Assembly: GCA_015063165.1 (NCBI GenBank)
Contig: SUSZ01000002.1
Location: 36,517 to 100,516 of the forward strand
From: Thermoplasmata archaeon
GTDB taxonomy: Archaea; Thermoplasmatota; Thermoplasmata; Methanomassiliicoccales; Methanomethylophilaceae
Reading direction: 5' to 3'
DNA length: 64,000 bases
Shown here: piece after piece, positions 1 through 64,000 of the stretch
How positions within the stretch are numbered: position 1 is the first letter of the stretch
Layout: every line of letters begins with the position of its first letter
Notes under the pieces: model-generated
The model's input: the letters and a program-made list of their open reading frames with translations, nothing else
Database searches by the model: none
Told to the model about the DNA's origin: nothing
Translations under genes and position numbers: made by a program

Positions 1-577
1 CCTCCATCATCGCCACCATCTCCTTCTGGGTGTAGTATCTGACGATGCATTCGTCCTCTCCGTACCTGTAATGCATCGTCTTGTCACCGTCGTCCCAGTA
101 CGTGTCGGCGCTTCTGTCCTGCGGATAGCGTCCGCGCATCTCGTCTATGTTCTCGACTTCGATGAGGAGCTGCCCTCCTTCCGCGAGGCAGTCGTGGAAC
201 CTCCTCAGGAGGGGGATGTTGTCGTCCTCGCCGTAGAATCCGAAGCTGTTGTGCCAGTTGAGTATCGCGTCTTGCCCTTCAGGAAGATCGGATGTCAGCA
301 TGTCCCCGACCATGAAAGCCGGATTGCCGGAGGCCGTCCCGCTTCTCGCCTTCTCTATGAAGCGTTCGTTCACGTCGATCCCGGTCATGATCGCCCCGCG
401 CTGTGCGAGCTGGTGGCACATCTCCCCTCTCCCGCAGGGGCAGTCGAGGATGCGGAGCCCTTCGACGCCGCCGAAATGCTCGACTATCGATTCGGTGTCG
501 GAAGCGTAGTCGATGATGCCGTCGAACCATTCCTCGTCCTCGGGGATGTCCGGCCTCTCTCCGATGTTGTAGCGCAT
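1..577 (-). CDS. class I SAM-dependent methyltransferase (C-terminus runs off the window edge)
   Basis: Reverse-strand reading from ATG at 575-577 gives MRYNIGERPDIPEDEEWFDGIIDY...GLRILDCPCGRGEMCHQLAQRGAIMTGIDVNERF... This contains an LDxxCGxG-type motif I followed by an acidic residue after beta-2. The frame stays open to position 1. The listed + ORFs here look like antisense shadows. Confidence 0.6.
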   Translation of the reverse strand, partial: MRYNIGERPDIPEDEEWFDGIIDYASDTESIVEHFGGVEGLRILDCPCGRGEMCHQLAQRGAIMTGIDVNERFIEKARSGTASGNPAFMVGDMLTSDLPEGQDAILNWHNSFGFYGEDDNIPLLRRFHDCLAEGGQLLIEVENIDEMRGRYPQDRSADTYWDDGDKTMHYRYGEDECIVRYYTQKEMVAMME

Positions 578-617
578 CTGAATCGAAAAGGAAAAGAGCC
601 CCCGGAGGGGCCCGGTT

Positions 618-1778
618 TCAAAGGTACCTGTTCTGCCTCATCCTCTCGAGGGCGATCTTTATGCGCTCGACAGGCTCGGTGACGGTCATCCTGATGTATC
701 CGTCCGCGGACTCGCCGAACCCGGATCCCGGGGTGACGATGACTCCGATGTCGATCATCTTCTGCGTGAATTCGGCGGAGGACATCTTGCAGTCGAACCA
801 GACGTAGAAGGTTCCCTTGGGCATCTTCACGTCGAATCCGAGCTCTCTGAGCCCGTCCACGAGGACCTTCCTCCTCTCGGCGTAGACGGCCATGTTGTCA
901 GCGATGACCTTGGGCAGCTTGCCGTCGTCCCCGTACAGCTCCAGCGCCTTGATGGCGGCCTTCTGGATGAAGATGGGGGCTCCGGAGTCGGTCTGTCCTT
1001 TGCACTTCTTCAGTCCGGCGACGAGGTCGGGGTGTCCCACCGCGTATCCGAGGCGGAATCCGGTCATGTTGAACGTCTTGGAGAACGAGCCGAACTCGAT
1101 GCAGTCGGGTCCTGCCTGGAGCGCGGAGGGCGCCTGGTACCCGTCGTAGCACATCTCGGAGTAGGCGTTGTCGTAGCACATGATGGTGCCGTTGAGCTGG
1201 CACCACTCGTACACCTTCTTCAGGTACGCGAGGTCGCAGGTGGCTCCGGTGGGGTTGTTCGGATAGTTCAGGTAGAGCATCCTCGCTCCCTCGGGGCACT
1301 CGTCCACGTCGAGGAGCCAGTCCTTTTCGGCCCTCAGGGGGACCTTCACGCATTTGGCCTCGTTGAAGACGGTGGCTGCTCCGGAGTACACGGGGTATCC
1401 GGGCGACGGCGCGACTATGGTCTCTCCTTCGTTGACGAAAGCCTGGGCGATGTTGAAGATGGCCTCCTTCGACCCTATGGTGATGCATACCTGGGTGTCG
1501 GGGTCTATGTCGAGCCCGTATCTCCTCTTGTACCATTTCGCCACTGCCACGCGGAGGTCCTTCTCCCCCGCGGACGAGGAGTACTTCTGGTTCTCGTTCA
1601 CGTACGCGGCTTCGCACATGGCGTCCACTATGCACTTGGGCGTGGTGAGGTCGGGGTCTCCGATCCCGAAGTCAATCATGTCCCATCCGGCCGCCCTCTT
1701 CTCGGCGGACAGCTTCTCCAGCCTCACGAAAAGGTAGGGTGGTATCTGTTTCAGCCTCTCGGCCTGTTCGAATCCCAT
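618..1778 (-). CDS. dapL: LL-diaminopimelate aminotransferase (DapL-type PLP aminotransferase)
   Basis: 386 aa. N-terminus IPPYLFVRLEKL...IDFGIGDPDLTTP, NPTG motif and PLP-lysine motif SFSKTFNMTGFRLGY. First gene of a dapF-lysA-lysC co-directional block. Confidence 0.8.
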   Translation of the reverse strand: MGFEQAERLKQIPPYLFVRLEKLSAEKRAAGWDMIDFGIGDPDLTTPKCIVDAMCEAAYVNENQKYSSSAGEKDLRVAVAKWYKRRYGLDIDPDTQVCITIGSKEAIFNIAQAFVNEGETIVAPSPGYPVYSGAATVFNEAKCVKVPLRAEKDWLLDVDECPEGARMLYLNYPNNPTGATCDLAYLKKVYEWCQLNGTIMCYDNAYSEMCYDGYQAPSALQAGPDCIEFGSFSKTFNMTGFRLGYAVGHPDLVAGLKKCKGQTDSGAPIFIQKAAIKALELYGDDGKLPKVIADNMAVYAERRKVLVDGLRELGFDVKMPKGTFYVWFDCKMSSAEFTQKMIDIGVIVTPGSGFGESADGYIRMTVTEPVERIKIALERMRQNRYL

Positions 1779-1790
1779 TTCAAATCTCCT

Positions 1791-2615
1791 TCAGATTGTT
1801 CCCTCGAACACCAGCTCGGCAGGTCCTTCCATGAGGACGTACCCCAGGTCCCTGTCGACAGTTATCTTGAGCCATCCGCCCGGCAGATGCACGTCCACCG
1901 GCTCTCCGAACGGGACGAATCCCTGGAGGGCCGCCGCCGTTGTGGTGGCGCAGGCTCCTGTGCCGCAGGCGAGGGTCCATGCGGCGCCTCTTTCGTAAAC
2001 TCTTATATCTATCTTGCCGTCGTCGATGCTGCAGAATTCGACATTGGTCTTGCGGGGGAAGAACGGATGCTTCTCCAGGATCGGTCCGAGCCTGTCCACG
2101 GTGGCGTCGTCCATGGGCGTGAACGTGATGAAGTGGGGGTTGCCCATGGACACCGCGCTGGCGGTGAACTTCACTCCGTCAGCCTCGAAAGGCTGTCCGA
2201 TGAACCTTCCGTCGTGGTCCACGGGAACGGTCCTCCCGTCGAGTATGGGCGCTCCCATGTCTATGCGGACGGTCTTGACCTTCCCGTTCTCGACCTTGAC
2301 ATCGGCCTTCAGGTCTCCGGCCAGGGTGTGGATCGAGAACGAATCCTTCTTCACGATGCCGAAGTCGTAGGCGTGCTTGGCGACGCATCTGATGCCGTTC
2401 CCGCACATCTCTGCCTCGCTGCCGTCCGCGTTGATGATCCTCATGGTGATGTCGGTGCTCTCGCCGGGCATCACGTACAGGACGCCGTCCGCTCCGACGC
2501 CGTAGTGGCGGTCGCAGACCTTCTTGCACCATCCCGCGTCGATCTCCAGGCTTCCGTCGGATCCGTCCAGCAGGACGAAGTCGTTGCCGATTCCCTGGTA
2601 TTTCCAGAACCTCAT
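1791..2615 (-). CDS. dapF: diaminopimelate epimerase
   Basis: True start MRFWKYQGIGNDFVLLDG at 2613-2615. The 392-aa track ORF is an upstream extension into lysA. Catalytic Cys motifs EMCGNGIRC and LACGTGACA are present. ATGA overlap with the lysA stop. Confidence 0.9.
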   Translation of the reverse strand: MRFWKYQGIGNDFVLLDGSDGSLEIDAGWCKKVCDRHYGVGADGVLYVMPGESTDITMRIINADGSEAEMCGNGIRCVAKHAYDFGIVKKDSFSIHTLAGDLKADVKVENGKVKTVRIDMGAPILDGRTVPVDHDGRFIGQPFEADGVKFTASAVSMGNPHFITFTPMDDATVDRLGPILEKHPFFPRKTNVEFCSIDDGKIDIRVYERGAAWTLACGTGACATTTAAALQGFVPFGEPVDVHLPGGWLKITVDRDLGYVLMEGPAELVFEGTI

Positions 2616-3871
2616 CTCATGAGCCTCTCGGGGATGATCTGGTGCCTCCACTGCTCCTCCACGGTCTCGGCCTCGCGGATGAGCTCCGCCTTTCCGTCGT
2701 TGACGAGCACCTCCCTGCATAGGGGCCTGGAGTTGTAGTTGCTGCTCATGGAGAATCCGTACGCTCCGGCGTTGTAGACGGCGACGATGTCCCCCTCGGC
2801 GGGGTCGGGCAGGACGCGGTCGTGGGCCAGGTAGTCTCCGGACTCGCAGATGGGGCCGACGACGTCGTACTTGCTGGTGCACGCCTTGCCGAACTTGTTG
2901 GCGAGGGCGACGTAATGGTACGAGTCGTACATGGCGGGCCTGATGAGCGTGTTGAATCCGGCGTCGCATCCGACATACTTCTTGGTGCCGGCGTCCTTGA
3001 TGTCGTTCACCCTGGTGAGCAGGACGGTGGTGTCGCAGACGATGTACCTTCCAGGCTCGAGGATGAGGGTCTTGACGTCGGTCTCCTCGGTGATCATGTC
3101 GGTGAGGTTCATGGCGAGCTCTCCGACCTCCATCTCGTCCTCCTGGGGCTTGTACGGGACGCCTATCCCGCCTCCCATGTCGATGAAGTCCAGGTCGATG
3201 CCGAGCTCGGAGATCTCGTTGACGAGGCCGATGAGGACCTCCATCATGTCCATGAAGGGCTCGACCGTCTGCCCTCCGGATCCGATGTGGGCGTGGATGC
3301 CCTTGATGTCGAATCCGAGGTCCTTTGCCCTGGCGTAGGTGTTGATGACCTCGTCCAGAGGGATCCCGAACTTGGCTCCCTTGTTGCCGGTGATGACCTT
3401 GGCGCCGTGCCCGGACCCGACTCCGGGGGTGATCCTGAACGATACGGGGTATCCGGGAGCGATCTCAGCCAGCCTCTCCATCTCGGAGATGGAGTCCAGG
3501 TTGATCATCACTCCGAGGTCGGAGACCTCCTTGAGCTCCTGGTTGCTGACGTTCACTCCGGTGTACATGATCCTGTCGGGGCTGTATCCGGCCTTGAGGC
3601 AGGTCTTCACCTCTCCGATGGAGACCGCGTCGATGCCGGAGCCTTCCTGCTCCAGGATCTTGAGGATGGCCAGGTTGGTGTTGGCCTTGCAGGCGTAGTG
3701 GATCCTGGTGTCCATGTATTTGGAGAACGCTCCGTAGATGTTGCGGTAGTTCTCCCTGAGCCTCTGCTCGTCCGTGACATAGACAGGGGTCCCGAACTCG
3801 TCGGCGATCTCCACGGCGGACTTGCCGCCGATCATCATGACGCCGTCCTTTCCTTCGAATTCGCGCATCAT
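2612..3871 (-). CDS. lysA: diaminopimelate decarboxylase
   Basis: 419 aa. TPVYVTDEQRLRENY...HYACKANTNLAILK (PLP lysine), HIGSG, ESGD motifs. Confidence 0.92.
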   Translation of the reverse strand: MMREFEGKDGVMMIGGKSAVEIADEFGTPVYVTDEQRLRENYRNIYGAFSKYMDTRIHYACKANTNLAILKILEQEGSGIDAVSIGEVKTCLKAGYSPDRIMYTGVNVSNQELKEVSDLGVMINLDSISEMERLAEIAPGYPVSFRITPGVGSGHGAKVITGNKGAKFGIPLDEVINTYARAKDLGFDIKGIHAHIGSGGQTVEPFMDMMEVLIGLVNEISELGIDLDFIDMGGGIGVPYKPQEDEMEVGELAMNLTDMITEETDVKTLILEPGRYIVCDTTVLLTRVNDIKDAGTKKYVGCDAGFNTLIRPAMYDSYHYVALANKFGKACTSKYDVVGPICESGDYLAHDRVLPDPAEGDIVAVYNAGAYGFSMSSNYNSRPLCREVLVNDGKAELIREAETVEEQWRHQIIPERLMR

Positions 3872-5223
3872 CTTCGCTCACCTATGTACTTCTTGTGCAG
3901 TATCTTGACGACGTCTATGACCTGTCCCATGGGGACCACGAAGTTCAGCGAGACCTCGGAGGCTCCTTCGGAGATCATCTCGACGTTGGCGTTGGCCTCC
4001 TTCACGGCGGAGAATACGTCTCCGGAGACCCCGCGCTTGCCCAGGAGGTTGTCCCCCACGGCGCAGATCAGGGCGACGTTGTTCTTCACGTCGATCCTCT
4101 CGATGTCGTAGCCCTCGATGCCGTTGAGCTGCTTGAGGGTGTTCTTGACGTCGTTGCTGCTCACGAGGAACGCGAAGGTCGAGAGCGATGTGGAGATGGA
4201 GTATATGATGGTGTCCGCCGCAGCGATCCTGTCGAGGATCTTGGAGACCATCGCGGGCCTGTACGCCATCTCGGCGGAGCTTATGGTGATGATGGACAGG
4301 TCGGTCTTCGCGGCTACGCTCCTGAGGAGGTCGTTCCTGGGCTTCCTGAGGTGGTGGATGAGGGTTCCGGGCTCCTCCGGCTTGAAGGAGTTCCTGACCT
4401 TGAGCGGGATGTGCTTCACCCTGACGGGCTCGATGGTTCTGGGGTGGAGGACTTTGGCTCCGAAGTAGGCGAGCTCTGCGGCCTCTCCGAAGTTCATCTC
4501 GTCGATCTTGATGGCGCCGGGGATTATCCTGGGGTCGGCGGACATGAATCCGTCCACATCGGTCCAGATCTCGAGCATGTCGGCGTTGACGGCGTTGGCC
4601 ACGACGGCCGCGGCGTAATCGGAGCCTCCTCTTCCGAATGTGAGGGGCTTGCCGTCGGAGTTCACTCCGTAGTATCCGGTGATGACCGGCAGGATTCCCA
4701 TGGAGAGCAGGGGTCTGACGTTCATTGTCATACCCGCCTCGCTCTTGACGAGGTTGGCGGAGCCGTTGAGAGGGTGTCCCTCGGCTACGATCCCTGCATC
4801 CTCGGACGTCAGGGCCTTCGCATCGATGCCTATGCCCTTGAGGACGTGGGTGAGCAGGAGGGTGGAGAAGCGCTCTCCCTGGGACAGCACGCCGTCCCTG
4901 TAGAACGGGTCCTCCCTGTCGGAGAGGACGGCCTTCTCGAAGACCTTCATCCTGGCGTTGAACTCGCTCATGAACGCGTCCATCGCCTCCCCCTCGAACA
5001 GCTGGGAAGCTGTCGAGAGGTGCTTGTTCACGAACTTCTCCTTCGCCTCCTCGATGTCCTGGGACGGGTTGTCCACGAGGGATACGAGGAAGTTGGTTAC
5101 TCCGGACATGGCCGAGGCGACGACGATCCTGTCGCCTTCCGTGCCCGCGATGATGCTGGCGACTCTCTTTAGAGCCTCTGGGGAACCGACGCTGGTGCCC
5201 CCGAATTTCAGTACTGTGATCAT
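3868..5223 (-). CDS. lysC: aspartate kinase
   Basis: 451 aa. MITVLKFGGTSVGS amino-acid kinase N-terminus, C-terminal ACT-like region. Stop overlaps the lysA start (ATGATGA). Confidence 0.92.
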   Translation of the reverse strand: MITVLKFGGTSVGSPEALKRVASIIAGTEGDRIVVASAMSGVTNFLVSLVDNPSQDIEEAKEKFVNKHLSTASQLFEGEAMDAFMSEFNARMKVFEKAVLSDREDPFYRDGVLSQGERFSTLLLTHVLKGIGIDAKALTSEDAGIVAEGHPLNGSANLVKSEAGMTMNVRPLLSMGILPVITGYYGVNSDGKPLTFGRGGSDYAAAVVANAVNADMLEIWTDVDGFMSADPRIIPGAIKIDEMNFGEAAELAYFGAKVLHPRTIEPVRVKHIPLKVRNSFKPEEPGTLIHHLRKPRNDLLRSVAAKTDLSIITISSAEMAYRPAMVSKILDRIAAADTIIYSISTSLSTFAFLVSSNDVKNTLKQLNGIEGYDIERIDVKNNVALICAVGDNLLGKRGVSGDVFSAVKEANANVEMISEGASEVSLNFVVPMGQVIDVVKILHKKYIGERR

Positions 5224-5332
5224 TTCATGACCTCTTTCGTGAATTTGATAATGAAAGCGTCCCCGCTATCGAGCAGTTACGACCGGAAGCCATAATCCTG
5301 AGAGGGGGACTTGTCGCGACTTCTTGCGCCTC

Positions 5333-6208
5333 TCAGATGCCCAGGTCCTTGAGCACAGGGTCGAGCACAGCCTTACCGGCCTCGGACAGAGGCGTCAGGG
5401 GCAGGCGGGGGGCTCCGGCTCCGAATCCCATGCGTCCCATCACGTACTTGATGGGTATGGGGTTGCTCTCGCAGAACAGAGCGGTGAACAGCGGCAGCAG
5501 GGTGTCATGGATGTGCATCGCGACGTCGAAGTTCCCGCCGCGGGCGTTTCCGACCATGTCCGAGACGAGCCCGGGGCAGCAGTTGGAAGCCACGGACACG
5601 ACCCCGTCCGCCCCTAGGCTTATCAGAGGCAGGGTTATGCTGTCGTCGCCGCTGAGGACATCGAATCCCTTAGGCCTCCTGGCCAGGATGGCCTGGATCT
5701 GCGCCATGTTCCCGCTGGCTTCCTTCACTCCGACGATCCCGGGGACCTCGGCCAGCCTCATGAGGGTGTCCACGCTTACGTTGCATCCGCTCCTGCTGGG
5801 GATGTTGTACACCACCAGGGGGCAGTCAACGCTCTCCGCTATGGTCTTGTAGTGGAGGTAGAGGCCTTCCTGGGTAGGCTTGACGTAATAGGGCGAGATG
5901 GAAAGCAGGCCGTCCGCGCCGAGGTCGGCGGCCTTCTTGCTCAGGGCTACCGCCTCGGAGGTGCAGTTGCTCCCGGCTCCTGCCAGGACCTTCGCCTTCT
6001 GGGCCTCGTCTATGACGATCTCCAGCACGTGGATGTGCTCCTCGTGGCTGAGTGTGGCGGATTCTCCGGTGGATCCGCATGGGACGAGAACGTTCACTCC
6101 GTTCTCCTCCTGGAAGCGCACCAGTCTCCTCAGCGCCTCCTCGTCTATAGCTCCGTTCCTGTCGAACGGCGTGACAATGGCTGTTCCGGTTCCTGCGAAC
6201 ATGTTCAT
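5333..6208 (-). CDS. dapA: 4-hydroxy-tetrahydrodipicolinate synthase
   Basis: 291 aa. TAIVTPFDRNGAIDEEALRRLV...VPCGSTGESATLSHEEH and YNIPSRSG motifs. Confidence 0.92.
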   Translation of the reverse strand: MNMFAGTGTAIVTPFDRNGAIDEEALRRLVRFQEENGVNVLVPCGSTGESATLSHEEHIHVLEIVIDEAQKAKVLAGAGSNCTSEAVALSKKAADLGADGLLSISPYYVKPTQEGLYLHYKTIAESVDCPLVVYNIPSRSGCNVSVDTLMRLAEVPGIVGVKEASGNMAQIQAILARRPKGFDVLSGDDSITLPLISLGADGVVSVASNCCPGLVSDMVGNARGGNFDVAMHIHDTLLPLFTALFCESNPIPIKYVMGRMGFGAGAPRLPLTPLSEAGKAVLDPVLKDLGI

Positions 6209-6627
6209 GCCTCTCCGTAATGCTCCTTCAAAATCAGACGCGTGCGGGTGCTCAGAATGTTGTCGTAGCGTCTGACGCGCTCTATGATCTCGTTAAGATG
6301 CTGGGACGACTCCACATCGATGATGGCTATGATGTCCTGGTCCCCGGTTACCTCGAAGACCTCGGTGACGCCGTCGTATCCCGCCAGCTCTCTGGCGATC
6401 TGCTGGGTGTCGGTGTTGACGTCAATGCGTATCTCGACCAGAGCCTTGACGTTCTTGGAGCTCGTCTTGATCGTGAAGCCGCGTATTACGCCGTCCTCGG
6501 TCATCCTGTGGACTCTGCTGCGCACAGTTCCCTCGGAGACTCCTAGCTGGTTCGCGATCTCGACGAAAGGACATCTGGAGTCCTTCTTCATGATCTCTAT
6601 GATCTTCTTGTCAAGGTTGTCTATCAT
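6205..6627 (-). CDS. Lrp/AsnC family transcriptional regulator
   Basis: 140 aa. N-terminal HTH (LDKKIIEIMKKDSRCPFVEIANQLGVSEGTVRSRVHRM) plus a C-terminal RAM-like domain. ATGA overlap with the dapA start. Confidence 0.85.
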   Translation of the reverse strand: MIDNLDKKIIEIMKKDSRCPFVEIANQLGVSEGTVRSRVHRMTEDGVIRGFTIKTSSKNVKALVEIRIDVNTDTQQIARELAGYDGVTEVFEVTGDQDIIAIIDVESSQHLNEIIERVRRYDNILSTRTRLILKEHYGEA

Positions 6628-6674
6628 GGGCCCCGCATCCTGCTTACAATGCCTGCCGCCTGTAATCCATTTAG

Positions 6675-6684
6675 TTATATAAAA
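6675..6684 (-). promoter_or_regulatory. candidate archaeal TATA box for the Lrp-dapA transcript
   Basis: The reverse strand reads TTTTATATAA about 50 nt upstream of the Lrp ATG (6627), inside an otherwise GC-rich spacer. Confidence 0.35.
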
Positions 6685-6781
6685 TATGGTAAATCGTCAT
6701 CCGAACAAGCGAATCCGTACCTTAGACTATGGAAAAATGGGTAAGAGGTTTGTAATTCTGCGGAATCCGCAGATTGAGGGT

Positions 6782-8374
6782 TCAGTCGAAGTTGTCGTCG
6801 GGTCTCTTCTTTCCGTCGCAGGGCTGCTTGAGCGTGATCTCCATTTTGTTGTACGGGATCTCCACTCCGTTCTCCTTGAACAGCTCGAATATGCGCTCCC
6901 TGATCTCTCCGGCGTAGGTTCCGCTGCTGTCGAAATCGTCGACATATGCTCCGAGCCTGATCTCTATGCCGGAGTCCAGGAAGTTGGTGAGCCTGGTGGA
7001 AGGAGGGGACCTCCTCTCGTTGGTGATGACGTGAGGGTGCTCGTTGGCGGCCTGGACCATGAGCTTCTTCGCGAGGGCGAGGTCCGCCTCGTAGGCTATG
7101 CTCATGTAGACGAAGACCCTGATCTCCTTGCTCTCCTTCGTCACGTTGACTATGGTGGCTGCGGTGAGGCTGTTGTTGGGCATGGTGACGATCTGGTCGG
7201 CGTCCCAGGTGTACAGCTCGGTGAACATCAGCTTGACCTTCTTCACGATGTAGACCTTGTCGTTTATCTTGATGAAGTCGCCCTTCTTGAACGGCCTCGT
7301 GGCGAGCAGGACGATACCGCTGAAGAACTGCCCCAGAACGTTCTGGGCTCCCATGGTGATTCCCAGGGTGACCACTCCGGCGCTCATGAGTATTCCTGCA
7401 AGGTCCACTCCGAACGATGCGAGGATGATGGTCACCGCCACGATCGCGATGACGATCTGTCCGAACATCTTGAAAAGCGGCTGAAGGGAGGAATCCAGGC
7501 CTTCGATTTCGATATCGTCCACTCCCTTGAACAGGACGTTCAGGATGAACACGAATATGCGCCAAGCCAGCAGGGCCCCCACACAGACGTACACGAAAGT
7601 CGATATTGCGTCAATGTAGTGGCATATGGTCGGGCTGGCGCCGATGATCTGAGCGCACAGTCCCAGCGAGTACATGAACATCAGGACGCTCATTATCCTG
7701 GTGACCGACTTCTTCAGCTGCATCTTCTCCAGCTTGGTCACGCCGCTCTTGATGCGGTTGGTGAGGAGCGGTATGATGAGGTAGCAGAGGACGAAGTTGA
7801 GCACGAGCAGGACCACCATCGTGACCAGCGAGGCGAACCAGGGCTCTCCCATGAACCCGTCCAGCGTGTTGAAGAACATTCCGAAGAACTTGTTGTACAG
7901 GTCGTCCGAGTTGTATGCGGATTCGATCGCGAGCTCGAATGTTATGGTGGCTTCGAAGTCCCCTGTTCCGCTGAGGCTGTTCACATCGATCCTCAGAGGC
8001 AGCTCGTAGCTTCCCGTCTTCGCATACTCCTTGGCCTCTATGGTGAGGGCCGTGGTCCAGGTCTTTTCCGGATCCAGGCTGGTGTCCGTGGCCTTGGGCG
8101 ACAGGCTCGCCACATTGGAGATGGAAGAGCCGTGGATGAACACCGTGACGACTTCGAAGGACTTGTTGTGAATGTAGATGTTCAGCGTCTTGCTGGAGTT
8201 GCTGGACATCGATATTACGGGCGTGACCGTGGATTCAGGGTATTCGAAATCATCCAGCCCCGGGATGCTTATGGTGATCTCGTCTTCCGCGACTCCGTCC
8301 GATACGGTTGCGGGAACCACAGCCATCGCTAGGATGACTAGAAGAACGAGTCCCGTTGCCGTTTTAACGTTCAT
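6782..8374 (-). CDS. MscS-family mechanosensitive channel with large extracytoplasmic N-terminal domain
   Basis: Start chosen at MNVKTATGLVLLVILAMAVV (signal-like). The 617-aa track ORF extends further into the divergent neighbour. C-terminal half has MscS hallmarks (TM3 ...GVVTLGITMGAQNVLGQFFSGIVLLATRPFKKGDFIKI... plus a beta-domain). Confidence 0.8.
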   Translation of the reverse strand: MNVKTATGLVLLVILAMAVVPATVSDGVAEDEITISIPGLDDFEYPESTVTPVISMSSNSSKTLNIYIHNKSFEVVTVFIHGSSISNVASLSPKATDTSLDPEKTWTTALTIEAKEYAKTGSYELPLRIDVNSLSGTGDFEATITFELAIESAYNSDDLYNKFFGMFFNTLDGFMGEPWFASLVTMVVLLVLNFVLCYLIIPLLTNRIKSGVTKLEKMQLKKSVTRIMSVLMFMYSLGLCAQIIGASPTICHYIDAISTFVYVCVGALLAWRIFVFILNVLFKGVDDIEIEGLDSSLQPLFKMFGQIVIAIVAVTIILASFGVDLAGILMSAGVVTLGITMGAQNVLGQFFSGIVLLATRPFKKGDFIKINDKVYIVKKVKLMFTELYTWDADQIVTMPNNSLTAATIVNVTKESKEIRVFVYMSIAYEADLALAKKLMVQAANEHPHVITNERRSPPSTRLTNFLDSGIEIRLGAYVDDFDSSGTYAGEIRERIFELFKENGVEIPYNKMEITLKQPCDGKKRPDDNFD

Positions 8375-8411
8375 GCACACAGTATATTGCGGATATATAT
8401 CAAAATGATTA

Positions 8412-9269
8412 ATGGAAGCGCCGATGGTTCGGGTATTTGTCCTTGCAGCGGTCTGTATGTGCGCGGTTGCGGCGACCATGGTATTCGCCGCCATCTCGGA
8501 CGTCAGGTCCAGGGAGGTCGATGACATCCATTGGAAGGCCGTGATAGCCGTAGGGATCCCCTGCTCTGCAGCGGCGGCGATGGAAGAGTCCACTGCGCTT
8601 CCAGCGGTCCTGATGGCCCTGTCGTCCGTGTTCATGGCTCTTCACGTGCTCACCGACGCGTTGCCGTGGCCGGCATCTCTGATTGTTTCGGGTGCCTTCG
8701 CCGTGCTGTCCTACTGTTCGGCAGAGGGGATCCAAGGCCGCTGGACGCTTCTTGCGCCGTTCGTCTCGTCCTTAATGTTCTTGTTCATGTACCGTTTCCG
8801 CGTCTTGGCGGGCGGGGCGGACGCCAAGGCCCTGATAGCTCTGGCCATGGTCCCCCAGTATCCGTCCATCCCTGGGATCCCGGCGGTCTGGCAGGTCGGG
8901 TGGCCCCTTTCCGCCGTTCCGCTGTCGGTGTCCGTGCTGGTCATGGCGGTGATGCTGTCGCTGGTGCCGATGCTGCTGCTCGGGATTCGCAACGCCCTCG
9001 AAGGAAGCTACGGGCCGAGGATGTTCACCGAATACAGGATGCCGCTGGATGACGTCAGGGGATCCTTCGTGTGGCTGGCTGAGGACATGGAGGACGGCGA
9101 GGTCGTCCGTCGCAGGGTGATGGACGACGTGGACAATTCGCTCTCCAAACTGGACGATGCCGGAATTACCGACGTGGCGGTCACGCCGATGGTGCCGTTC
9201 GTGCTGTACATAGCCGCAGGGCTGCTCGTGGTGCTCCTGTTAGGTAACCCGCTGTTCGCGGTTTTGTAA
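8412..9269 (+). CDS. A24-family aspartic peptidase (archaeal prepilin/preflagellin peptidase, FlaK/PibD-like)
   Basis: 285 aa polytopic membrane protein. Both catalytic Asp motifs are present (AISDVRSREV and LAGGADAKAL, GxGD type). Confidence 0.75.
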   Translation: MEAPMVRVFVLAAVCMCAVAATMVFAAISDVRSREVDDIHWKAVIAVGIPCSAAAAMEESTALPAVLMALSSVFMALHVLTDALPWPASLIVSGAFAVLSYCSAEGIQGRWTLLAPFVSSLMFLFMYRFRVLAGGADAKALIALAMVPQYPSIPGIPAVWQVGWPLSAVPLSVSVLVMAVMLSLVPMLLLGIRNALEGSYGPRMFTEYRMPLDDVRGSFVWLAEDMEDGEVVRRRVMDDVDNSLSKLDDAGITDVAVTPMVPFVLYIAAGLLVVLLLGNPLFAVL

Positions 9270-9425
9270 AAGTAGGGCCGGGGTACGGACGGCTTCCGGA
9301 TCATGTCCGAGCCCGTCCCTTGGATACCAGTATTCGATATTCAATATAAAATTGTATTGGATGTATTTGCCATATCCTGGATTGAAGCAGTATATAACTA
9401 ATCGAGCTGCTGGACGATACGAAGA

Positions 9426-10439
9426 TCACATCCTTATGTTGATCTTGTGCCTGCAGCAGGAGCACCTGTCGCCGTCCAGCGATACGATGTCGACGAGGTA
9501 CCCGAGCCTTCTGATCACGGCCGTCCCGCATTCGGGGCAGTAGGTGTCGTCCGCGTCGTCGGTGAGGGTGTTCCCCACATATACGTAGTTCAGCCCGAGG
9601 TCCATCCCGAGCTCCCTGCAGCGCATGACGGTCTCCACGGGAGTCCATTGGACGTCCATCATCTCGTTGTCCGGGTGGAACCTGGTGAAATGGACAGGAA
9701 CATCCTCAGAGAGCTCGTTCTTCACCCATTCGCAGAACTTCGTTATCTCTTCGTCGGAGTCGTTGTATCCTGGTATGACCAGATAGGTCAACTCGAGGTG
9801 CACCCCGGACTCATGGACAATCTTGGCGCTCCTGAGGACGTCGGCCAGATGGGCTCCGCAGACCTTCATGTAGAACTCGTCGGTGAACCCCTTCACGTCT
9901 ATGTTCATGGCGTCGGTCACCGCGCACAGCTCCTTCAGGGGCTCCTCTGAGACCAGCCCGTTGCTGACAAGGATGAGGCCGAGGTCCGGATCGGTCTTCA
10001 TGACCTCCAGGATGTACTCGAACCAGATGACCGGCTCGTTGTACGTGAACGCTATCACGTCCTGCATCTCGTTGCGGCATAGCTGGACCAGTTCGTGGGG
10101 CCTCTCGTAGGTGGTGCGCTTCTTCCCGGACGGGAGCTGGGATATGGCGTAGTTCTGGCAGTGCTTGCAGGTCATGTTGCACCCGACGCCCCCTACGGAG
10201 AAGCATCTGGAGCCGGGCCGGTAATGGTACAGGGGCTTCTTCTCGACGGGATCCACGCATAAAGAGGATACTTTTCCGTAGGAATACGCGACCAGCATGT
10301 CCTCGTCGCCTCTGCGGGAGCCGCATCTCCCGTAGCTTCCGACCGCTATCCTGCAGTTGTGCGGGCACAGCCTGCAGATATAATGGTCCCCGTCCCTCTC
10401 GTAATACCTCGCTTCGATGCGTTCGTTAATAACGGCCAT
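9426..10439 (-). CDS. amrS: AmmeMemoRadiSam-system radical SAM enzyme
   Basis: 337 aa. N-terminal Cys cluster CRLCPHNCRI, radical-SAM CNMTCKHCQN (CX3CX2C), C-terminal CPECG...CSCC, which is typical of this pyruvate-formate-lyase-activase-like family. Confidence 0.8.
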   Translation of the reverse strand: MAVINERIEARYYERDGDHYICRLCPHNCRIAVGSYGRCGSRRGDEDMLVAYSYGKVSSLCVDPVEKKPLYHYRPGSRCFSVGGVGCNMTCKHCQNYAISQLPSGKKRTTYERPHELVQLCRNEMQDVIAFTYNEPVIWFEYILEVMKTDPDLGLILVSNGLVSEEPLKELCAVTDAMNIDVKGFTDEFYMKVCGAHLADVLRSAKIVHESGVHLELTYLVIPGYNDSDEEITKFCEWVKNELSEDVPVHFTRFHPDNEMMDVQWTPVETVMRCRELGMDLGLNYVYVGNTLTDDADDTYCPECGTAVIRRLGYLVDIVSLDGDRCSCCRHKINIRM

Positions 10440-11358
10440 TTCCGATCCTGCTCCTCTTTCCGTCAGCCAGAAGCTCAGGGAATCCGCTGTCGTCTACCAT
10501 TCCTATGATATGGAATGGAACTTCTGCATCGTATATCTTCCTGAGCATCCCCCTGTCGGCGGTGAACAGGAGCTCGTATTCCCCTCCGCAGTCGAACAGG
10601 AGGTCTCTGACTGGGACGCCGGTCTCTTCGGAGATCTCCTCGACGTAGTCCTCGCGGGGTATGAACTCCAATTCTATGTCCATCCCTACTCCGGAGGACT
10701 TGCAGAGTGTGTTTAGCGCCGTCCCCAGGCCGTCGGAGAGGTCCATGCAGGAGGATACCGCCCCGGTCGCGGACAGGGCTACTCCTTCCTCCATCTTGGG
10801 AATGGGCATGTAGAGGCTGTCTCTGGCCTCCTCCGATTCGATGCCGTGGTCTATCGCCGTCAGAGCCGCGGCTGGGCCCCCTATCGGTCCCGTGACGGCC
10901 ACTATGTCTCCCGGAACGGCGCCGGACCTGAGCATGGGCTTCCTGTCGTCCATGGTCCCGAGAGCCGTTCCTGCGACGATTCCAGGTCCGCGCTTGGTGT
11001 CTCCTCCCACGATCCCGGTGCCGCAGAACTCAGCGCACTGGTCGATCCCGCTCATGATGTCGTAGGCGGCCTGCACCTCCAAGGTCGAAGGCAGCGCAAG
11101 TGCCGCGAGGAATCCCGTGGGCCTGGCGCCCATCGCCGCGAGGTCGCTGAAGTTGACCGCAGCGGCATACCATCCGAACTGCTCGTATGTCATCCCCGCT
11201 GGGAAGTGCCTGTCGAAGGTGACGATGTCGGTGGTCACGACGGTGCCGTCAAGAGTGATAGCTGCGTCGTCTCCGGGCCCCACGCGCCCTTCAGGCTTTA
11301 TGAAGCTCCTGAAATCCTCTATGAGCTGGCGTTCGTCCACGTCTCCTAGCAGGGTCAT
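10426..11358 (-). CDS. thiL: thiamine-monophosphate kinase
   Basis: 310 aa. PurM-like AIR-synthase fold motifs GDDAAIT, TTDIVTFDRHF, GGDTKRG. 14-nt overlap with amrS. Confidence 0.85.
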   Translation of the reverse strand: MTLLGDVDERQLIEDFRSFIKPEGRVGPGDDAAITLDGTVVTTDIVTFDRHFPAGMTYEQFGWYAAAVNFSDLAAMGARPTGFLAALALPSTLEVQAAYDIMSGIDQCAEFCGTGIVGGDTKRGPGIVAGTALGTMDDRKPMLRSGAVPGDIVAVTGPIGGPAAALTAIDHGIESEEARDSLYMPIPKMEEGVALSATGAVSSCMDLSDGLGTALNTLCKSSGVGMDIELEFIPREDYVEEISEETGVPVRDLLFDCGGEYELLFTADRGMLRKIYDAEVPFHIIGMVDDSGFPELLADGKRSRIGNGRY

Positions 11359-11435
11359 CGGCCTGTAATCCCCGGATATCGATTAAAAACGTTGCTAAGG
11401 CGGTTCATTGCATCGTTATCGGCGAACGACGCGTT

Positions 11436-12731
11436 TCAATCGCGAAGCGAAGTTATCGGCACCACGTACACCCCGTCTTTGCGCTTGTAGGCGTATCTGC
11501 AGACGCCGCAGATGACACATAGGAGGCAGGGTGTCCTTCCACCCTTCTCCTCGAACATCCTGGACATCTTCAGCAGATTGGAGGCGGCCTCGTCTATCTG
11601 GTTCTGGCCGAGTTTTATCTCGAACATCCCCCAACGGCCGTCGTCCAGCTCGACGATGGCATCGACTTCATTTCCGCGGTCGTCGCGATAGTGGAACAGT
11701 GTCCCGTCGTCGACTTCGGAATACACCCTCAGGTCTCTTTCGCACATCGCTTCGAAAAGGAATCCGAACGTTCTGATGTCGTTCATTGCCGATTCCGGCG
11801 TCATCCTGAGCGCTGCGAATGATAACGAGGGGTCGGCCAGATGTCTTTTCGGATTTTTGCCGACACGGATGGATGAACGCAGGTTAGGATCGAACGCGGT
11901 CTGTTCCCAGACAACGTTCAGTCTTTCCAGAATCTGAAGATAGTCGTTGAATGTGGATTCGCTTATGTCCTCATCATCGAACTCTTTCATGTCTTTCCTG
12001 AGCGTCGTCCCCTTGACCACAGTGGATTCGTTGCGTGCCAGCGCGCGAATCAGCTTCATCATCTTCTTCGGGTTCCTTCTCGTCCCATCTATCCCTACCG
12101 CGTCATGCTGGCATAGCGTTTCGAGATACATGCGGTTAGCCAGTCCGGAATCTGTTCCTTTTTCGAGGTTAGAGGGCCAGCCTCCTCTGGAGACGAGATG
12201 GATCAGATACTCAAGGTTCGTGTCCTTGGGTTCTGTTCCTATCGGTTCGCCATCGAAAAGGCTCATTAGAGACACCGAACCGTCCGAATCCTTGGATTCG
12301 AACAACGACATGGTCTGCAGCTCCAGAGGGGCTATGCGACCGATTCCGCTGTGAAGTATCTTGTCCTCGTCCTTTTTAGGGACGGAGTAGGAGCCGCAGA
12401 GGATGTACTGGCCTTTTTTCCCTGTACGGTCCACGCTGAAGCGGACATCGTTCCAAAGCTCAGGTATGACCTGCCATTCGTCTATAAGGCGGGGGCTGTC
12501 TCCATTCAGGGCTATGGAGTGGTCGACCTCCACGGCTGATATCGCTTCCGAGTCCAGCTGGATCTCGCTCGCACAGTGGTTTCTGCTGATCCAGGTCTTC
12601 CCCGAGTTCTTAGGCCCTTTAACATAGACCGCTCCGAACGTCTTGAGATAGGCGGACATCTTTTTGTCCAGGAGGCGGTCCATGTATCCATCGGGTCTCA
12701 GGGTCATGATGCCCCGTACGTCGTCCATCAT
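11436..12731 (-). CDS. COG1373-type AAA ATPase with DUF4143-like C-terminal domain (paralog 1)
   Basis: 431 aa. Walker A GPKNSGKTW, Walker B-like LIDEWQ. C-terminal EVDAIVELDDGRWGMFEIKLG (ExD...ExK nuclease-like signature). Confidence 0.8.
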   Translation of the reverse strand: MMDDVRGIMTLRPDGYMDRLLDKKMSAYLKTFGAVYVKGPKNSGKTWISRNHCASEIQLDSEAISAVEVDHSIALNGDSPRLIDEWQVIPELWNDVRFSVDRTGKKGQYILCGSYSVPKKDEDKILHSGIGRIAPLELQTMSLFESKDSDGSVSLMSLFDGEPIGTEPKDTNLEYLIHLVSRGGWPSNLEKGTDSGLANRMYLETLCQHDAVGIDGTRRNPKKMMKLIRALARNESTVVKGTTLRKDMKEFDDEDISESTFNDYLQILERLNVVWEQTAFDPNLRSSIRVGKNPKRHLADPSLSFAALRMTPESAMNDIRTFGFLFEAMCERDLRVYSEVDDGTLFHYRDDRGNEVDAIVELDDGRWGMFEIKLGQNQIDEAASNLLKMSRMFEEKGGRTPCLLCVICGVCRYAYKRKDGVYVVPITSLRD

Positions 12732-12742
12732 TAATAATCATA

Positions 12743-12800
12743 GGTTTTTCAGACTTTCTGCCAAGGGTTTTTCAGACTTTCCTCCAAGGGTTTTTCGAAG
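12743..12800. repeat. tandem 23-bp repeat (2.5 units) in divergent promoter region
   Basis: GGTTTTTCAGACTTTCTGCCAAG (12743-12765), GGTTTTTCAGACTTTCCTCCAAG (12766-12788, 21/23 identical), then partial GGTTTTTCGAAG (12789-12800). Confidence 0.9.
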
Positions 12801-12895
12801 ATCACCAGTTTCATGACCTGTCCGGTCCGCTCTGTCCGCTCGCTCTTCACAACGTTTACCTTAATTATTAGTGCACTGTTAAGAGGTCAGATACT

Positions 12896-15229
12896 ATGAT
12901 GATTGACGTGAAGTACGGCAAGGACGGAGTCCAGAAGGTGGACATACCTGATGCCAACTACATCGGCACGTTCTACCCCAAGGATGTCGTCTGCGGGGAC
13001 CCCGACGCCGTCATAGGGGAGTCCATCGACGACCCAATCGGCTACGAGTCCCTGGAGAAGTTCCTGGAAGGCGGCAAGGATGTCGTGTTCATCGTGAACG
13101 ACGGAACCCGTCCCACCCCTACGGCCAAGGTCCTCGACGCTCTCTCCAAGAGGATGGACCTGAGATCCGCCAGGTACCTCATCGCCACTGGAACCCACAG
13201 GGACATGACCGAGGAGGAGTACGCCTTCGTCTTCGGATCACACCGCCAGGAGCTCAAGGACCGCATCATTTGCCACGATGCGAAGAACTCCGAGTGCGTG
13301 TTCCTGGGAACCTCCAAGAACGGCACCCCTATGGAGGTCAACAAGGTCGCCGTGGACGCTGACAGGCTCGTGATAATAACCTCCGTGGAGCCCCACTACT
13401 TCGCAGGATACACCGGCGGAAGGAAGTCGTTCCTGCCCGGAGTCGCCTCCTTCAAGACCGTGGAGGCCAACCACAAGCTCGCCATGAGCATGGAGGCCCA
13501 GTCCCTGGCTCTCGAGGGCAACCCCGTCCACGAGGACATGATGGACGCTCTGGAGACCGTGAAGGGAAAGAAGATCTTCTCCATCCAGATGGTCCTCGAC
13601 AGGCATCAGAACATCTACAAGGTCGCCTCCGGAGACCTGAACCAGGCCTTCTCCCGCGCCGTCGGATGGGCTAACGAGGTCTTCTCCGTCCCCATACCCG
13701 AGAAGGCGGACGTCGTGATCTCCGTCGCTCCCTACCCCATGGACGTGGACCTGTACCAGTCCCAGAAGGCTTTGGACAACGGAAAGTGGGCTCTCAAGGA
13801 GGGCGGAACCATCATAATGGTCTCCAAGTGCAGGGAAGGGGTCGGACACGCCACCTTCCTGAAGCAGCTGTCCACCTCCAAGGACCCCAAGCAGGTCCTG
13901 GAGAATCTCAAGGCGGAGTACAAGCTGGGATACCACAAGGCCGCCAAGATGGCCGAGATCGCCACCTGGGCGAAGATCTGCGCCGTCACCGACCTGGACC
14001 CCAAGATCATCTCCGATGCCAACATCACCCCCTACAGCAACGTGGCCGACGCTGTCGGCGATGCTCTGAAGGAGAAGCCCGACGCGAAGGTCATCGTCCT
14101 CATGGACGGAAGCGTGACTATCCCCAAGGTGGGGCCAGTGTTCAGCACCGAGAAGCTCGAGGCAGTCAGGAAAGCCGTCAACGTCTGTACCATGTGCGGA
14201 TTCTGCAAGAGCGTCTGCCCCTCGTTCAAGGCCATCGGATGGGACACCGCACTCTCCAGGGGACGTATCGTCCTCACCTACGGCCTGCTGAACGGCGACC
14301 TGGAGGCGGACGAGTCCGTCGTCAGGAACATGTACACCTGCACGACCTGCGCCGACTGCGTCAGGAGATGTCCCTCCAAGGTCGAGATCGTCGACATCAT
14401 CGAGATGTGCCGCGCCGACCTGGTCAAGAACGGGCACATCCTGCCCAAGCACAAGACGATGTGCGAGAACATCCTCGCCGACGGTAACCCGTTCGGGGAG
14501 AAGACCCCCAGGCGCGAAGCTCTGAAGAAGACGCCTCACAACGCCGAGGTAGGATACTTCGTGGGATGCACCGCCACCTACAGGTCCAAGAAGACCGCGG
14601 AGGCCACGTTCTCCATCCTCGACAAGCTCAAGGTCGACTACACCACCGTGGACGAGGTCTGCTGCGGTTCCGTCATGCAGAGGGTCGGATGGCCCCAGGA
14701 GGACGTCACCGAGCTCATGAAGAAGAACGTCGAGGCCATCAAGGCCCTCGGGATCAAGAAGCTCGTGCTCGCCTGCGCCGGATGCTACAGGATGTTCAAG
14801 CTCGAGTACCCCAAATATGTGGATGTTCCGTTCGAGGTCCTCCACATCACCGAGTTCCTGGCGACCCAGGACCTCAAGCTTAAGCCCATGGAAGGAAAGG
14901 TCCTCACCTACCACGACCCCTGCCATCTCGGCAGGCACTGCAACGTGTACGAGGCCCCCAGGGACGTCATCAAGCAGATCCCCGGAGCGGACTTCAGGGA
15001 GATGGAGTTCAACCGCAAGACCAGCCACTGCTGCGGAGGCGGAGGAGGGGTCAGGTCCGCATACCCCCAGGACTCCATGAACATCGCGAACACCAGGCTG
15101 GACGAGGCCTCGTTCGCGGACGTCATCATAACCACCTGTCCGTTCTGCGTCAACAACCTGGAGTCCGCCAAGGGCGACAGGAAGGTGCAGGTTAGGGACC
15201 TGGTAGAGATCGTGGACGAGCTCCTATGA
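12896..15229 (+). CDS. fusion protein: LarA-like (DUF2088, nickel-pincer racemase family) N-terminal domain + HdrD/GlpC/LutA-like Fe-S CCG-domain oxidoreductase
   Basis: 777 aa. The N-terminal ~420 aa carry LarA motifs IATGTHRDMT and EPHYFAGYTGGRKSFLPG. The C-terminal half carries two ferredoxin motifs (CTMCGFCKSVCP, CTTCADCVRRCP) and two CCG motifs (VCCGS...CAGCYRM; HCCGGGGG...CPFCVNN). Confidence 0.8.
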   Translation: MMIDVKYGKDGVQKVDIPDANYIGTFYPKDVVCGDPDAVIGESIDDPIGYESLEKFLEGGKDVVFIVNDGTRPTPTAKVLDALSKRMDLRSARYLIATGTHRDMTEEEYAFVFGSHRQELKDRIICHDAKNSECVFLGTSKNGTPMEVNKVAVDADRLVIITSVEPHYFAGYTGGRKSFLPGVASFKTVEANHKLAMSMEAQSLALEGNPVHEDMMDALETVKGKKIFSIQMVLDRHQNIYKVASGDLNQAFSRAVGWANEVFSVPIPEKADVVISVAPYPMDVDLYQSQKALDNGKWALKEGGTIIMVSKCREGVGHATFLKQLSTSKDPKQVLENLKAEYKLGYHKAAKMAEIATWAKICAVTDLDPKIISDANITPYSNVADAVGDALKEKPDAKVIVLMDGSVTIPKVGPVFSTEKLEAVRKAVNVCTMCGFCKSVCPSFKAIGWDTALSRGRIVLTYGLLNGDLEADESVVRNMYTCTTCADCVRRCPSKVEIVDIIEMCRADLVKNGHILPKHKTMCENILADGNPFGEKTPRREALKKTPHNAEVGYFVGCTATYRSKKTAEATFSILDKLKVDYTTVDEVCCGSVMQRVGWPQEDVTELMKKNVEAIKALGIKKLVLACAGCYRMFKLEYPKYVDVPFEVLHITEFLATQDLKLKPMEGKVLTYHDPCHLGRHCNVYEAPRDVIKQIPGADFREMEFNRKTSHCCGGGGGVRSAYPQDSMNIANTRLDEASFADVIITTCPFCVNNLESAKGDRKVQVRDLVEIVDELL

Positions 15230-16155
15230 TCGATCTGAGAAGGGCGTCGGCCAGAGGAAGGCCCTCGATAATGGGCATACTCAACGTGACGCCCGACTCC
15301 TTTTCCGACGGCGGGAAGTGGGGCTCTCCCCATCTCGCCGTCGAACACGCTTTCGAGATGGCCGACTCCGGCGCCGACATCATCGACATCGGGGCGGAAT
15401 CCACCCGTCCGTCGGCCTCTCCGGTTTCCGCAGAGGAGGAGATAGCCCGCCTGGAGCCCGTTCTGAAGGAGCTCGTCCCCTCGCTGAGCGTTCCTGTCTC
15501 CGTAGACACCATGAAGGCCGCGGTCGCCAGGAGGGCGGTGGAGCTCGGGGCGGAGATGGTCAACGACGTCTACGGCCTCAGAGGCGACGGCATGGCGGAG
15601 TTCTGCGCCGAATCTGGCGTGGCCGTAGTCATAATGCATATGGAAGGGGTCCCCGGGACCACTCATTCGTCCGTCATGGGGGACGATTACATGGATTCAA
15701 TCCGTGATTTCCTCAGGGAGAGGACGGAATCCGCGCTGGAGGCGGGCATACGCAGGGACAGGATAGTCCTCGATCCTGGCATAGGGTTCGGCAAGACGCC
15801 AGCCCAGAACACGGTCATAATGAGGAGCGCCACCTTCTTCTCCGAAGGGTATCCCGTCCTTATCGCTCCTTCCAGGAAGAGGTTCCTTGCCGAGGCCTTT
15901 CCCGGGATGGACCGCGACCAGGCGACCTACGAGGCCGTGAAGGAGGCTGTCGCGTGGGGCGCAGACATGGTCCGCGTGCACGATGTGGCCGGAACGGTCA
16001 ATGCTCTTCGTCTTTCGCATCGATCTTTCTGGCGTAGAAGTCGTAGCATATGTTGTCGCGAAGGCTCCTCGAGAAGCAGTTCGCGTAGAACAGGCCGGAG
16101 ACTATCGATATCGCGGCGAGCGGGATCAGATACTCCACGTAGTACTCCGCGATAG
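15226..16155 (+). CDS. folP: dihydropteroate synthase (pterin-binding domain)
   Basis: IMGILNVTPDSFSDGG, DIIDIGAESTRP, VSVDT, NDV, DPGIGFGKT, SRKRF, VRVHDV motifs. ATGA overlap with the upstream fusion gene. The last ~45 codons are an unusual tail lying antisense in the convergent gene and end at a TAG, so the 3' end is uncertain. Confidence 0.8.
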   Translation: MIDLRRASARGRPSIMGILNVTPDSFSDGGKWGSPHLAVEHAFEMADSGADIIDIGAESTRPSASPVSAEEEIARLEPVLKELVPSLSVPVSVDTMKAAVARRAVELGAEMVNDVYGLRGDGMAEFCAESGVAVVIMHMEGVPGTTHSSVMGDDYMDSIRDFLRERTESALEAGIRRDRIVLDPGIGFGKTPAQNTVIMRSATFFSEGYPVLIAPSRKRFLAEAFPGMDRDQATYEAVKEAVAWGADMVRVHDVAGTVNALRLSHRSFWRRSRSICCREGSSRSSSRRTGRRLSISRRAGSDTPRSTPR

Positions 16156-17137
16156 CCATGACGGTGTTACCGTAGTAGATCGATAACAGGAAGCTGAAGA
16201 AGAACAGTCCCAACGTGGCGAATCCCATGAAGAGCTGCTGTCTGGCTCCTTTCCACAGATAATACGGCCTGGGAGCGCCGGAAATGACCCTCGCTCCCGA
16301 GCTCTTGATGCACAGCCAGGGTATGACCATCGCGGGCAGGAAGATGGACAGGATGATCATCACCCTGACGATCAGCTCCTTCGGCACGGTCTCCAGCATC
16401 ATGGGGTTCAGGAACAGCATCGAGCATATCAGCACCCCGAGCGCGAACGTGTATCCCGTCATCCAGACGAACGACGTGAGGTCTAGCGCATGGTCGTCCT
16501 TCTCCGGGACGAGCTCCACGCGGTCCACGTCGATGATGTCGGGGACCTTGAAGAACTTCGCAGCGGTATTCTTGCCATTCTTGTCGCCCCCTTCTACCGA
16601 CAGGAGGACCCCGGGCATGTACTTCGAGAGCATGGCGGAGATGGTCGTCAGTATGCCTATCGGGGCCATCAGCATGATGAACAGGGTGAACAGGAGGTCG
16701 GCAAAGCGGAAGTTGGCCGATACCGATTCCGTGCCTGACTCCTTTATGAAATCCAGGCCCTTCAGGAAAAGGACATCGTCGGCTCCGGTGACATGGACCC
16801 AGGCGAGCATCAGGGCGACGACCATGATGCCCATGATCATCCGCACCGGGAATGGTCCTTCATCCATGTAGGACGACGCCCAGATTCCAACGAAGGCGAA
16901 AGCGAGACCGAATATGACGCAGAGGCGGCTTATGATCATCCAGAAGTCGTAGTTCCCACGCCATACCGTGAGGACGATGGTCATCACGACGCATATGATG
17001 ATCAGCTTGGGGAAGATCTTGATGATGGTGGCGTCCCTCTTCTTAGCGCGGAGGTTCACCGCATACCCTCTTTTAAATGAGGACACGGCTTCGTCCAAGT
17101 CCTCCATCATGTTCTCCCTCGTCTCTTCTCTGTTCAC
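15998..17137 (-). CDS. polytopic membrane protein, function unknown
   Basis: 379 aa with about 9 hydrophobic segments. I recognise no family motif. Confidence 0.6.
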   Translation of the reverse strand: MNREETRENMMEDLDEAVSSFKRGYAVNLRAKKRDATIIKIFPKLIIICVVMTIVLTVWRGNYDFWMIISRLCVIFGLAFAFVGIWASSYMDEGPFPVRMIMGIMVVALMLAWVHVTGADDVLFLKGLDFIKESGTESVSANFRFADLLFTLFIMLMAPIGILTTISAMLSKYMPGVLLSVEGGDKNGKNTAAKFFKVPDIIDVDRVELVPEKDDHALDLTSFVWMTGYTFALGVLICSMLFLNPMMLETVPKELIVRVMIILSIFLPAMVIPWLCIKSSGARVISGAPRPYYLWKGARQQLFMGFATLGLFFFSFLLSIYYGNTVMAIAEYYVEYLIPLAAISIVSGLFYANCFSRSLRDNICYDFYARKIDAKDEEH

Positions 17138-17266
17138 GGCAGCGCCTTCCGTTTACCGGAACGAAATCCGGTATTTACCGCATGTTGTAGGTCGGTATTA
17201 ACAACCTTAGTCCGGGACGTTCCCGCTTATCTGTTTCTTCTTCGTCTTTCAACAAAAGGTGATTGT

Positions 17267-17515
17267 ATGGTAAGGTTTGTGCTGAGGAACAAGGCCAGGT
17301 CGGTGTCCATGAAGATGGATCTGAACGAGGACGACGCTGTCTCCGAGATCGGGGACACTGCGGCGGAGTACTGGGGAGGGGGCTACATCCTCCGCAGCGG
17401 GTACAGCCTGCTGAGGTCTGACGGAAGGGTCGGCGACGTGATCGGCGACGGGGATATCGTGGATGCCCTTCCTGACCCGGACTTCTGTTTCGACAGGATT
17501 GAAGCTAGAGTCTGA
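17267..17515 (+). CDS. small hypothetical protein
   Basis: 82 aa, preceded by AAAAGGTGATTGT ATG (GGTGA Shine-Dalgarno-like). Acidic, with no recognisable motif. Confidence 0.4.
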   Translation: MVRFVLRNKARSVSMKMDLNEDDAVSEIGDTAAEYWGGGYILRSGYSLLRSDGRVGDVIGDGDIVDALPDPDFCFDRIEARV

Positions 17516-17594
17516 TCTTTTCAAGGGAGGGCATCCTCCCCTTTTCTAAATTTCATATACGGAGACGTGCGTAATCCTTCGGGGAGCGAGTCGA

Positions 17595-18422
17595 ATGAGG
17601 ACGAGGCTAGGCTCGAAGGCGGATGCGGTCATGGACCCGCGCGTGGTGGAAGCAGCCGCCATATACGGGGAGGACGAGGCTTCCGACGGGAAGGATGCGG
17701 AGACCTATCTGAAAGGGCCGATCTGCAGGGATTCCAAGGGGGATTTCCTCTCAATAGAAGGCGTGTCGCTGTCCCCGGAAGGCGCGATAGGCATGTGCGT
17801 GTCGTACGAGGACGGCGGGATAGAGCCCATGGAGCATTCCCGCGAAAGGTTCCTGTCCTTATTCCCGGACGGGATCCTGATCGTGATAGACGTCTACGCC
17901 CATCAGGTCGCGATGTACAAGTCTGAAAAAGGGGAGCTCGTCCCTGCATCGGTGCTGATGAGGGAGCGATCAGACCCAGATGGCGTGACGGTTGCGCATC
18001 TCCTTCTCGGTTATGCCGCCGCGCTCCATTATCTCGCAGACGAGGCATTCGAAGAACAGGTGAGCCGAGTCCTCGAAAGCCGATCCCAGAGGGGTGACCT
18101 TCTTAGACTCGTCGTCGTTCTTGAGGTCGAACTTCAGGACTATGTCCGAGGTCTTGGCCAGCTTGCTGTCCGCGACTGCGGTGAGGGAGACCACCCTCGT
18201 CCCTATGCGGCGCGCGATGACGGCCGTCTGGACGACGGAAGAGGTCTTTCCCGTGTTGGACAGGAGGATGATGAGGTCCTCCTTCGTGATTATGGGCGTG
18301 GTCATCTCTCCGATGAAGTGGACGTCGAATCCGAGCTGGACCAGACGCACCGCGAAGAGCTGTCCTACGAGCCCGGACCTGCCGGACCCGTAGATGAAGA
18401 TCCGTCTGCTGTCGAATATTAG
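17595..18422 (+). CDS. doubtful ORF: the first ~125 codons look coding, the rest is antisense to the PHI gene
   Basis: The N-terminal portion (…MDPRVVEAAAIYGEDEASDGKDAETYLKGPICRDSKGDFLSIEGVSL...) fills an otherwise unassigned 450-nt gap. From 17970 onward the frame runs antisense through the SIS-domain gene to a TAG. Confidence 0.2.
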   Translation: MRTRLGSKADAVMDPRVVEAAAIYGEDEASDGKDAETYLKGPICRDSKGDFLSIEGVSLSPEGAIGMCVSYEDGGIEPMEHSRERFLSLFPDGILIVIDVYAHQVAMYKSEKGELVPASVLMRERSDPDGVTVAHLLLGYAAALHYLADEAFEEQVSRVLESRSQRGDLLRLVVVLEVELQDYVRGLGQLAVRDCGEGDHPRPYAARDDGRLDDGRGLSRVGQEDDEVLLRDYGRGHLSDEVDVESELDQTHREELSYEPGPAGPVDEDPSAVEY

Positions 18423-18518
18423 GTCGATCAGCTTGTCCTTGCCCTTTGGATCGACAGATTCCACCGAGCTCATGCAGCTCTCGAGGATCCTTCCGAGGGT
18501 GCTGTGCATCTCACTCAC
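17970..18518 (-). CDS. hxlB: 6-phospho-3-hexuloisomerase (SIS domain)
   Basis: 182 aa, GTG start. RIFIYGSGRSGLVGQLFAVRLVQLGFDVHFIGE...LLSNTGKTSSV is typical of PHI/SIS. Confidence 0.8.
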   Translation of the reverse strand: MSEMHSTLGRILESCMSSVESVDPKGKDKLIDLIFDSRRIFIYGSGRSGLVGQLFAVRLVQLGFDVHFIGEMTTPIITKEDLIILLSNTGKTSSVVQTAVIARRIGTRVVSLTAVADSKLAKTSDIVLKFDLKNDDESKKVTPLGSAFEDSAHLFFECLVCEIMERGGITEKEMRNRHAIWV

Positions 18519-19545
18519 TGCTCTCGCTCTTCCTCTTGTCTTTGAGCATCTTGGCCACTTTCTTGGTGAGGACCCTCTCGTGGATGATCCTCATGTACAT
18601 GGCGTCGTGCTCCAGCAGGGGTGAGGTGGAGATGATGGTCGCGTTCGGCTTCATCTCTATGAGCGCATCGGCGAGAGGCTCGAACTTGAGGTCTCCTTTC
18701 TTGATGGGGGTGAGCCTCTTCTCGTCTCCGTCGGCATACTCGACGCCCGCGAACGCTGTGTGGATCCTGCCGTCGCTGTAGGGCTGCACCTCTTCGAGGA
18801 TGTCTTTGAAGTCGTCGGCCTCCAGGAGGGTTCCGTTGGTGCGGGAGTGGTGATGGGAGAAGTTGACGACGGGAGTTATGCATCCGGGGAACGCCTCGCA
18901 CAGGTCGATAACTTGGTCCAGGGATCCGAAGACCTCCTGCTGTCCGGTGATCTCCACTCCGAACCTCGGCTTGAGCTTGCACTCCTTCCACCAGCTGGTG
19001 AGGTAGTCGACGTTCGCGTAGATGTTGTTGTCCACATCTTCGCGGTCCTGGTCTTTTCCGTAGATCCCGAGGCTGGTGACCACGATGTCCCCGCCCAGCG
19101 CGTTGAGGACCAGGGCGGCGTTCTGTATGCTCTGCACGCATTCCTCGGCCAGACCGGTCTCGGACCCGAGGTCCATGTAGTAAGGGGTGTGGATGGATAG
19201 GTTGACGTCCAGCCATTTCGCGGAGTTGCCGATGTTCTCGAGGCTTCCGTAGTTGCTGGCGATGTCGCCCTGCAGGGTGATGAGCTCGTCGTCCTCTTCG
19301 ATAGGCTCGTCCGGGTCGGTGATGATCTCCTCGTCCCTGAGGATGCTTATGACGAAGTCCTCGGTGACGTCCCTGAATCCCTTTCCGACCTCTTCGTCCT
19401 CGTCAGGGGGCCTGCTGTAGGTCATAGGCCTTACCATCTGAATCTCGAGCGCGCTCAGACTGAGATTGTGCACGTCCTCGATTCCGTCTAGGAGAGTGCG
19501 ACCTTTGCAAGAGAGCGGTATTCCCGCGGGGCCGAACCTTATCAT
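18511..19545 (-). CDS. TIM-barrel protein of the xylose-isomerase-like/AP-endonuclease-2 superfamily
   Basis: 344 aa. MIRFGPAGIP N-terminus, HTPYY and NFSHHH metal-ligand-like motifs, plus an acidic insertion. Function is tentative. Confidence 0.6.
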   Translation of the reverse strand: MIRFGPAGIPLSCKGRTLLDGIEDVHNLSLSALEIQMVRPMTYSRPPDEDEEVGKGFRDVTEDFVISILRDEEIITDPDEPIEEDDELITLQGDIASNYGSLENIGNSAKWLDVNLSIHTPYYMDLGSETGLAEECVQSIQNAALVLNALGGDIVVTSLGIYGKDQDREDVDNNIYANVDYLTSWWKECKLKPRFGVEITGQQEVFGSLDQVIDLCEAFPGCITPVVNFSHHHSRTNGTLLEADDFKDILEEVQPYSDGRIHTAFAGVEYADGDEKRLTPIKKGDLKFEPLADALIEMKPNATIISTSPLLEHDAMYMRIIHERVLTKKVAKMLKDKRKSESSE

Positions 19546-19751
19546 ACAATCACGCGCGTGGCATGTTCGTAAAGTTATTAATTGTGTCGGATGCCTGTCG
19601 GTCTACTGAATGGCTGCGGAGAGGCTTTTTCGGCCCGATAGGCTGCTGGAAGCGCCCGATTCACGACGGTTCCTTCAGTTACTATTATATCCAACCCCGA
19701 TATACGACGCTTACCCAACAAGGGTAACCCAATGTCGGGAGAGTCAGAAAA

Positions 19752-20111
19752 ATGAGCAGCAAAAAGACGAACCCCCAGCTCGTCGCCACCATTGACAACC
19801 TCAAGGCGATGACCAGGGAGAACGAAGCCGCTATCTGGCGAGACATCGCGCTTAGGCTCGAGAAACCCAAGAGGAACTGGGCCGAAGCGAATCTCAGCAA
19901 ACTCGAGAGATATGCCGCGGACGGAGAGACCATCATCGTCCCCGGTAAGGTCCTCGCAGCAGGTAGCATCAGCAAGAAGATCACCGTGGCCGCATACAGC
20001 TTCTCCGAGGCTGCAGCTTGCGCTATTGTGGCCGCAGGCGGAAAGACCATGTCCCTCGAGGAGCTCGCAAAGGCCAACCCCAAGGGAACCGGCGTCAGGA
20101 TCATGAGGTGA
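19752..20111 (+). CDS. rpl18e: 50S ribosomal protein L18e
   Basis: 119 aa. TNPQLVATIDNLK...WRDIALRLEKPKRN...IVPGKVLAAG, typical of archaeal L18e. Confidence 0.9.
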   Translation: MSSKKTNPQLVATIDNLKAMTRENEAAIWRDIALRLEKPKRNWAEANLSKLERYAADGETIIVPGKVLAAGSISKKITVAAYSFSEAAACAIVAAGGKTMSLEELAKANPKGTGVRIMR

Positions 20112-20113
20112 TT

Positions 20114-20542
20114 ATGATGGTTACAGTTATCGACGGAAGGAACCTCGTCCACGGAAGGCTCGCTAGCATCATCGCGGAGAGGATCATGGACGGCGAGGAG
20201 ATCGTCGTTCTCAATGCCGAAGCCATCGTCATCACCGGAGTCAAGGAGAACGTTTTCCAGGACTTCAGGGCGAAGGTCATCCGCGGAGACACCACCAAGA
20301 GGAAGGGACCTTTCTACCCCCGCAGGGCAGATCTCCTGTTCAAGAGGTGCGTCAGGGGAATGATTCCCTGGACTACGAGCAGCGGAAGGGACGCTTACAG
20401 GAGGCTTCATGTCTTCGTCGGCACCCCCAAGCAGTTCGAGGATGTCGAGAAGGAGAGGCCCGCTGAGGCTTGCAGAAAGATCACCGGTAAATACACGACC
20501 CTGGGAGCCGTTTCCAAATTCCTGGGTTCCAATGTGAGATGA
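20114..20542 (+). CDS. rpl13: 50S ribosomal protein L13
   Basis: Start MMVTVIDGRNLVHGRLASIIAERI. The track ORF from 20018 is an upstream extension overlapping L18e. Confidence 0.9.
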   Translation: MMVTVIDGRNLVHGRLASIIAERIMDGEEIVVLNAEAIVITGVKENVFQDFRAKVIRGDTTKRKGPFYPRRADLLFKRCVRGMIPWTTSSGRDAYRRLHVFVGTPKQFEDVEKERPAEACRKITGKYTTLGAVSKFLGSNVR

Positions 20543-20546
20543 TCCC

Positions 20547-20948
20547 ATGGTTGAGTGCGTAAACACAAGCGGAAAGAGGAAGACCGCAATCGCAAGGGCG
20601 GTCGTCAAGGCCGGTACCGGCAAGGTCACCATCAACAAGGTCCCCATAGACGTCTTCACCCCTGAGCTCGCCAGGCTCAAGATCGAGGAGCCCCTCGGAC
20701 TTGTCCCTGAGAAGGCACAGAATGTCGACATCGCCGTTCTCGTCAACGGCGGAGGGGTCATGGGACAGGCGGCTGCCGCAAGGACCGCCATCGCCAGGGG
20801 ACTCGTGGAGTTCTACAAGGACGAGGAGATGGAAACCGTCTTCAGGGCCTACGACAGGACCCTGATCATCAACGATGACAGGCGCAAGCTCCCCAAGAAC
20901 CCGCTTGGACCCGGTGCCCGTGCCAAGAAGCAGAAGTCCTACCGTTGA
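20547..20948 (+). CDS. rps9: 30S ribosomal protein S9
   Basis: 133 aa. GKRKTAIARAVVKAGTGKVTIN...GGGVMGQAAAARTAIARGL...DDRRKLPKNPLGPGARAKKQKSYR. Confidence 0.95.
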   Translation: MVECVNTSGKRKTAIARAVVKAGTGKVTINKVPIDVFTPELARLKIEEPLGLVPEKAQNVDIAVLVNGGGVMGQAAAARTAIARGLVEFYKDEEMETVFRAYDRTLIINDDRRKLPKNPLGPGARAKKQKSYR

Positions 20949-20957
20949 AGTGATGTC

Positions 20958-21149
20958 ATGATAATTCCGGTTAGATGTTTCACATGTGGCAAAGTCGTAG
21001 GCTCTGCCTACAAGCCGTACGTTGATCGCGTCAGGAACGGCGAGAATCCCAAAGCGGTCCTCGACGATCTTGGATTCGAGAGGTACTGCTGCCGTAGGAT
21101 GATCGTGGCTCACGCCGATCTGATCGGAGAAATTGCTCCTCTCGGATGA
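20958..21149 (+). CDS. rpoN: DNA-directed RNA polymerase subunit N (Rpo10)
   Basis: 63 aa. [15 protein letters not shown]...YCCRRM zinc-binding motif. Confidence 0.95.
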
Positions 21150-22126
21150 TTTCCAAAAGCCGTTCGGGATTCTCCCGGACGGCACTTAAAACTCCTTTCA
21201 CTTCTTCTTCGACTATCCGTTCTCGCATCCGTGGTTACGTATCGGACGCGGAGCTCGTCGATGCGAGGGATGCCGTCCATGGCTCCTCTCTTGGTGCACG
21301 ACAGCGACGCCGCCTTCACCGCCAGCCTGATGGAGTCCTCCAGAGGACGGCCTTCCGACAGCGATGCGGCGAGGTAGCCTACGAAGGTGTCTCCTGCACC
21401 GGAGGTGTCTATCGTTTCGATACTAGGGGCCGGGACCGTCCAGCTGCGATGGCCGTCCTTGTAGAAGCATCCGTCTTTTCCGAGGGTGACTATGGCCGTT
21501 CCGGCGCCCTTGGACAACAGCATTTCGCAGCCTTTTTCGACATCGTCCGTTCCAGAGAGCGATTGGAACTCCGATTTGTTCATCACCAGATAGTCCGACA
21601 TCCCGAGAACATCGTCGTCCAAAGGTCTGAACGGCGCGGGATTGTAGACTGTCTTCACGTTCCTCTTCCGAGCGATCCCCAGGGCGGCCGCATCGGTATC
21701 GGAAGGGATCTCGTTCTGCAGGACCATGACGTCGCATTCGGAGACGACATCGGACATGCTCTCGACATCCTCCGGGGAGAGCAGCATGTTGGCGCCCCCG
21801 ACCACGGCTATGCGGTTCTCCGAACGTCTGTCCACTTCGATGAACGCCTGGCCCGTGTCCCCTTGCTTCCAGGCGACGGAGAGCGTCATCCCTTCGTCCG
21901 CAAGCCTCTGCTCCAGGCTCCTGCCTTCGTCATCGTCCCCGAACGCGGTGATGAAGGTCACTTCGGCCCCTGCTCTTGCGGCGGCGACGGCCTGGTTGGC
22001 TCCTTTGCCTCCGCATGAGACCTTCTTCCCAGTCGCATACACGGTCTCTCCAGGCGACGAGAATCTGTCGAGATAGATCACCGTGTCCACGTTCGAGCTT
22101 CCGACGACCATCACCTTATGTTTCAC
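21110..22126 (-). CDS. rbsK: ribokinase (PfkB family)
   Basis: 338 aa. [15 protein letters not shown] and [13 protein letters not shown] motifs. The R-rich C-terminal tail overlaps the rpoN 3' end by 40 nt. Confidence 0.85.
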
Positions 22127-22273
22127 GATCTACGCCCCGTTTCTATAGCCTCTTTATCGCTATTGAATCCTGCGGACAGGGGACGGAACAAGATGGAACA
22201 GCAGCAGATGCCAGACGTTTCCTGTCGATTATCTGGCTATACGGATTCCTATGTGTTTACAAAGAACACAAGA

Positions 22274-22281
22274 TTTATAAT
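22274..22281 (+). promoter_or_regulatory. candidate TATA box for tRNA-Pro
   Basis: TTTATAAT is centred about 28 nt upstream of the mature tRNA 5' end. Confidence 0.5.
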
Positions 22282-22305
22282 CATGAATTCTTTCACGCAT
22301 TTTGT

Positions 22306-22378
22306 GGGCCCGTGGGGTAGCTTGGTATCCTTCGTGCTTGGGGTGCACGTAACTCCAGTTCAAATCTGGGCGGGCCCA
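22306..22378 (+). tRNA. tRNA-Pro (anticodon GGG)
   Basis: Manual cloverleaf: acceptor GGGCCCG/CGGGCCC. D arm GGGT..TCCT (3 bp, 13:22 unpaired). Anticodon stem CGTGC/GCACG with loop TTGGGGT. T arm TCCAG-TTCAAAT-CTGGG. Discriminator A. CCA is not fully encoded (ACCT). Confidence 0.9.
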
Positions 22379-22558
22379 CCTTTATCCCAAATTCCTGTGC
22401 TTCTCTGAGGATTCCATGTGCTTTCGGCGGGCGAAGCGATCGGTCAAGACGACCAGCATCCTGTTATCGAAGATATGGAAAACGGTCTCCGAGAGTCAAG
22501 TCTCATCAATTCGTTATCGATGAATCATCGACCCTTTGGAAGATAGCGAGGGTTCTGT

Positions 22559-22864
22559 TCACTCAATCTTCAGCAATCCTGAGAAGTTGGTCATGTCCAG
22601 AACGGCCTTGACCTCCTTGTTCACGTTGACCAGCTTGATCCCGTTCTTGTCTTCCATTAGCTCGTCCGCGTTCAGCAGGGACCTAAGCCCGGCCGACGAG
22701 ATGTACGACACGTTCGACATGTCGAATATCAGCGAGGCAGCTGATGCGGCCTCCCTCTCGACGACTTCGTCCAGCTCGGGAGCGGTGACGTAGTCGATGT
22801 TACCTTTGGGCGATATGGTGGTCATGCCGTCTTTCTTCTCTATTCCTATCTCCATGATGTTCAC
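22559..22864 (-). CDS. STAS-domain protein (SpoIIAA/RsbV-like anti-sigma-factor antagonist)
   Basis: 101 aa, GTG start. FDMSNVSYISSAGLRSLL carries the phosphorylatable Ser motif. GTGA overlap with the upstream gene stop. Confidence 0.85.
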   Translation of the reverse strand: MNIMEIGIEKKDGMTTISPKGNIDYVTAPELDEVVEREAASAASLIFDMSNVSYISSAGLRSLLNADELMEDKNGIKLVNVNKEVKAVLDMTNFSGLLKIE

Positions 22865-24672
22865 ATCTCCTTCTCTAACTTCAATATGTTGCGGTCGCCT
22901 TCGCGAACGTAAGAGACGTCGTCACATATCTTCTTCACCAGCATTATACCGAGCCCTCCCTTCCTACGCTCCTTGAAGCTGAGGATCGGATCAGGATCCT
23001 CGCGTTCGAGCGGGTTGAACGGGATTCCCCAGTCGGTGAACGTGATGCGGACAGCTCCGTTGATGACGTCCGTGGTGACCAGGACGTCCCCCTTCTCTTC
23101 CTCGTCCTTATACGCGTACATGTCGATGTTCGCATAGATCTCGGAGCAGGCGGTCTCCATCTCGGTGATGGTCCTGGCAGAGCATCCCGCCTCGCTCATC
23201 CTCTGCTTAATGCGTCCCATGACCTTCTCGTAGCCCTGGTTGTCCGCGCGGACCCTTATCCCTTCGTCCGGCTCTATGTCGTAGGGATGGGTGTACACGA
23301 TGGACATCATGGTCATGTCGTCGCTCTGGTCGGCGCTTCCCACGAAGTCCGACACGTCCGATTTCACCTTGGCGATGGTCTCGGCGGAACCTGCATCGGC
23401 TACGGACGAGAGCGACTTCTCGAGGCGATCCTCCTTGAACATGTCGCCGTCGGTCCTGGCGGCCTCCGTGACGCCGTCCGTGTAGAGGAAGATCCCGTCC
23501 CCGACGTCCAGGTGGAGATGATGCCTGTTGTAGCTCATCCTCTTTTTCCGTCCGAACACGAAATCCGGCTGGGACCTGAGCATCTCGTACTTACCGCCCT
23601 TGCGTATGAAAGGCGGGTTGTGTCCCGCGTTGACGTATGTCACGTCCCCGGTCCTGAGGTTTATGACCCCGATCCAGACCGTGACGAAGTACTTCATCGA
23701 GTTATTGGCGGAGAGCTCCCTGTTGGCCTTCTCCATGGCCTTATCCAGGTCTCCCCCGGCCTGCACGTTGGACCTTATCAGGGCCATGGATGTAGCCATG
23801 AACAGGGAGGCTGGGAGCCCCTTCCCGGAGACGTCGGCTATCACCACAGCGAGATGTTCGTCGCCTACCACGAAGCAGTCATAGAAGTCTCCGCCAACCT
23901 CTTTGGCGGCTGACATCGACGAGGACACGTCGCAGTAGGGCTTGCATGGGAAATCTGTGATGAGCAGGCCCTGCTGTATCCCTCTGGCGTTCGACATCTC
24001 CTTCTCTATACCTGTCCGCTCCCTCATCAGGTCGGACTGCCACTTGGAGTCGGTTATGCCGATCTTCACGGAATAGTAGCATGGGATGCAGACCAGGAGG
24101 TAGATGAGAAGGTCGACGGTGTAGAACGTCTTGATCAGCGAGAACAGCCTGTCCCATCTGGTCATGCCCTGGTACATCCCGATTATTATCGTTTCCAGGC
24201 CGTCATAGATGAGGAGCCCTGCGAGCATCAGCAATGCCCCTATGACGATCGTGCCCATTATGAAGTTGATGCGGTAGTAGAGACAGCTCGAGACCACCGG
24301 CAGAAGCATCAGGATCATCATCGAATAGTCCATCACGGCGATGATGGTGAAAGAGTTGATCAGTATCGATCCGATCAGGAGATATTTCGTCCACCAGTGG
24401 CTTCCTAAGAGAAAACAGATTATCGCGCTGGAAGCCATGAAGGCCATGGTAAGGTAAACGAGGTCTATGTAGTCGGCGACCCCGTAGCGTCCTTCCCCGG
24501 TGAAGATCCATGCAACGTTCATGACCAGGACCGCGACTATTATGATCTCGACGATCCTGTCCGCGCGTCCGTCTCTGTACTGGACTATCTCGTCCAGGAT
24601 TTCGCTGTCGGAAGGTTTCTTGAACATTGAACAGAAGCGCGTTCTCTTCGTTTCATCCGTGGTCTCGGCCAT
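22861..24672 (-). CDS. membrane-anchored PP2C (SpoIIE/RsbU-type) phosphatase fused to an RsbW/SpoIIAB-type HATPase serine kinase
   Basis: Start chosen at MAETTDETKR (24670-24672). The track ORF extends into the PPTase gene. About 6 TM helices are followed by PP2C motifs GGDFYD, VIADVSGKG, LYTDGVTEA, DDMTMM. A C-terminal HATPase_c-like region follows (ETACSEIYANIDMYAY...GGLGIMLVKKICDDV). Confidence 0.85.
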   Translation of the reverse strand: MAETTDETKRTRFCSMFKKPSDSEILDEIVQYRDGRADRIVEIIIVAVLVMNVAWIFTGEGRYGVADYIDLVYLTMAFMASSAIICFLLGSHWWTKYLLIGSILINSFTIIAVMDYSMMILMLLPVVSSCLYYRINFIMGTIVIGALLMLAGLLIYDGLETIIIGMYQGMTRWDRLFSLIKTFYTVDLLIYLLVCIPCYYSVKIGITDSKWQSDLMRERTGIEKEMSNARGIQQGLLITDFPCKPYCDVSSSMSAAKEVGGDFYDCFVVGDEHLAVVIADVSGKGLPASLFMATSMALIRSNVQAGGDLDKAMEKANRELSANNSMKYFVTVWIGVINLRTGDVTYVNAGHNPPFIRKGGKYEMLRSQPDFVFGRKKRMSYNRHHLHLDVGDGIFLYTDGVTEAARTDGDMFKEDRLEKSLSSVADAGSAETIAKVKSDVSDFVGSADQSDDMTMMSIVYTHPYDIEPDEGIRVRADNQGYEKVMGRIKQRMSEAGCSARTITEMETACSEIYANIDMYAYKDEEEKGDVLVTTDVINGAVRITFTDWGIPFNPLEREDPDPILSFKERRKGGLGIMLVKKICDDVSYVREGDRNILKLEKEM

Positions 24673-24733
24673 TCGCTCATCCCTCGGGCGGGTATTTGAT
24701 TCGTATGCTCTTGATTCGATAAAATAGGGCGTA

Positions 24734-25405
24734 TCAGACGAGGTCGGAAAGGTCCACGAATCTGAGAGAAGGTTCGAATTCCGGATTCGTCGAGCATACG
24801 GCGCACCTGTATCCGTCGCCGGGGTCGTACTCCTTGAAATGGTATTCCCTGCCGTCGACGTGCTGCTCCACGCGTATGGGATCGCCGAGGTCGATGCGGA
24901 AGGAGTCAAGCTGGAGGGACATCCCAAGGCCTGTAGCCTTCATGAAGCTCTCCTTCAGGGTCCAGTACCTGCAGAACATCCTCGGCATCTCCTCGGTGCC
25001 CTGAAGGGCCGCTATGGCGTCGTATTCCGAGCCGTGGAAGAACCTCTCGGCCATGTCGAGCCCCGCGTACCTTATCGTCTCGACGTCGCATCCGACCTCG
25101 GAGTCGGAGACGGAGCAGGCCACGCGCTCCTCTGAGTGCGACAGGTTGAAGCGCATCCAGGAGCCTTCCAGGAACGGCTTACCGTTCTTTCCTTCTCCGA
25201 CGGATATCTTATCCGGATCCTCTCCCAGGTCCTCCATGGCTTTGCGAAGGAGGGTCCAGACGCCTATGCAGAGACGTCTGTCCTTCAGGAACAGGAATCT
25301 GTCCGCCTTCTCCCTGCGATACGCCGGCATCTGGCGGTACAGTGCGGAATAGACCGACGGTTCTTCCAAGCTATAGATGTCGGAATAGTATGTCCTGGTC
25401 TTCAT
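24734..25405 (-). CDS. Sfp-type 4'-phosphopantetheinyl transferase
   Basis: 223 aa. GKPFL...FNLSHSEERVACSVS...GCDVE and WTLKESFMKATG motifs. Confidence 0.85.
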   Translation of the reverse strand: MKTRTYYSDIYSLEEPSVYSALYRQMPAYRREKADRFLFLKDRRLCIGVWTLLRKAMEDLGEDPDKISVGEGKNGKPFLEGSWMRFNLSHSEERVACSVSDSEVGCDVETIRYAGLDMAERFFHGSEYDAIAALQGTEEMPRMFCRYWTLKESFMKATGLGMSLQLDSFRIDLGDPIRVEQHVDGREYHFKEYDPGDGYRCAVCSTNPEFEPSLRFVDLSDLV

Positions 25406-25950
25406 GTCCTGCTCCGTTGTCGGAATCTCGGTTCCTAGGCAAGAGGATTAAGGCGAACCACACGAAATAGATTTCAGGACGGGGAATCACTCCATATGAT
25501 CGGACTATTGTATTTTTACTGCAACCTGGTGGTTCTGAGCTATTCCGAGAAGGATACGCGTAAGCTCTTCGCCCGGATCACGGGCCACGACAACTACGGG
25601 GAGCTCGACGTCGTCGACAACGATCCCGAGGACCTGGTGTTGAGTATAGCCTGCATCCACGACGGCGTATGCGGCGGGAAAAAGCCCTGCCGTCCCGTAG
25701 AGCACGTCTTTCCATGGGGGAGGCCGCTTCTCTGTTCGGAGTTCAGGACATGGGCCCGCTGATGTTGGACCGCTTGCTATCGTTCGGGACTCCCGAGGAG
25801 ATACGCAGGCTCCTTTCGGACGGGACCGAGGATCCGGTCCTCTGCCGTGTCGGAGGCAGGGCTGATAAACGAGCCGAAGAAGCAGATCGATAATGATTGC
25901 TCCTTCGGGTAACAGGCAGGGCAGGAGGGATTCCCGCCCCGCCAAGGGTT

Positions 25951-28900
25951 TCATCTGAAGAATCTCAGGGACTTCAGCGTCTTGAACGCCTTGTCGATGT
26001 ATCCGTCGGATATTATCGGCCACGAGAATCCCAGCCTGTACAGCGCCTTCACGGTGTAGGAGTCGTCCGCCGGCACGAACCTGCGGGTCTCTCCGGCGTT
26101 TCCGAGGTAGCTTATCAGACCTGAGACGTACTCCCCGTTGGCCTCGTCCTTCATGGCCTCCATGAACCTGCGGTCGAACTCCTTCCTGGAGACGACCTCG
26201 ACGGGCATTCCGTTGTCCCTCATGACCTTCAGGACGTTCGCCATGTGCACCTTGTGGCAGTTGTTGACGTGGAACACGGTGAACTGCTCCGGGGTTCCGG
26301 CGAGGATCACGACCGCTTTGGCGACCATGTCTATCGGCGAGAACTCCACCTCGGTGTCCATGTCGGTCACGGAGAAGAATCCCAGCTTCACATAGGACTT
26401 CATCTGCTTCATGAAGGCGTTGGTGTTGAAGTTGATCTGGAACTCTCCGTCGCTGTCGCGGCTCATAAGGTTCCCGACGCGGATGATCTTCGCCTTCAGG
26501 CCGTCCGGAATGGCTTTTATCATCTCCTCCTCGGCCATGAACTTGGAGTGGGCGTACTTGTTGTCCAGGTTCTGTCCGAAGTCGAGCTCGTTCTCCTTCA
26601 GCTTCCTGTCCTCGGGGATGCTGCCGTTCACGGATTCTCCAGCCACGCTCTCGGTCGAGATCTGGACCAGCATGGAGCCGGTGCTCTCGGCGACCTTGAT
26701 CAGGTTCTGGACCCCTCCGACGTTGACCCTGTCGATGGAGTCGTCGGCCGCGAAGTGCTTGACCACGGCGGCGCAGTTGATGATCGTGTCGAACTCGCAG
26801 CCGTCCAGCTTCTCCAGGAGGTTCTGGTCGGTGATGTCCCCGTCTATGATGGTGACATCCTTCAGGGCGTCCTCGGAAGCCATCCCGCCGAAGTAGTACA
26901 TGAACATCGTCTTGACTCTCTCCTCGGATGTCTGGCCCTTTCCGCTCCTCACCAGGCAGTACACGTGCTTGGCGTTCCTCCTCAGGAGCTCGAACAGGAC
27001 GTGGGCGCCCAGGTATCCGGTCGCTCCGGTCAGGAGTATCCTGCGGGGGCTGTGGGAGCTTATGGAGTCCAGGCTGCTCTCGACGTTGGCCGCCAGGGGG
27101 CTCTCGTCTATGGTGTCCCTCTTCTCCTCCTTGCTGGCTTCCCCGAGCGTGCCGATGAATCTTGCCAGGGCCTCGGGCGAGGGGTTGTCGAAGACGTTCT
27201 TGTAGACTATCGGGAACCCGGAGTTCATACAGTTGAGGACGAGCTTGGACGCGGAGATGGACGTTCCGCCGATCTCGAAGAAGTTGTCGTCGGCGTTGAC
27301 CTTCTTCAGGCCGAGGACGTTCGCGAATATCTCGCAGAGCTTTGTCTCCACCGGGTCCGAAGGCTCCCTTCCGGCCTTCCTGGGCTCGGAGGACGGCTCG
27401 GGAAGCCTCCTCCTGTCCACCTTGCCGTTGACCGTCATCGGGATGGAATCCAGCTGGATGAAGTGTGCGGGGACCATGTACGGGGGCTTGGTGCTCCTGA
27501 TGAAATCTGCGAGTCCGTTGAAGTCAACGGGGGAGTCCGATACCACGTAGGCTGTGATGGACTTCCCTCCAGCGGGGTCGTCGAAGGCCTTCACGGTGGC
27601 GTCTTTTATGCCCTGGTAGCTGCGGACGGCTCCTTCCACCTCCCCGAGCTCGATCCTGAACCCGCGGACCTTGACCATTCCGTCGCGTCTGCCGATGTAG
27701 TCGATGTTGCCGTCGGGAAGCAGGCGGACCACGTCTCCGGTCCTGTACAGGCGGTCGAAGCCGGGTTCGTCCGAGAACGGATTCCTGGTCACCGTCTTGG
27801 CGGTCTTCTCGGGGTTGTTGAGGTATTCCCTGAACACCTGGGGGCTGCTGATGCACAGCTCTCCGCAGCATCCGACCGGGACGATCCTGTCGCTCTTGTC
27901 CAGGACGTACAGCCTCACGTTGGCGTTCGGCTTTCCGATCGGGAGCAGGGGGCTGTCGTCCTTCACTATGAACGTGGTGACGTTCACGGTGCATTCGGTC
28001 GGTCCGTAGATGTTGTAGAAGTCCACCCATTCGGGCGGGTTCAGCGGCACCAGCCTCTCCCCTCCCGCCATGAACTTCTTAAGGGATCTGCACTTGGTGC
28101 TCTCCATGAACATCCTCCCCATCTGGGTGGTCATGAATCCGTGGGTGATTCCGTTGCTGATGAAGTATCTGTCCACCTCGGCCAGGTCCTTGCGCATGTC
28201 CTCGGGGATTATGTGCACGGTTGCACCGGCGGAGAGCGAAGAGTGGAGGTCCATCATGCACGCGTCGAACCCGTAGCTGGCGTAGGAGGCGTATCTGGAC
28301 GTGCTCGTGAGACCCACCTCGGGGATCATCCAGTTCAGGAAGCTGGCTATGTTCCTGTGCTCCAGGACGCATCCCTTGGGGGTCCCGGTGGTTCCGGATG
28401 TGTACAGGATTATGAAGGCGTCCTCGGGGGAAGGCGCCAGGGATGTCACGTCGGGACGCTTGCCGGTGCAGAGCCCGTCGATCTCGTCCGTGTACAGGAC
28501 GTCTCCCTGATACCCGGAGACGAGTCCGCGGAGGGACCTGTCGGCTATCAGCAGCCTGACTCTGGAGTCCTGCATCATGAACAGCAGGCGCTCTTCCGGG
28601 TATGTCGGGTCCAGAGGCTGGTAGGCCGCTCCGGACTTCACGACTCCCTCGGCGGCCACCACCATGTACACCGACCTGGGAACCAGAACGGCGACGTACT
28701 CGTCCTTGCCGATCCCCTTCGAGTGGATGTAGTCTGCTATGTAGTCCGTCTTCTCGTCCAGCTCTCCGTAGGTCAGGCTGTCGTCGAGATGAACCACGGC
28801 CAGGTTGTCAGGGTGCTCCCTGGCGTTCCTCCTGAACATGTCCACCACGGTGACGGACCTGTCGAACGGGACGTCAGTGTCGTTCATCCTGTCCACTGTC

Positions 28901-31900
28901 GCTATGGTCTTGCTGTCGGTCAGGCTGATCTCGCCGAGCGTCGTGCACGTCGGGAATTCGGATATGGCCTTGTCGAACGACCTGGTGAAGAACTCGATGA
29001 ACTCGGAGGTGAACCTGTCCTTGTCGAACTCCACCATGTACGCGAGCTCGTCGCCGTATTTAGCAACCTGGAACAGTATGGGCTCCTTCTCGCTGGACAG
29101 GCTGACCTGGATCGATTCAGACGGCTTCCCGCAGAACCTGTCGAAGCTGAAGCCGTCGCCCTGGTAGACGAACATCACGTCCGCCTTGACCTCCAGCTCG
29201 CGGCTGACCTCGGCGAAGGAGTAGATGTCGTTGGCCATGCTGTCCAGGATCTGGTCGCTTATCTTCTCGGACAGGCGCAGGGGCGACATGGCGTCGTCGG
29301 AGACGTCGCAGAGGACCGGGAGGGTCTTGACGTACATCGAGACCGAATCCATCGTCCTGGAGTCGCTCCTTCCGTTGTAGATCGTGGTGAATATCGAGTG
29401 CTCGCTGCCGTTGTACTTCGCGAGGACGTAGCCGAAAGCGGCGCACATCAGGCCGTTCATGGTGATCCCGGCTCTCTCGCAGCGCTCGGAAAGCTTCCTC
29501 CCTAGCGAGCCATCGCTCCTCATCAGGAACGTGCTCTCGGCGTTCTGGTCGGGGCGATATCTGTCGCCTTTGGGGAGGGAGTCCCTGTCGTAGCCGGCCA
29601 GGAGTTCGTCGTAGTACTTCTTGGCGCCAGCCAGGGCCTCCGGGGTTCTCTCGTCGGCCTCCTTGAGGGAGGTCTCGAACCCGCTGAACCTCTCGGCCTC
29701 GGGCTTCTCCCCGGCGTATGCCTTGGAGATGTCGTCCGTCAGGACCTTCATGGAGGTTCCGTCGCTGATCATATGGTGCATCTCCAGGAACAGGTACTCC
29801 TTGTCGGCGTGGATGAGCTTGATGCGGAACAGCCTCGATCCCATGAGCCGGAACGGCTTGGCCAGCGTGGGCATCAGGGAGTCGATGGAATCGGCTGTGA
29901 TCTCCTCGATCTCGTCCGCGGAGAACGTCGGGAGGCCCTTCCTGATCAGGCGGATGTCGCCCTTGTCGTTCATGGCCAGCGTGGTCATCATGAACGGGTG
30001 GGCGTTTACCGCCTCGGCGATGGCGGACTTCAGCCTGTCCTTGTCGATGGAGCTGTCGTAGCTGATCAGCAGAGGGATGTTGTACGTGGTGCTGTCCGGC
30101 CTGGCCATGCACTCCACGAAAACGCCTTCCTGGGATTTGGTGAGCGGATAGTCGTCCTGGACCTCGTACGTCTTGGCCGGGACGGAGCTCTCTATCAGCC
30201 TCTCCAGCTTCTCGATGGTGCTGTTGTCCTTGACGTCCTTGGACTTGAACGGGATCCCGAACTCGTCCGAAAGTAGCACGTTGAAGCGGATGCTCCCTAT
30301 AGAAGTGAGCCCGGCCTGGAAAAGGTCCGTCTCTATTCCGAACCTGTCGGTTCTCAGCACCTCGGACGCTATCCTGAATATGCGCTTCTGGATGTCGGTC
30401 TTCGGAGGCGTCGCCTTGCCGAAGTCCATCGTCGGGACTGGGAGCTTTCTCTTGTCGACCTTGCTGTTCACGTTGAGCGGGATGCTGTCCAGCTGCATCG
30501 TCACGGCCGGGACCATGTAAGGAGGCTTGGTCTGGAGGATGAAGCTCTCCAGAGCCTTGATGTCGACCTTTCCATCGGATACGACGTATGCGGCGATCTG
30601 CTTCCCTCCGGCGGGGGCGTCGAACGCCTGGACTGTGGCGTCCTTGATCCCCTTGAACGCGCGGATGGCCCTTTCCACCTCTGTGAGCTCTATCCTGAAT
30701 CCGCGGACCTTGACCATTCCGTCGCGGCGGCCGATGTAGTCGACGTTGCCGTCCGGGAGGAGACGAACGATGTCGCCGGTCTTGTACATCAGGTCATGGT
30801 CTGGACTGTCGGAGTAGGGGTTGTCCACAAGCACCGAAGCGGTCTTGTCGGGGTTGTTCAGGTACCCTCTGAACACCTGCGGCCCGCTTATGCAGAGCTC
30901 TCCGCATGCTCCTGTTGGGACGATCCTGCGGTCCTTGTCCAGCACGTAGACCCTCACGTTGGTGTTCGGCTCCCCTATCGGCAGGAGGGGGCTGTCGTCC
31001 TTCACAAGGAACGATGTGACGCTGACGGTGGTCTCCGTAGGTCCGTACAGGTTGTGGAATTCGAGCCAGTCGGGCGGGGTTATCGGCACCAGGGCCTCTC
31101 CGCCCGTGGAGAAGTGCTTCAGAGATCTGCATTTGGTGCCCTCGATGAACATCCTTCCCATCTGGGTGGTCATGAAGCTGTGCGTCACCTTGTTGTCGAT
31201 AAAGAATTGGTCCATCGCGGCCAGGTCGCTGCGGATCTCGTTGGGTATCACCGCGATGCAGGCTCCGTATGCCAGGGTGACCATCATGTCCATCATGCAG
31301 GCGTCGAAGCCGAAGCTGGCATAGGTGGCGTATCTGGAGCCGGGACCCAGGCCGATCTTCTTGCCGTACCAGTCCGCGAAGGCAGCCATGTTCCTGTTCT
31401 CTATCACGCAGCCTTTTGGCGTCCCGGTGGTTCCAGACGTGTACAGGATGGCGAACGCGTCCTCGGGCGAGGGGGACAGAGGCTTTGCATCCGGAGCGTC
31501 TCCTGCGAACAGACTGTCGAACTCGTCCGTGTACAGGATCTCGCATTCGTGCCCGCTCACCAGCCTCGCCAGCGACCTGTCCGCGATCAGCAGCTTCACG
31601 CCGGAGTCCTGCATCATGAACAGCAGGCGCTCCTCCGGGTACGTCGGGTCCAGAGGCTGGTAGGCCGCTCCGGACTTCACGACTCCCATCGCGGCTATCA
31701 CCATGGTCGCGGACCTGGGGACGAGGACGGAGACGAACTGCTCCTTCCCGATCCCCTTCGATGAGATGTACGATGCGATATGGTCGGTTATCCTGTCCAG
31801 CTCCCCGTAGGAGATCATAGCGTTATCGAACAGGACGGCGTCGGCATCGGGATCATCTTTCGCTCTGGCTCTGAACAAATCGACTATAGTCCTACTCCTG

Positions 31901-34875
31901 TCGTATTCGGAATCGGTCGAGTTAACCTTCTTGACAAGGTCCAGATCATCCTCTCCAGCAACCGTGACATCCCTGAGGGTGGGCGCCTCGAGGAACCCTT
32001 CCGCGCACCTCTCCAAGGTGGACAGGAAGCTCTCCATCATCTCCTTCGAATACACAGATGCGTCATATTCGATGTCCATCAGGAACCCGTCCTTCATCGG
32101 GTATACCTGCACAGTCAGGGGGTTCTTCACGTCCTTTATCTCCATCTGTGAGTCCAGGACGCTCTCGTCCTCCAGTATCCCCTGGTAGGCGAACAGCACG
32201 TCCGATGTGACTCCCATCCTGGAGCTGATCTCCGAGAACGGGAAGATGTCGTTCTGCATCGAAGCTATCAGCTGGTCTCCGGTGCGTCTGACCAGGGCCC
32301 CTGGGCTCTCGTCCAGGTCGAACCTGAATACGACAGGGAGGGTCTTGACCAGCATACCTACGAGGTGGGCGGTCTTCCCGCCCTTCCTTCCGGTGTACAC
32401 GGTGGCATGGCAGGCGTTGTCTGTGCAGTTGAATCTGGACAGCGCGTATCCCATAGCCGATTGGAAGAATGCGTTCTCCGTGGTTCCGGCGGATTCCACG
32501 AACGCCTTGATCTTTTCAGGAGGGACGTCAAGCTTCGACCTCAGGTGGCCTTTGATCCTCTTCTCTCCGTAGACGTCCCTCTGGATGAGCGAGGTACCGT
32601 CCACGTCCGAGAGGAGCTCGTAGTAGTACTTCTCGGCACGACTATAGTCTCCCGAGCTCATGCGTCCTGTCTCCTCCTCGGAGAGGTCGAACATGGTGAA
32701 CGTCTCTGCTACTGGCTCTCCGCCGCCGAGCGCCGTTCCCAGATCGTTCATCAGGACCAGGCTGGAGGAGCCGTCGAACATTATGTGGCTGAAGTCCAGC
32801 AGCAGGGTCTCCGCGTCCCCGGTGTCAAAGACGACTATCCTGTACAGCTCCTTCGACATGTCGAACGGCTTCACGAAGGATTCGCGGTACGCCTCCAGGT
32901 CGGCTTCGGAGCCTTCCATGCGCTCTATCCTGACTTCCGCGTCCGGATGCGGCACCATGCACATCTCTCCCTTGGTGTCGGGTTCGATGGTGCATTTCAG
33001 TCCAGGGTGGGCCTCGATGACCTTTCTCACTATAGTCTCCAAGCTCTTTCCGGAAAGCCGGTCCTTCTCGAACCTGGCCTGCATCGGGAGGTTGTACATC
33101 ACGGTCTCGGGGTCGCTGTAGCACGCCTGGTACACCCCCATCTGCGACCTCGTGAGCAGGTACCTGTCCTTGAGGGCCTTCTTCTCGATCGGAGCCGAGG
33201 TGGCCTTCTCCACGAGCTTGGAGATTATCTCGTCGGATACGGAGGCTATCGAGCATCCGCTAAGCATGCCGGCCACGTCAAGGTCCACTCCGAACCTTCC
33301 CATGACCTCCGATGTGAACTTGATCGCGGTGAGGGAGCTGAGTCCGCAGTACACGAGATTCTCGTCGTAGCGGAAGTCGTCCCTTTCGGTGAGGCTCTTC
33401 AGAATCTCCCTCACGCCTTTGGTGACCGCGTTCTCCTCGAAGTCCGTGGGTCCGGCTGTGACGGCGGAGCCGCTTCCGGGCTCGGTGGGGTCCGGGAGGG
33501 ATTTCCGGTCGATCTTTCCGCTGGGGTTCAGCGGGAGCCTGTCCATGCGGACGAGATAGGCTGGAACCATGTATCCAGGCAGCTTGCTCTTGAGGTAGTC
33601 GCGTACGGCCTCCACGGGGATGTCCGTCGCCGCGGCGTAGTACGCGCACAGGAAGGTCTGGTCGTCGGTGCCCTTGAAGTCCTTGACCGCGGCCTGGACG
33701 ATCCCGGGAAGGGTCATCATCACTCCGGAGATCTCTCCGGGCTCCACGCGCTGGCCGTTTATGTTCACCATCCAGTCGTTGCGCTCCATGTACAGCAGGT
33801 TCCCGTCCTCGAGGCGTCTTCCGATGTCCCCGGTGCGGACCATCGTGTCGTGTCCGTCGCGGTCCTTGAACGGGTTGGGGACGAACGCCTTGGCGGTGGC
33901 TTCGGGAAGGTTGAGGTATCCGTCGGAGAAGTGCCCTGTGAAGCAGATCTCGCCCTCCTCAGCCTCGTTCCCGTTCTCGTCCAGGATGTAGGCGCATACT
34001 CCCTTCAGCGGCTTTCCCAGAGGGGTCTTGTCGTACGCCTTGTCGAGGAAGAATCCGGTGACCATGCTGCAGGTCTCGGACGATCCGTAGCCGTTCACGA
34101 TGGTGAAGTCGTCGGACCATACCTTCACGGCGCGCTCGCCGCCTATGAGGACCAGACGGAGCGTCTTCCTTTTCTGGCGGTAGTATGGGAGCATGGCCGG
34201 CGCTATGAATGTCAATGTGATCTCGTTGTCGGAGTTGAATTCGGAGAGCTTGTTGAGATTTATGCGGATGTCGGCCGGGACGATGTAGTCAGGGCATCCC
34301 AGAGCCAGGAGATTGATGTTGATGGTGGTTCCGACCACGAACGTGAACGCAGCAGGGTTGGCGAATCTGTCGTTCTCTTGGATTTTGAAGAGGTCGTCGA
34401 TCCTGTCCACATAGGAAGATATGGACAGATGCGAATGCACCACCCCTTTGGGCCTGCCGGTGGAGCCGGACGTGTAGATTATGAACGCTATGTTCTTCGG
34501 CGACGGCGTCACGGGGTCGCAGTCCAGCGTCTCGGCCCCGATCCTCTCCAGGTATTCGGGGGTCACGCGGATCTTTGCCTTGCAATCCTCGGCGATGTAC
34601 GCCTTCCTGTCCTCCGGATAGGAGCTGTCGGAAGGGACGAAGAACCCTCCCAGCATCCATGCGCCCAGCATGAATCCCATGTACTCCTTGCATCTGGGGA
34701 GCTCTATCACCACGCCGTCCCCTCTGCAGAATCCGTCCTTCTTCAAGGTCGCCGCCACGCGGTACGAGTAGCTGCGCAGCTCTTCGTACGTGAACGAGCC
34801 CTTGTCGGTCCAGACGGCGGTCTTGTTCGGAGTGGATTCTGCATTGTCCAAAATCATCTCGAGTATGTTCCGCAT
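25951..34875 (-). CDS. nonribosomal peptide synthetase, three modules, A-T-C-A-T-C-A-T-R
   Basis: 2974 aa. Three AMP-binding domains (YTSGSTGRPKG / YTSGTTGTPKG twice; YGPTE; TGD; GK(I/V)D(R/K)). Three carrier domains (CGLSSL, AGLTSI, GGTSIS). Two condensation domains (SHIMFDG, HHMISDG). A C-terminal thioester reductase (TGATGYLG, YAHSK). Confidence 0.97.
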   Translation of the reverse strand: MRNILEMILDNAESTPNKTAVWTDKGSFTYEELRSYSYRVAATLKKDGFCRGDGVVIELPRCKEYMGFMLGAWMLGGFFVPSDSSYPEDRKAYIAEDCKAKIRVTPEYLERIGAETLDCDPVTPSPKNIAFIIYTSGSTGRPKGVVHSHLSISSYVDRIDDLFKIQENDRFANPAAFTFVVGTTININLLALGCPDYIVPADIRINLNKLSEFNSDNEITLTFIAPAMLPYYRQKRKTLRLVLIGGERAVKVWSDDFTIVNGYGSSETCSMVTGFFLDKAYDKTPLGKPLKGVCAYILDENGNEAEEGEICFTGHFSDGYLNLPEATAKAFVPNPFKDRDGHDTMVRTGDIGRRLEDGNLLYMERNDWMVNINGQRVEPGEISGVMMTLPGIVQAAVKDFKGTDDQTFLCAYYAAATDIPVEAVRDYLKSKLPGYMVPAYLVRMDRLPLNPSGKIDRKSLPDPTEPGSGSAVTAGPTDFEENAVTKGVREILKSLTERDDFRYDENLVYCGLSSLTAIKFTSEVMGRFGVDLDVAGMLSGCSIASVSDEIISKLVEKATSAPIEKKALKDRYLLTRSQMGVYQACYSDPETVMYNLPMQARFEKDRLSGKSLETIVRKVIEAHPGLKCTIEPDTKGEMCMVPHPDAEVRIERMEGSEADLEAYRESFVKPFDMSKELYRIVVFDTGDAETLLLDFSHIMFDGSSSLVLMNDLGTALGGGEPVAETFTMFDLSEEETGRMSSGDYSRAEKYYYELLSDVDGTSLIQRDVYGEKRIKGHLRSKLDVPPEKIKAFVESAGTTENAFFQSAMGYALSRFNCTDNACHATVYTGRKGGKTAHLVGMLVKTLPVVFRFDLDESPGALVRRTGDQLIASMQNDIFPFSEISSRMGVTSDVLFAYQGILEDESVLDSQMEIKDVKNPLTVQVYPMKDGFLMDIEYDASVYSKEMMESFLSTLERCAEGFLEAPTLRDVTVAGEDDLDLVKKVNSTDSEYDRSRTIVDLFRARAKDDPDADAVLFDNAMISYGELDRITDHIASYISSKGIGKEQFVSVLVPRSATMVIAAMGVVKSGAAYQPLDPTYPEERLLFMMQDSGVKLLIADRSLARLVSGHECEILYTDEFDSLFAGDAPDAKPLSPSPEDAFAILYTSGTTGTPKGCVIENRNMAAFADWYGKKIGLGPGSRYATYASFGFDACMMDMMVTLAYGACIAVIPNEIRSDLAAMDQFFIDNKVTHSFMTTQMGRMFIEGTKCRSLKHFSTGGEALVPITPPDWLEFHNLYGPTETTVSVTSFLVKDDSPLLPIGEPNTNVRVYVLDKDRRIVPTGACGELCISGPQVFRGYLNNPDKTASVLVDNPYSDSPDHDLMYKTGDIVRLLPDGNVDYIGRRDGMVKVRGFRIELTEVERAIRAFKGIKDATVQAFDAPAGGKQIAAYVVSDGKVDIKALESFILQTKPPYMVPAVTMQLDSIPLNVNSKVDKRKLPVPTMDFGKATPPKTDIQKRIFRIASEVLRTDRFGIETDLFQAGLTSIGSIRFNVLLSDEFGIPFKSKDVKDNSTIEKLERLIESSVPAKTYEVQDDYPLTKSQEGVFVECMARPDSTTYNIPLLISYDSSIDKDRLKSAIAEAVNAHPFMMTTLAMNDKGDIRLIRKGLPTFSADEIEEITADSIDSLMPTLAKPFRLMGSRLFRIKLIHADKEYLFLEMHHMISDGTSMKVLTDDISKAYAGEKPEAERFSGFETSLKEADERTPEALAGAKKYYDELLAGYDRDSLPKGDRYRPDQNAESTFLMRSDGSLGRKLSERCERAGITMNGLMCAAFGYVLAKYNGSEHSIFTTIYNGRSDSRTMDSVSMYVKTLPVLCDVSDDAMSPLRLSEKISDQILDSMANDIYSFAEVSRELEVKADVMFVYQGDGFSFDRFCGKPSESIQVSLSSEKEPILFQVAKYGDELAYMVEFDKDRFTSEFIEFFTRSFDKAISEFPTCTTLGEISLTDSKTIATVDRMNDTDVPFDRSVTVVDMFRRNAREHPDNLAVVHLDDSLTYGELDEKTDYIADYIHSKGIGKDEYVAVLVPRSVYMVVAAEGVVKSGAAYQPLDPTYPEERLLFMMQDSRVRLLIADRSLRGLVSGYQGDVLYTDEIDGLCTGKRPDVTSLAPSPEDAFIILYTSGTTGTPKGCVLEHRNIASFLNWMIPEVGLTSTSRYASYASYGFDACMMDLHSSLSAGATVHIIPEDMRKDLAEVDRYFISNGITHGFMTTQMGRMFMESTKCRSLKKFMAGGERLVPLNPPEWVDFYNIYGPTECTVNVTTFIVKDDSPLLPIGKPNANVRLYVLDKSDRIVPVGCCGELCISSPQVFREYLNNPEKTAKTVTRNPFSDEPGFDRLYRTGDVVRLLPDGNIDYIGRRDGMVKVRGFRIELGEVEGAVRSYQGIKDATVKAFDDPAGGKSITAYVVSDSPVDFNGLADFIRSTKPPYMVPAHFIQLDSIPMTVNGKVDRRRLPEPSSEPRKAGREPSDPVETKLCEIFANVLGLKKVNADDNFFEIGGTSISASKLVLNCMNSGFPIVYKNVFDNPSPEALARFIGTLGEASKEEKRDTIDESPLAANVESSLDSISSHSPRRILLTGATGYLGAHVLFELLRRNAKHVYCLVRSGKGQTSEERVKTMFMYYFGGMASEDALKDVTIIDGDITDQNLLEKLDGCEFDTIINCAAVVKHFAADDSIDRVNVGGVQNLIKVAESTGSMLVQISTESVAGESVNGSIPEDRKLKENELDFGQNLDNKYAHSKFMAEEEMIKAIPDGLKAKIIRVGNLMSRDSDGEFQINFNTNAFMKQMKSYVKLGFFSVTDMDTEVEFSPIDMVAKAVVILAGTPEQFTVFHVNNCHKVHMANVLKVMRDNGMPVEVVSRKEFDRRFMEAMKDEANGEYVSGLISYLGNAGETRRFVPADDSYTVKALYRLGFSWPIISDGYIDKAFKTLKSLRFFR
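25954..27054 (-). other. NRPS terminal thioester reductase (R/TD) domain
   Basis: aa ~2608-2974. Rossmann motif LLTGATGYLG (2614-2623), SDR catalytic YAHSK (2774-2778). No thioesterase domain is present. Confidence 0.85.
27151..27363 (-). other. NRPS carrier domain 3
   Basis: aa ~2505-2575. FFEIGGTSISASKL, predicted Ppant serine aa 2539. Confidence 0.8.
27397..28869 (-). other. NRPS adenylation domain A3
   Basis: aa ~2003-2493. LYTSGTTGTPKGC, YGFDACMMD, YGPTECT, YRTGD, NGKVDRRR. Confidence 0.8.
28564..28648. repeat. intragenic near-identical tract (module 3 copy)
   Basis: 85 nt, 83/85 identical to 31603-31687 (offset 3039 nt, equal to 1013 codons). Encodes GVVKSGAAYQPLDPTYPEERLLFMMQDS in both modules. 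Confidence 0.9.
28891..30168 (-). other. NRPS condensation domain C2
   Basis: aa ~1570-1995. LTKSQEGVF, canonical HHMISDG (aa 1700-1706). Confidence 0.8.
30181..30402 (-). other. NRPS carrier domain 2
   Basis: aa ~1492-1565. LFQAGLTSIGSIRF, predicted Ppant serine S525 of that block (aa 1525). Confidence 0.75.
30430..31908 (-). other. NRPS adenylation domain A2
   Basis: aa ~990-1482. LYTSGTTGTPKGC, FGFDACMMD (Asp1191 present), YGPTETT, YKTGD, NSKVDKRK. Confidence 0.8.
31603..31687. repeat. intragenic near-identical tract (module 2 copy)
   Basis: Partner of 28564-28648. Confidence 0.9.
31921..33183 (-). other. NRPS condensation domain C1
   Basis: aa ~565-985. LTRSQMGVY start, active-site variant SHIMFDG (aa 696-702). 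Confidence 0.75.
33211..33444 (-). other. NRPS carrier (T/PCP) domain 1
   Basis: aa ~478-555. LVYCGLSSLTAIKF, predicted Ppant serine S514. Confidence 0.75.
33490..34875 (-). other. NRPS adenylation domain A1 (loading module; boundaries approximate)
   Basis: aa 1-462. Motifs FIIYTSGSTGRPKGV, NGYGSSETC, VRTGDIG, PSGKIDRK. The residue 37 positions after the A3 lysine is Val180, not Asp. Confidence 0.8.
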
Positions 34876-34879
34876 ATGC

Positions 34880-35209
34880 TCATGTCCCGATGTGTGATGT
34901 TATCACCACATAGTAGTAAAACCCTAACGCATGGATTTTTTTTGAAAGAATGTCACATTCGGAATGCTTTTTCAAGATGATCTCGGACACTCCTTTCCCA
35001 TTGATTCCGAGGGCAATCCATGCTGGCCCTTTATCCAGAGGCTCCGAGACGTATCCTTCTGAAACCATCTGCTTCAGGTCGTGGTGTCCGAGGAACTCGG
35101 CCAAGGGGCATCTCTCATGCTCTTCCCGAAGCACCTCGGGGGGTGTAGGGGTACCGCCCACAAGCCTTCTGAAGTAGAGCATTCCGTCGGTACTGATACG
35201 TGCATACAC
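34880..35209 (-). CDS. doubtful small ORF abutting the NRPS start
   Basis: 109 codons with a GTG start. Its TGA stop lies 4 nt before the NRPS ATG. The segment ...LKQMVSEGYVSEPLDKGPAWIALGINGKG looks loosely winged-helix-like. The region is AT-rich, with a T8 run inside and a T9 run just upstream, so this could be a degraded gene or only leader sequence. Confidence 0.25.
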   Translation of the reverse strand: MYARISTDGMLYFRRLVGGTPTPPEVLREEHERCPLAEFLGHHDLKQMVSEGYVSEPLDKGPAWIALGINGKGVSEIILKKHSECDILSKKIHALGFYYYVVITSHIGT

Positions 35210-35286
35210 GTTTTTTTTTGAGCCTTAGAGAGGTGTTCGTCATTCTTGCGACAGGGTCTCCGATGTCTGACGTAATAATAGTTCCT

Positions 35287-35316
35287 GGAAAAAATTAGGA
35301 AATATGAATTTTTTCC
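35287..35316. promoter_or_regulatory. perfect 10-bp inverted repeat in the divergent NRPS/ATPase intergenic region
   Basis: GGAAAAAATT (35287-35296), a 10-nt spacer, then AATTTTTTCC (35307-35316). Flanking CCTGG on both sides. Confidence 0.6.
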
Positions 35317-35389
35317 TGGGAATAAATTAACAATATACCAACTTTTATACAAAATTAATTTATACTAATTCGTTTGATATAAATATGTC

Positions 35390-36769
35390 ATGGAAAGGAA
35401 GATAATGCGGGATCTGAAGCTCTGGAAGGAGGGCGGAAGGAGAGAAGCCCTTCTGATCAAAGGCGCAAGGCAGGTGGGGAAGACGTACGTCGTAGACGAG
35501 TTCCTGTATTCTGAATTCCCGGTCTTTTTGAAGATAGATTTCCACGAGCGTCCGGATCTCAAGGGAATATTCGAAGGGGACCTTTCCGCGGATTCGCTGA
35601 TATCCAAGATGGAGCTTATGGTTCCCGGGTTCAGGATGGTGCCTTTCCAGACTGCTATATTCTTGGACGAGATACAGTTCTGTTCCAACGCCAGGGTCTC
35701 CTTGAAATATCTGGCATCGGACGAGCGCATACGCGTGATAGCTTCGGGCTCCCTTCTGGGGTTGAACTATTCCAAGGTCGATTCCTATCCTGTGGGATAT
35801 GAGAGGACCATAGTCCTTCATCCGATGGATTTCGAGGAGTTCCTGTGGGCCGTAGGCATAGAGAAGGAGGCTATCGATTCCATGAGGGCCCGTATATCGG
35901 AGCGGAAGCCGCTGGGAAAAGCATTGGTGGATGCAATGGAGTCCTATTACCGCATCTACGTGGCCGTAGGCGGGATGCCCGAAGCGGTATCCGAGTATCT
36001 GAAGTCAAACGACTACCGTGCAGCCAGGGAGGTCCAGAAGAAGATCGTCGAGGGGTATCGCAACGACATCGGCAAGTACTCCCATGCGAAAGACCGCAAC
36101 CGTATCTTCGCCGTTTTCGATTCGGTCCCGTCGCAGCTGTCGAGGGAGAACAAGAAGTTCATGTACTCGAAGGTCGGCGGAACCAAGCCTGCGACGTACG
36201 ATTCCTATGCTGCGGCCCTGCAATGGCTCACGGATGCGGGCGTCTGTCTGAAGTGCGTTCGTCTTAACGATCCGAATCTTCCGTTAGAGACGGGAGCCGA
36301 TCCGGAGGCCTTCAAGCTGTATATCAACGACACCGGCCTTCTGGCATCCATGATGTCCGAGGATGTGGCGCATGCCATCCTCACGGGAGACGTTCGTACG
36401 AACAAGGGCTCCGTGATCGAGAACGCGGTGGCTTCAGCGTTGGAGTCCAAGGGGCATAGGCTCTATTACTTTTCCAGCAAGAACTTCGAAATAGATTTCA
36501 TCACGGTGATGAGAGGAGCCGTCGCGGCGATCGAGGTGAAGTCCGGAAACAACCGGAGGTCGAAGTCCTTGGACTCCATGAAGGATAAGTATGGGACGAA
36601 ACGCAGGATGAAGTTCGAGATCACTGACATAGCGGTCACGGAGGACGGGGTCGAGCATTATCCCCTGTTCTGCTGCCAGTTCCTGGACAGCCTCTACGAA
36701 CCATACGGCACGGTCTCAGGGATGCCCGACGCGGGAGAGGTCAACGATCTGCTGAGGAAGGCGTCTTGA
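35390..36769 (+). CDS. COG1373-type AAA ATPase with DUF4143-like C-terminal domain (paralog 2)
   Basis: 459 aa. Walker A GARQVGKTY, Walker B FLDEIQ. C-terminal EIDFITVMRGAVAAIEVKSG. Confidence 0.85.
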   Translation: MERKIMRDLKLWKEGGRREALLIKGARQVGKTYVVDEFLYSEFPVFLKIDFHERPDLKGIFEGDLSADSLISKMELMVPGFRMVPFQTAIFLDEIQFCSNARVSLKYLASDERIRVIASGSLLGLNYSKVDSYPVGYERTIVLHPMDFEEFLWAVGIEKEAIDSMRARISERKPLGKALVDAMESYYRIYVAVGGMPEAVSEYLKSNDYRAAREVQKKIVEGYRNDIGKYSHAKDRNRIFAVFDSVPSQLSRENKKFMYSKVGGTKPATYDSYAAALQWLTDAGVCLKCVRLNDPNLPLETGADPEAFKLYINDTGLLASMMSEDVAHAILTGDVRTNKGSVIENAVASALESKGHRLYYFSSKNFEIDFITVMRGAVAAIEVKSGNNRRSKSLDSMKDKYGTKRRMKFEITDIAVTEDGVEHYPLFCCQFLDSLYEPYGTVSGMPDAGEVNDLLRKAS

Positions 36770-36810
36770 GGATGTCCGTCCGGTTCTTTGCGGATGGATG
36801 GCGGATCCGC

Positions 36811-36854
36811 TGACCCTACCAATATCCTACCAATACATTACCAATTTGGTAGGG
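36811..36854. repeat. CCTACCAAT-unit repeat cluster upstream of Fic (left direct repeat plus palindrome)
   Basis: The sequence is TGACCCTACCAATATCCTACCAATACATTACCAATTTGGTAGGG. It has three direct (C/T)TACCAAT units. The last unit forms the palindrome TACCAA-T-TTGGTA (36839-36851). Confidence 0.9.
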
Positions 36855-36883
36855 TATTTCTATCTTGAGAGCGTTGCAATACC

Positions 36884-38158
36884 ATGCATCTACCCAAGAA
36901 CCCTCCCGATATCTTCGCGATGTTCAAAGATGAGTCTAGAACAGAGGCCACTCTTTCGGAAGGTGTCGGTGAGTATGCGAGGGAGTTCAACAGGAAGTAT
37001 CTTCATTGGTCGGAGGTCCGCATGAGGGACACCGGGCCTTATGATCCAGATATGGTCTGGGCCAGGATGAAGCTGCCGCGCATGGACGGACCGGTTCTGG
37101 TGTTCGGTAGAACGCATTATCGCTATTTCGTGTCAGATAGAATACTAAAAGGGCTCCATGAGTTCGATCTGAGGGCTTCGGCAGGGGTTCTTCCGGATAA
37201 TTTGGATTTCCATAGGAAGGTGTATTATGCGGTCAGCTCATTGATGGAGGAGTCGATAGCTTCCAGCCAGATGGAAGGCGCTGTCACCACGACGAAGAAA
37301 GCCAAGGAGATGCTCCGCAGGAACGCCCGCCCCAGAGACAGATCCGAGCGCATGATAACGAACAACTACAAGGCCATGCAGTTCATCAAGGACAACCTGG
37401 ATCAAGATCTCACCCCCGAGCTGATAAAGGACATCCACAGGATCGTCACCGACGGCACGCTGGACGAGAGGTTCACGGGCAGGTTCCGGGACAACGATGA
37501 CGTAGTGGTGCAGGATCCGTTGACGGGCGAGGTTTTCCATCAGCCTGTTCCTGTAAAGGATATCGAAGAGTCTATTGAGGGATTATGCGAATTCATGAAC
37601 GACGAGAGCGAGTTCATGCATCCGGTTCTGAAGGGGATCGTGTTTCATTACGTGTTGGCATACGTCCATCCTTTCGAGGACGGCAACGGGCGTGTCGCAC
37701 GCAGCCTGTTCTACTGGTACGAGCTGAAGAGCGGGTACTGGATCATGGAATATCTCGCCCTTTCCAAAATCATTAAAGATCACAAGGGGAAATACGAGGA
37801 GGCGTTCGTATTCGGCGAGACCGATGACAACGATATGACGTATTTCGTTCTCTACAACCTCAAAGCCCTGACGGATTCTATGGACCTGTTCGAGGGATAT
37901 CTGAGGAGAAAGATGGAGGATGAGCGCTCCAAGAGGGACAGGCTGTCCGTTCTAGGTCTGAACGACAGGCAGATCGGTATCGTCATGAGCCTCATGGATG
38001 GCGAGACGGCCACGGTTAGGTCGGTCCAGAATCAATATGGCGTGGCGCTTAACACGTCCCGGTCCGACATCAAGGGATTGAAGGACATGGGCCTGATAGT
38101 TGAATCGGGAAGGGACGTGAACATGAAGGTTTATTCCTGGTCAGGCAAGAGCGTCTGA
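36884..38158 (+). CDS. Fic-family protein (AMPylase-type) with N-terminal inhibitory motif and C-terminal winged-helix-like domain
   Basis: 424 aa. Fic motif HPFEDGNGRVARSLFYW. An SxxxEG inhibitory-helix motif (SSQMEGA) lies upstream. The C-terminal ~70 aa are HTH-like. Confidence 0.9.
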   Translation: MHLPKNPPDIFAMFKDESRTEATLSEGVGEYAREFNRKYLHWSEVRMRDTGPYDPDMVWARMKLPRMDGPVLVFGRTHYRYFVSDRILKGLHEFDLRASAGVLPDNLDFHRKVYYAVSSLMEESIASSQMEGAVTTTKKAKEMLRRNARPRDRSERMITNNYKAMQFIKDNLDQDLTPELIKDIHRIVTDGTLDERFTGRFRDNDDVVVQDPLTGEVFHQPVPVKDIEESIEGLCEFMNDESEFMHPVLKGIVFHYVLAYVHPFEDGNGRVARSLFYWYELKSGYWIMEYLALSKIIKDHKGKYEEAFVFGETDDNDMTYFVLYNLKALTDSMDLFEGYLRRKMEDERSKRDRLSVLGLNDRQIGIVMSLMDGETATVRSVQNQYGVALNTSRSDIKGLKDMGLIVESGRDVNMKVYSWSGKSV

Positions 38159-38165
38159 CGTGCAA

Positions 38166-38189
38166 TGACCCTACCAATACCCTACCAAT
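38166..38189. repeat. right direct repeat flanking Fic
   Basis: TGACCCTACCAATACCCTACCAAT is 23/24 identical to 36811-36834. It starts 8 nt after the Fic stop codon. Confidence 0.9.
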
Positions 38190-38702
38190 GCCTTGTTGAT
38201 TCGGCCGGGTGTCAACCTATACGAATAGCAGTCCTAGGCCGAAGGGGTTCGGACGGACTATCGTCGTAGAGCATGGTCATCCGAAACAGAGGCGTTCGCA
38301 GGGCTGTGAGAAGGTGAGGAAGATCGGCTCGGGGGCGTTCTCTCCGGCATCGTCTTCATGTCGATCGGCGGAAGCGAGCTCTTTCAGACGTCCAAGAACC
38401 TCTTCGGGAAGGCCTTCGAGGGCTCCGACGGGGTCCTCCGGGAGCTCTGAGAGAAACAGGGCCGTCGGCATCCCGGCGGCTCTCCTTACTCTATCTGGAC
38501 GCTATAAACTATGTGATGCGTTGATTAAAGGATCACGGCAATACTTATTAAATAAAGTCTAAACGATTCAATAGAAAAAAGTGAAAGTTGGATGGAAGTG
38601 ACATGCACTTGATAAATCCTGGATGTGGTCACAACCTTCCACTTTAATGCGGATGGCAGTATAGTGCTGCTCTATCTCAAAGTCGATCATGGAGGATATG
38701 CA

Positions 38703-40370
38703 ATGCGTTACGGAAGCATCGTCCTAGGCGTCATAGCGATCCTGGCACTCCTCGCACCCGCTGTCGTCCTCTCCGATGACAGCTCCGCCGCTGCATGCGA
38801 CGACATCAAGGTGTACATCGAGGAAGCCGACGGAAGCTATGAGATGTCGGTCGTGAGCGGAGTCACCACCGTCAAGGGGCTCATCGAAGCCGCTGTCGCC
38901 GACCAGGGCAAGACAATAGAATACAACTCGAAAGGGAACGTCAGGTCCGTCGACGGCCTCCTGGGTGACGACGACCACAGCTGGAGGGTGCACCAGTGGC
39001 TCCCTCTGGGAACGTCCGGCTGGGGCTTGATGGCCTTCAACGGCGTATCCGATATGATGGTGATATCAGGGGCCACCTACTGCCTCCATCTGTCCACCAT
39101 GTCGTCCCAGGACGGCACTATAGTGTATTCAGCTCCCGACTTCAAGCCCGAGGCGGACGGGTATGTGTTCATCAGGTTCGCTAACGGATTCTCTCCCGAC
39201 ACCCCGGAGGTCCAGGAGGCGTTCACCGCCGACGTCAGGAAAGAAGGGTTCTGGCTCAAGGGACATGGGGCAACCATGGCCGAGGTTCTCAAGGACGCCA
39301 TAGACTCGAACGGATTCCAGATCGAGCTCACATACGGCACGGACTCCAACGGCAACGAGCTGCAGGGATGGGTCACCGACATGTTCGGCCTGGGCGACGT
39401 TCTTCTCGGCGATGACACATGGTCCTACTGGAGCCAGTGGACCTGGGTAGACCATGAGTGGTACTATAATGACTGGACGCTCGGATTCTACGACCCTGCC
39501 GTCTACAAGTACGTCGAATGCATCTATCTGATCTCGACCCCCGATCCTTACGCTGAGGGATTCGTCATAGACAAGGGAGGCCCTGAGCCCAATCCCGACG
39601 TGGATGAGATCGTCTGTATCAGCAGCAACCCCGTGGTCACGTTCAAGCTGGAGGACGGCACCGTTGTCGATACCCAATACCTCAGTTACGGCGACAGGAT
39701 CACATCCGTCCCCGAGGCTCCTGAGCAAGCCGGAAAGATCTTCGTCGGATGGGGCGACGTCACGGCACCGATTGTCAGCGACACGACCTTCATCGCTGAA
39801 TACAAGGCCGTAGCCACCTATATGGTACGCTACTACGACGAGTCCAAGATCGTCGCCCTCTATGCGGAATCCGTTCCCAGCGGCTCTGCATCCGTTTACA
39901 AGGGAACGACCCCTTACAAGGCTCCGACCGAGGGATACACCTACGAGTTCATCGGATGGAGCGCTGACACCTCGAACGTGACCAGCGACATGGACGTCAC
40001 CGCGGTTTTCAAGGCGATACCCACAACCCACGACCACGTATGGGATGAGGGAAAGGTCACCAAGCAGCCTACCTGCAAGGAGACCGGCATCAAGACGTAC
40101 ACATGCACCACCTGCGGCGATACCAGGACCGAGTCCATCCCCACGACAGACCATGTCTGGTCCAGCTGGAAGGTCGTCAAGGAGGCGACCGCCGACCAGG
40201 CAGGTCAGGAGGAGCGCACATGTTCCGTCTGCGGAGAGGTCGAGACCAGGGAGATTCCCGCAACGGGGGGCTCTCTTGATGTCACCATGATCACGATGAC
40301 CGTCTCGGCTATCATACTGGGGCTGGTCCTGTTCGTGTTCGGATTATACATGGTGAGGAAGAAGCAGTGA
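38703..40370 (+). CDS. secreted, C-terminally membrane-anchored surface protein: DUF4430-like N-domain + Flg_new (Listeria-Bacteroides) repeats + Cys-rich repeats
   Basis: Start at MRYGSIVLGVIAILALLAPAVVL (GGAGGA 8 nt upstream). The track ORF starts earlier at a GTG. Repeats of the type VTFKLEDGTVVDTQ...FVGWGD...DTTFIAEYK. Duplicated HVW...TC..CG motifs. C-terminal TM helix plus a basic tail. Confidence 0.75.
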   Translation: MRYGSIVLGVIAILALLAPAVVLSDDSSAAACDDIKVYIEEADGSYEMSVVSGVTTVKGLIEAAVADQGKTIEYNSKGNVRSVDGLLGDDDHSWRVHQWLPLGTSGWGLMAFNGVSDMMVISGATYCLHLSTMSSQDGTIVYSAPDFKPEADGYVFIRFANGFSPDTPEVQEAFTADVRKEGFWLKGHGATMAEVLKDAIDSNGFQIELTYGTDSNGNELQGWVTDMFGLGDVLLGDDTWSYWSQWTWVDHEWYYNDWTLGFYDPAVYKYVECIYLISTPDPYAEGFVIDKGGPEPNPDVDEIVCISSNPVVTFKLEDGTVVDTQYLSYGDRITSVPEAPEQAGKIFVGWGDVTAPIVSDTTFIAEYKAVATYMVRYYDESKIVALYAESVPSGSASVYKGTTPYKAPTEGYTYEFIGWSADTSNVTSDMDVTAVFKAIPTTHDHVWDEGKVTKQPTCKETGIKTYTCTTCGDTRTESIPTTDHVWSSWKVVKEATADQAGQEERTCSVCGEVETREIPATGGSLDVTMITMTVSAIILGLVLFVFGLYMVRKKQ

Positions 40371-40383
40371 TGGAAGCCTTCGG

Positions 40384-41805
40384 ATGAAAGCGTCAACGAT
40401 TAAGCTGGTCGCCGCTGCGCTGATAGCGACTTTCGTGGTGGCTTCGATACCGTTCATAGGGTTCACAGTGGACACTCTGGACGAGAAGCAGGGCGTGATG
40501 ATAGATTTCGCCTATTACAACGTCGACTGGGTGGAGATGGACCTCGACGGGATGACCGGAGACGAGGCCCTGAAGGCCGCCTGCGAGAAGCGCGGATACA
40601 AGTTGGAATACGATGACGACGGCTCCGTCTACTCCGTGAACAACACCCCAAGGCTGATAAGCGTCAGCTGGGGCCTCTACGTGCTGGACGGATACGGAGC
40701 CAGCACGACATGGAAGAAGGTTGAGGACCCGGCGTCCTTCGACGTCTCCGACCAGATGATAATCTCCTGGGCCAGAGCGGGCGAGGGCAGCAGCATGATG
40801 CCCGCGGTGGACGCCACCGGCTTCACCTATTACAGCTATGCGAACGAAGGCGTCAACCAGTACGGCGAGAAGCTCAAGATCGCCACCCTGGCCCCATCGG
40901 TGGCCGAGACGGTGGCCGCGGTCGGAGGGCTTCCGTACATCGTGGCGACCGACAGGTACTGCGACTACCCTCACAGCCTCGTCGAGAGGCAGAACAAGGG
41001 CGAGGTCAGGATCGTCGGAGGGTTCACCGACCCCAACTTCGAGCTCATCGTGGCCGAGAATCCCGACATAGTCTTCCTGGACGGGGGCACAGGCGAGCAT
41101 GTCACCATGGCGGACAAGCTCCGCAAGGCCGGCGTGAACTGCGTTGTCCTCTATGCGGCCCAGAGTACCGACGACCTTCTGAAGAACCTGTGGATCTGCG
41201 CCTCCGCATTGGGGTTCCCCCAGACCGGGAACGCTTACATCAAGGACGTGAACGAGGCTATCAACAACATCTGCAGGATAGCAGACCTGAGCGGCAAGAA
41301 GGTGTTCGTCTCGCTAGGAGCCAGCGACTCCCCGTACACCGCCGGTGGGAACACCTATGTGACCAATATGATCGAGTCCCTCGGGGCGGTGAACATATTC
41401 GCGGCCGACTCTGACTCATGGTTCATGGTCGACAAGGAAGCCGTCTACGACAAGCAGCCGGAGATAATCATAATCATCTACGACATCAAGGAGATAACCT
41501 CCCAGAGGGAGTACAGGGCCCTTTTGACGGACCTGAACGATATGTGGAAGGAGACCCCGGCTTACCAGAACGGGGAGGTCTACGTGTTCTCCGGAGATGC
41601 GGCCAGCCTTCTTTCGAGACCGGGAGCCAGGCTTCAGGAGTCTCTGGAGCTCCTGGCGAAGATAATGGATCCCGAGTCCTTCGAGGCCGCGGACCCCACC
41701 GATGTGGTCGGTGTGAAATACTACAACAACAGCTACAACGACGGCGACAACGGATATCTGACGTACGTCAAGGCGCAGGGGTTATTGGAATGGCAAAGAG
41801 ACTGA
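40384..41805 (+). CDS. ABC-importer substrate-binding protein (BtuF/FepB-like Peripla_BP_2) with extra N-terminal DUF4430-like module
   Basis: 473 aa. N-terminal TM/signal. KIATLAPSVAETVAAVGGLPYIVATDRYCDYP...PNFELIVAENPDIVFL is typical of class III binding proteins. Confidence 0.8.
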   Translation: MKASTIKLVAAALIATFVVASIPFIGFTVDTLDEKQGVMIDFAYYNVDWVEMDLDGMTGDEALKAACEKRGYKLEYDDDGSVYSVNNTPRLISVSWGLYVLDGYGASTTWKKVEDPASFDVSDQMIISWARAGEGSSMMPAVDATGFTYYSYANEGVNQYGEKLKIATLAPSVAETVAAVGGLPYIVATDRYCDYPHSLVERQNKGEVRIVGGFTDPNFELIVAENPDIVFLDGGTGEHVTMADKLRKAGVNCVVLYAAQSTDDLLKNLWICASALGFPQTGNAYIKDVNEAINNICRIADLSGKKVFVSLGASDSPYTAGGNTYVTNMIESLGAVNIFAADSDSWFMVDKEAVYDKQPEIIIIIYDIKEITSQREYRALLTDLNDMWKETPAYQNGEVYVFSGDAASLLSRPGARLQESLELLAKIMDPESFEAADPTDVVGVKYYNNSYNDGDNGYLTYVKAQGLLEWQRD

Positions 41806-43691
41806 TGCTTCTGCTGGTTCTGCTGGCCGTTCTGGTTCCGGTCGCGTTCGAGGAGTCTTCCGCGGAGGAAGAGGAGAACCTATTGGTCGACTACGGGAAC
41901 GGCGGCACCGCCTGGTACCCCATCGTGAGCTCGCAGTCGCTCAAGGACGTCATATCCGGGACTCTCGGCGCAGCCGGCGTGGAGGTGACCTTCGTCGCCG
42001 AAGGGGACTCCCAGCATGTCCTGTCCGTCGGAGGGCAGGGCCCGGTCACCGTCGGGAACGGATCCACTCCTGAGATGCAGGAATGCGTCTGGAGGGTGTA
42101 CTCCTGGAACGGCGTGTCGTGGGATTCGGAGCCTAGGGACGTCGATCTAGAGTACTATGGCGGCTCCTATGCCCTCGGATTCTATCCGAAGGACTCCATC
42201 TTCCCTGTTTCCACCCCGGACTACAAGGACGTATGGACCTGCTACAGGGGCAACTCCTCGTCCGACGGGGTGAGCCAGTCATATGGCCCTAACTCCGTGG
42301 CCGTCCCGCTGGAATGGTATAACACATACGCGGGTGCCGTGGATTGCTCCATACTGTACGCGGACGGACTCATCTATCACACCGTCTCCGGACTCTATGG
42401 GAGCGTCGGGATGGACAGCCTCGCCTGGCTCTTCTGCCTCGACCCCGTGAACAAGCAGGTGGCGTGGTCCGTGAGCTACTCCGATTCCGGGAACATAGAG
42501 ATCTCCACCCCTGTCATAATCGGGGACCTCATCGTCCTGACCTCCGGGAACTGGCACGTCTACTGCCTCGACAGGTACACCGGGGAGGCCGTGGCCGAGC
42601 TCTATCCGTCCGGTTCGTCCCCGGACATGTGCAACCTGTCCCGTTCCACCGAGTACGAGGTCATGAAGGGCGATCCCTCCGTGGTCAACGACAGGGTCCA
42701 TGTGAACGCCGGCCCCACCAACGCGGTCTACGACAGCGGAGCCCTGTACTTCGACGCCTCCGACGGAGTCATGAGATGCTACTCCGTCGACAGGGAGGAG
42801 GGCTTCAAGGAGATCTGGACCCATGTCCCGGATTCTTCCGTCAGAGGATGCTTCTACTACTATCCCCCGTACGTGACGGAAGTCGACGGCAGGAAGGTCG
42901 TCGTATCCGGCAACTACAGCGGCAGGATGATGTGCGTGGACGCCCTGACAGGCGAAGGCATCTGGGCGACCACGATAAAAGACTCCAACGGCAACAAGTC
43001 CGGAGCCGTGACGGCTGTCGCTGTCTGCAGCGGCGGCAGGGCGGTCGTATGCTTCGCCGACGGAGGCATGGTGTCCTCCAGCGGAGGGGTGGCCCTCGTA
43101 GACCTCAGGGACGGCTCCGTCATATGGGAGCAGGACGTCCTCTGCAGCAAGCCCGCCGTCAGCGGGGACAGGTTCTATTCTTACGTTTCATACTCTTCGA
43201 AGGGCGCCAAGACCCTTGTCGACCATGACACCGGCGCCGAGGTCGAGCTGGTGAGCGGATACTGCTCGTTCTGGGTCGACGACGGCACTCTGAGCTGGAT
43301 CCATCCTACCGACGCTCTTTCCGTCGGAGGAGTGACCTACTGCGGGAGCAGGATCTACAGCATGGACTACTCCCCAGGGTCCGAGGGGTCCCTCGGAGGC
43401 TGGGTCTGGTGCATGGACGCCGATACCGGGGACGTCGTATGGAAGGCCAAGGTCAGCCCCTACGGCGGAGCCGCATACAGCATGTGCGCGCCCACGGTCG
43501 TGGACGGGAAGGTCCTCGTCGGAAACGACTATGGCGCGATCTATGTCATTTCAGAGGTCCACGGGGAGGAGCGCCAGAGCTCTTCCGAGATATCTTACGA
43601 GTCGCAAGGGCTGGCCCACTGGTCGTGGATAGCCCTTTTCGTCGCTTTGGCGGCATTCACCTTCGTCATGGTGAGGATGTACAGGAGCTGA
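41790..43691 (+). CDS. surface beta-propeller protein (PQQ-like repeats) with DUF4430-like N-module and C-terminal TM anchor
   Basis: Start MAKRLMLLLVLLAVLVPVAF (16-nt overlap with the upstream gene). Repeated ...(L/V)Y..(S/D).G.(L/M/V).C(L/V)D..TGE..W units (HVYCLDRYTGE, MMCVDALTGEGIW, VWCMDADTGDVVWK, VALVDLRDGSVIWE). Confidence 0.7.
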   Translation: MAKRLMLLLVLLAVLVPVAFEESSAEEEENLLVDYGNGGTAWYPIVSSQSLKDVISGTLGAAGVEVTFVAEGDSQHVLSVGGQGPVTVGNGSTPEMQECVWRVYSWNGVSWDSEPRDVDLEYYGGSYALGFYPKDSIFPVSTPDYKDVWTCYRGNSSSDGVSQSYGPNSVAVPLEWYNTYAGAVDCSILYADGLIYHTVSGLYGSVGMDSLAWLFCLDPVNKQVAWSVSYSDSGNIEISTPVIIGDLIVLTSGNWHVYCLDRYTGEAVAELYPSGSSPDMCNLSRSTEYEVMKGDPSVVNDRVHVNAGPTNAVYDSGALYFDASDGVMRCYSVDREEGFKEIWTHVPDSSVRGCFYYYPPYVTEVDGRKVVVSGNYSGRMMCVDALTGEGIWATTIKDSNGNKSGAVTAVAVCSGGRAVVCFADGGMVSSSGGVALVDLRDGSVIWEQDVLCSKPAVSGDRFYSYVSYSSKGAKTLVDHDTGAEVELVSGYCSFWVDDGTLSWIHPTDALSVGGVTYCGSRIYSMDYSPGSEGSLGGWVWCMDADTGDVVWKAKVSPYGGAAYSMCAPTVVDGKVLVGNDYGAIYVISEVHGEERQSSSEISYESQGLAHWSWIALFVALAAFTFVMVRMYRS

Positions 43692-43695
43692 TAAG

Positions 43696-44844
43696 TTGGG
43701 AAAGGAAGGATCAGGCCCGTTGAAAGGGTTCATAGGGACTTTGCGCAAGGGCGTGAGGTCGATGAACGACAGCATGGTGCCCAGCGATGACACCAGGAGC
43801 GAGATCAAGATCAAGAGGAGGAGGTTCAGGATCATCCTTCTCATGGGGACGGTGTTCCTCTTCGCCATGTTCCTGATCTCGATATCCATCTCGTCGGGAG
43901 GCATCATACCGATCTCGGACGCGTTCATGTTCCTGATATCCGCCATCGCCAAGGGAGGTGAGGACCTCACCACCGAGGAGCTGTACGTGTTCTCGTCGAG
44001 GCTTCCCAGGGTGGTCGCCGCCATAGGCGTGGGAGCCGGGCTGGCCATTGCAGGCTGCATGTTCCAGGCCCTCATCAGGAACCCTCTGGTCGACCCTTAC
44101 ATCACAGGAGTTTCGTCCGGAGCGGGATGTCTCGCCGTCGCCGCGTCCACCACCATATCCAGCTTCGCCTTCCTCGCCGGATACAGTGCGTACATCATCC
44201 CTATCGCGGCCATCGTCGGAGGTCTTCTGGCCTTCGCGTTCACCCTCGCGGTCGCCGAAGGGGCGGGAGGTTCCGCCACGAACTACATCCTCTCGGGAGT
44301 CATCGTGGGATTCGCGTTCTCGTCGCTCCAGACCGTGTTCCTTTCCCTGAACAAGGATAATCTCACCAACGTCATGTGGTGGCTGTACGGGTCCTTCGGG
44401 AACATCACATGGGAGAACGCGTTCCTGGTGCTGATCCCGGCGCTGGGCATATCGATAATAGCGATGCTGTGGGCCAGGGAGTTCAACGTCTTCATGTCCG
44501 GGGAGGACCAGGCCAGGCTCCTGGGCCTGAACGTGAGGAGGTTCAAGGCGATCATGATGGTCATCGCGTCGGTGCTGACCTCGGTGTGCGTCGCCTTCGT
44601 CGGGGTCATAGGATTCGTGGGACTCATTGTCCCTCACGCATGCAGGATGCTCCTTGGAAGCGACCACAGGCTGATCATGCCCGCTTCCATAGTTCTGGGA
44701 GCCTGCCTCATGCTCTTCGCGGACATCATAGCCAGGGTGGCCATATCGCCGCTGGAGCTTCCTGTGGGAGCGATCACCGCTCTCATCGGTACCCCGGTGT
44801 TTGCTTACATGCTGGTCAGAAGGGGGCGCGAATATGACGGATGA
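43696..44844 (+). CDS. FecCD/BtuC-family ABC importer permease
   Basis: RLPRVVAAIGVGAGLAIAGCMFQALIRNPLVDPYITGVSSGAG is typical of the family. The TTG start has AGGAG 8 nt upstream; an alternative ATG lies at 43762. Confidence 0.9.
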   Translation: MGKEGSGPLKGFIGTLRKGVRSMNDSMVPSDDTRSEIKIKRRRFRIILLMGTVFLFAMFLISISISSGGIIPISDAFMFLISAIAKGGEDLTTEELYVFSSRLPRVVAAIGVGAGLAIAGCMFQALIRNPLVDPYITGVSSGAGCLAVAASTTISSFAFLAGYSAYIIPIAAIVGGLLAFAFTLAVAEGAGGSATNYILSGVIVGFAFSSLQTVFLSLNKDNLTNVMWWLYGSFGNITWENAFLVLIPALGISIIAMLWAREFNVFMSGEDQARLLGLNVRRFKAIMMVIASVLTSVCVAFVGVIGFVGLIVPHACRMLLGSDHRLIMPASIVLGACLMLFADIIARVAISPLELPVGAITALIGTPVFAYMLVRRGREYDG

Positions 44845-45637
44845 GAAGCCGATGATGGAGATACGCGACCTCAGGATATCCTTCGACGATTTCGAGGCCC
44901 TTCATGGGGTGACCTTCGATGTCCCGAAGGGGAAGCTGGTGGGTCTGATCGGTCCGAACGGATGCGGGAAGTCCACGATGATGAAGTGCATCTCGAAGCT
45001 CCACACCCATTGGACCGGAAACATAACGATAGACGGGGAGGACACCTCCAAGATGCGCCCTCCGGACGTCGCCAAGGTCGTGGCCAACGTTCCTGCCGAG
45101 GTGGGATCGATCTACGGCATGTCGGTGATGGACATGGTCATGCTCGGGAGATACCCGTTCGTGAACAAGGTCTGGTGGGAGTCCGAGGAGGACGAGAAGG
45201 TCGTCAGGGAGGCCCTCCAGACGTTCGGCCTTGACCATTACAGGAGGAAGCAGGTGTCTCTGCTGTCCTCGGGAGAGAAGCAGCGTACCCTCATCGCGAA
45301 GGCGTACGTCCAGAATCCCAAGGTCATGCTGGTCGACGAGCCCACGTCCCATCTGGACATGAAGTACAAGCTCGAGGTCATGGAGTATCTCCAGAAGATG
45401 GCCCGCAACGACATGACCGTTATGGTCGCGGAGCACGACATCTCTCTTATGGCCAGATACTGCGACCTGTGCATCATCATGAAGAAGGGAAGCATAGTGA
45501 CCATCGGGGACCCGAAGGAGGTCATCACCGAGGACCTGATCAGAGAGGTCTACGAGGTGGAGTCCTGCGTCGGAGTCGACCGCGAAGGCGAGATCTACGT
45601 CCTCCCCAAGAGATATATCAGGACGGAAGGCGAGTGA
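44834..45637 (+). CDS. ABC importer ATP-binding protein (BtuD/FepC-like)
   Basis: Start MTDEKPMMEIRDL. Walker A GPNGCGKST, signature LSSGEKQR, Walker B MLVDEPTSHLD. 11-nt overlap with the permease. Confidence 0.92.
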   Translation: MTDEKPMMEIRDLRISFDDFEALHGVTFDVPKGKLVGLIGPNGCGKSTMMKCISKLHTHWTGNITIDGEDTSKMRPPDVAKVVANVPAEVGSIYGMSVMDMVMLGRYPFVNKVWWESEEDEKVVREALQTFGLDHYRRKQVSLLSSGEKQRTLIAKAYVQNPKVMLVDEPTSHLDMKYKLEVMEYLQKMARNDMTVMVAEHDISLMARYCDLCIIMKKGSIVTIGDPKEVITEDLIREVYEVESCVGVDREGEIYVLPKRYIRTEGE

Positions 45638-45638
45638 G

Positions 45639-48572
45639 ATGCGCATCCGTGTACTCCTGCTGCTGATGGTCCTCGTCCTTTCCGCGGTCGTCGCAGCCGA
45701 CGACTCTTCCGCGGAGGAGACACATACCGTATCGTTCGCCATACCGGACGGCACGGTGATATCCCAGCAGCAGGTGGCGCACGGAGGGCAGGTTGACCTG
45801 ACGCTCATCCCCTCTATCGAGGTCCCCGACGACGTCACCGTCTACTGGGGAGCGGTCACGCAGCCGATCTATCAGGACACCACATTCACCGCCACGTTCG
45901 TCTCCAGGACTCCCGCCTACGTCGTCAGCTACTACGACGACAGCGGGAGCATCTGCCTCTACAGGGAGGTCGTGAAGGAGGGCGATCCCGCCTCGTACGA
46001 CGGGGTCCCCAGCAAGGCTTCCGACGACATGTACGACTACGTCTTCGCCGGTTGGAGCCAGGACCTCTCCAAGGTGACCTCCGACATGGATGTCAAGGCT
46101 GTCTTCGACCCCGTCCCTAAGGGATGCGAGGTCAACTTCTACGACTACGACAGGACTCTGATATGCGTCAAGAAGGTTCCGTACGGGGAGGATCTCACGG
46201 ACATGCCCGAGAACCCCACCAGGCCCTCGACCGTCGGATACAGCTACACCTTCGTCTGCTGGAGCATCACTCCCAACGGGAACAGCCCCGCCGACTTCAC
46301 CAACATAACCGACACCCTGTTCGTGTTCGCGTTCTACCAGCCCTCACTCGCCGAGTACACCGTGAGGTTCCACCAGGGCTCCGAGGTCGTCATGGAGTCC
46401 GTCGTGAAGTACAACTCCGCCATAGGGGCGGCTTCCGCGCTGGACATGTTCGACGGCGGCATCGCGCTGATGTACAGGGACCCTGCCTTCACCCGTCCGA
46501 TGAGCGTCAACACGGTCATCATCGGAGACACCGACGTTTACGTCCGCGAGGTCCCCGGGATCTACGAGGCGGAGAGGGACTCCAGCGGCAGCGTCATAGG
46601 CAACGTGATAACGGTCAAGCACGACGACACCACCGTGTCCAGGATGGTCTCCGAGAACGGGAGGGTCGTACTTTACGACATCTCGCAGTTCGGCAGCGGA
46701 TGCATAGCGTCCATAGACGCAGAATCGATCAGGAAGGTGGCCGAGAGGTTCGGCGACGATGCGCTCCTGAGCATGAGTGTCCCCCGCGGGACCGTCTCCA
46801 TCAGGGCGGGGGACCTCGTCTCCCTCGCGGATGACGACATCACCCTCGCGATAAACAACGGCCCTTCCAGCATCAAGATAACCTCCGCTCTGAAGAGGAT
46901 CAACTACTCCGCATTCTACAGCATCGTGCTGAGGGTCGGAGGGCATTCCATAACCGAGCTCCCGGAGGCCATGTCCCCTGCGACGTTCGACATCCCCGTC
47001 AGCCTGGCGGAAGGCCTTCACGGAGCCGTCTGGAACATAACTTCCCGGGGAGCGCTCGAGCAGATGGAAGCGGAATACGCGAACGGGGTCGTCAGCTTCT
47101 CGTCCAGCGTGATACAGTTCTACGCCGTCGGAACGGACAGCGAAGGGGCCGCCGAGGTCAAGGAGCAGGTTGTGGTCCCGTACGGCGACACCCTCTGCAC
47201 CATCGCAGCCGAGGACGGCGTCCAGAAGGCCACCGTGACCTCCATGGCCGTTGACTGCCTCGGAGGGGTGATGTTCGTGCCCTCCTCGTTCAGCTCCCGC
47301 CAGGTCATTGCCATGGATGCGGGCGCTCTGAACGACGTCAAGAACGCGGCGGCGATCGTCATCCCCGGCGGAGTGGAGCGCTTCAGCTGGGAGAACTGGT
47401 CGAACACCGTCCCGGACGTCTATTTCCTCGGAGACGCTCCGCAGTTCACGGGCGAGGTCCCTTCCTCGGTGACCGTCTACAGGCTCGAGAACGCCTCGGG
47501 ATGGGACGATACCGCCGAACAGGTGCCTGTGTACCTCTACGACGGAGCGTACAAGAAGGACCCGTTCTCGTTCTACTATTACATCGTCAACGGCGAGGCC
47601 GTCGTGCACAGGTACGTCACAGGAGTTTACGTGCAGATACCCAAGGCGGTGGCTGCAGCAGGAAGCGAGTATCCCGTCTCTTACATCGGATGCTCCGCGT
47701 TCATGTGGTCCTCAGAGCTATACGACACCTACGGTCTCCGCTACACCAGCTACAATCTCGAGACGGTCGAGATCCCCTCCTCCGTCAGGGACATAATGAC
47801 GGACGCCTTCCGCAGCTCCACCCTCAAGACGGTCTACGACATGGGTTCGGTGGAGCGCATATGGGACGGAGCGTTCAGCGGATGCACCTCGCTATCAGGC
47901 GTGACGTACCCTGACACGCTGCTGTACATCGGCTCCGGAGCCTTCAGAGGATGCTCCGGCAAGACCTTCGCCAAGGTCAACCTCCCGGACGGCGTAAGGG
48001 TCATCGGCGACGCCGCGTTCTACGGGTGCAACAACGTCACCGGTGTCAAGCTCGGGAAGGCCATAGAGGCGATCCCGGCGGACTGCTTCGGATTCTGTTC
48101 TGCCCTCAACAGCATATCCATCCCGGATTCGGTGAAGACGATAGGCGAAGGCGCGTTCTTCAACTGCAGCAGCATCCTCTACATGGACCTGAACAACGTC
48201 GTGTCTGTAGGTCGCAACGCGTTCGCCAATTCCGGCTCCACATCCATGCTGGAATGCGTCGTCTTCGGAGAGTCTTTGGCCACTCTGGGCTCGGGATCGT
48301 TCTCCAACTGCGCTTCTATCGCGGAGATAGAGGCGTACTGCGCCAGGCCGGATAGCATTGACGATGCCTTCACCGGTGTTGACCTGGAGTCTGTGAGCTA
48401 TTACGTCGAGACCGAGGACTATGACACCTGGAAGGCGCATTACGACAAGGTGGAGCTTCTGGACGAGGCTATCGAGGAGAAGAAGGACCATACGATGACA
48501 TACGTTTCCGTCGGGCTCCTGATCTTCTTCATAATAGCGGGGATCCTGTCGTTCAGATATCGCATGAAGTGA
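45639..48572 (+). CDS. adhesin-like surface protein: signal peptide, four Flg_new repeats, BspA-type leucine-rich repeats, C-terminal TM anchor
   Basis: 977 aa. Flg_new-type units (YVVSYYDDSG...YVFAGWSQDLSKVTSDMDVKAVF). LRR units of the form (A/F)F.(G/N)C..L..(I/V)..P.SV..IG..AF. Terminal hydrophobic helix plus RYRMK. Confidence 0.8.
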   Translation: MRIRVLLLLMVLVLSAVVAADDSSAEETHTVSFAIPDGTVISQQQVAHGGQVDLTLIPSIEVPDDVTVYWGAVTQPIYQDTTFTATFVSRTPAYVVSYYDDSGSICLYREVVKEGDPASYDGVPSKASDDMYDYVFAGWSQDLSKVTSDMDVKAVFDPVPKGCEVNFYDYDRTLICVKKVPYGEDLTDMPENPTRPSTVGYSYTFVCWSITPNGNSPADFTNITDTLFVFAFYQPSLAEYTVRFHQGSEVVMESVVKYNSAIGAASALDMFDGGIALMYRDPAFTRPMSVNTVIIGDTDVYVREVPGIYEAERDSSGSVIGNVITVKHDDTTVSRMVSENGRVVLYDISQFGSGCIASIDAESIRKVAERFGDDALLSMSVPRGTVSIRAGDLVSLADDDITLAINNGPSSIKITSALKRINYSAFYSIVLRVGGHSITELPEAMSPATFDIPVSLAEGLHGAVWNITSRGALEQMEAEYANGVVSFSSSVIQFYAVGTDSEGAAEVKEQVVVPYGDTLCTIAAEDGVQKATVTSMAVDCLGGVMFVPSSFSSRQVIAMDAGALNDVKNAAAIVIPGGVERFSWENWSNTVPDVYFLGDAPQFTGEVPSSVTVYRLENASGWDDTAEQVPVYLYDGAYKKDPFSFYYYIVNGEAVVHRYVTGVYVQIPKAVAAAGSEYPVSYIGCSAFMWSSELYDTYGLRYTSYNLETVEIPSSVRDIMTDAFRSSTLKTVYDMGSVERIWDGAFSGCTSLSGVTYPDTLLYIGSGAFRGCSGKTFAKVNLPDGVRVIGDAAFYGCNNVTGVKLGKAIEAIPADCFGFCSALNSISIPDSVKTIGEGAFFNCSSILYMDLNNVVSVGRNAFANSGSTSMLECVVFGESLATLGSGSFSNCASIAEIEAYCARPDSIDDAFTGVDLESVSYYVETEDYDTWKAHYDKVELLDEAIEEKKDHTMTYVSVGLLIFFIIAGILSFRYRMK

Positions 48573-48739
48573 TCCGAGAAGAAGGGGGGCCAAGCCCCGA
48601 CGAGGTACGAACCTTTGCGGTCCTGGAAAGGGTCGGCCAAGGTTTGGATGAAGATCTGATCAGAGCCCTTGTGTTCGTTCCGTCTGGAGTCCTCTCTTTC
48701 TTTTAATGGTGAGCGCATATCCGTTCAGGGTCGAATATA

Positions 48740-49471
48740 ATGGATGTCAGGTCGGAGCTTCTTTCGTTGAAGGACGAGGCCAATGCCGAATTCGAGGCCA
48801 AGCTCATTCCAGGCAACCACGTCATCATCGGCGCCAGGCTTCCCGAGATGAGGAAGCTTGCAAAGAAGGTCGCCAGAAACGGATGGAAGGAGTATCTGGG
48901 CACATGGGACCCGGAGTATCTCGAGGACTACATGATGAGGGACTTGGTGATAGCCTATGCGAAGGTCTCTCTGGAAGAGAGGCTTCGCCTGTATGCGGAT
49001 TTCGTCCCTCTGATAGACAACTGGTCCGTGTGCGACTCTTTCTGCTCGTCGTGGAAGCCTCAACCTGACGAGAAGGGGGCCTTGTGGAGCTTCATACTTC
49101 CGTACATGGACACGGACGACGAGTTCCAGATGAGGTTCGCGACCGTCATGATGATGGACCATTTCATCGAGGACGGCCACGTCGACAAGGTCATCGAGGA
49201 GATGGACCGCGCCAGGAACGACGGGTACTACCTCAAGATGGCGGTGGCATGGTGTCTCGCGACATGCATGGCGAAGTATCCGGAGAAGGTCATGGCCTAC
49301 CTGAAGGACGGGAGCTCTCTCGACGACTGGACCTATCTGAAGACGATCCAGAAGGCGCTGGAGTCGTACCGCATATCCGACGACATGAAGGAAGAGCTGA
49401 GGCTGATGAGGAAGGCCTGCAGGGAATCCCCAGGCCGTCAAAATCGACATCCGTCGTTGGACAACCATTAA
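48740..49471 (+). CDS. DNA alkylation repair protein (AlkD-like HEAT-repeat family)
   Basis: 243 aa. ...RLPEMRKLAKK...LIDNWSVCDSF...YLKMAVAWCLA pattern typical of PF08713-type proteins. Confidence 0.75.
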   Translation: MDVRSELLSLKDEANAEFEAKLIPGNHVIIGARLPEMRKLAKKVARNGWKEYLGTWDPEYLEDYMMRDLVIAYAKVSLEERLRLYADFVPLIDNWSVCDSFCSSWKPQPDEKGALWSFILPYMDTDDEFQMRFATVMMMDHFIEDGHVDKVIEEMDRARNDGYYLKMAVAWCLATCMAKYPEKVMAYLKDGSSLDDWTYLKTIQKALESYRISDDMKEELRLMRKACRESPGRQNRHPSLDNH

Positions 49472-49495
49472 ACGGCCATTCGCATATGACATCCC

Positions 49496-50683
49496 ATGGA
49501 ACCTTCGTCTAAGCCTTACGCCGTTCTAGCGGTCGCGGTGCCAGCAGCCGCCACGATAATCGCATGGGCTTTGGGCTGGAGCATGTTCCAGATATTCTTC
49601 GTTGCGATCGTCATGTTCTGCTGCATCCCGATCGTCTGCATGGGGCTTTGCCAGTGGATGCATGGCAACGGATACAGATTCCTCAACGTCGGAGTCGACT
49701 GGAGCACCAAGAAGGATAAGGAATCCAGAGAGATAGCCTCCCGCTGGGGGAAGTGGATAGTCATCGGAACCATTGTTCTTGCTCTGGCATGTGCCTTCAT
49801 AACGTACAATCTCATCGTAGGGCTGCTTCTGATGGGGCTATCCATCGTGCTCATGGTGGCTCCTATTTTCAAGGGGCTGAGCAAAGGCTCGCCACTGCCC
49901 TCGTGGTCCAAGGGAACTCGCATCGCGGTCGTAGCTGTAGCCCTCGTTCTCGCCGTGGTCCCCTTTATGTACATAGTCGGAGGGGGCATGGGGACCACGG
50001 AATCCGTGGACGTCTCCGTGGGCGACGACAGCTTCACCGTGAAGGCTCCTTTCTTCGATCACACGTTCTCGTACGACGAGGTCGACGACTGCCAGTTCAT
50101 GTACCCCTTCGATAAGGGAAAGCGCGTGATGGGCTACCATTCCGGTACGATATCGAGCGGGCATTACAACAACAGCCTGTTCGGTGACTACGAGCTGGCG
50201 GCCTACACGCAGGTGGAAGCCTGCATAGTGGTGTCCGTGGACGGGGAGATTTACGCGTTCAACCAGGACACGGACGAGCTGACGACGGATGTGTACGACG
50301 AGCTGATAAAGAAGTTGGATGGCTACCGATCAGACCGAGGAGCGAGGAATCCATTCGTCGTCGAAGCATGGGGCATCGGAGATCTCCAGCTCCTCGCCGA
50401 CGTCCAGGACCATCCTGTCGCGAGCGGCTATGGTGCGCACTCCGGTCTCCTCCTCCACGTAGGCGGCCTCCTTCTCCGGTCCGGCCCTTATCAGGACCAC
50501 TCCCAGATGCACGAATACCGTCAGCTCCGGCTTCACTATGTTCGCGAACAACACCGCATCGTCCGTGCAGGTGTGGTAGTCTATCCTGTTTCCGCGAGGC
50601 GTGGTCACGGGCAGGATCAGCACCCTGCTTCCGATGTACTGCTTCGCGATCTCCTCCGTGAAGGACGTGTCGCTCACGTATGA
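49496..50683 (+). CDS. membrane protein with soluble C-terminal domain, function unknown; 3' end doubtful
   Basis: About 5 TM segments are followed by a soluble domain (…FTVKAPFFDHTFSYDEVDDCQFMY...GEIYAFNQDTDELTTDVYDELIKKL). The last ~115 codons are antisense to the MBL gene. Confidence 0.5.
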   Translation: MEPSSKPYAVLAVAVPAAATIIAWALGWSMFQIFFVAIVMFCCIPIVCMGLCQWMHGNGYRFLNVGVDWSTKKDKESREIASRWGKWIVIGTIVLALACAFITYNLIVGLLLMGLSIVLMVAPIFKGLSKGSPLPSWSKGTRIAVVAVALVLAVVPFMYIVGGGMGTTESVDVSVGDDSFTVKAPFFDHTFSYDEVDDCQFMYPFDKGKRVMGYHSGTISSGHYNNSLFGDYELAAYTQVEACIVVSVDGEIYAFNQDTDELTTDVYDELIKKLDGYRSDRGARNPFVVEAWGIGDLQLLADVQDHPVASGYGAHSGLLLHVGGLLLRSGPYQDHSQMHEYRQLRLHYVREQHRIVRAGVVVYPVSARRGHGQDQHPASDVLLRDLLREGRVAHV

Positions 50684-51163
50684 GACGTTCCCGTGGCTGG
50701 TGTGGAACGTGAAACCGACGTTGGTCGGGTCGCTGTGGAGCGCCTTGTGGATGTCCACCCGCATCCCGTCCACATCCAGGACGTCGCCAGGCTTGAACGC
50801 CATGCATTTCGTGGGGAGCTCGCGGTGGTACTTCGATATGCAGGGCCCTAGCCCTCCTTCGCCTTCGATGACCGTCTTGGATCCGTACAGGCTCCCTCTC
50901 CTCTTCCATCCTCCGTACGTCATCCCTTCGATGACGCATTCGGCGTCCGAATAGTGGTCCGGGTGGCAGTGCGAGATCATCACCGAATCGGTGCTGGCGG
51001 GGTCGTAGTGTATCTTGTGCATCTGCGTGAGCGCGCCGGGCCCCGGATCCATGTGGAGGAACTTCCCGTCGTGCTCTATGAGCATCCCGCCGGTGCTGCG
51101 GACCTGGAACATGGTGGTGTGCCGGCCCCCTCCCGTGCCTAAAAATGTGATGCGGAATGTCAT
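50330..51163 (-). CDS. MBL-fold metallo-hydrolase
   Basis: 277 aa. HCHPDH (HxHxDH) motif plus downstream His/Asp ligand positions. Confidence 0.85.
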   Translation of the reverse strand: MTFRITFLGTGGGRHTTMFQVRSTGGMLIEHDGKFLHMDPGPGALTQMHKIHYDPASTDSVMISHCHPDHYSDAECVIEGMTYGGWKRRGSLYGSKTVIEGEGGLGPCISKYHRELPTKCMAFKPGDVLDVDGMRVDIHKALHSDPTNVGFTFHTSHGNVSYVSDTSFTEEIAKQYIGSRVLILPVTTPRGNRIDYHTCTDDAVLFANIVKPELTVFVHLGVVLIRAGPEKEAAYVEEETGVRTIAARDRMVLDVGEELEISDAPCFDDEWIPRSSV

Positions 51164-51252
51164 GTCCCGATAATCGATAGCACGATATTTCGTTTTTTCC
51201 GAATCCCGCGAGTGAGAAACAGTTATGACTTCAAGACATCATTCCCACGGAC

Positions 51253-52542
51253 ATGATAACAGCCATCCGTGATGCATGGATTGTCACGCAGGATGCTCAG
51301 AGAAGGATAATCAAGGGCGATCTCGTCATAGAGGACGAGAAGATTGTCTCCGTCGGGACCAAATACAACGGAACCGCCGACAGGGAGATCGACGCTTCCG
51401 GCGACATCGTCATGCCCGGAATGATCAACACCCACACACATGTGGCGATGTCGGTCATGAAAGGGGTCGTCGACGACCTCTCCTTCCCGGATTTCCTCGA
51501 CAAGGTCTTCAAGATCGATTCCGACAGGACCGACAAGGACCTTACCATCGGGACCAAGCTCGGCTGCATGGAGATGATGCGCGGGGGGACCACAACCTTC
51601 ATGGACCTCTATTACTCCGAGGACGTCATCGCCAAGGCGACCCAGGAAGCTGGAATAAGGGGAGTCCTCTGCTGGTGCGTCCTGGACCAGGACAAGACCA
51701 CCCAGGTAGGGAACCCCTTGCAGAACTGCAAGAACTTCTATTCCAAGTTCAAGGGCGAGAGGAAGATTGTCCCCGGAGTCGGTCTCCAGGGAGTCTACGT
51801 CTGCGACGAGGAGACCTGCGTCGGAGCCAAAGAGTTCTCCGACGAGGTCAAGGCGCCCATGAACTTCCACCTTTCCGAGACCAGAGGAGAGGTCAACGAC
51901 CACAAGAAGAAGACCGGAAAGAGGCCGGGAGAGTGGCTCGCCGACCTTGGTGTATTCGGACCCAGGGGAGTCGCCGCCCATTCCGCATGGCTCACCATGA
52001 GAGAGGTGAAGGCCATGGGAGACGCAGGCATGTCCATCTCCTCCTGTCCTGTCTCCAACATGAAGCTCGCCACCGGAGGCGTAGCCCCTGTCCCCGAGTT
52101 CATCAGGAACGGGGTGAACGTCTCCATCGGAACCGACGGTAACACCACCAACAACTCGCTCGACATGTTCGCAGAGATGAAGGCCCTCGGCCTCCTCCAG
52201 AAGGCCAGCAGATGGGACCCTACCGTCGCCACCGCCCAGGAGCTCCTGGACTTCGCAACCATAAACGGCGCCAAGGCCGTCGGCATGGAGAAGTGCATAG
52301 GCTCCCTCGAGCCCGGGAAGTACGCCGACGTCGTCATCCTTGACGGAAAGGCGCCCAACCTCAGGCCCCTCCTCGCCGACAATATCGTCGCCAACATCGT
52401 CTACTCAGGCAACAGCCTCAACGTGAAGACGGTGTTCTGCCAGGGAGACCTCGTCGTCGACGACCGCAGGATAACCACCATCGACGCCGAAGCGGTGCTT
52501 GCAGAGTCCGAGGACGCCTGGAAATCGCTCTGTCTAAGGTGA
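51253..52542 (+). CDS. amidohydrolase of the MTA/SAH (5'-deoxyadenosine) deaminase family
   Basis: 429 aa. PGMINTHTHVAMS (HxH), FHLSET, AHSAWL, GTDG motifs. MtaD/DadD-like. Confidence 0.8.
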   Translation: MITAIRDAWIVTQDAQRRIIKGDLVIEDEKIVSVGTKYNGTADREIDASGDIVMPGMINTHTHVAMSVMKGVVDDLSFPDFLDKVFKIDSDRTDKDLTIGTKLGCMEMMRGGTTTFMDLYYSEDVIAKATQEAGIRGVLCWCVLDQDKTTQVGNPLQNCKNFYSKFKGERKIVPGVGLQGVYVCDEETCVGAKEFSDEVKAPMNFHLSETRGEVNDHKKKTGKRPGEWLADLGVFGPRGVAAHSAWLTMREVKAMGDAGMSISSCPVSNMKLATGGVAPVPEFIRNGVNVSIGTDGNTTNNSLDMFAEMKALGLLQKASRWDPTVATAQELLDFATINGAKAVGMEKCIGSLEPGKYADVVILDGKAPNLRPLLADNIVANIVYSGNSLNVKTVFCQGDLVVDDRRITTIDAEAVLAESEDAWKSLCLR

Positions 52543-52547
52543 CATGA

Positions 52548-53492
52548 TTGGAAGTCAAGCACTGCAAGCCTAATCACAAGGCCTTGGAGAACCAGGGCAA
52601 GATGGCTGTGGACATGCATTTCCACACCAACTGCTCCGATTCCTTCACTGACGTGGACAAGCTGATGAAGCTGGCCCAGGCCCGCCGCACTGGCGTGGCC
52701 ATCACGGACCACAACCTCATCAAGTCCCTGCAGAAGATCCAAGGGAAGGAGTACACCGTCCCGGTGATCCCAGGGATGGAGGTCAGCACATCGGACGGAC
52801 CTCACATCCTCGTCTACTTCTACGATTTCAAGGACCTGGAGAGCTTCTGGACCAGGAACATCCGTCCCCAGCTCAACTACTGTCCCTGGCTTGCGCTGAA
52901 GCACTGCACCACGGAGAACCTTCTGGACCTCCTGGAGAAGGAGAACTGCGTTGTATCGGGCGCCCACCCCATGGGATATCTGATGTCCAACAAGGGCGTC
53001 GAGGTATGCATCAACAAGAAGTATCTCGAGCCCGAGATGGCCACTCGTCTGGATGCATACGAGGTCATCTGCAGCGGAATGACCCGCAGATCCAACCAGT
53101 ACGCTTACGAGGCGGCGATGAAGTACGGGATAGGCTTCACCGGCGGAACGGACGGTCATCTGATGACCGAGGTCGGCAACGTCGTGACGATCTCCAGCGC
53201 CAAGGACATCGACGGGTTCCTCGACTCCATCAAGGAGCACAAGGTCGACATATGCGGCTTGGAGAAGAGCGTCCCGAGGAAGGTCCAGATGGGCTCCGCC
53301 TCTATGGTCAGGTTCATCCAGCATGCACCTTCGGCCACAGCCGTGCAGACGATCCAGACCGCGAAGTCTTTCCGGAGAGCCTTCCGCAGACGATCTCACA
53401 TCTGTCCGGAGAAGAACCACGATATCTTCGTGGCGAACTTCTGGAATATCCCCAGAGACGCGTACTTCTCATGGGAGTACTCGGTGCAATAG
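52548..53492 (+). CDS. PHP-domain metal-dependent phosphoesterase
   Basis: VDMHFHTNCSD...AITDHN...EV...GAHP...GGTDGH pattern. The TTG start is uncertain (alternative ATG at 52602). The C-terminal tail overlaps the convergent cls gene by 97 nt and ends at a TAG. Confidence 0.7.
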   Translation: MEVKHCKPNHKALENQGKMAVDMHFHTNCSDSFTDVDKLMKLAQARRTGVAITDHNLIKSLQKIQGKEYTVPVIPGMEVSTSDGPHILVYFYDFKDLESFWTRNIRPQLNYCPWLALKHCTTENLLDLLEKENCVVSGAHPMGYLMSNKGVEVCINKKYLEPEMATRLDAYEVICSGMTRRSNQYAYEAAMKYGIGFTGGTDGHLMTEVGNVVTISSAKDIDGFLDSIKEHKVDICGLEKSVPRKVQMGSASMVRFIQHAPSATAVQTIQTAKSFRRAFRRRSHICPEKNHDIFVANFWNIPRDAYFSWEYSVQ

Positions 53493-54811
53493 CCGAGGTC
53501 TTCCATGAACGCGTCCTCCATCTGCTTCCCGATCCTATCGGAGTAGATGACCGCATTCGTCTCGAAGTTCAGGCGCATGCTGCGGTCGTCGAAGTTTGCC
53601 GATCCCACTGAGCACAGGGATCCGTCCACGACCACGGTCTTGGAATGGACGAACCCTCTGTTGTACTCGAACACCCTCACACCGCTCTTCATCACGTCGT
53701 CGGCGAATTTCCTGTTGGCCCAATAGACGAAAGGATGGTCGGGCTTGTCAGGTATGATGACTCTGACGTCTACTCCGCGCATGGCGGCTGCCCTCAGAGC
53801 GGACGAATACGTCTCGTTCGGGGCGAAGTAAGGCGTGTGGATGTAGAGGGTCTTGTCGGCTTTCTCGATCATCATGAGGTACTGGAACCCGATCTCGCTG
53901 TTCTCGTGCATGTCGGGCCCTCCGCTGGCGATCTGCATGGCGACATCGCCCTTGGGCTCGCTCCTGCACTCGTACTTCTCTGTGAACAGGTCCTCCTTGA
54001 AAGCGTATTTCCAGTCCACGTTGAACCTGTAGATCACGCCGCTGACTGCCGGTCCTTCGATCCTGACCGCGGAGTCCCTCCAATAGCCGAGCTTACCCTT
54101 TCCGAGGTACTCGTCTCCGATGTTGAACCCGCCCACGTAAGCCACTTTCCCGTCCATGACGGCTATCTTGCGGTGGTTCCTGTTGTTCTTCTTGGGGCTG
54201 AACAGGCAGGTCGCCAGGGAATGGAACAGGGTGACCTTGGCTCCGGAGTTCTTGAGCTTGTTGAAAACCAGTCTTCCGGTCTTTATGCCGAGCGCATCTA
54301 CCATGAGCCTGACCTCCACGCCCTCTCTCGCCTTCTTCTCGAGGAGCTCCAGTATCTCGTCTCCGAGGGTGTCGCTGCGGATGATGTAGTATTCCACGTG
54401 GATGTATTCCTTGGCGGCTTCTATGTCCCTCTTCAGGTCTTCGAATTTGGCGTTCCCCTCGGTGTACAGCTTGACCTCGTTGCCGTACGTGAGCACGGAA
54501 CCCATGCTCTCCAATGCTTTCGCGACATCTTCATCATCAATAGGCAGCGGGTCTCCCGACATGGCCTTCTGCTTCTGGTGGTAGAGCTTCTCATCCTTGT
54601 CCCTGAGCCTGAAAGCGTGCTTGGAATAGAACGACTGCCCCAGGATAAGGTAGCAGATGAATCCCACCAGGGGGGTGATCAGGAGGATCAGGGCCCAGAA
54701 GAGGGTCTTCCTCGGATCCTGCCATTCCAGAATGACTATGAGAGCCACCAGCATGGCGTCGATGGCATAGATCGTCCAGTTGAGGTCTTCGATAAAGACG
54801 TCTATCAGCAT
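53396..54811 (-). CDS. cls: cardiolipin synthase (phospholipase D superfamily)
   Basis: Start MLIDVFIEDLNW at 54809-54811. Two TM helices and two HKD motifs (HRKIAVMDGKVAYVGGFNIGD; HSKTVVVDGSLCSVGSANFDD). The 1082-aa track ORF is a spurious upstream extension. Confidence 0.9.
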   Translation of the reverse strand: MLIDVFIEDLNWTIYAIDAMLVALIVILEWQDPRKTLFWALILLITPLVGFICYLILGQSFYSKHAFRLRDKDEKLYHQKQKAMSGDPLPIDDEDVAKALESMGSVLTYGNEVKLYTEGNAKFEDLKRDIEAAKEYIHVEYYIIRSDTLGDEILELLEKKAREGVEVRLMVDALGIKTGRLVFNKLKNSGAKVTLFHSLATCLFSPKKNNRNHRKIAVMDGKVAYVGGFNIGDEYLGKGKLGYWRDSAVRIEGPAVSGVIYRFNVDWKYAFKEDLFTEKYECRSEPKGDVAMQIASGGPDMHENSEIGFQYLMMIEKADKTLYIHTPYFAPNETYSSALRAAAMRGVDVRVIIPDKPDHPFVYWANRKFADDVMKSGVRVFEYNRGFVHSKTVVVDGSLCSVGSANFDDRSMRLNFETNAVIYSDRIGKQMEDAFMEDLGYCTEYSHEKYASLGIFQKFATKISWFFSGQM

Positions 54812-54837
54812 GCCACTTGCAAAAGCGTAGTAATCGG

Positions 54838-56721
54838 TTATACTTTGCGGGATTCCGACGCTTTGACAGCGGCCTCGTCGCCGACGTCCCTGATGGCATC
54901 TTCCTCGTATCCGGGCAGCGCGGTCTTGTCTTCGGGAGACTCCAAGGTCTCCTCTTCCGGCTCCTCCTCCGTCTTGTCGGGGGAGTGGCTCTTCACCATG
55001 TAATAGTACAGTACGATCACTATTACGATTGCCGCAGCGATCACGTAGAGGTGCTCCGCCAGGCCGAGCGGGTTGGGTACTATCGCTATCAGGAGGAGGT
55101 CGATGAAGGTGACCATCAAGAGCGTGGTAATCTCCAGATATCTCCTGTACTTGTTCCCTCTGCGGATGAAGTCCTTCTCGCCTTCCATGGCCACGAGCAT
55201 GCGGGAGTTCTTGACGATGATGTTCTCGATCTCCCTGACGCTCCTGACGAGGTAGCTGGTCGGGAAGAGCAGCACCAGGAAGTTCAGCATGACAAGCCCG
55301 AAGTACCACAGGTGAAGGTCTCCGCCGAACATATCGGCCAGCATGGGTCCGACTATCGGGACTCCCGCGTAGAATATGACCTCTATGAACAGGATGGCCA
55401 GGACGTCTATGTAGGCGTAGGTCATCCCTCTGCGGATGGCTTTCTTGGACTTCTTGGTCGTTGTCATGAACGCCGCGTATATGGCGTCCCTCACCCCGTC
55501 CAACATGTCTATCCAGTTGTGGACGAACTCCGGACATATGCTGGATCCCTTGTCCCAGATCTTGTCCGAGTACCGTGTGAGTATCGGCAGGGATATCATA
55601 GACAGCAGCGCGGCTCCGATGACGGAGGTGTAGAAGTTCTCGTCCACGACCCCGTAGTCGAGAGCCTCCTTCGAGATGATGAACGCGAACTCTCCCATCG
55701 CGGTCAGGCTGACTGCGGATACGAACCCGTAGCGTCCGGACTCTCCTCCGATCCAGTACCCGAGGAACACGGTGGCCGTCTTCAGGACGGCGAACAGGAG
55801 GTAGAATATCAGGATCGTGGGGATGTTTCCCGAGAGGGTGCTCAGGTGCACCTCCATGCCGACCGAGATGAAGAACATGGCCATGAACAGGCTCTTCATG
55901 GGCTCGATGGCCTCGTTGATGTCCTTCGCCTTCCTGCACCCGGACATCAGCATGCCCATCAGGAACGCTCCGATGGCCATGGAAAGACCTGCCTTGCTGG
56001 CGAGCAGCGCCATTCCGAACGCGAGCCCCACGGAGAACACTATCACGATCTCGGGCGAGACGTTGTCGGAGACCCAGTTGATCATCCTGGGTATGATCTT
56101 CAGTCCGATGAACAGGCTGGCGATCATGAACACCGCGATGGAGACTATCAGGACCACCAGGTTGGTGACGTCCATGGTGGATCCCGCCAGAACAGGGGTC
56201 AGCATCGACAGCATGACGACCTGTCCGATGTCCTCCATGATGGTGATCAGCACCAGCATGTCGATCTGTTCCTTGGTGAGCTTGTTCTGGGACTTCAGAA
56301 CGGCCATGACCACGGCCGTGCTCGAACCGGAGATGATGGCGCCGAGCGCGATGGACTGGACAGGGTCGTAGCCCATGAACATCCCGGCCACGATTCCGCC
56401 CACCACCATCAGCGGCAGCTGCACCACCGCGACGGTTATGGCGAAGACACCCTGCTTCTTGATTTTCTTTATATTGACTTCCAGCCCGATGCAGAACATC
56501 AGCAGCACCAGACCGAAGTCGGACAGCATCTCGACGGCGATGGTTCCGGTCTCGCTGATCGTGAGCAGATTGGCGATGACGATACCGGCGACGAGATATC
56601 CGATGAGCGGAGGAAGCTTGAGCTTGTTGAAGACGATGGAACAAACGCCAGCGAGCAACGTGAACAATGCGATACTGGTCAGTAAGAGTGTCTCGTCCAA
56701 GCCCAATCCCTGCACCCGCAT
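54838..56721 (-). CDS. cation:proton antiporter (CPA2/Kef-type) with additional C-terminal membrane region
   Basis: 627 aa. LPPLIGYLVAGIVIANLL... N-terminus, about 13 TM segments. No KTN domain; acidic tail. Confidence 0.85.
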   Translation of the reverse strand: MRVQGLGLDETLLLTSIALFTLLAGVCSIVFNKLKLPPLIGYLVAGIVIANLLTISETGTIAVEMLSDFGLVLLMFCIGLEVNIKKIKKQGVFAITVAVVQLPLMVVGGIVAGMFMGYDPVQSIALGAIISGSSTAVVMAVLKSQNKLTKEQIDMLVLITIMEDIGQVVMLSMLTPVLAGSTMDVTNLVVLIVSIAVFMIASLFIGLKIIPRMINWVSDNVSPEIVIVFSVGLAFGMALLASKAGLSMAIGAFLMGMLMSGCRKAKDINEAIEPMKSLFMAMFFISVGMEVHLSTLSGNIPTILIFYLLFAVLKTATVFLGYWIGGESGRYGFVSAVSLTAMGEFAFIISKEALDYGVVDENFYTSVIGAALLSMISLPILTRYSDKIWDKGSSICPEFVHNWIDMLDGVRDAIYAAFMTTTKKSKKAIRRGMTYAYIDVLAILFIEVIFYAGVPIVGPMLADMFGGDLHLWYFGLVMLNFLVLLFPTSYLVRSVREIENIIVKNSRMLVAMEGEKDFIRRGNKYRRYLEITTLLMVTFIDLLLIAIVPNPLGLAEHLYVIAAAIVIVIVLYYYMVKSHSPDKTEEEPEEETLESPEDKTALPGYEEDAIRDVGDEAAVKASESRKV

Positions 56722-57122
56722 AGTAATTTTACGGTTAAATCTATTGCCTAGACAATGGTGGACGTTTCTGTCACGCCAGCATCCAGAGAAGTCTGGAGAC
56801 GGACATGCGGATTCTCGCCATCTAGCGCCTCCTTTCGAACTCTTGGTACGAGTACGTTTTCGACCTTCCGAGGTCCACCAGGAACCGTTCTGCGAGCTCT
56901 TTCGTCAGCGAGGGAGCCGTCGTCCAGGTTGACGGTTCCCTGGAGCAGCGGACATCTCCAGAACGTCTCTATCATCATGAAGAACGGACGGGCGAGACAG
57001 GTCATGGTACTGTCTCGGAAACAGCCCAGGCTGGGACAGACGATTTAATAACGTGTCGAAGAACTCCCGCGAATGCGGAATCGACTGACAAAAAAGGGTA
57101 AGGGGGAGGTTCCCCTCTATGA

Positions 57123-57671
57123 TCAGAACTTCTTTCCGATGGCTTTCGCCTGGGAGATGATCTCCTCGTTCTTCTCGGCGTATTTCCTGTCGTTTCCGGT
57201 GATCATGGCGATCTTTCCGATAGGCTCGAACTTGAAGAACGAGACCAGATGTCCGCACATCTTGTCCGCGAGCTCGTCTGCTCCTCCGGTACCGGCCGCG
57301 GTGACGACTGCGACCTTCTTTCCGGGCGCGATGCTGTCCTCGGGTGCGACTCCGAAGAATCTGTAGAGCCTGTCTTCGAACAGCCTGTACTGTCCGCAGG
57401 CCTCTCCGAAGTAGACGGGGGAAGAGATGATGACTCCCTCGGAATCCTTCACCGCATCGATCAATGGCGCAAGGTCGTCCTTGGTGACGCACTTTCCGCC
57501 GTTCTTCTTGCAGGCGTCGCAAGCCTGGCAGCCTTTGCGGTTAGCCATGCTGTTGATGTCGAAGTAGACGACTTCCTTTCCGTTCTCCTCAGCGCTTTTG
57601 GCGATGGTCTTGACAACGAACTCCGTGTTGGCGTTCTTCTGGGGGCTGGATGTGATAGCCACTATTGCCAT
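57123..57671 (-). CDS. iron-sulfur flavoprotein (Isf-like, flavodoxin/NADPH-dependent FMN reductase fold)
   Basis: 182 aa. MAIVAITSSPQKNANT..., compact Cys motif CQACDACKKNGGKC (CX2CX2CX6C), SSPVYFG. Confidence 0.8.
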   Translation of the reverse strand: MAIVAITSSPQKNANTEFVVKTIAKSAEENGKEVVYFDINSMANRKGCQACDACKKNGGKCVTKDDLAPLIDAVKDSEGVIISSPVYFGEACGQYRLFEDRLYRFFGVAPEDSIAPGKKVAVVTAAGTGGADELADKMCGHLVSFFKFEPIGKIAMITGNDRKYAEKNEEIISQAKAIGKKF

Positions 57672-57768
57672 GGAGAATTGTAGCGGCTTAGGTTATATTT
57701 TTTATTTGTCAATTCCAGCGTTCATTCGATGAAAAACAATTAAATCGACTCCAGCGATTGCTATTCAG

Positions 57769-58203
57769 ATGCAGGCTTCTACCAGATTCACAGTCGCCGT
57801 CCATATTCTTCTGTGCGTGGATATCTGCGACGGTGAGCACGGGATGACCAGCGACCTTCTGGCCAGAAGCATAGGCACCAACCCCGTTTTCGTCCGCAAT
57901 CTTCTCGGGCACCTCAAGAAGGCCGGCTTGATAGAGACCACCAGGGGATGCAAGAGCGGCATCACGATACCCAAGCCCCTGTCCGAGATAACCTTCTACG
58001 ACATATACAGGGCCGTCGAGTCCCCTGAGGAGGAGAGCGTGTTCCAGTTCCATGACAACCTGAACATGGAATGCCCCATAGCCAAAGGGATTCATTCAGT
58101 CCTTGACGACAGGATAAGGTCGATAGACGAGGCTTTCATGGAGATCCTCCGCGGATACAACATGAAGGACGCCGCTGACGACATGAGGGCCGAGATGCAT
58201 TAG
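57769..58203 (+). CDS. Rrf2-family transcriptional regulator
   Basis: 144 aa. RFTVAVHILLCV...TSDLLARSIGTNPVFVRNLLGHLKKAGLIETTRG is typical Rrf2 wHTH. Divergent from the Isf gene. Confidence 0.85.
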   Translation: MQASTRFTVAVHILLCVDICDGEHGMTSDLLARSIGTNPVFVRNLLGHLKKAGLIETTRGCKSGITIPKPLSEITFYDIYRAVESPEEESVFQFHDNLNMECPIAKGIHSVLDDRIRSIDEAFMEILRGYNMKDAADDMRAEMH

Positions 58204-58388
58204 GATGCATGACTCCCGAAGCCTTTGCGATTAGACATTTTCAAAAACACCATTTGTGAATCATCAAAATGCAACGAATATGAAGCAGGGCCAGCATGTT
58301 CGACTTCTGCTCGAATTCAGATATGTGCAGATATTCGAGATTATCACTATAGTCTTCCGAAACTGCTGGTTCCCGTTGACAGTTCGGA

Positions 58389-59036
58389 TCATTCTATGAT
58401 CGTAGCGGTGAACGTCTTTCCGAGGATGCCATATCCGACTTTCATTTGCAATGTGCAGTTCTTCCTGACCACGAACTGTTTTTCGGAAGACAAGGCATCG
58501 ATGAATACGAAAACCACGGTATGGGCGCCTTTGGATAGCATTACATACGAAGTGTCTTTTAGAAGGTATCTTTCGCCGTCGATAAGAATGGGACAGGGGT
58601 ACTCTGACATCCAGGATGTTATCAGGCCTGAATACTTGAGCTCCACACGACATTTCTCAGACAGATTCTTCTTGATCTCTTCTTTCAGTTTCGGATCGTC
58701 CGTGTTCTTGAAGGCGTTCTTGAGCCCGACTACACGGTCCTCGTAATCATCGGTGCACATAGCCTTTATGAACCAGGCTCTGGCGAGCGTGCGGTCCAGC
58801 TCCACGGCATCCGACGCATATCCGTACGCCTTCTCCTTGAACCCTTCCGAGTAGTAGTCCTCGGCATTCTGGAGCAGGTTCCTGGCCTGGCGCGTGTAGT
58901 CCATCTCCACCTTGTACGTGAGCGCTTCCTGCAGCATTATCTTGGTTCCGCAGTACTGGCAGAATCCGAAATCGTGCGAATCCTCGAACTGCAGGTCCCC
59001 TCCGCAGTTGGGACATTTCAAAGCCACAAGCGCCAT
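58389..59036 (-). CDS. zinc-ribbon protein, function unknown
   Basis: 215 aa. N-terminal CPNCGG...CQYCG zinc ribbon, a helical middle and a beta-rich C-terminus. Lies in a visibly AT-richer patch. Confidence 0.55.
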   Translation of the reverse strand: MALVALKCPNCGGDLQFEDSHDFGFCQYCGTKIMLQEALTYKVEMDYTRQARNLLQNAEDYYSEGFKEKAYGYASDAVELDRTLARAWFIKAMCTDDYEDRVVGLKNAFKNTDDPKLKEEIKKNLSEKCRVELKYSGLITSWMSEYPCPILIDGERYLLKDTSYVMLSKGAHTVVFVFIDALSSEKQFVVRKNCTLQMKVGYGILGKTFTATIIE

Positions 59037-59360
59037 GATGTGGAATATACTCCAAGTTATTTGGTTGCTTGTCCGGTCTATTTGTTATTTTTCGAATCGG
59101 ACGATGTTGTTATCGATTTTTTCGGATAATGTGTAAGACATTAGTATATCTAATGAGGATTTTTTCATCCTGGGTTTCTTTGAGCATTACAGTTGTCGAG
59201 GATCCGCATATGACGAAAATGCAATCGAGATCCTTCGATTCCCTATCCGAGGATTTCTGGATCACCGATGATATTTCTCTGCATACGGACTTGCTTAGGC
59301 ATAGCAGCATTCTGTTGTTCGTCAAGATTTAGAATACTTCAGAATGGCATTCATCTTTGT

Positions 59361-60593
59361 TCAAATCGCCGTGAATGGCAGAGCGTATACCATGTCATTA
59401 ATCGGATAGGCCTTTTCAGCTAGGCAAAGGATGCATCTGCCCACGATAGGATATTGCGAGGGGATTCCCTTCTGTATCGTCTTGATGTCGTCCCATTCGA
59501 ATTCTGACCCGGATTTGCATTCGATAAGCGAGATTTTTCCGTTCCTGACGATGACTACGTCCACCTCGTTCTTGTTGCCTTCTCTATAATAGTAGCAAGG
59601 GGAAGCCATCTTGTTGTTCCGATACGTCTTTAGTATCTCGTTCACCATGAATGTCTCTGTCATCGGGCCCTTCAGATATCCCGCCATGAGGCTGTCGGCA
59701 TCGAGCACGCGGGCCAGATGACATGCCAATCCTGTATCCCAGAAGTAGAGCTTCGGCCTCTTAACTATACGTTTGGAAGTTGATCTGTCGTTATAAGGCT
59801 GTAGAAGATGAATGATGTCCCCGGTCATCAGAACCGATATCCAGGATTTCACGGTCTTTCCGTCTATTCCTACATCTGAAGCGATTCTTTCGTAGTTCAG
59901 CTCTTGCCCTGTCAGAGAAGCTACCAGCTGCATGAACGCGTGGAATTTCTCTTTGTTCACGACATTGATGATCTCAGAGACGTCGCGATCGATGTATGTA
60001 TCCACATAGTCGGAATAGAACTCGTCCGTAGTGAGCTCTGGTTTGGTTTCCGGTTCAGGATACATTCCGCGGATTAGACGTTCGTAGAACTCTTTAGGGC
60101 CGAGGGAATACTCAGTGGATCTTCTTATGTTCTCAGGCAAGTCTATGTCAAACGGAGGCTCTTCTCTTCCGACAATCTCGCTCATGCTCAATGGGGACAT
60201 GTTTATGATGGAGATCCTTCCCGCCAGCGAATCGGTTACCCCCTCCATGAGCTTGTATGATTGACTCCCTGTGAGGACGAACATGCCTGTATTTTCTTTC
60301 CCATCTTCCCTCATCCCGTCCACAGCTGTTTCTATGGACTCTAATAGAGCGGGGGCGTACTGGATCTCGTCGATGATGAGCGGAGCCTCATGCAGTCTCA
60401 GGAACATGTCTGGATCGGAGCGTGCCATGGCTCTCTCGCTTTTATAGCGGAGGGATACGTAATTGAATCCTTTTTCATCGCGCAGCTTCAGGCAAAGGGT
60501 GGTCTTCCCTACTTGGCGTGCACCGGTGATGAGCGTAACCGGGCGCAGGGATACGCTGTGGATTATCTGACGATATACGCTCCTCTCGATCAT
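59361..60593 (-). CDS. COG1373-type AAA ATPase with DUF4143-like C-terminal domain (paralog 3)
   Basis: 410 aa. Walker A GARQVGKTT, Walker B IIDEIQ. C-terminal EVDVVIVRNGKISLIECKSG. Confidence 0.85.
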   Translation of the reverse strand: MIERSVYRQIIHSVSLRPVTLITGARQVGKTTLCLKLRDEKGFNYVSLRYKSERAMARSDPDMFLRLHEAPLIIDEIQYAPALLESIETAVDGMREDGKENTGMFVLTGSQSYKLMEGVTDSLAGRISIINMSPLSMSEIVGREEPPFDIDLPENIRRSTEYSLGPKEFYERLIRGMYPEPETKPELTTDEFYSDYVDTYIDRDVSEIINVVNKEKFHAFMQLVASLTGQELNYERIASDVGIDGKTVKSWISVLMTGDIIHLLQPYNDRSTSKRIVKRPKLYFWDTGLACHLARVLDADSLMAGYLKGPMTETFMVNEILKTYRNNKMASPCYYYREGNKNEVDVVIVRNGKISLIECKSGSEFEWDDIKTIQKGIPSQYPIVGRCILCLAEKAYPINDMVYALPFTAI

Positions 60594-60622
60594 ACTGATG
60601 TATTGCGATTGCTATTATTTGA

Positions 60623-60647
60623 AAATTCGGAGTCTGATTCCGAATTT
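60623..60647. promoter_or_regulatory. 9-bp-arm inverted repeat 30 nt upstream of ATPase paralog 3
   Basis: AAATTCGGA (60623-60631), a 7-nt loop, then TCCGAATTT (60639-60647). Arms are perfectly complementary. Confidence 0.6.
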
Positions 60648-60931
60648 GCATAAATTCAGGGCAGACTCCATCATGTCTGTGGGATGGAGTAATCATTTCC
60701 GATCGTTGAGAGCTTCGAGGAATGGCTGTAATCCGCAAGCGACCTGAGGCCGATGCAGCAAGATGCGGTCGGCTGTCAGAAAATATATAGTCAGAAGACG
60801 AACCGATTCTCATGGAAGATGAAGTCGAAAGCGAGAACGAGCTTTTGGAATACAAGACGGGGTCACCTCCCAGGAGCCGTCGCCTCGAGTACCTGGCGGA
60901 CATCCATCGTTTCGCTTAGGAATGGCGCGCA

Positions 60932-61468
60932 TTGTATATCTGCCATAACGTTCTTGGCACCAGATTCTTCACCAATTCGCACATGAACGAGGATCTGGAA
61001 GCCCTGGGGATCAGTTTGGACTTCTATTTTCCAAACAAAGCACTGGAACAAAAGCTAAAGTTCATCACGGAGATCACTCCTGAAATCATCGAGCTCTACA
61101 AGGGAAGAGAGGGGATCCACACCTTATGCGAAGCTCTTTACATCAAATGGCGGTATTGGAACCATTGGAGTTACGGGGAAAGAGAGGACAAAGACTTCGA
61201 CGAAGAGATTCTGCTTCTGACCTTGCTGTACGATGTTACGAAAGAGGAACGTCCTTTTCGCGAATCCTGTCCTGTTATCACGTCATCAGGGAATAAGATG
61301 GAGCAATCTCTTCAAGAACAACGATTGCCCCGCACAGGCCGGAAATGGACACTATACCGACTAGGACGACCACGTCGTTTTCGTAGGCGAGATCGTGGAC
61401 ACGTATGTGCTGATGTCTGTTCTCTAAGCAACATCCATTTAATCTGCGATACGATGCTGGGAACATGA
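60932..61468 (+). CDS. doubtful hypothetical ORF
   Basis: The N-terminal ~100 codons look protein-like (MNEDLEALGISLDFYFPNKALEQKLKFITEITPEIIELYKG...). The C-terminal part is R-rich. Its stop overlaps the next gene start as ATGA. Confidence 0.25.
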   Translation: MYICHNVLGTRFFTNSHMNEDLEALGISLDFYFPNKALEQKLKFITEITPEIIELYKGREGIHTLCEALYIKWRYWNHWSYGEREDKDFDEEILLLTLLYDVTKEERPFRESCPVITSSGNKMEQSLQEQRLPRTGRKWTLYRLGRPRRFRRRDRGHVCADVCSLSNIHLICDTMLGT

Positions 61469-62256
61469 AAGCAGTGATCGTGAACGGTAGCCCTCGCAAG
61501 AACTGGAACACCGACAAGGCGCTGAAGAGCGTGGCGGAGGGGCTCAGGTCCCAAGGGTTCGAGACCGAGGAGGTCAGGCTCTACGACATCGAGTACAAGG
61601 GATGCATAGAGTGCCTGGCGTGCAAGCTCAAGAACTCCAAGACGAACGGGCTCTGCGCCTACAAGGACGCCCTCACTCCGATACTGGAGAAATGCCGCGA
61701 GGCCGACGTCGTGATCGTCGGGGCTCCCGTGTTCTACAACGAGGCTCCGGGACAGGTCAGGTCGTTCATCGAGCGCTGGCTGTTCCCGATCGGGACGTAC
61801 ATGTGGAAGGATGGAAAGCAGATCGTGGTCAGGGACAAGGAGGTCCCCACGGGGCTGATCTACACCATGAACTGCCCCGAGGACGTCATGGAGAAGTGGA
61901 ACTACCCTATGCTCCTGTCCGACACAGCGAAGACGATGAAGCAGATCATGGGTTATAACGAGCTGCTGTACATCTGCAACACGTACCAGTTCAGGGACTA
62001 CTCCAAGTATGACTTCAACCTCTTCGACGAGGAGGACAAGAGGAGATATCGCGACGAGCACTTCGAGACTGACTTGAAGAACGCTTATGAAATGGGCGTG
62101 AGCCTGGCGAAGAGGGCAGGGCAATCCATCGAAAAACGATGCCGAATCCGATCCGTATCATCGAATATGATAAACCGGTCTTCGGGAGTCGGGATCATCC
62201 GAGGACAGCATACGGTGAATTCTTACAGCAGCTTCGATTTCGAGGGGAAGGAGTAG
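61465..62256 (+). CDS. flavodoxin-family NAD(P)H-dependent oxidoreductase (Isf-like, long form)
   Basis: 263 aa. MKAVIVNGSPRKNWNT, Cys motif CIECLACKLKNSKTNGLC, GAPVFYN. Confidence 0.8.
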   Translation: MKAVIVNGSPRKNWNTDKALKSVAEGLRSQGFETEEVRLYDIEYKGCIECLACKLKNSKTNGLCAYKDALTPILEKCREADVVIVGAPVFYNEAPGQVRSFIERWLFPIGTYMWKDGKQIVVRDKEVPTGLIYTMNCPEDVMEKWNYPMLLSDTAKTMKQIMGYNELLYICNTYQFRDYSKYDFNLFDEEDKRRYRDEHFETDLKNAYEMGVSLAKRAGQSIEKRCRIRSVSSNMINRSSGVGIIRGQHTVNSYSSFDFEGKE

Positions 62257-62817
62257 GACGGGTCGCAGAGTACGAAGTTGTCCGAACGATGGATACATGA
62301 AACGGAGGGTCTTTTTTAGGGGAAGACGGGATGAGAGCACGATTGAAACATATGCGATATAAGGCAGAGAGATAGGTTATTGTAAAGAACGAGAGGAATT
62401 GAAACTAAAGCCTATCTCGAATCAAAAAATCTGTTTTATACTGCTGAAGCGTCCACAATTACCGCAATCATCAATCTGCAGCCTATAAAACTGTTAACGC
62501 GCAGGCACATGGCTTGCATTGTCAGGCTGTCGGTCTTGGAGTAGACCATGTACGCCAAGACGTGGCATCCGAGGAATTGGCTCTCGCATGGACGAACAAG
62601 CCGGACCTCGTGCATATCGTATTCGAGATGTTTGGGGCAGCGATCTTCATCCGTGTCGACAATATGCAGGCTCAGGGATAACTTCTTTGAGTTATCTAAG
62701 AGGAGTCTCGATACTCATGTCGGGTTAGCGAGTGGGTACGTGCGCTTCTCCATGGGAAGAGGGCAGGGATATGCCAAGGGCAGGTTTTTATATTGACTCA
62801 AATGACCGATTCGCCCC

Positions 62818-63309
62818 TTACTCCAGGATAGGGAACTTCTTGACGATCCGAGCCTCCCTCCACCTGGGATGAAGGGACAGCTTATCGTATCCGCCCAGGA
62901 AATAAGTCGCCAGGATGCCGAGAACGAGCAGTATATGATAGTCGACGACAGGATTGTCCGAAGGCGGCATATGAAGCGAATACATGACCAGAAGGAAAGC
63001 GCACATTCCGAACGTGGTCAGCTTGGATGTCACTCCCAATGTGAGCGTGACGCCGAGAACCAGCAGGGCGGCCATCAGCACCACGTCTATGACGAAATTG
63101 CCTGCCAGGGATGTGTAGAAGTCCTTGAACACGCCATCGGCTACGTATACTACATACGACGAGGGTGAAACGCAGTCTATCCATCCGCCTCCGTGGGGAG
63201 TCTGGAACCCTAGCCCGAACATCTTGTCGAAGAACGGCCACAGCATGATCCATCCCGTGAGCACGCGGAACGCCGCCAAAACGTACAGACCAGTCATCTT
63301 TTCATTCAT
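62818..63309 (-). CDS. DoxX-like small membrane protein (tentative)
   Basis: Start chosen at MNEKMTGLYVLAAFRVLTGWIMLWPFFDKMFG. Four TM segments. The family call is tentative. Confidence 0.5.
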   Translation of the reverse strand: MNEKMTGLYVLAAFRVLTGWIMLWPFFDKMFGLGFQTPHGGGWIDCVSPSSYVVYVADGVFKDFYTSLAGNFVIDVVLMAALLVLGVTLTLGVTSKLTTFGMCAFLLVMYSLHMPPSDNPVVDYHILLVLGILATYFLGGYDKLSLHPRWREARIVKKFPILE

Positions 63310-63376
63310 AGACGCCCATATGCCGGAATGTAGATAACCTTGAAGGACGGAATCCAGCAGAGCCCTGAAAAATGTT

Positions 63377-63601
63377 TCAGGCTCTCCCATTCTTGATGCG
63401 GGCATGTATCAGGCATGCCAGAGACAGGACCATGAATGCCACGGATAGGTAAACCATCAGGTTGCCCATGAACCACAGCCTAGCCTGGATGTCGTAAGTG
63501 TGCTCTACAATACGTCCAGCTATGATCATGACGGTTCCGCAGGTAGCGATGGCCGTCGTTCCTAAAACCAGCATGAATGCCCAGAATTTGTCGTTCTCCA
63601 A
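63377..63601 (-). CDS. small two-TM membrane protein
   Basis: 74 aa with two hydrophobic helices. Lies immediately upstream of the DoxX-like gene. Confidence 0.4.
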   Translation of the reverse strand: MENDKFWAFMLVLGTTAIATCGTVMIIAGRIVEHTYDIQARLWFMGNLMVYLSVAFMVLSLACLIHARIKNGRA

Positions 63602-63776
63602 GATATCACCCCGGATTATTGCTATTTGGTTCTAAAAGATGTGAAGTTGCGATGCTTTATATATATTGTTGATTGCACTACAGAACGCAGTCGGATTTGG
63701 GCAAATTATATCATTATAAATCGCTTCTTATAGTTAGTTACCTAACATATTTCAATAACTACTGTCATGCTCATTC

Positions 63777-64000
63777 ATGGCAAGACCGGTTGAGCTGCAG
63801 ATCGTGAGGCACGTCCCTCTGGAGTCCCTTCAGAAAGAGGAACGCCGCCTGTCCGAGAGCATCAGGAGCCTGAAGAAGTCGGAGAGGATGCTCCAGAGGG
63901 TGACCTTCGTCCGCATGAGATACAGCGGATATTCCGTGGAGGAGGCGTCCGCGGCCGTCGGGTTCACGACCAAGACGGGATACAACGTCCAAGAGCTTTG
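63777..64000 (+). CDS. helix-turn-helix protein, N-terminal fragment (transposase-type HTH suspected; runs off the window)
   Basis: The reading is MARPVELQIVRHVPLESLQKEERRLSESIRSLKKSERMLQRVTFVRMRYSGYSVEEASAAVGFTTKTGYNVQEL... The ...RMRY.G.SV.EA...VG....TGYN pattern resembles the N-terminal HTH of IS630-type transposases. Preceded by an AT-rich spacer. Confidence 0.45.
   Translation, partial: MARPVELQIVRHVPLESLQKEERRLSESIRSLKKSERMLQRVTFVRMRYSGYSVEEASAAVGFTTKTGYNVQEL

Follow-up and report, generated by a model that had tools for sequence, protein, structure and literature searches.

A reductase-terminated NRPS cassette of probable bacterial origin in a rumen Methanomethylophilaceae genome, with a loading module that probably caps a dipeptide aldehyde

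Introduction

NRPSs are not rare in rumen archaea, with 687 clusters in 125 genomes (PMC8241843), contrary to the rarity assumed for Archaea in the original prediction, and the very protein analysed here is deposited as MBE6519678.1. Among the closest described systems are Mru_0068 and Mru_0351 of the rumen methanogen Methanobrevibacter ruminantium M1, reductase-terminated NRPSs (PMC2812497, PMC8024701) with associated serine phosphatase, STAS, kinase and PPTase genes, for which a bacterial origin was proposed. The serine phosphatase/STAS linkage of mru0068 was already reported in 2010 (PMC2812497), and in 2021 what the M. ruminantium NRPSs make was "still unknown" (PMC8024701), consistently with the earlier statement that no archaeal NRPS product had been structurally assigned. 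A gut family (Guo et al. 2017; ruminopeptin, Schneider & Balskus 2018) makes, according to reviews (PMC8210680, PMC12327764), dipeptide aldehydes and pyrazinones, some of them N-acylated. AusA, the aureusimine/phevalin synthetase of Staphylococcus aureus, is a dimodular enzyme whose product has a free N-terminus and cyclises to a pyrazinone. Finally, the rumen Methanomassiliicoccales isolate ISO4-G1 is reported to have an NRPS (PMC4824259).

Here we describe an NRPS locus from a rumen Methanomethylophilaceae genome (Methanomassiliicoccales), within the 64,000-nucleotide stretch of DNA that was analysed as a whole (the window). Like those of M1, the window NRPS is a reductase-terminated enzyme of a rumen methanogen, accompanied by the same kinds of partner genes and probably of bacterial origin; it belongs to the Methanomassiliicoccales rather than the Methanobacteriales and opens with an A-T loader that has no Asp235, whereas Mru_0068, compared by its description, starts with a C domain (C-A-T-C-A-T-R). 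MatE exporters stand beside the M1 NRPSs, whereas the window cluster has no exporter. With the gut bacterial family, beside whose 47 clusters (Guo et al.) it is placed by the reviews' description, it shares full-length C-A-T-C-A-T-R homology (38-52% identity to proteins of Bacteroidales, Clostridia, Fibrobacter and Thermoguttaceae), the terminal R domain and an exclusively gut or rumen habitat, N-acyl caps being described for some members of that family; it differs in its archaeal host and in a cap that would be supplied by a dedicated A-T-C module instead of a starter C domain. AusA is the best NCBIfam match, with 1373 bits over residues 847-2964, a score far below the cut-off of 2500 for the AusA equivalog NF047350; the A-T-C-A-T-R core is common to both, whereas the extra capping module of the window NRPS should block the cyclisation seen with AusA. 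The ISO4-G1 enzyme, likened by description, is a pyrrolysine-containing protein of 5216 aa with an in-frame UAG, whereas the window gene is much smaller, has no in-frame TAG and ends with TGA. With this locus, a known gut/rumen family reaches a further order of methanogens, and the system is not of a new kind.

Methane mitigation efforts target rumen methanogens. Since the cluster is compact (an NRPS with its own PPTase), under purifying selection and found in many ruminant metagenomes, it makes a tractable target for expression in a heterologous host.

Results and discussion

The NRPS gene (25951..34875, minus strand, ATG start, TGA stop) encodes 2974 aa in the order A-T-C-A-T-C-A-T-R. Pfam scans of the whole protein found three AMP-binding, two Condensation, three PP-binding, three AMP-binding_C and one NAD_binding_4 domain, and segment-wise scans gave the domain order, so that the predicted order, length and core motifs were all recovered, albeit weakly for T1, whose PP-binding match passes a threshold of 0.01 only and is absent at 1e-5. 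On the minus strand, the loading adenylation domain A1 (residues 1-465, 33481..34875; code VVTFLGGSMK, with Asp235 replaced by Val) is followed by the divergent carrier T1 (residues ~480-556, 33208..33438; serine in CGLSSL) and by the condensation domain C1 (residues 570-968, 31972..33168; motif SHIMFDG). The second module consists of A2 (residues 1001-1480, 30436..31875; code DAMFSGLVSK), the carrier T2 (residues 1498-1561, 30193..30384; a clear PP-binding match, serine in GLTSI) and C2 (residues 1572-1974, 28954..30162; motif HHMISDG), and the third of A3 (residues 2014-2485, 27421..28836; code DAMFMGIVNK), the carrier T3 (residues 2512-2574, 27154..27342; likewise a clear match, serine in GGTSI) and the terminal thioester reductase R (residues 2615-2974, 25954..27033; motifs TGATGYLG and YAHSK). 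Lys517 is kept in all three A domains. In C1 of the window clade SHxxxDG takes the place of HHxxxDG, with the catalytic second histidine retained, and the motif is HHIMFDG in L006 and L007; C1 is ~28-30% identical to the N-terminal C domain of C-A-T-C-A-T-R relatives and 42% identical to C1 of P0187. The A3 code is invariant in the six full-length orthologs, and A3 has the lowest dN/dS of all domains (0.05-0.09). With its A and C domains, carrier serines and a cognate PPTase, the protein is a modular (type I) NRPS.

The designation "trimodular" stands as far as the three A and three T domains are concerned, but module 1 lacks Asp235, which makes a cap plus two residues more probable than a tripeptide. 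Residue 235 of A1 is Val or Ile in six of six orthologs, in agreement with a HMMER alignment to LgrA, and a hydrophobic residue occupies the same position in bacterial A-T-C-A-T-C-A-T-R relatives that share the motif F-x-F-[IV]; A1 is 38-48% identical to the bacterial loader A domains with this motif and ~30% identical to ordinary A domains. These relatives came from a representative search with A1-T1-C1, in which giant NRPSs ranked top by summed scores and the informative matches were the ~3000-aa proteins aligned from residue 1; the A-T-C start is found in uncharacterised bacterial proteins. An aliphatic residue replacing Asp235 is usual in keto-acid A domains (PMC10949194), including those of the cereulide, valinomycin and StsA systems (PMC10949194, PMC11355689). 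The pattern of A1 is that of loaders of keto acids or other non-amino acids, and module 1 is thus likely not an amino-acid module. The cereulide, valinomycin and StsA modules have the order A-KR-T and form esters, whereas module 1 of the window has neither a KR nor any other domain between A1 and T1 in Pfam scans of the whole NRPS and its segments, and C1 is expected to make an amide with the next amino acid. Keto-acid modules that have been characterised mostly carry a KR domain; without one, module 1 would leave an alpha-keto acid unreduced, or else its substrate would be a different kind of acid.

It is unlikely that A1 instead loads an unusual (beta-, N-alkylated or D-) amino acid and that the line makes a true tripeptide aldehyde, which might cyclise. 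That A1 is in other respects a canonical A domain of an NRPS, nearest to the amino-acid A domains of LgrA, GrsA and TycA, with Lys517 in place and no KR domain in its module, would suit such a tripeptide, as would its 256 bits on TIGR01733, although this score falls under the cut-off of 317. The aliphatic residue found at position 235 in every archaeal ortholog, its hydrophobic counterpart in the bacterial relatives and the literature tie to keto acids all argue against an amino-acid substrate; moreover, a starter C domain occupies this place in the sister architecture, which points to an acyl cap and not to a third residue (PMC2812497).

With moderate confidence, we explain the locus as a native and functional four-gene secondary-metabolite cassette of bacterial origin (NRPS, Sfp-type PPTase, a SpoIIE/RsbW-like fusion and a STAS protein) which would make an N-capped dipeptide aldehyde, this product following from the lack of Asp235 in A1. 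The PPTase would prime the three carrier domains of the NRPS. A1, which has no Asp to bind an alpha-amino group, would adenylate a carboxylic acid devoid of an alpha-amine, then load it onto T1; an alpha-keto acid seems the most probable substrate, with other short, branched or aryl acids abundant in rumen fluid as alternatives. C1 would couple the cap to the residue that A2 loads, an amino acid predicted to vary between species, and C2 would add the amino acid loaded by A3, whose code is invariant and whose pocket is hydrophobic. The chain would then leave by NAD(P)H-dependent reduction at the SDR-type R domain. The resulting N-capped dipeptide aldehyde would be an electrophilic molecule of the protease-inhibitor type, and since its N-terminus would be blocked, it would not cyclise to a pyrazinone.

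The R domain matches NAD_binding_4 at 6e-37 and scores 159 bits on TIGR01746, below the cut-off of 213; it carries both motifs of extended SDR enzymes, TGxxGxxG (TGATGYLG) and YxxxK (YAHSK). Its closest solved structure is 6VTJ, the PCP-R of Mru_0351 from M. ruminantium (E 3e-67). Two-electron release of an aldehyde and four-electron release of an alcohol are not discriminated by sequence, and R domains of the same fold in MxaA and in the M. tuberculosis NRPS release alcohols (PMC8024701). An N-capped dipeptide alcohol made by the same assembly line through four-electron reduction, instead of a reactive aldehyde, nevertheless appears quite improbable: MxaA does match the window R domain (E 2e-22), but the aldehyde-releasing AusA-R (4F6C) is much closer (E 2e-37), and the characterised members of the gut family release aldehydes (PMC8210680, PMC12327764). 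By analogy with these enzymes, aldehyde release is likely.

A homolog search with the C2-A3-T3-R part of the NRPS gave, as its 120 best relatives, almost exclusively C-A-T-C-A-T-R proteins of ~2400 aa, from Bacteroidales, Clostridia, Saccharofermentans, Fibrobacter, Thermoguttaceae and Methanomethylophilaceae. Residues 563-2974 of the window protein align with them end to end, every domain being matched in order, and in place of their N-terminal starter C domain it begins with A1-T1. On this homology, the window NRPS is a member of the gut/rumen reductase-terminated NRPS family, whose normal order is C-A-T-C-A-T-R. In a neighbour-joining tree, bootstraps were 200/200 for the archaeal A-T-C clade, for the archaeal C-starter clade and for the two united, and the archaeal sequences sat among bacterial ones. 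Since this tree covers one region, is midpoint-rooted and has mostly tips without a taxon label, we infer, rather than regard as proven, that the cassette passed by an old horizontal transfer from gut/rumen bacteria into the archaeal lineage. As part of the preferred explanation, and with the same moderate confidence, the usual starter C domain would have been replaced by A-T-C within one archaeal subclade.

An in-situ swap, with both archaeal classes at the same chromosomal locus, was considered and is not supported, since the genes flanking L013 and L014 are not orthologous. P0001 (2459 aa, 88% identical) was rejected as a variant naturally devoid of A1-T1: with a contig end 219 nt from the start of its gene, the protein is simply truncated. 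The two close archaeal classes, which differ mainly at the N-terminus (A-T-C versus starter C), offer a natural experiment on the choice of cap in peptide aldehydes.

Downstream of the NRPS, on the same strand, lie the three other genes of the cassette. The Sfp-type PPTase (24734..25405, minus strand, 223 aa; ACPS and AASDHPPT_N) begins 545 nt after the NRPS stop codon, bearing out the predicted PPTase 0.55 kb downstream. It is followed by a membrane protein (22861..24672, minus strand, ~6 TM helices, 603 aa as called) in which a SpoIIE (PP2C) phosphatase (Pfam 1e-42) is fused to an RsbW-like HATPase_c_2 kinase (1.5e-17), with the motifs GGDFYD, DVSGKG, YTDGVTE and SDDMT intact, and by an anti-sigma-antagonist-like STAS protein (22559..22864, minus strand; STAS 1e-15) with the phosphorylatable serine motif YISSAGLR. 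The PPTase, regarded in the original prediction as the only dedicated partner, turned out to have a looser link with the NRPS than the SpoIIE/HATPase fusion and STAS do: it adjoins the NRPS in L004, L005, L007, L014, L016 and L021 and is absent between NRPS and SpoIIE in L010/L013, L006, L008 and L011, whereas the fusion follows on the 3' side of the NRPS at every archaeal locus that extends that far. Fusion and STAS together adjoin the NRPS in all archaeal loci and likewise in the Bacteroidales loci L016 and L019, the Firmicutes-like L021, and L017. Across the two archaeal NRPS classes STAS keeps 76.5% identity, and the identity hierarchy of both proteins mirrors the NRPS tree.

All components of an RsbU/RsbW/RsbV-like partner switch are present (PP2C, HATPase_c_2 and the STAS serine), and the phosphatase/kinase-STAS pair may act as a partner-switching sensor that links a signal, from the membrane or from outside the cell, to production or activity. 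No sigma factor gene was seen in the cluster. Archaea are not known to have bacterial-type sigma factors. More speculatively, and with only a slender chance of being right, an acyl-CoA-dependent starter C domain would have been exchanged for a self-sufficient, ATP-driven A-T-C loader taking a free rumen acid (keto, branched-chain or aryl) as protease-inhibitor cap, and the membrane phosphatase/kinase-STAS pair would control the synthetase without a sigma factor, for example directly at the protein level; if true, this would give the whole gut NRPS family a cross-domain regulatory logic that nobody has explained. The recurrence of the linkage in archaea and bacteria already poses a concrete regulatory question. 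A literature search for STAS, SpoIIE and NRPS together under those names found nothing, the linkage being worded otherwise in PMC2812497.

Beyond the cassette, the STAS-side boundary is marked by a tRNA-Pro(GGG) gene (22306..22378, plus strand, 48.8 bits). A tRNA-targeted island was rejected: the window has no att-like or partial tRNA copy and no long direct or inverted repeat at the second boundary, and the other loci have no tRNA. The archaeal flanks that had been described were found for L18e-L13-S9 (19752..20948, plus strand), RpoN (20958..21149, plus strand; by direct reading of its protein letters, 12 letters not shown here and then ...CCRRM), aspartokinase and DapA, but the A24 peptidase had no Pfam match among the ORFs scanned. 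As predicted, no thioesterase, MbtH or exporter domain lies within ~5 kb of the NRPS. A small upstream ORF (34880..35209), considered as an MbtH-like or regulatory partner, has no Pfam match and is only partly conserved in L005; of two ORFs in the NRPS-PPTase spacer, 25496..25762 (plus strand) and 25505..26023 (minus strand), neither matches a family, and the former has no match in any other locus.

FecCD/ABC-type importers are frequent in methanogen genomes. In the window, such genes also occur close to the NRPS (40384..45637), as they do in L011 and L004 and, directly upstream, in L006, and the reductase-terminated MxcG (myxochelin) is among the partial NCBIfam matches; a metallophore working with the neighbouring Peripla_BP_2/FecCD/ABC importer is even so a very improbable product, given that chelator-building genes (catechol, hydroxamate or other) are absent, the A-domain pockets are hydrophobic, the transporters are different paralogs between loci (32-37% identity) and missing from L005, L010/L013 and L014, and the bacterial homolog clusters have efflux pumps (RND, MMPL or MatE) instead.

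The window NRPS is a real and intact gene and probably functional. The same protein, 100% identical, occurs on five contigs from independent ENA and JGI assemblies, its neighbours are unchanged on long contigs (50-200 kb size class, the longest 154.7 kb), and orthologous NRPS-PPTase-SpoIIE-STAS blocks recur in independent MAG projects. The expectation that GC content and the TGA stop would match the archaeal genes was confirmed (GC 0.597; GC3 0.858; TGA the stop codon of 26 of 28 genes in the composition check), codon usage correlates with that of housekeeping genes (r = 0.93) and the tetranucleotide signature is also native. The close relatives are all Methanomassiliicoccales/Methanomethylophilaceae MAGs from rumen, omasum, abomasum or horse faeces. 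Comparison of orthologs in related MAGs gave a dN/dS of 0.11-0.16 over the full gene, with individual values of the nine domains at 0.05-0.28, and all orthologs are full length, without stops and under purifying selection.

Thus the chance that bacterial DNA was joined to archaeal flanks by assembly or binning, as two 9.2-kb JGI contigs that stop within a few bases of the gene start and ~230-265 nt past the stop codon and the fragmented NRPS genes of many MAGs might suggest, or that the gene is a decaying relic, is negligible in view of the identical protein and flanks on independent contigs, the blocks in separate MAG projects, the native composition and the intact orthologs, the fragmentation being accounted for by an internal 3-kb module repeat together with strain-variable flanks. 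This repeat is a duplication with a period of 3039 nt, in which 27536..28629 (A3-coding) corresponds to 30575..31668 (A2), no strand being assigned, at 76-78% nucleotide identity.

Domain organization of the NRPS and its family

The NRPS is encoded by a single ORF of 8925 nt (25951..34875, − strand; ATG start, TGA stop, 2974 codons), and Pfam detected three AMP-binding, two Condensation, three PP-binding, three AMP-binding_C domains and one NAD_binding_4 domain in the full-length protein. Segment-wise scans of the protein gave the order A1 (adenylation, residues 1-465), T1 (carrier, ~480-556), C1 (condensation, 570-968), A2 (1001-1480), T2 (1498-1561), C2 (1572-1974), A3 (2014-2485), T3 (2512-2574) and R (terminal reductase, 2615-2974). 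The motifs SHIMFDG (C1), HHMISDG (C2), TGATGYLG and YAHSK (R), as well as the carrier serines (GLSSL, GLTSI, GGTSI), were read from the translation. The trimodular, reductase-ended enzyme of the original prediction was thus confirmed in coordinates, Pfam content, domain order and core motifs, T1 being the sole weak element (among the three PP-binding stretches at E ≤ 0.01, missed at 1e-5). A tandem duplication makes up modules 2 and 3 (period 3039 nt, nucleotide identity 76-78%), which also accounts for the broken-up state of the gene in many MAGs.

When residues 1564-2974 were used as query, the best 120 database relatives were almost all proteins of 2400-2460 aa with the layout C-A-T-C-A-T-R by piecewise BLAST; Bacteroidales, Clostridia, Saccharofermentans, Fibrobacter, Thermoguttaceae and Methanomethylophilaceae/Thermoplasmata were named among them. 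By similarity, this is one NRPS family of gut and rumen habitats, whose hosts belong to several phyla of bacteria and to a single family of archaea. The NRPS studied here exceeds the family norm by ~515 aa, because an A-T pair stands before its first C domain. A Fibrobacter locus (GCA_024398875.1, 4672-19239) holds two tandem C-A-T-C-A-T-R genes with a MatE exporter gene before each; a 614-aa protein without Pfam match separates the first NRPS from the second exporter.

NRPSs had been considered rare in Archaea, but they are well documented in rumen archaea, with 687 clusters in 125 genomes (PMC8241843) and further cases in M. ruminantium (PMC2812497) and ISO4-G1 (PMC4824259). Nothing is new in the family, its release chemistry or its accessory genes, and the protein itself can already be found in NCBI. 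The novel elements are modest: Methanomethylophilaceae membership of the family, an Asp235-less A-T-C loader where a starter C domain usually stands, an invariant code for the last residue (A3), and the demonstration that a partner-switching gene pair goes along with the NRPS in both archaea and bacteria.

The first module and the predicted product

In a HMMER alignment of A1 with LgrA, FTFV stood opposite LgrA FSFD. We located position 235 by a MAFFT alignment anchored on GrsA-PheA, for which we used what we take to be the reference sequence (it gives DAWTIAAICK at the canonical positions), and found Val or Ile there in 6/6 full-length archaeal orthologs. Ordinary amino-acid A domains have Asp235, which binds the alpha-amino group, and keto-acid A domains commonly carry an aliphatic residue instead (PMC10949194); judging from this residue, A1 is not an ordinary amino-acid domain. 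The A-T-C-A-T-C-A-T-R layout also occurs in bacteria: an exhaustive search of representative proteins with A1-T1-C1 recovered it in several of 2950-3000 aa, alongside a Clostridia protein of 4009 aa. Since the first A domains of these matches all carry F-x-F-[IV]-[AV]-[GSA] and A1 is 38-48% identical to them, versus about 30% to ordinary A domains, the loader type is a recognisable subfamily that is not archaea-specific. Segment-wise scanning found no KR domain in module 1, unlike in characterised keto-acid modules, and an alpha-keto acid is therefore a candidate, next to other acids, for what A1 loads.

We propose that the PPTase would prime T1-T3, that A1 would load a non-amino carboxylic acid, that C1 and C2 would add two amino acids, and that R would set free an N-capped dipeptide aldehyde, while the phosphatase/kinase-STAS pair may adjust production to a signal. 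A true tripeptide is improbable, and Val/Ile at position 235 of A1 speaks against it. Slightly less probable still is that R of the same assembly line releases an alcohol. The top curated model for the NRPS is AusA, the aureusimine dipeptide-aldehyde synthetase, at 1373 bits, well under the equivalog cut-off of 2500. Among solved structures, 6VTJ/6VTZ are nearest to R (E 3e-67), followed by AusA-R (2e-37) and MxaA (2e-22). 6VTJ represents the PCP-R didomain of Methanobrevibacter ruminantium Mru_0351, with its product unknown as of 2021 (PMC8024701). Some dipeptide aldehydes of the gut family are stabilised by an N-acyl tail, and others were isolated as pyrazinones (PMC8210680, PMC12327764). 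Within the proposed capped aldehyde, the cap and the middle residue seem to vary, and the residue turned into the aldehyde seems constant: the A3 code (DAMFMGIVNK) is unchanged in 6/6 orthologs, including those with an overall identity as low as 58%, and dN/dS is lowest for A3 among the domains, whereas the A2 code varies.

A conserved phosphatase/kinase-STAS pair accompanies the NRPS

The Sfp-type PPTase (24734..25405, − strand; ACPS and AASDHPPT_N), 545 nt past the NRPS stop, had been taken for the only dedicated partner. This view did not hold, as two other genes follow the NRPS directly 3' in every archaeal locus with 3' sequence (L004, L005, L006, L007, L008, L010, L011, L013 and L014 were covered): a protein that fuses a membrane domain to a SpoIIE (PP2C) phosphatase and a HATPase_c_2 kinase (22861..24672, − strand, in the window), then a STAS protein (22559..22864, − strand). 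The PPTase itself varies in position, lying between the NRPS and this pair, after the pair or upstream, or it is missing from the immediate surroundings. The pair also stands beside homologous NRPS genes in Bacteroidales (L016, L019), in L017 and in the Firmicutes-like L021 (order NRPS-PPTase-STAS-HAMP/SpoIIE/HATPase); L018 has STAS alone without the fusion, and both are missing from the Saccharofermentans and Fibrobacter loci. Identity rankings of STAS, fusion and PPTase follow that of the NRPS.

Both partners look active in the window: the fusion (about six TM helices) keeps the PP2C motifs GGDFYD, DVSGKG, YTDGVTE and SDDMT and the kinase G-box, and STAS keeps its Ser motif (YISSAGLR). To our knowledge, the source organism is without sigma factors. 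The linkage is not new, since the genes described around mru0068 include an anti-sigma-factor antagonist, a MatE pump and two genes for serine phosphatases (Leahy et al. 2010, PMC2812497); M. ruminantium also has a separate PPTase/phosphatase/antagonist/kinase cluster, and it was suggested that such genes sense the environment and regulate the NRPS (PMC2812497).

Outside the NRPS-fusion-STAS block, flanks differ even among close relatives. FecCD-type importer genes lie by the block in the window (40384-45637), L011 (6478-10403), L004 (24216-25872) and L006 (8227-9862), which may reflect a functional link or mere coincidence, given how many transporters these genomes carry. A metallophore tied to these importers is very improbable. 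Peripla_BP_2, FecCD and ABC_tran genes occur beside the block in all four loci, on differing sides and as partly different paralogs (32-37% identity). The Flg_new/Peripla_BP_2/PQQ_2/FecCD block, for instance, is downstream of STAS in L011 and upstream of the NRPS, divergent, in the window.

Evolutionary origin

In an NJ tree of C2-A3-T3-R (1391 aligned columns), all archaeal sequences formed one clade placed among bacterial branches. An A-T-C class (window, L004, L005, L010, P0001, L006, L007), a starter-C class (homologs P0002-P0009 and P0012) and their union were each recovered in 200/200 replicates of a 45-taxon bootstrap; P0011 as sister to the union was unsupported (55/200). The nearest relative of the A1-T1-C1 tri-domain is bacterial P0187 (48/46/42% identity). 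Because the archaeal clade lies among bacterial branches and the accessory genes are of bacterial type, the phylogeny favours one old bacteria-to-archaea transfer, probably followed by N-terminal remodelling inside the archaeal lineage. P0187 itself (L021, 6365-13801) reads A-T-C-A-T-C-T-R, its last A domain being absent and C, T and R intact.

Authenticity of the gene

Five contigs, from ENA and JGI assemblies made independently, carry the identical NRPS protein, and the long ones among them share its neighbours. The protein is in NCBI as MBE6519678.1 (Thermoplasmata archaeon), whose 90% cluster has 32 members, the named ones nearly all Methanomethylophilaceae MAGs. A reference-genome scan matched only Methanomassiliicoccales/Methanomethylophilaceae MAGs (58-97% identity), from the gut of sheep, goat, buffalo, roe deer and horse. 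Composition is native: the gene has GC 0.597 and GC3 0.858, its codon usage correlates with housekeeping genes at r = 0.93, and its tetranucleotide signature correlates with that of the remaining window at 0.90, where chunks of equal size give 0.885-0.958. No internal stop interrupts any of five full-length orthologs, and dN/dS is 0.11-0.16 among close orthologs (0.05-0.28 for each of the nine domains). Identical copies, the NCBI cluster, native composition and intact orthologs with low dN/dS rule out a dead gene and, in agreement with the original prediction, a chimeric join, and there is practically no chance that the gene is an artefact.

Two 9.2-kb contigs (L002 and L003, JGI 3300036554 / 3300036551), each with the identical gene, stop 6-7 nt short of its ATG on one side and run on for about 230-265 nt past its stop codon on the other. 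Strains that share the NRPS gene but differ in its flanks thus seem to co-occur, which agrees with the variable upstream regions and PPTase position between MAGs.

Surroundings in the window

Among the flanking genes first named, L18e, L13 and S9 (19752..20948, + strand), RpoN (20958..21149, + strand; read directly, ...CCRRM), aspartokinase and DapA are present; an A24 peptidase was not found among the window ORFs scanned with Pfam. The TGA stop shared with these flanks is general, at 26 of 28 scored genes (one TAA; one TAG, in Rrf2, 57769..58203), and TAG avoidance is expected for a pyrrolysine-decoding Methanomassiliicoccales lineage. The foreign-looking part of the window by composition is not the NRPS: a 1082-aa PLD-domain protein (53396-56644, − strand) has GC3 0.55 and codon r 0.58 (neighbours about 0.8 and 0.8-0.9), and GC falls to 47-52% at 57-62 kb.

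A tRNA-Pro(GGG) (22306-22378, + strand) lies between PfkB and STAS by ARAGORN and a local Rfam scan (48.8 bits), showing that the empty whole-window Rfam gathering scan was a false negative. Large secreted-type proteins (38625-40370, 41418-43691, 45639-48572) carry Listeria-Bacteroides repeats (Flg_new), leucine-rich repeats of BspA type and a PQQ_2 beta-propeller. Such adhesin-like features typify methanogens that live in hosts. Three AAA_14/DUF4143 ATPase genes are present (11436-12731, 35390-36769, 59361-60593), one of which, with a Fic gene (36884..38158), is directly upstream of the NRPS; both families recur upstream in L014 (AAA_14 at 4270-5541), and AAA_14 in L007 (1873-3237). An ORF of 100-109 aa (34880-35209, − strand) ends 4 nt before the NRPS start and is partly conserved, in L005 only. 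Within 34876-34940, about 20 nt upstream of the ATG, lies the palindrome GTGATAACATCAC, imperfectly conserved in L005; the upstream sequence differs from this region in L004 and L010.
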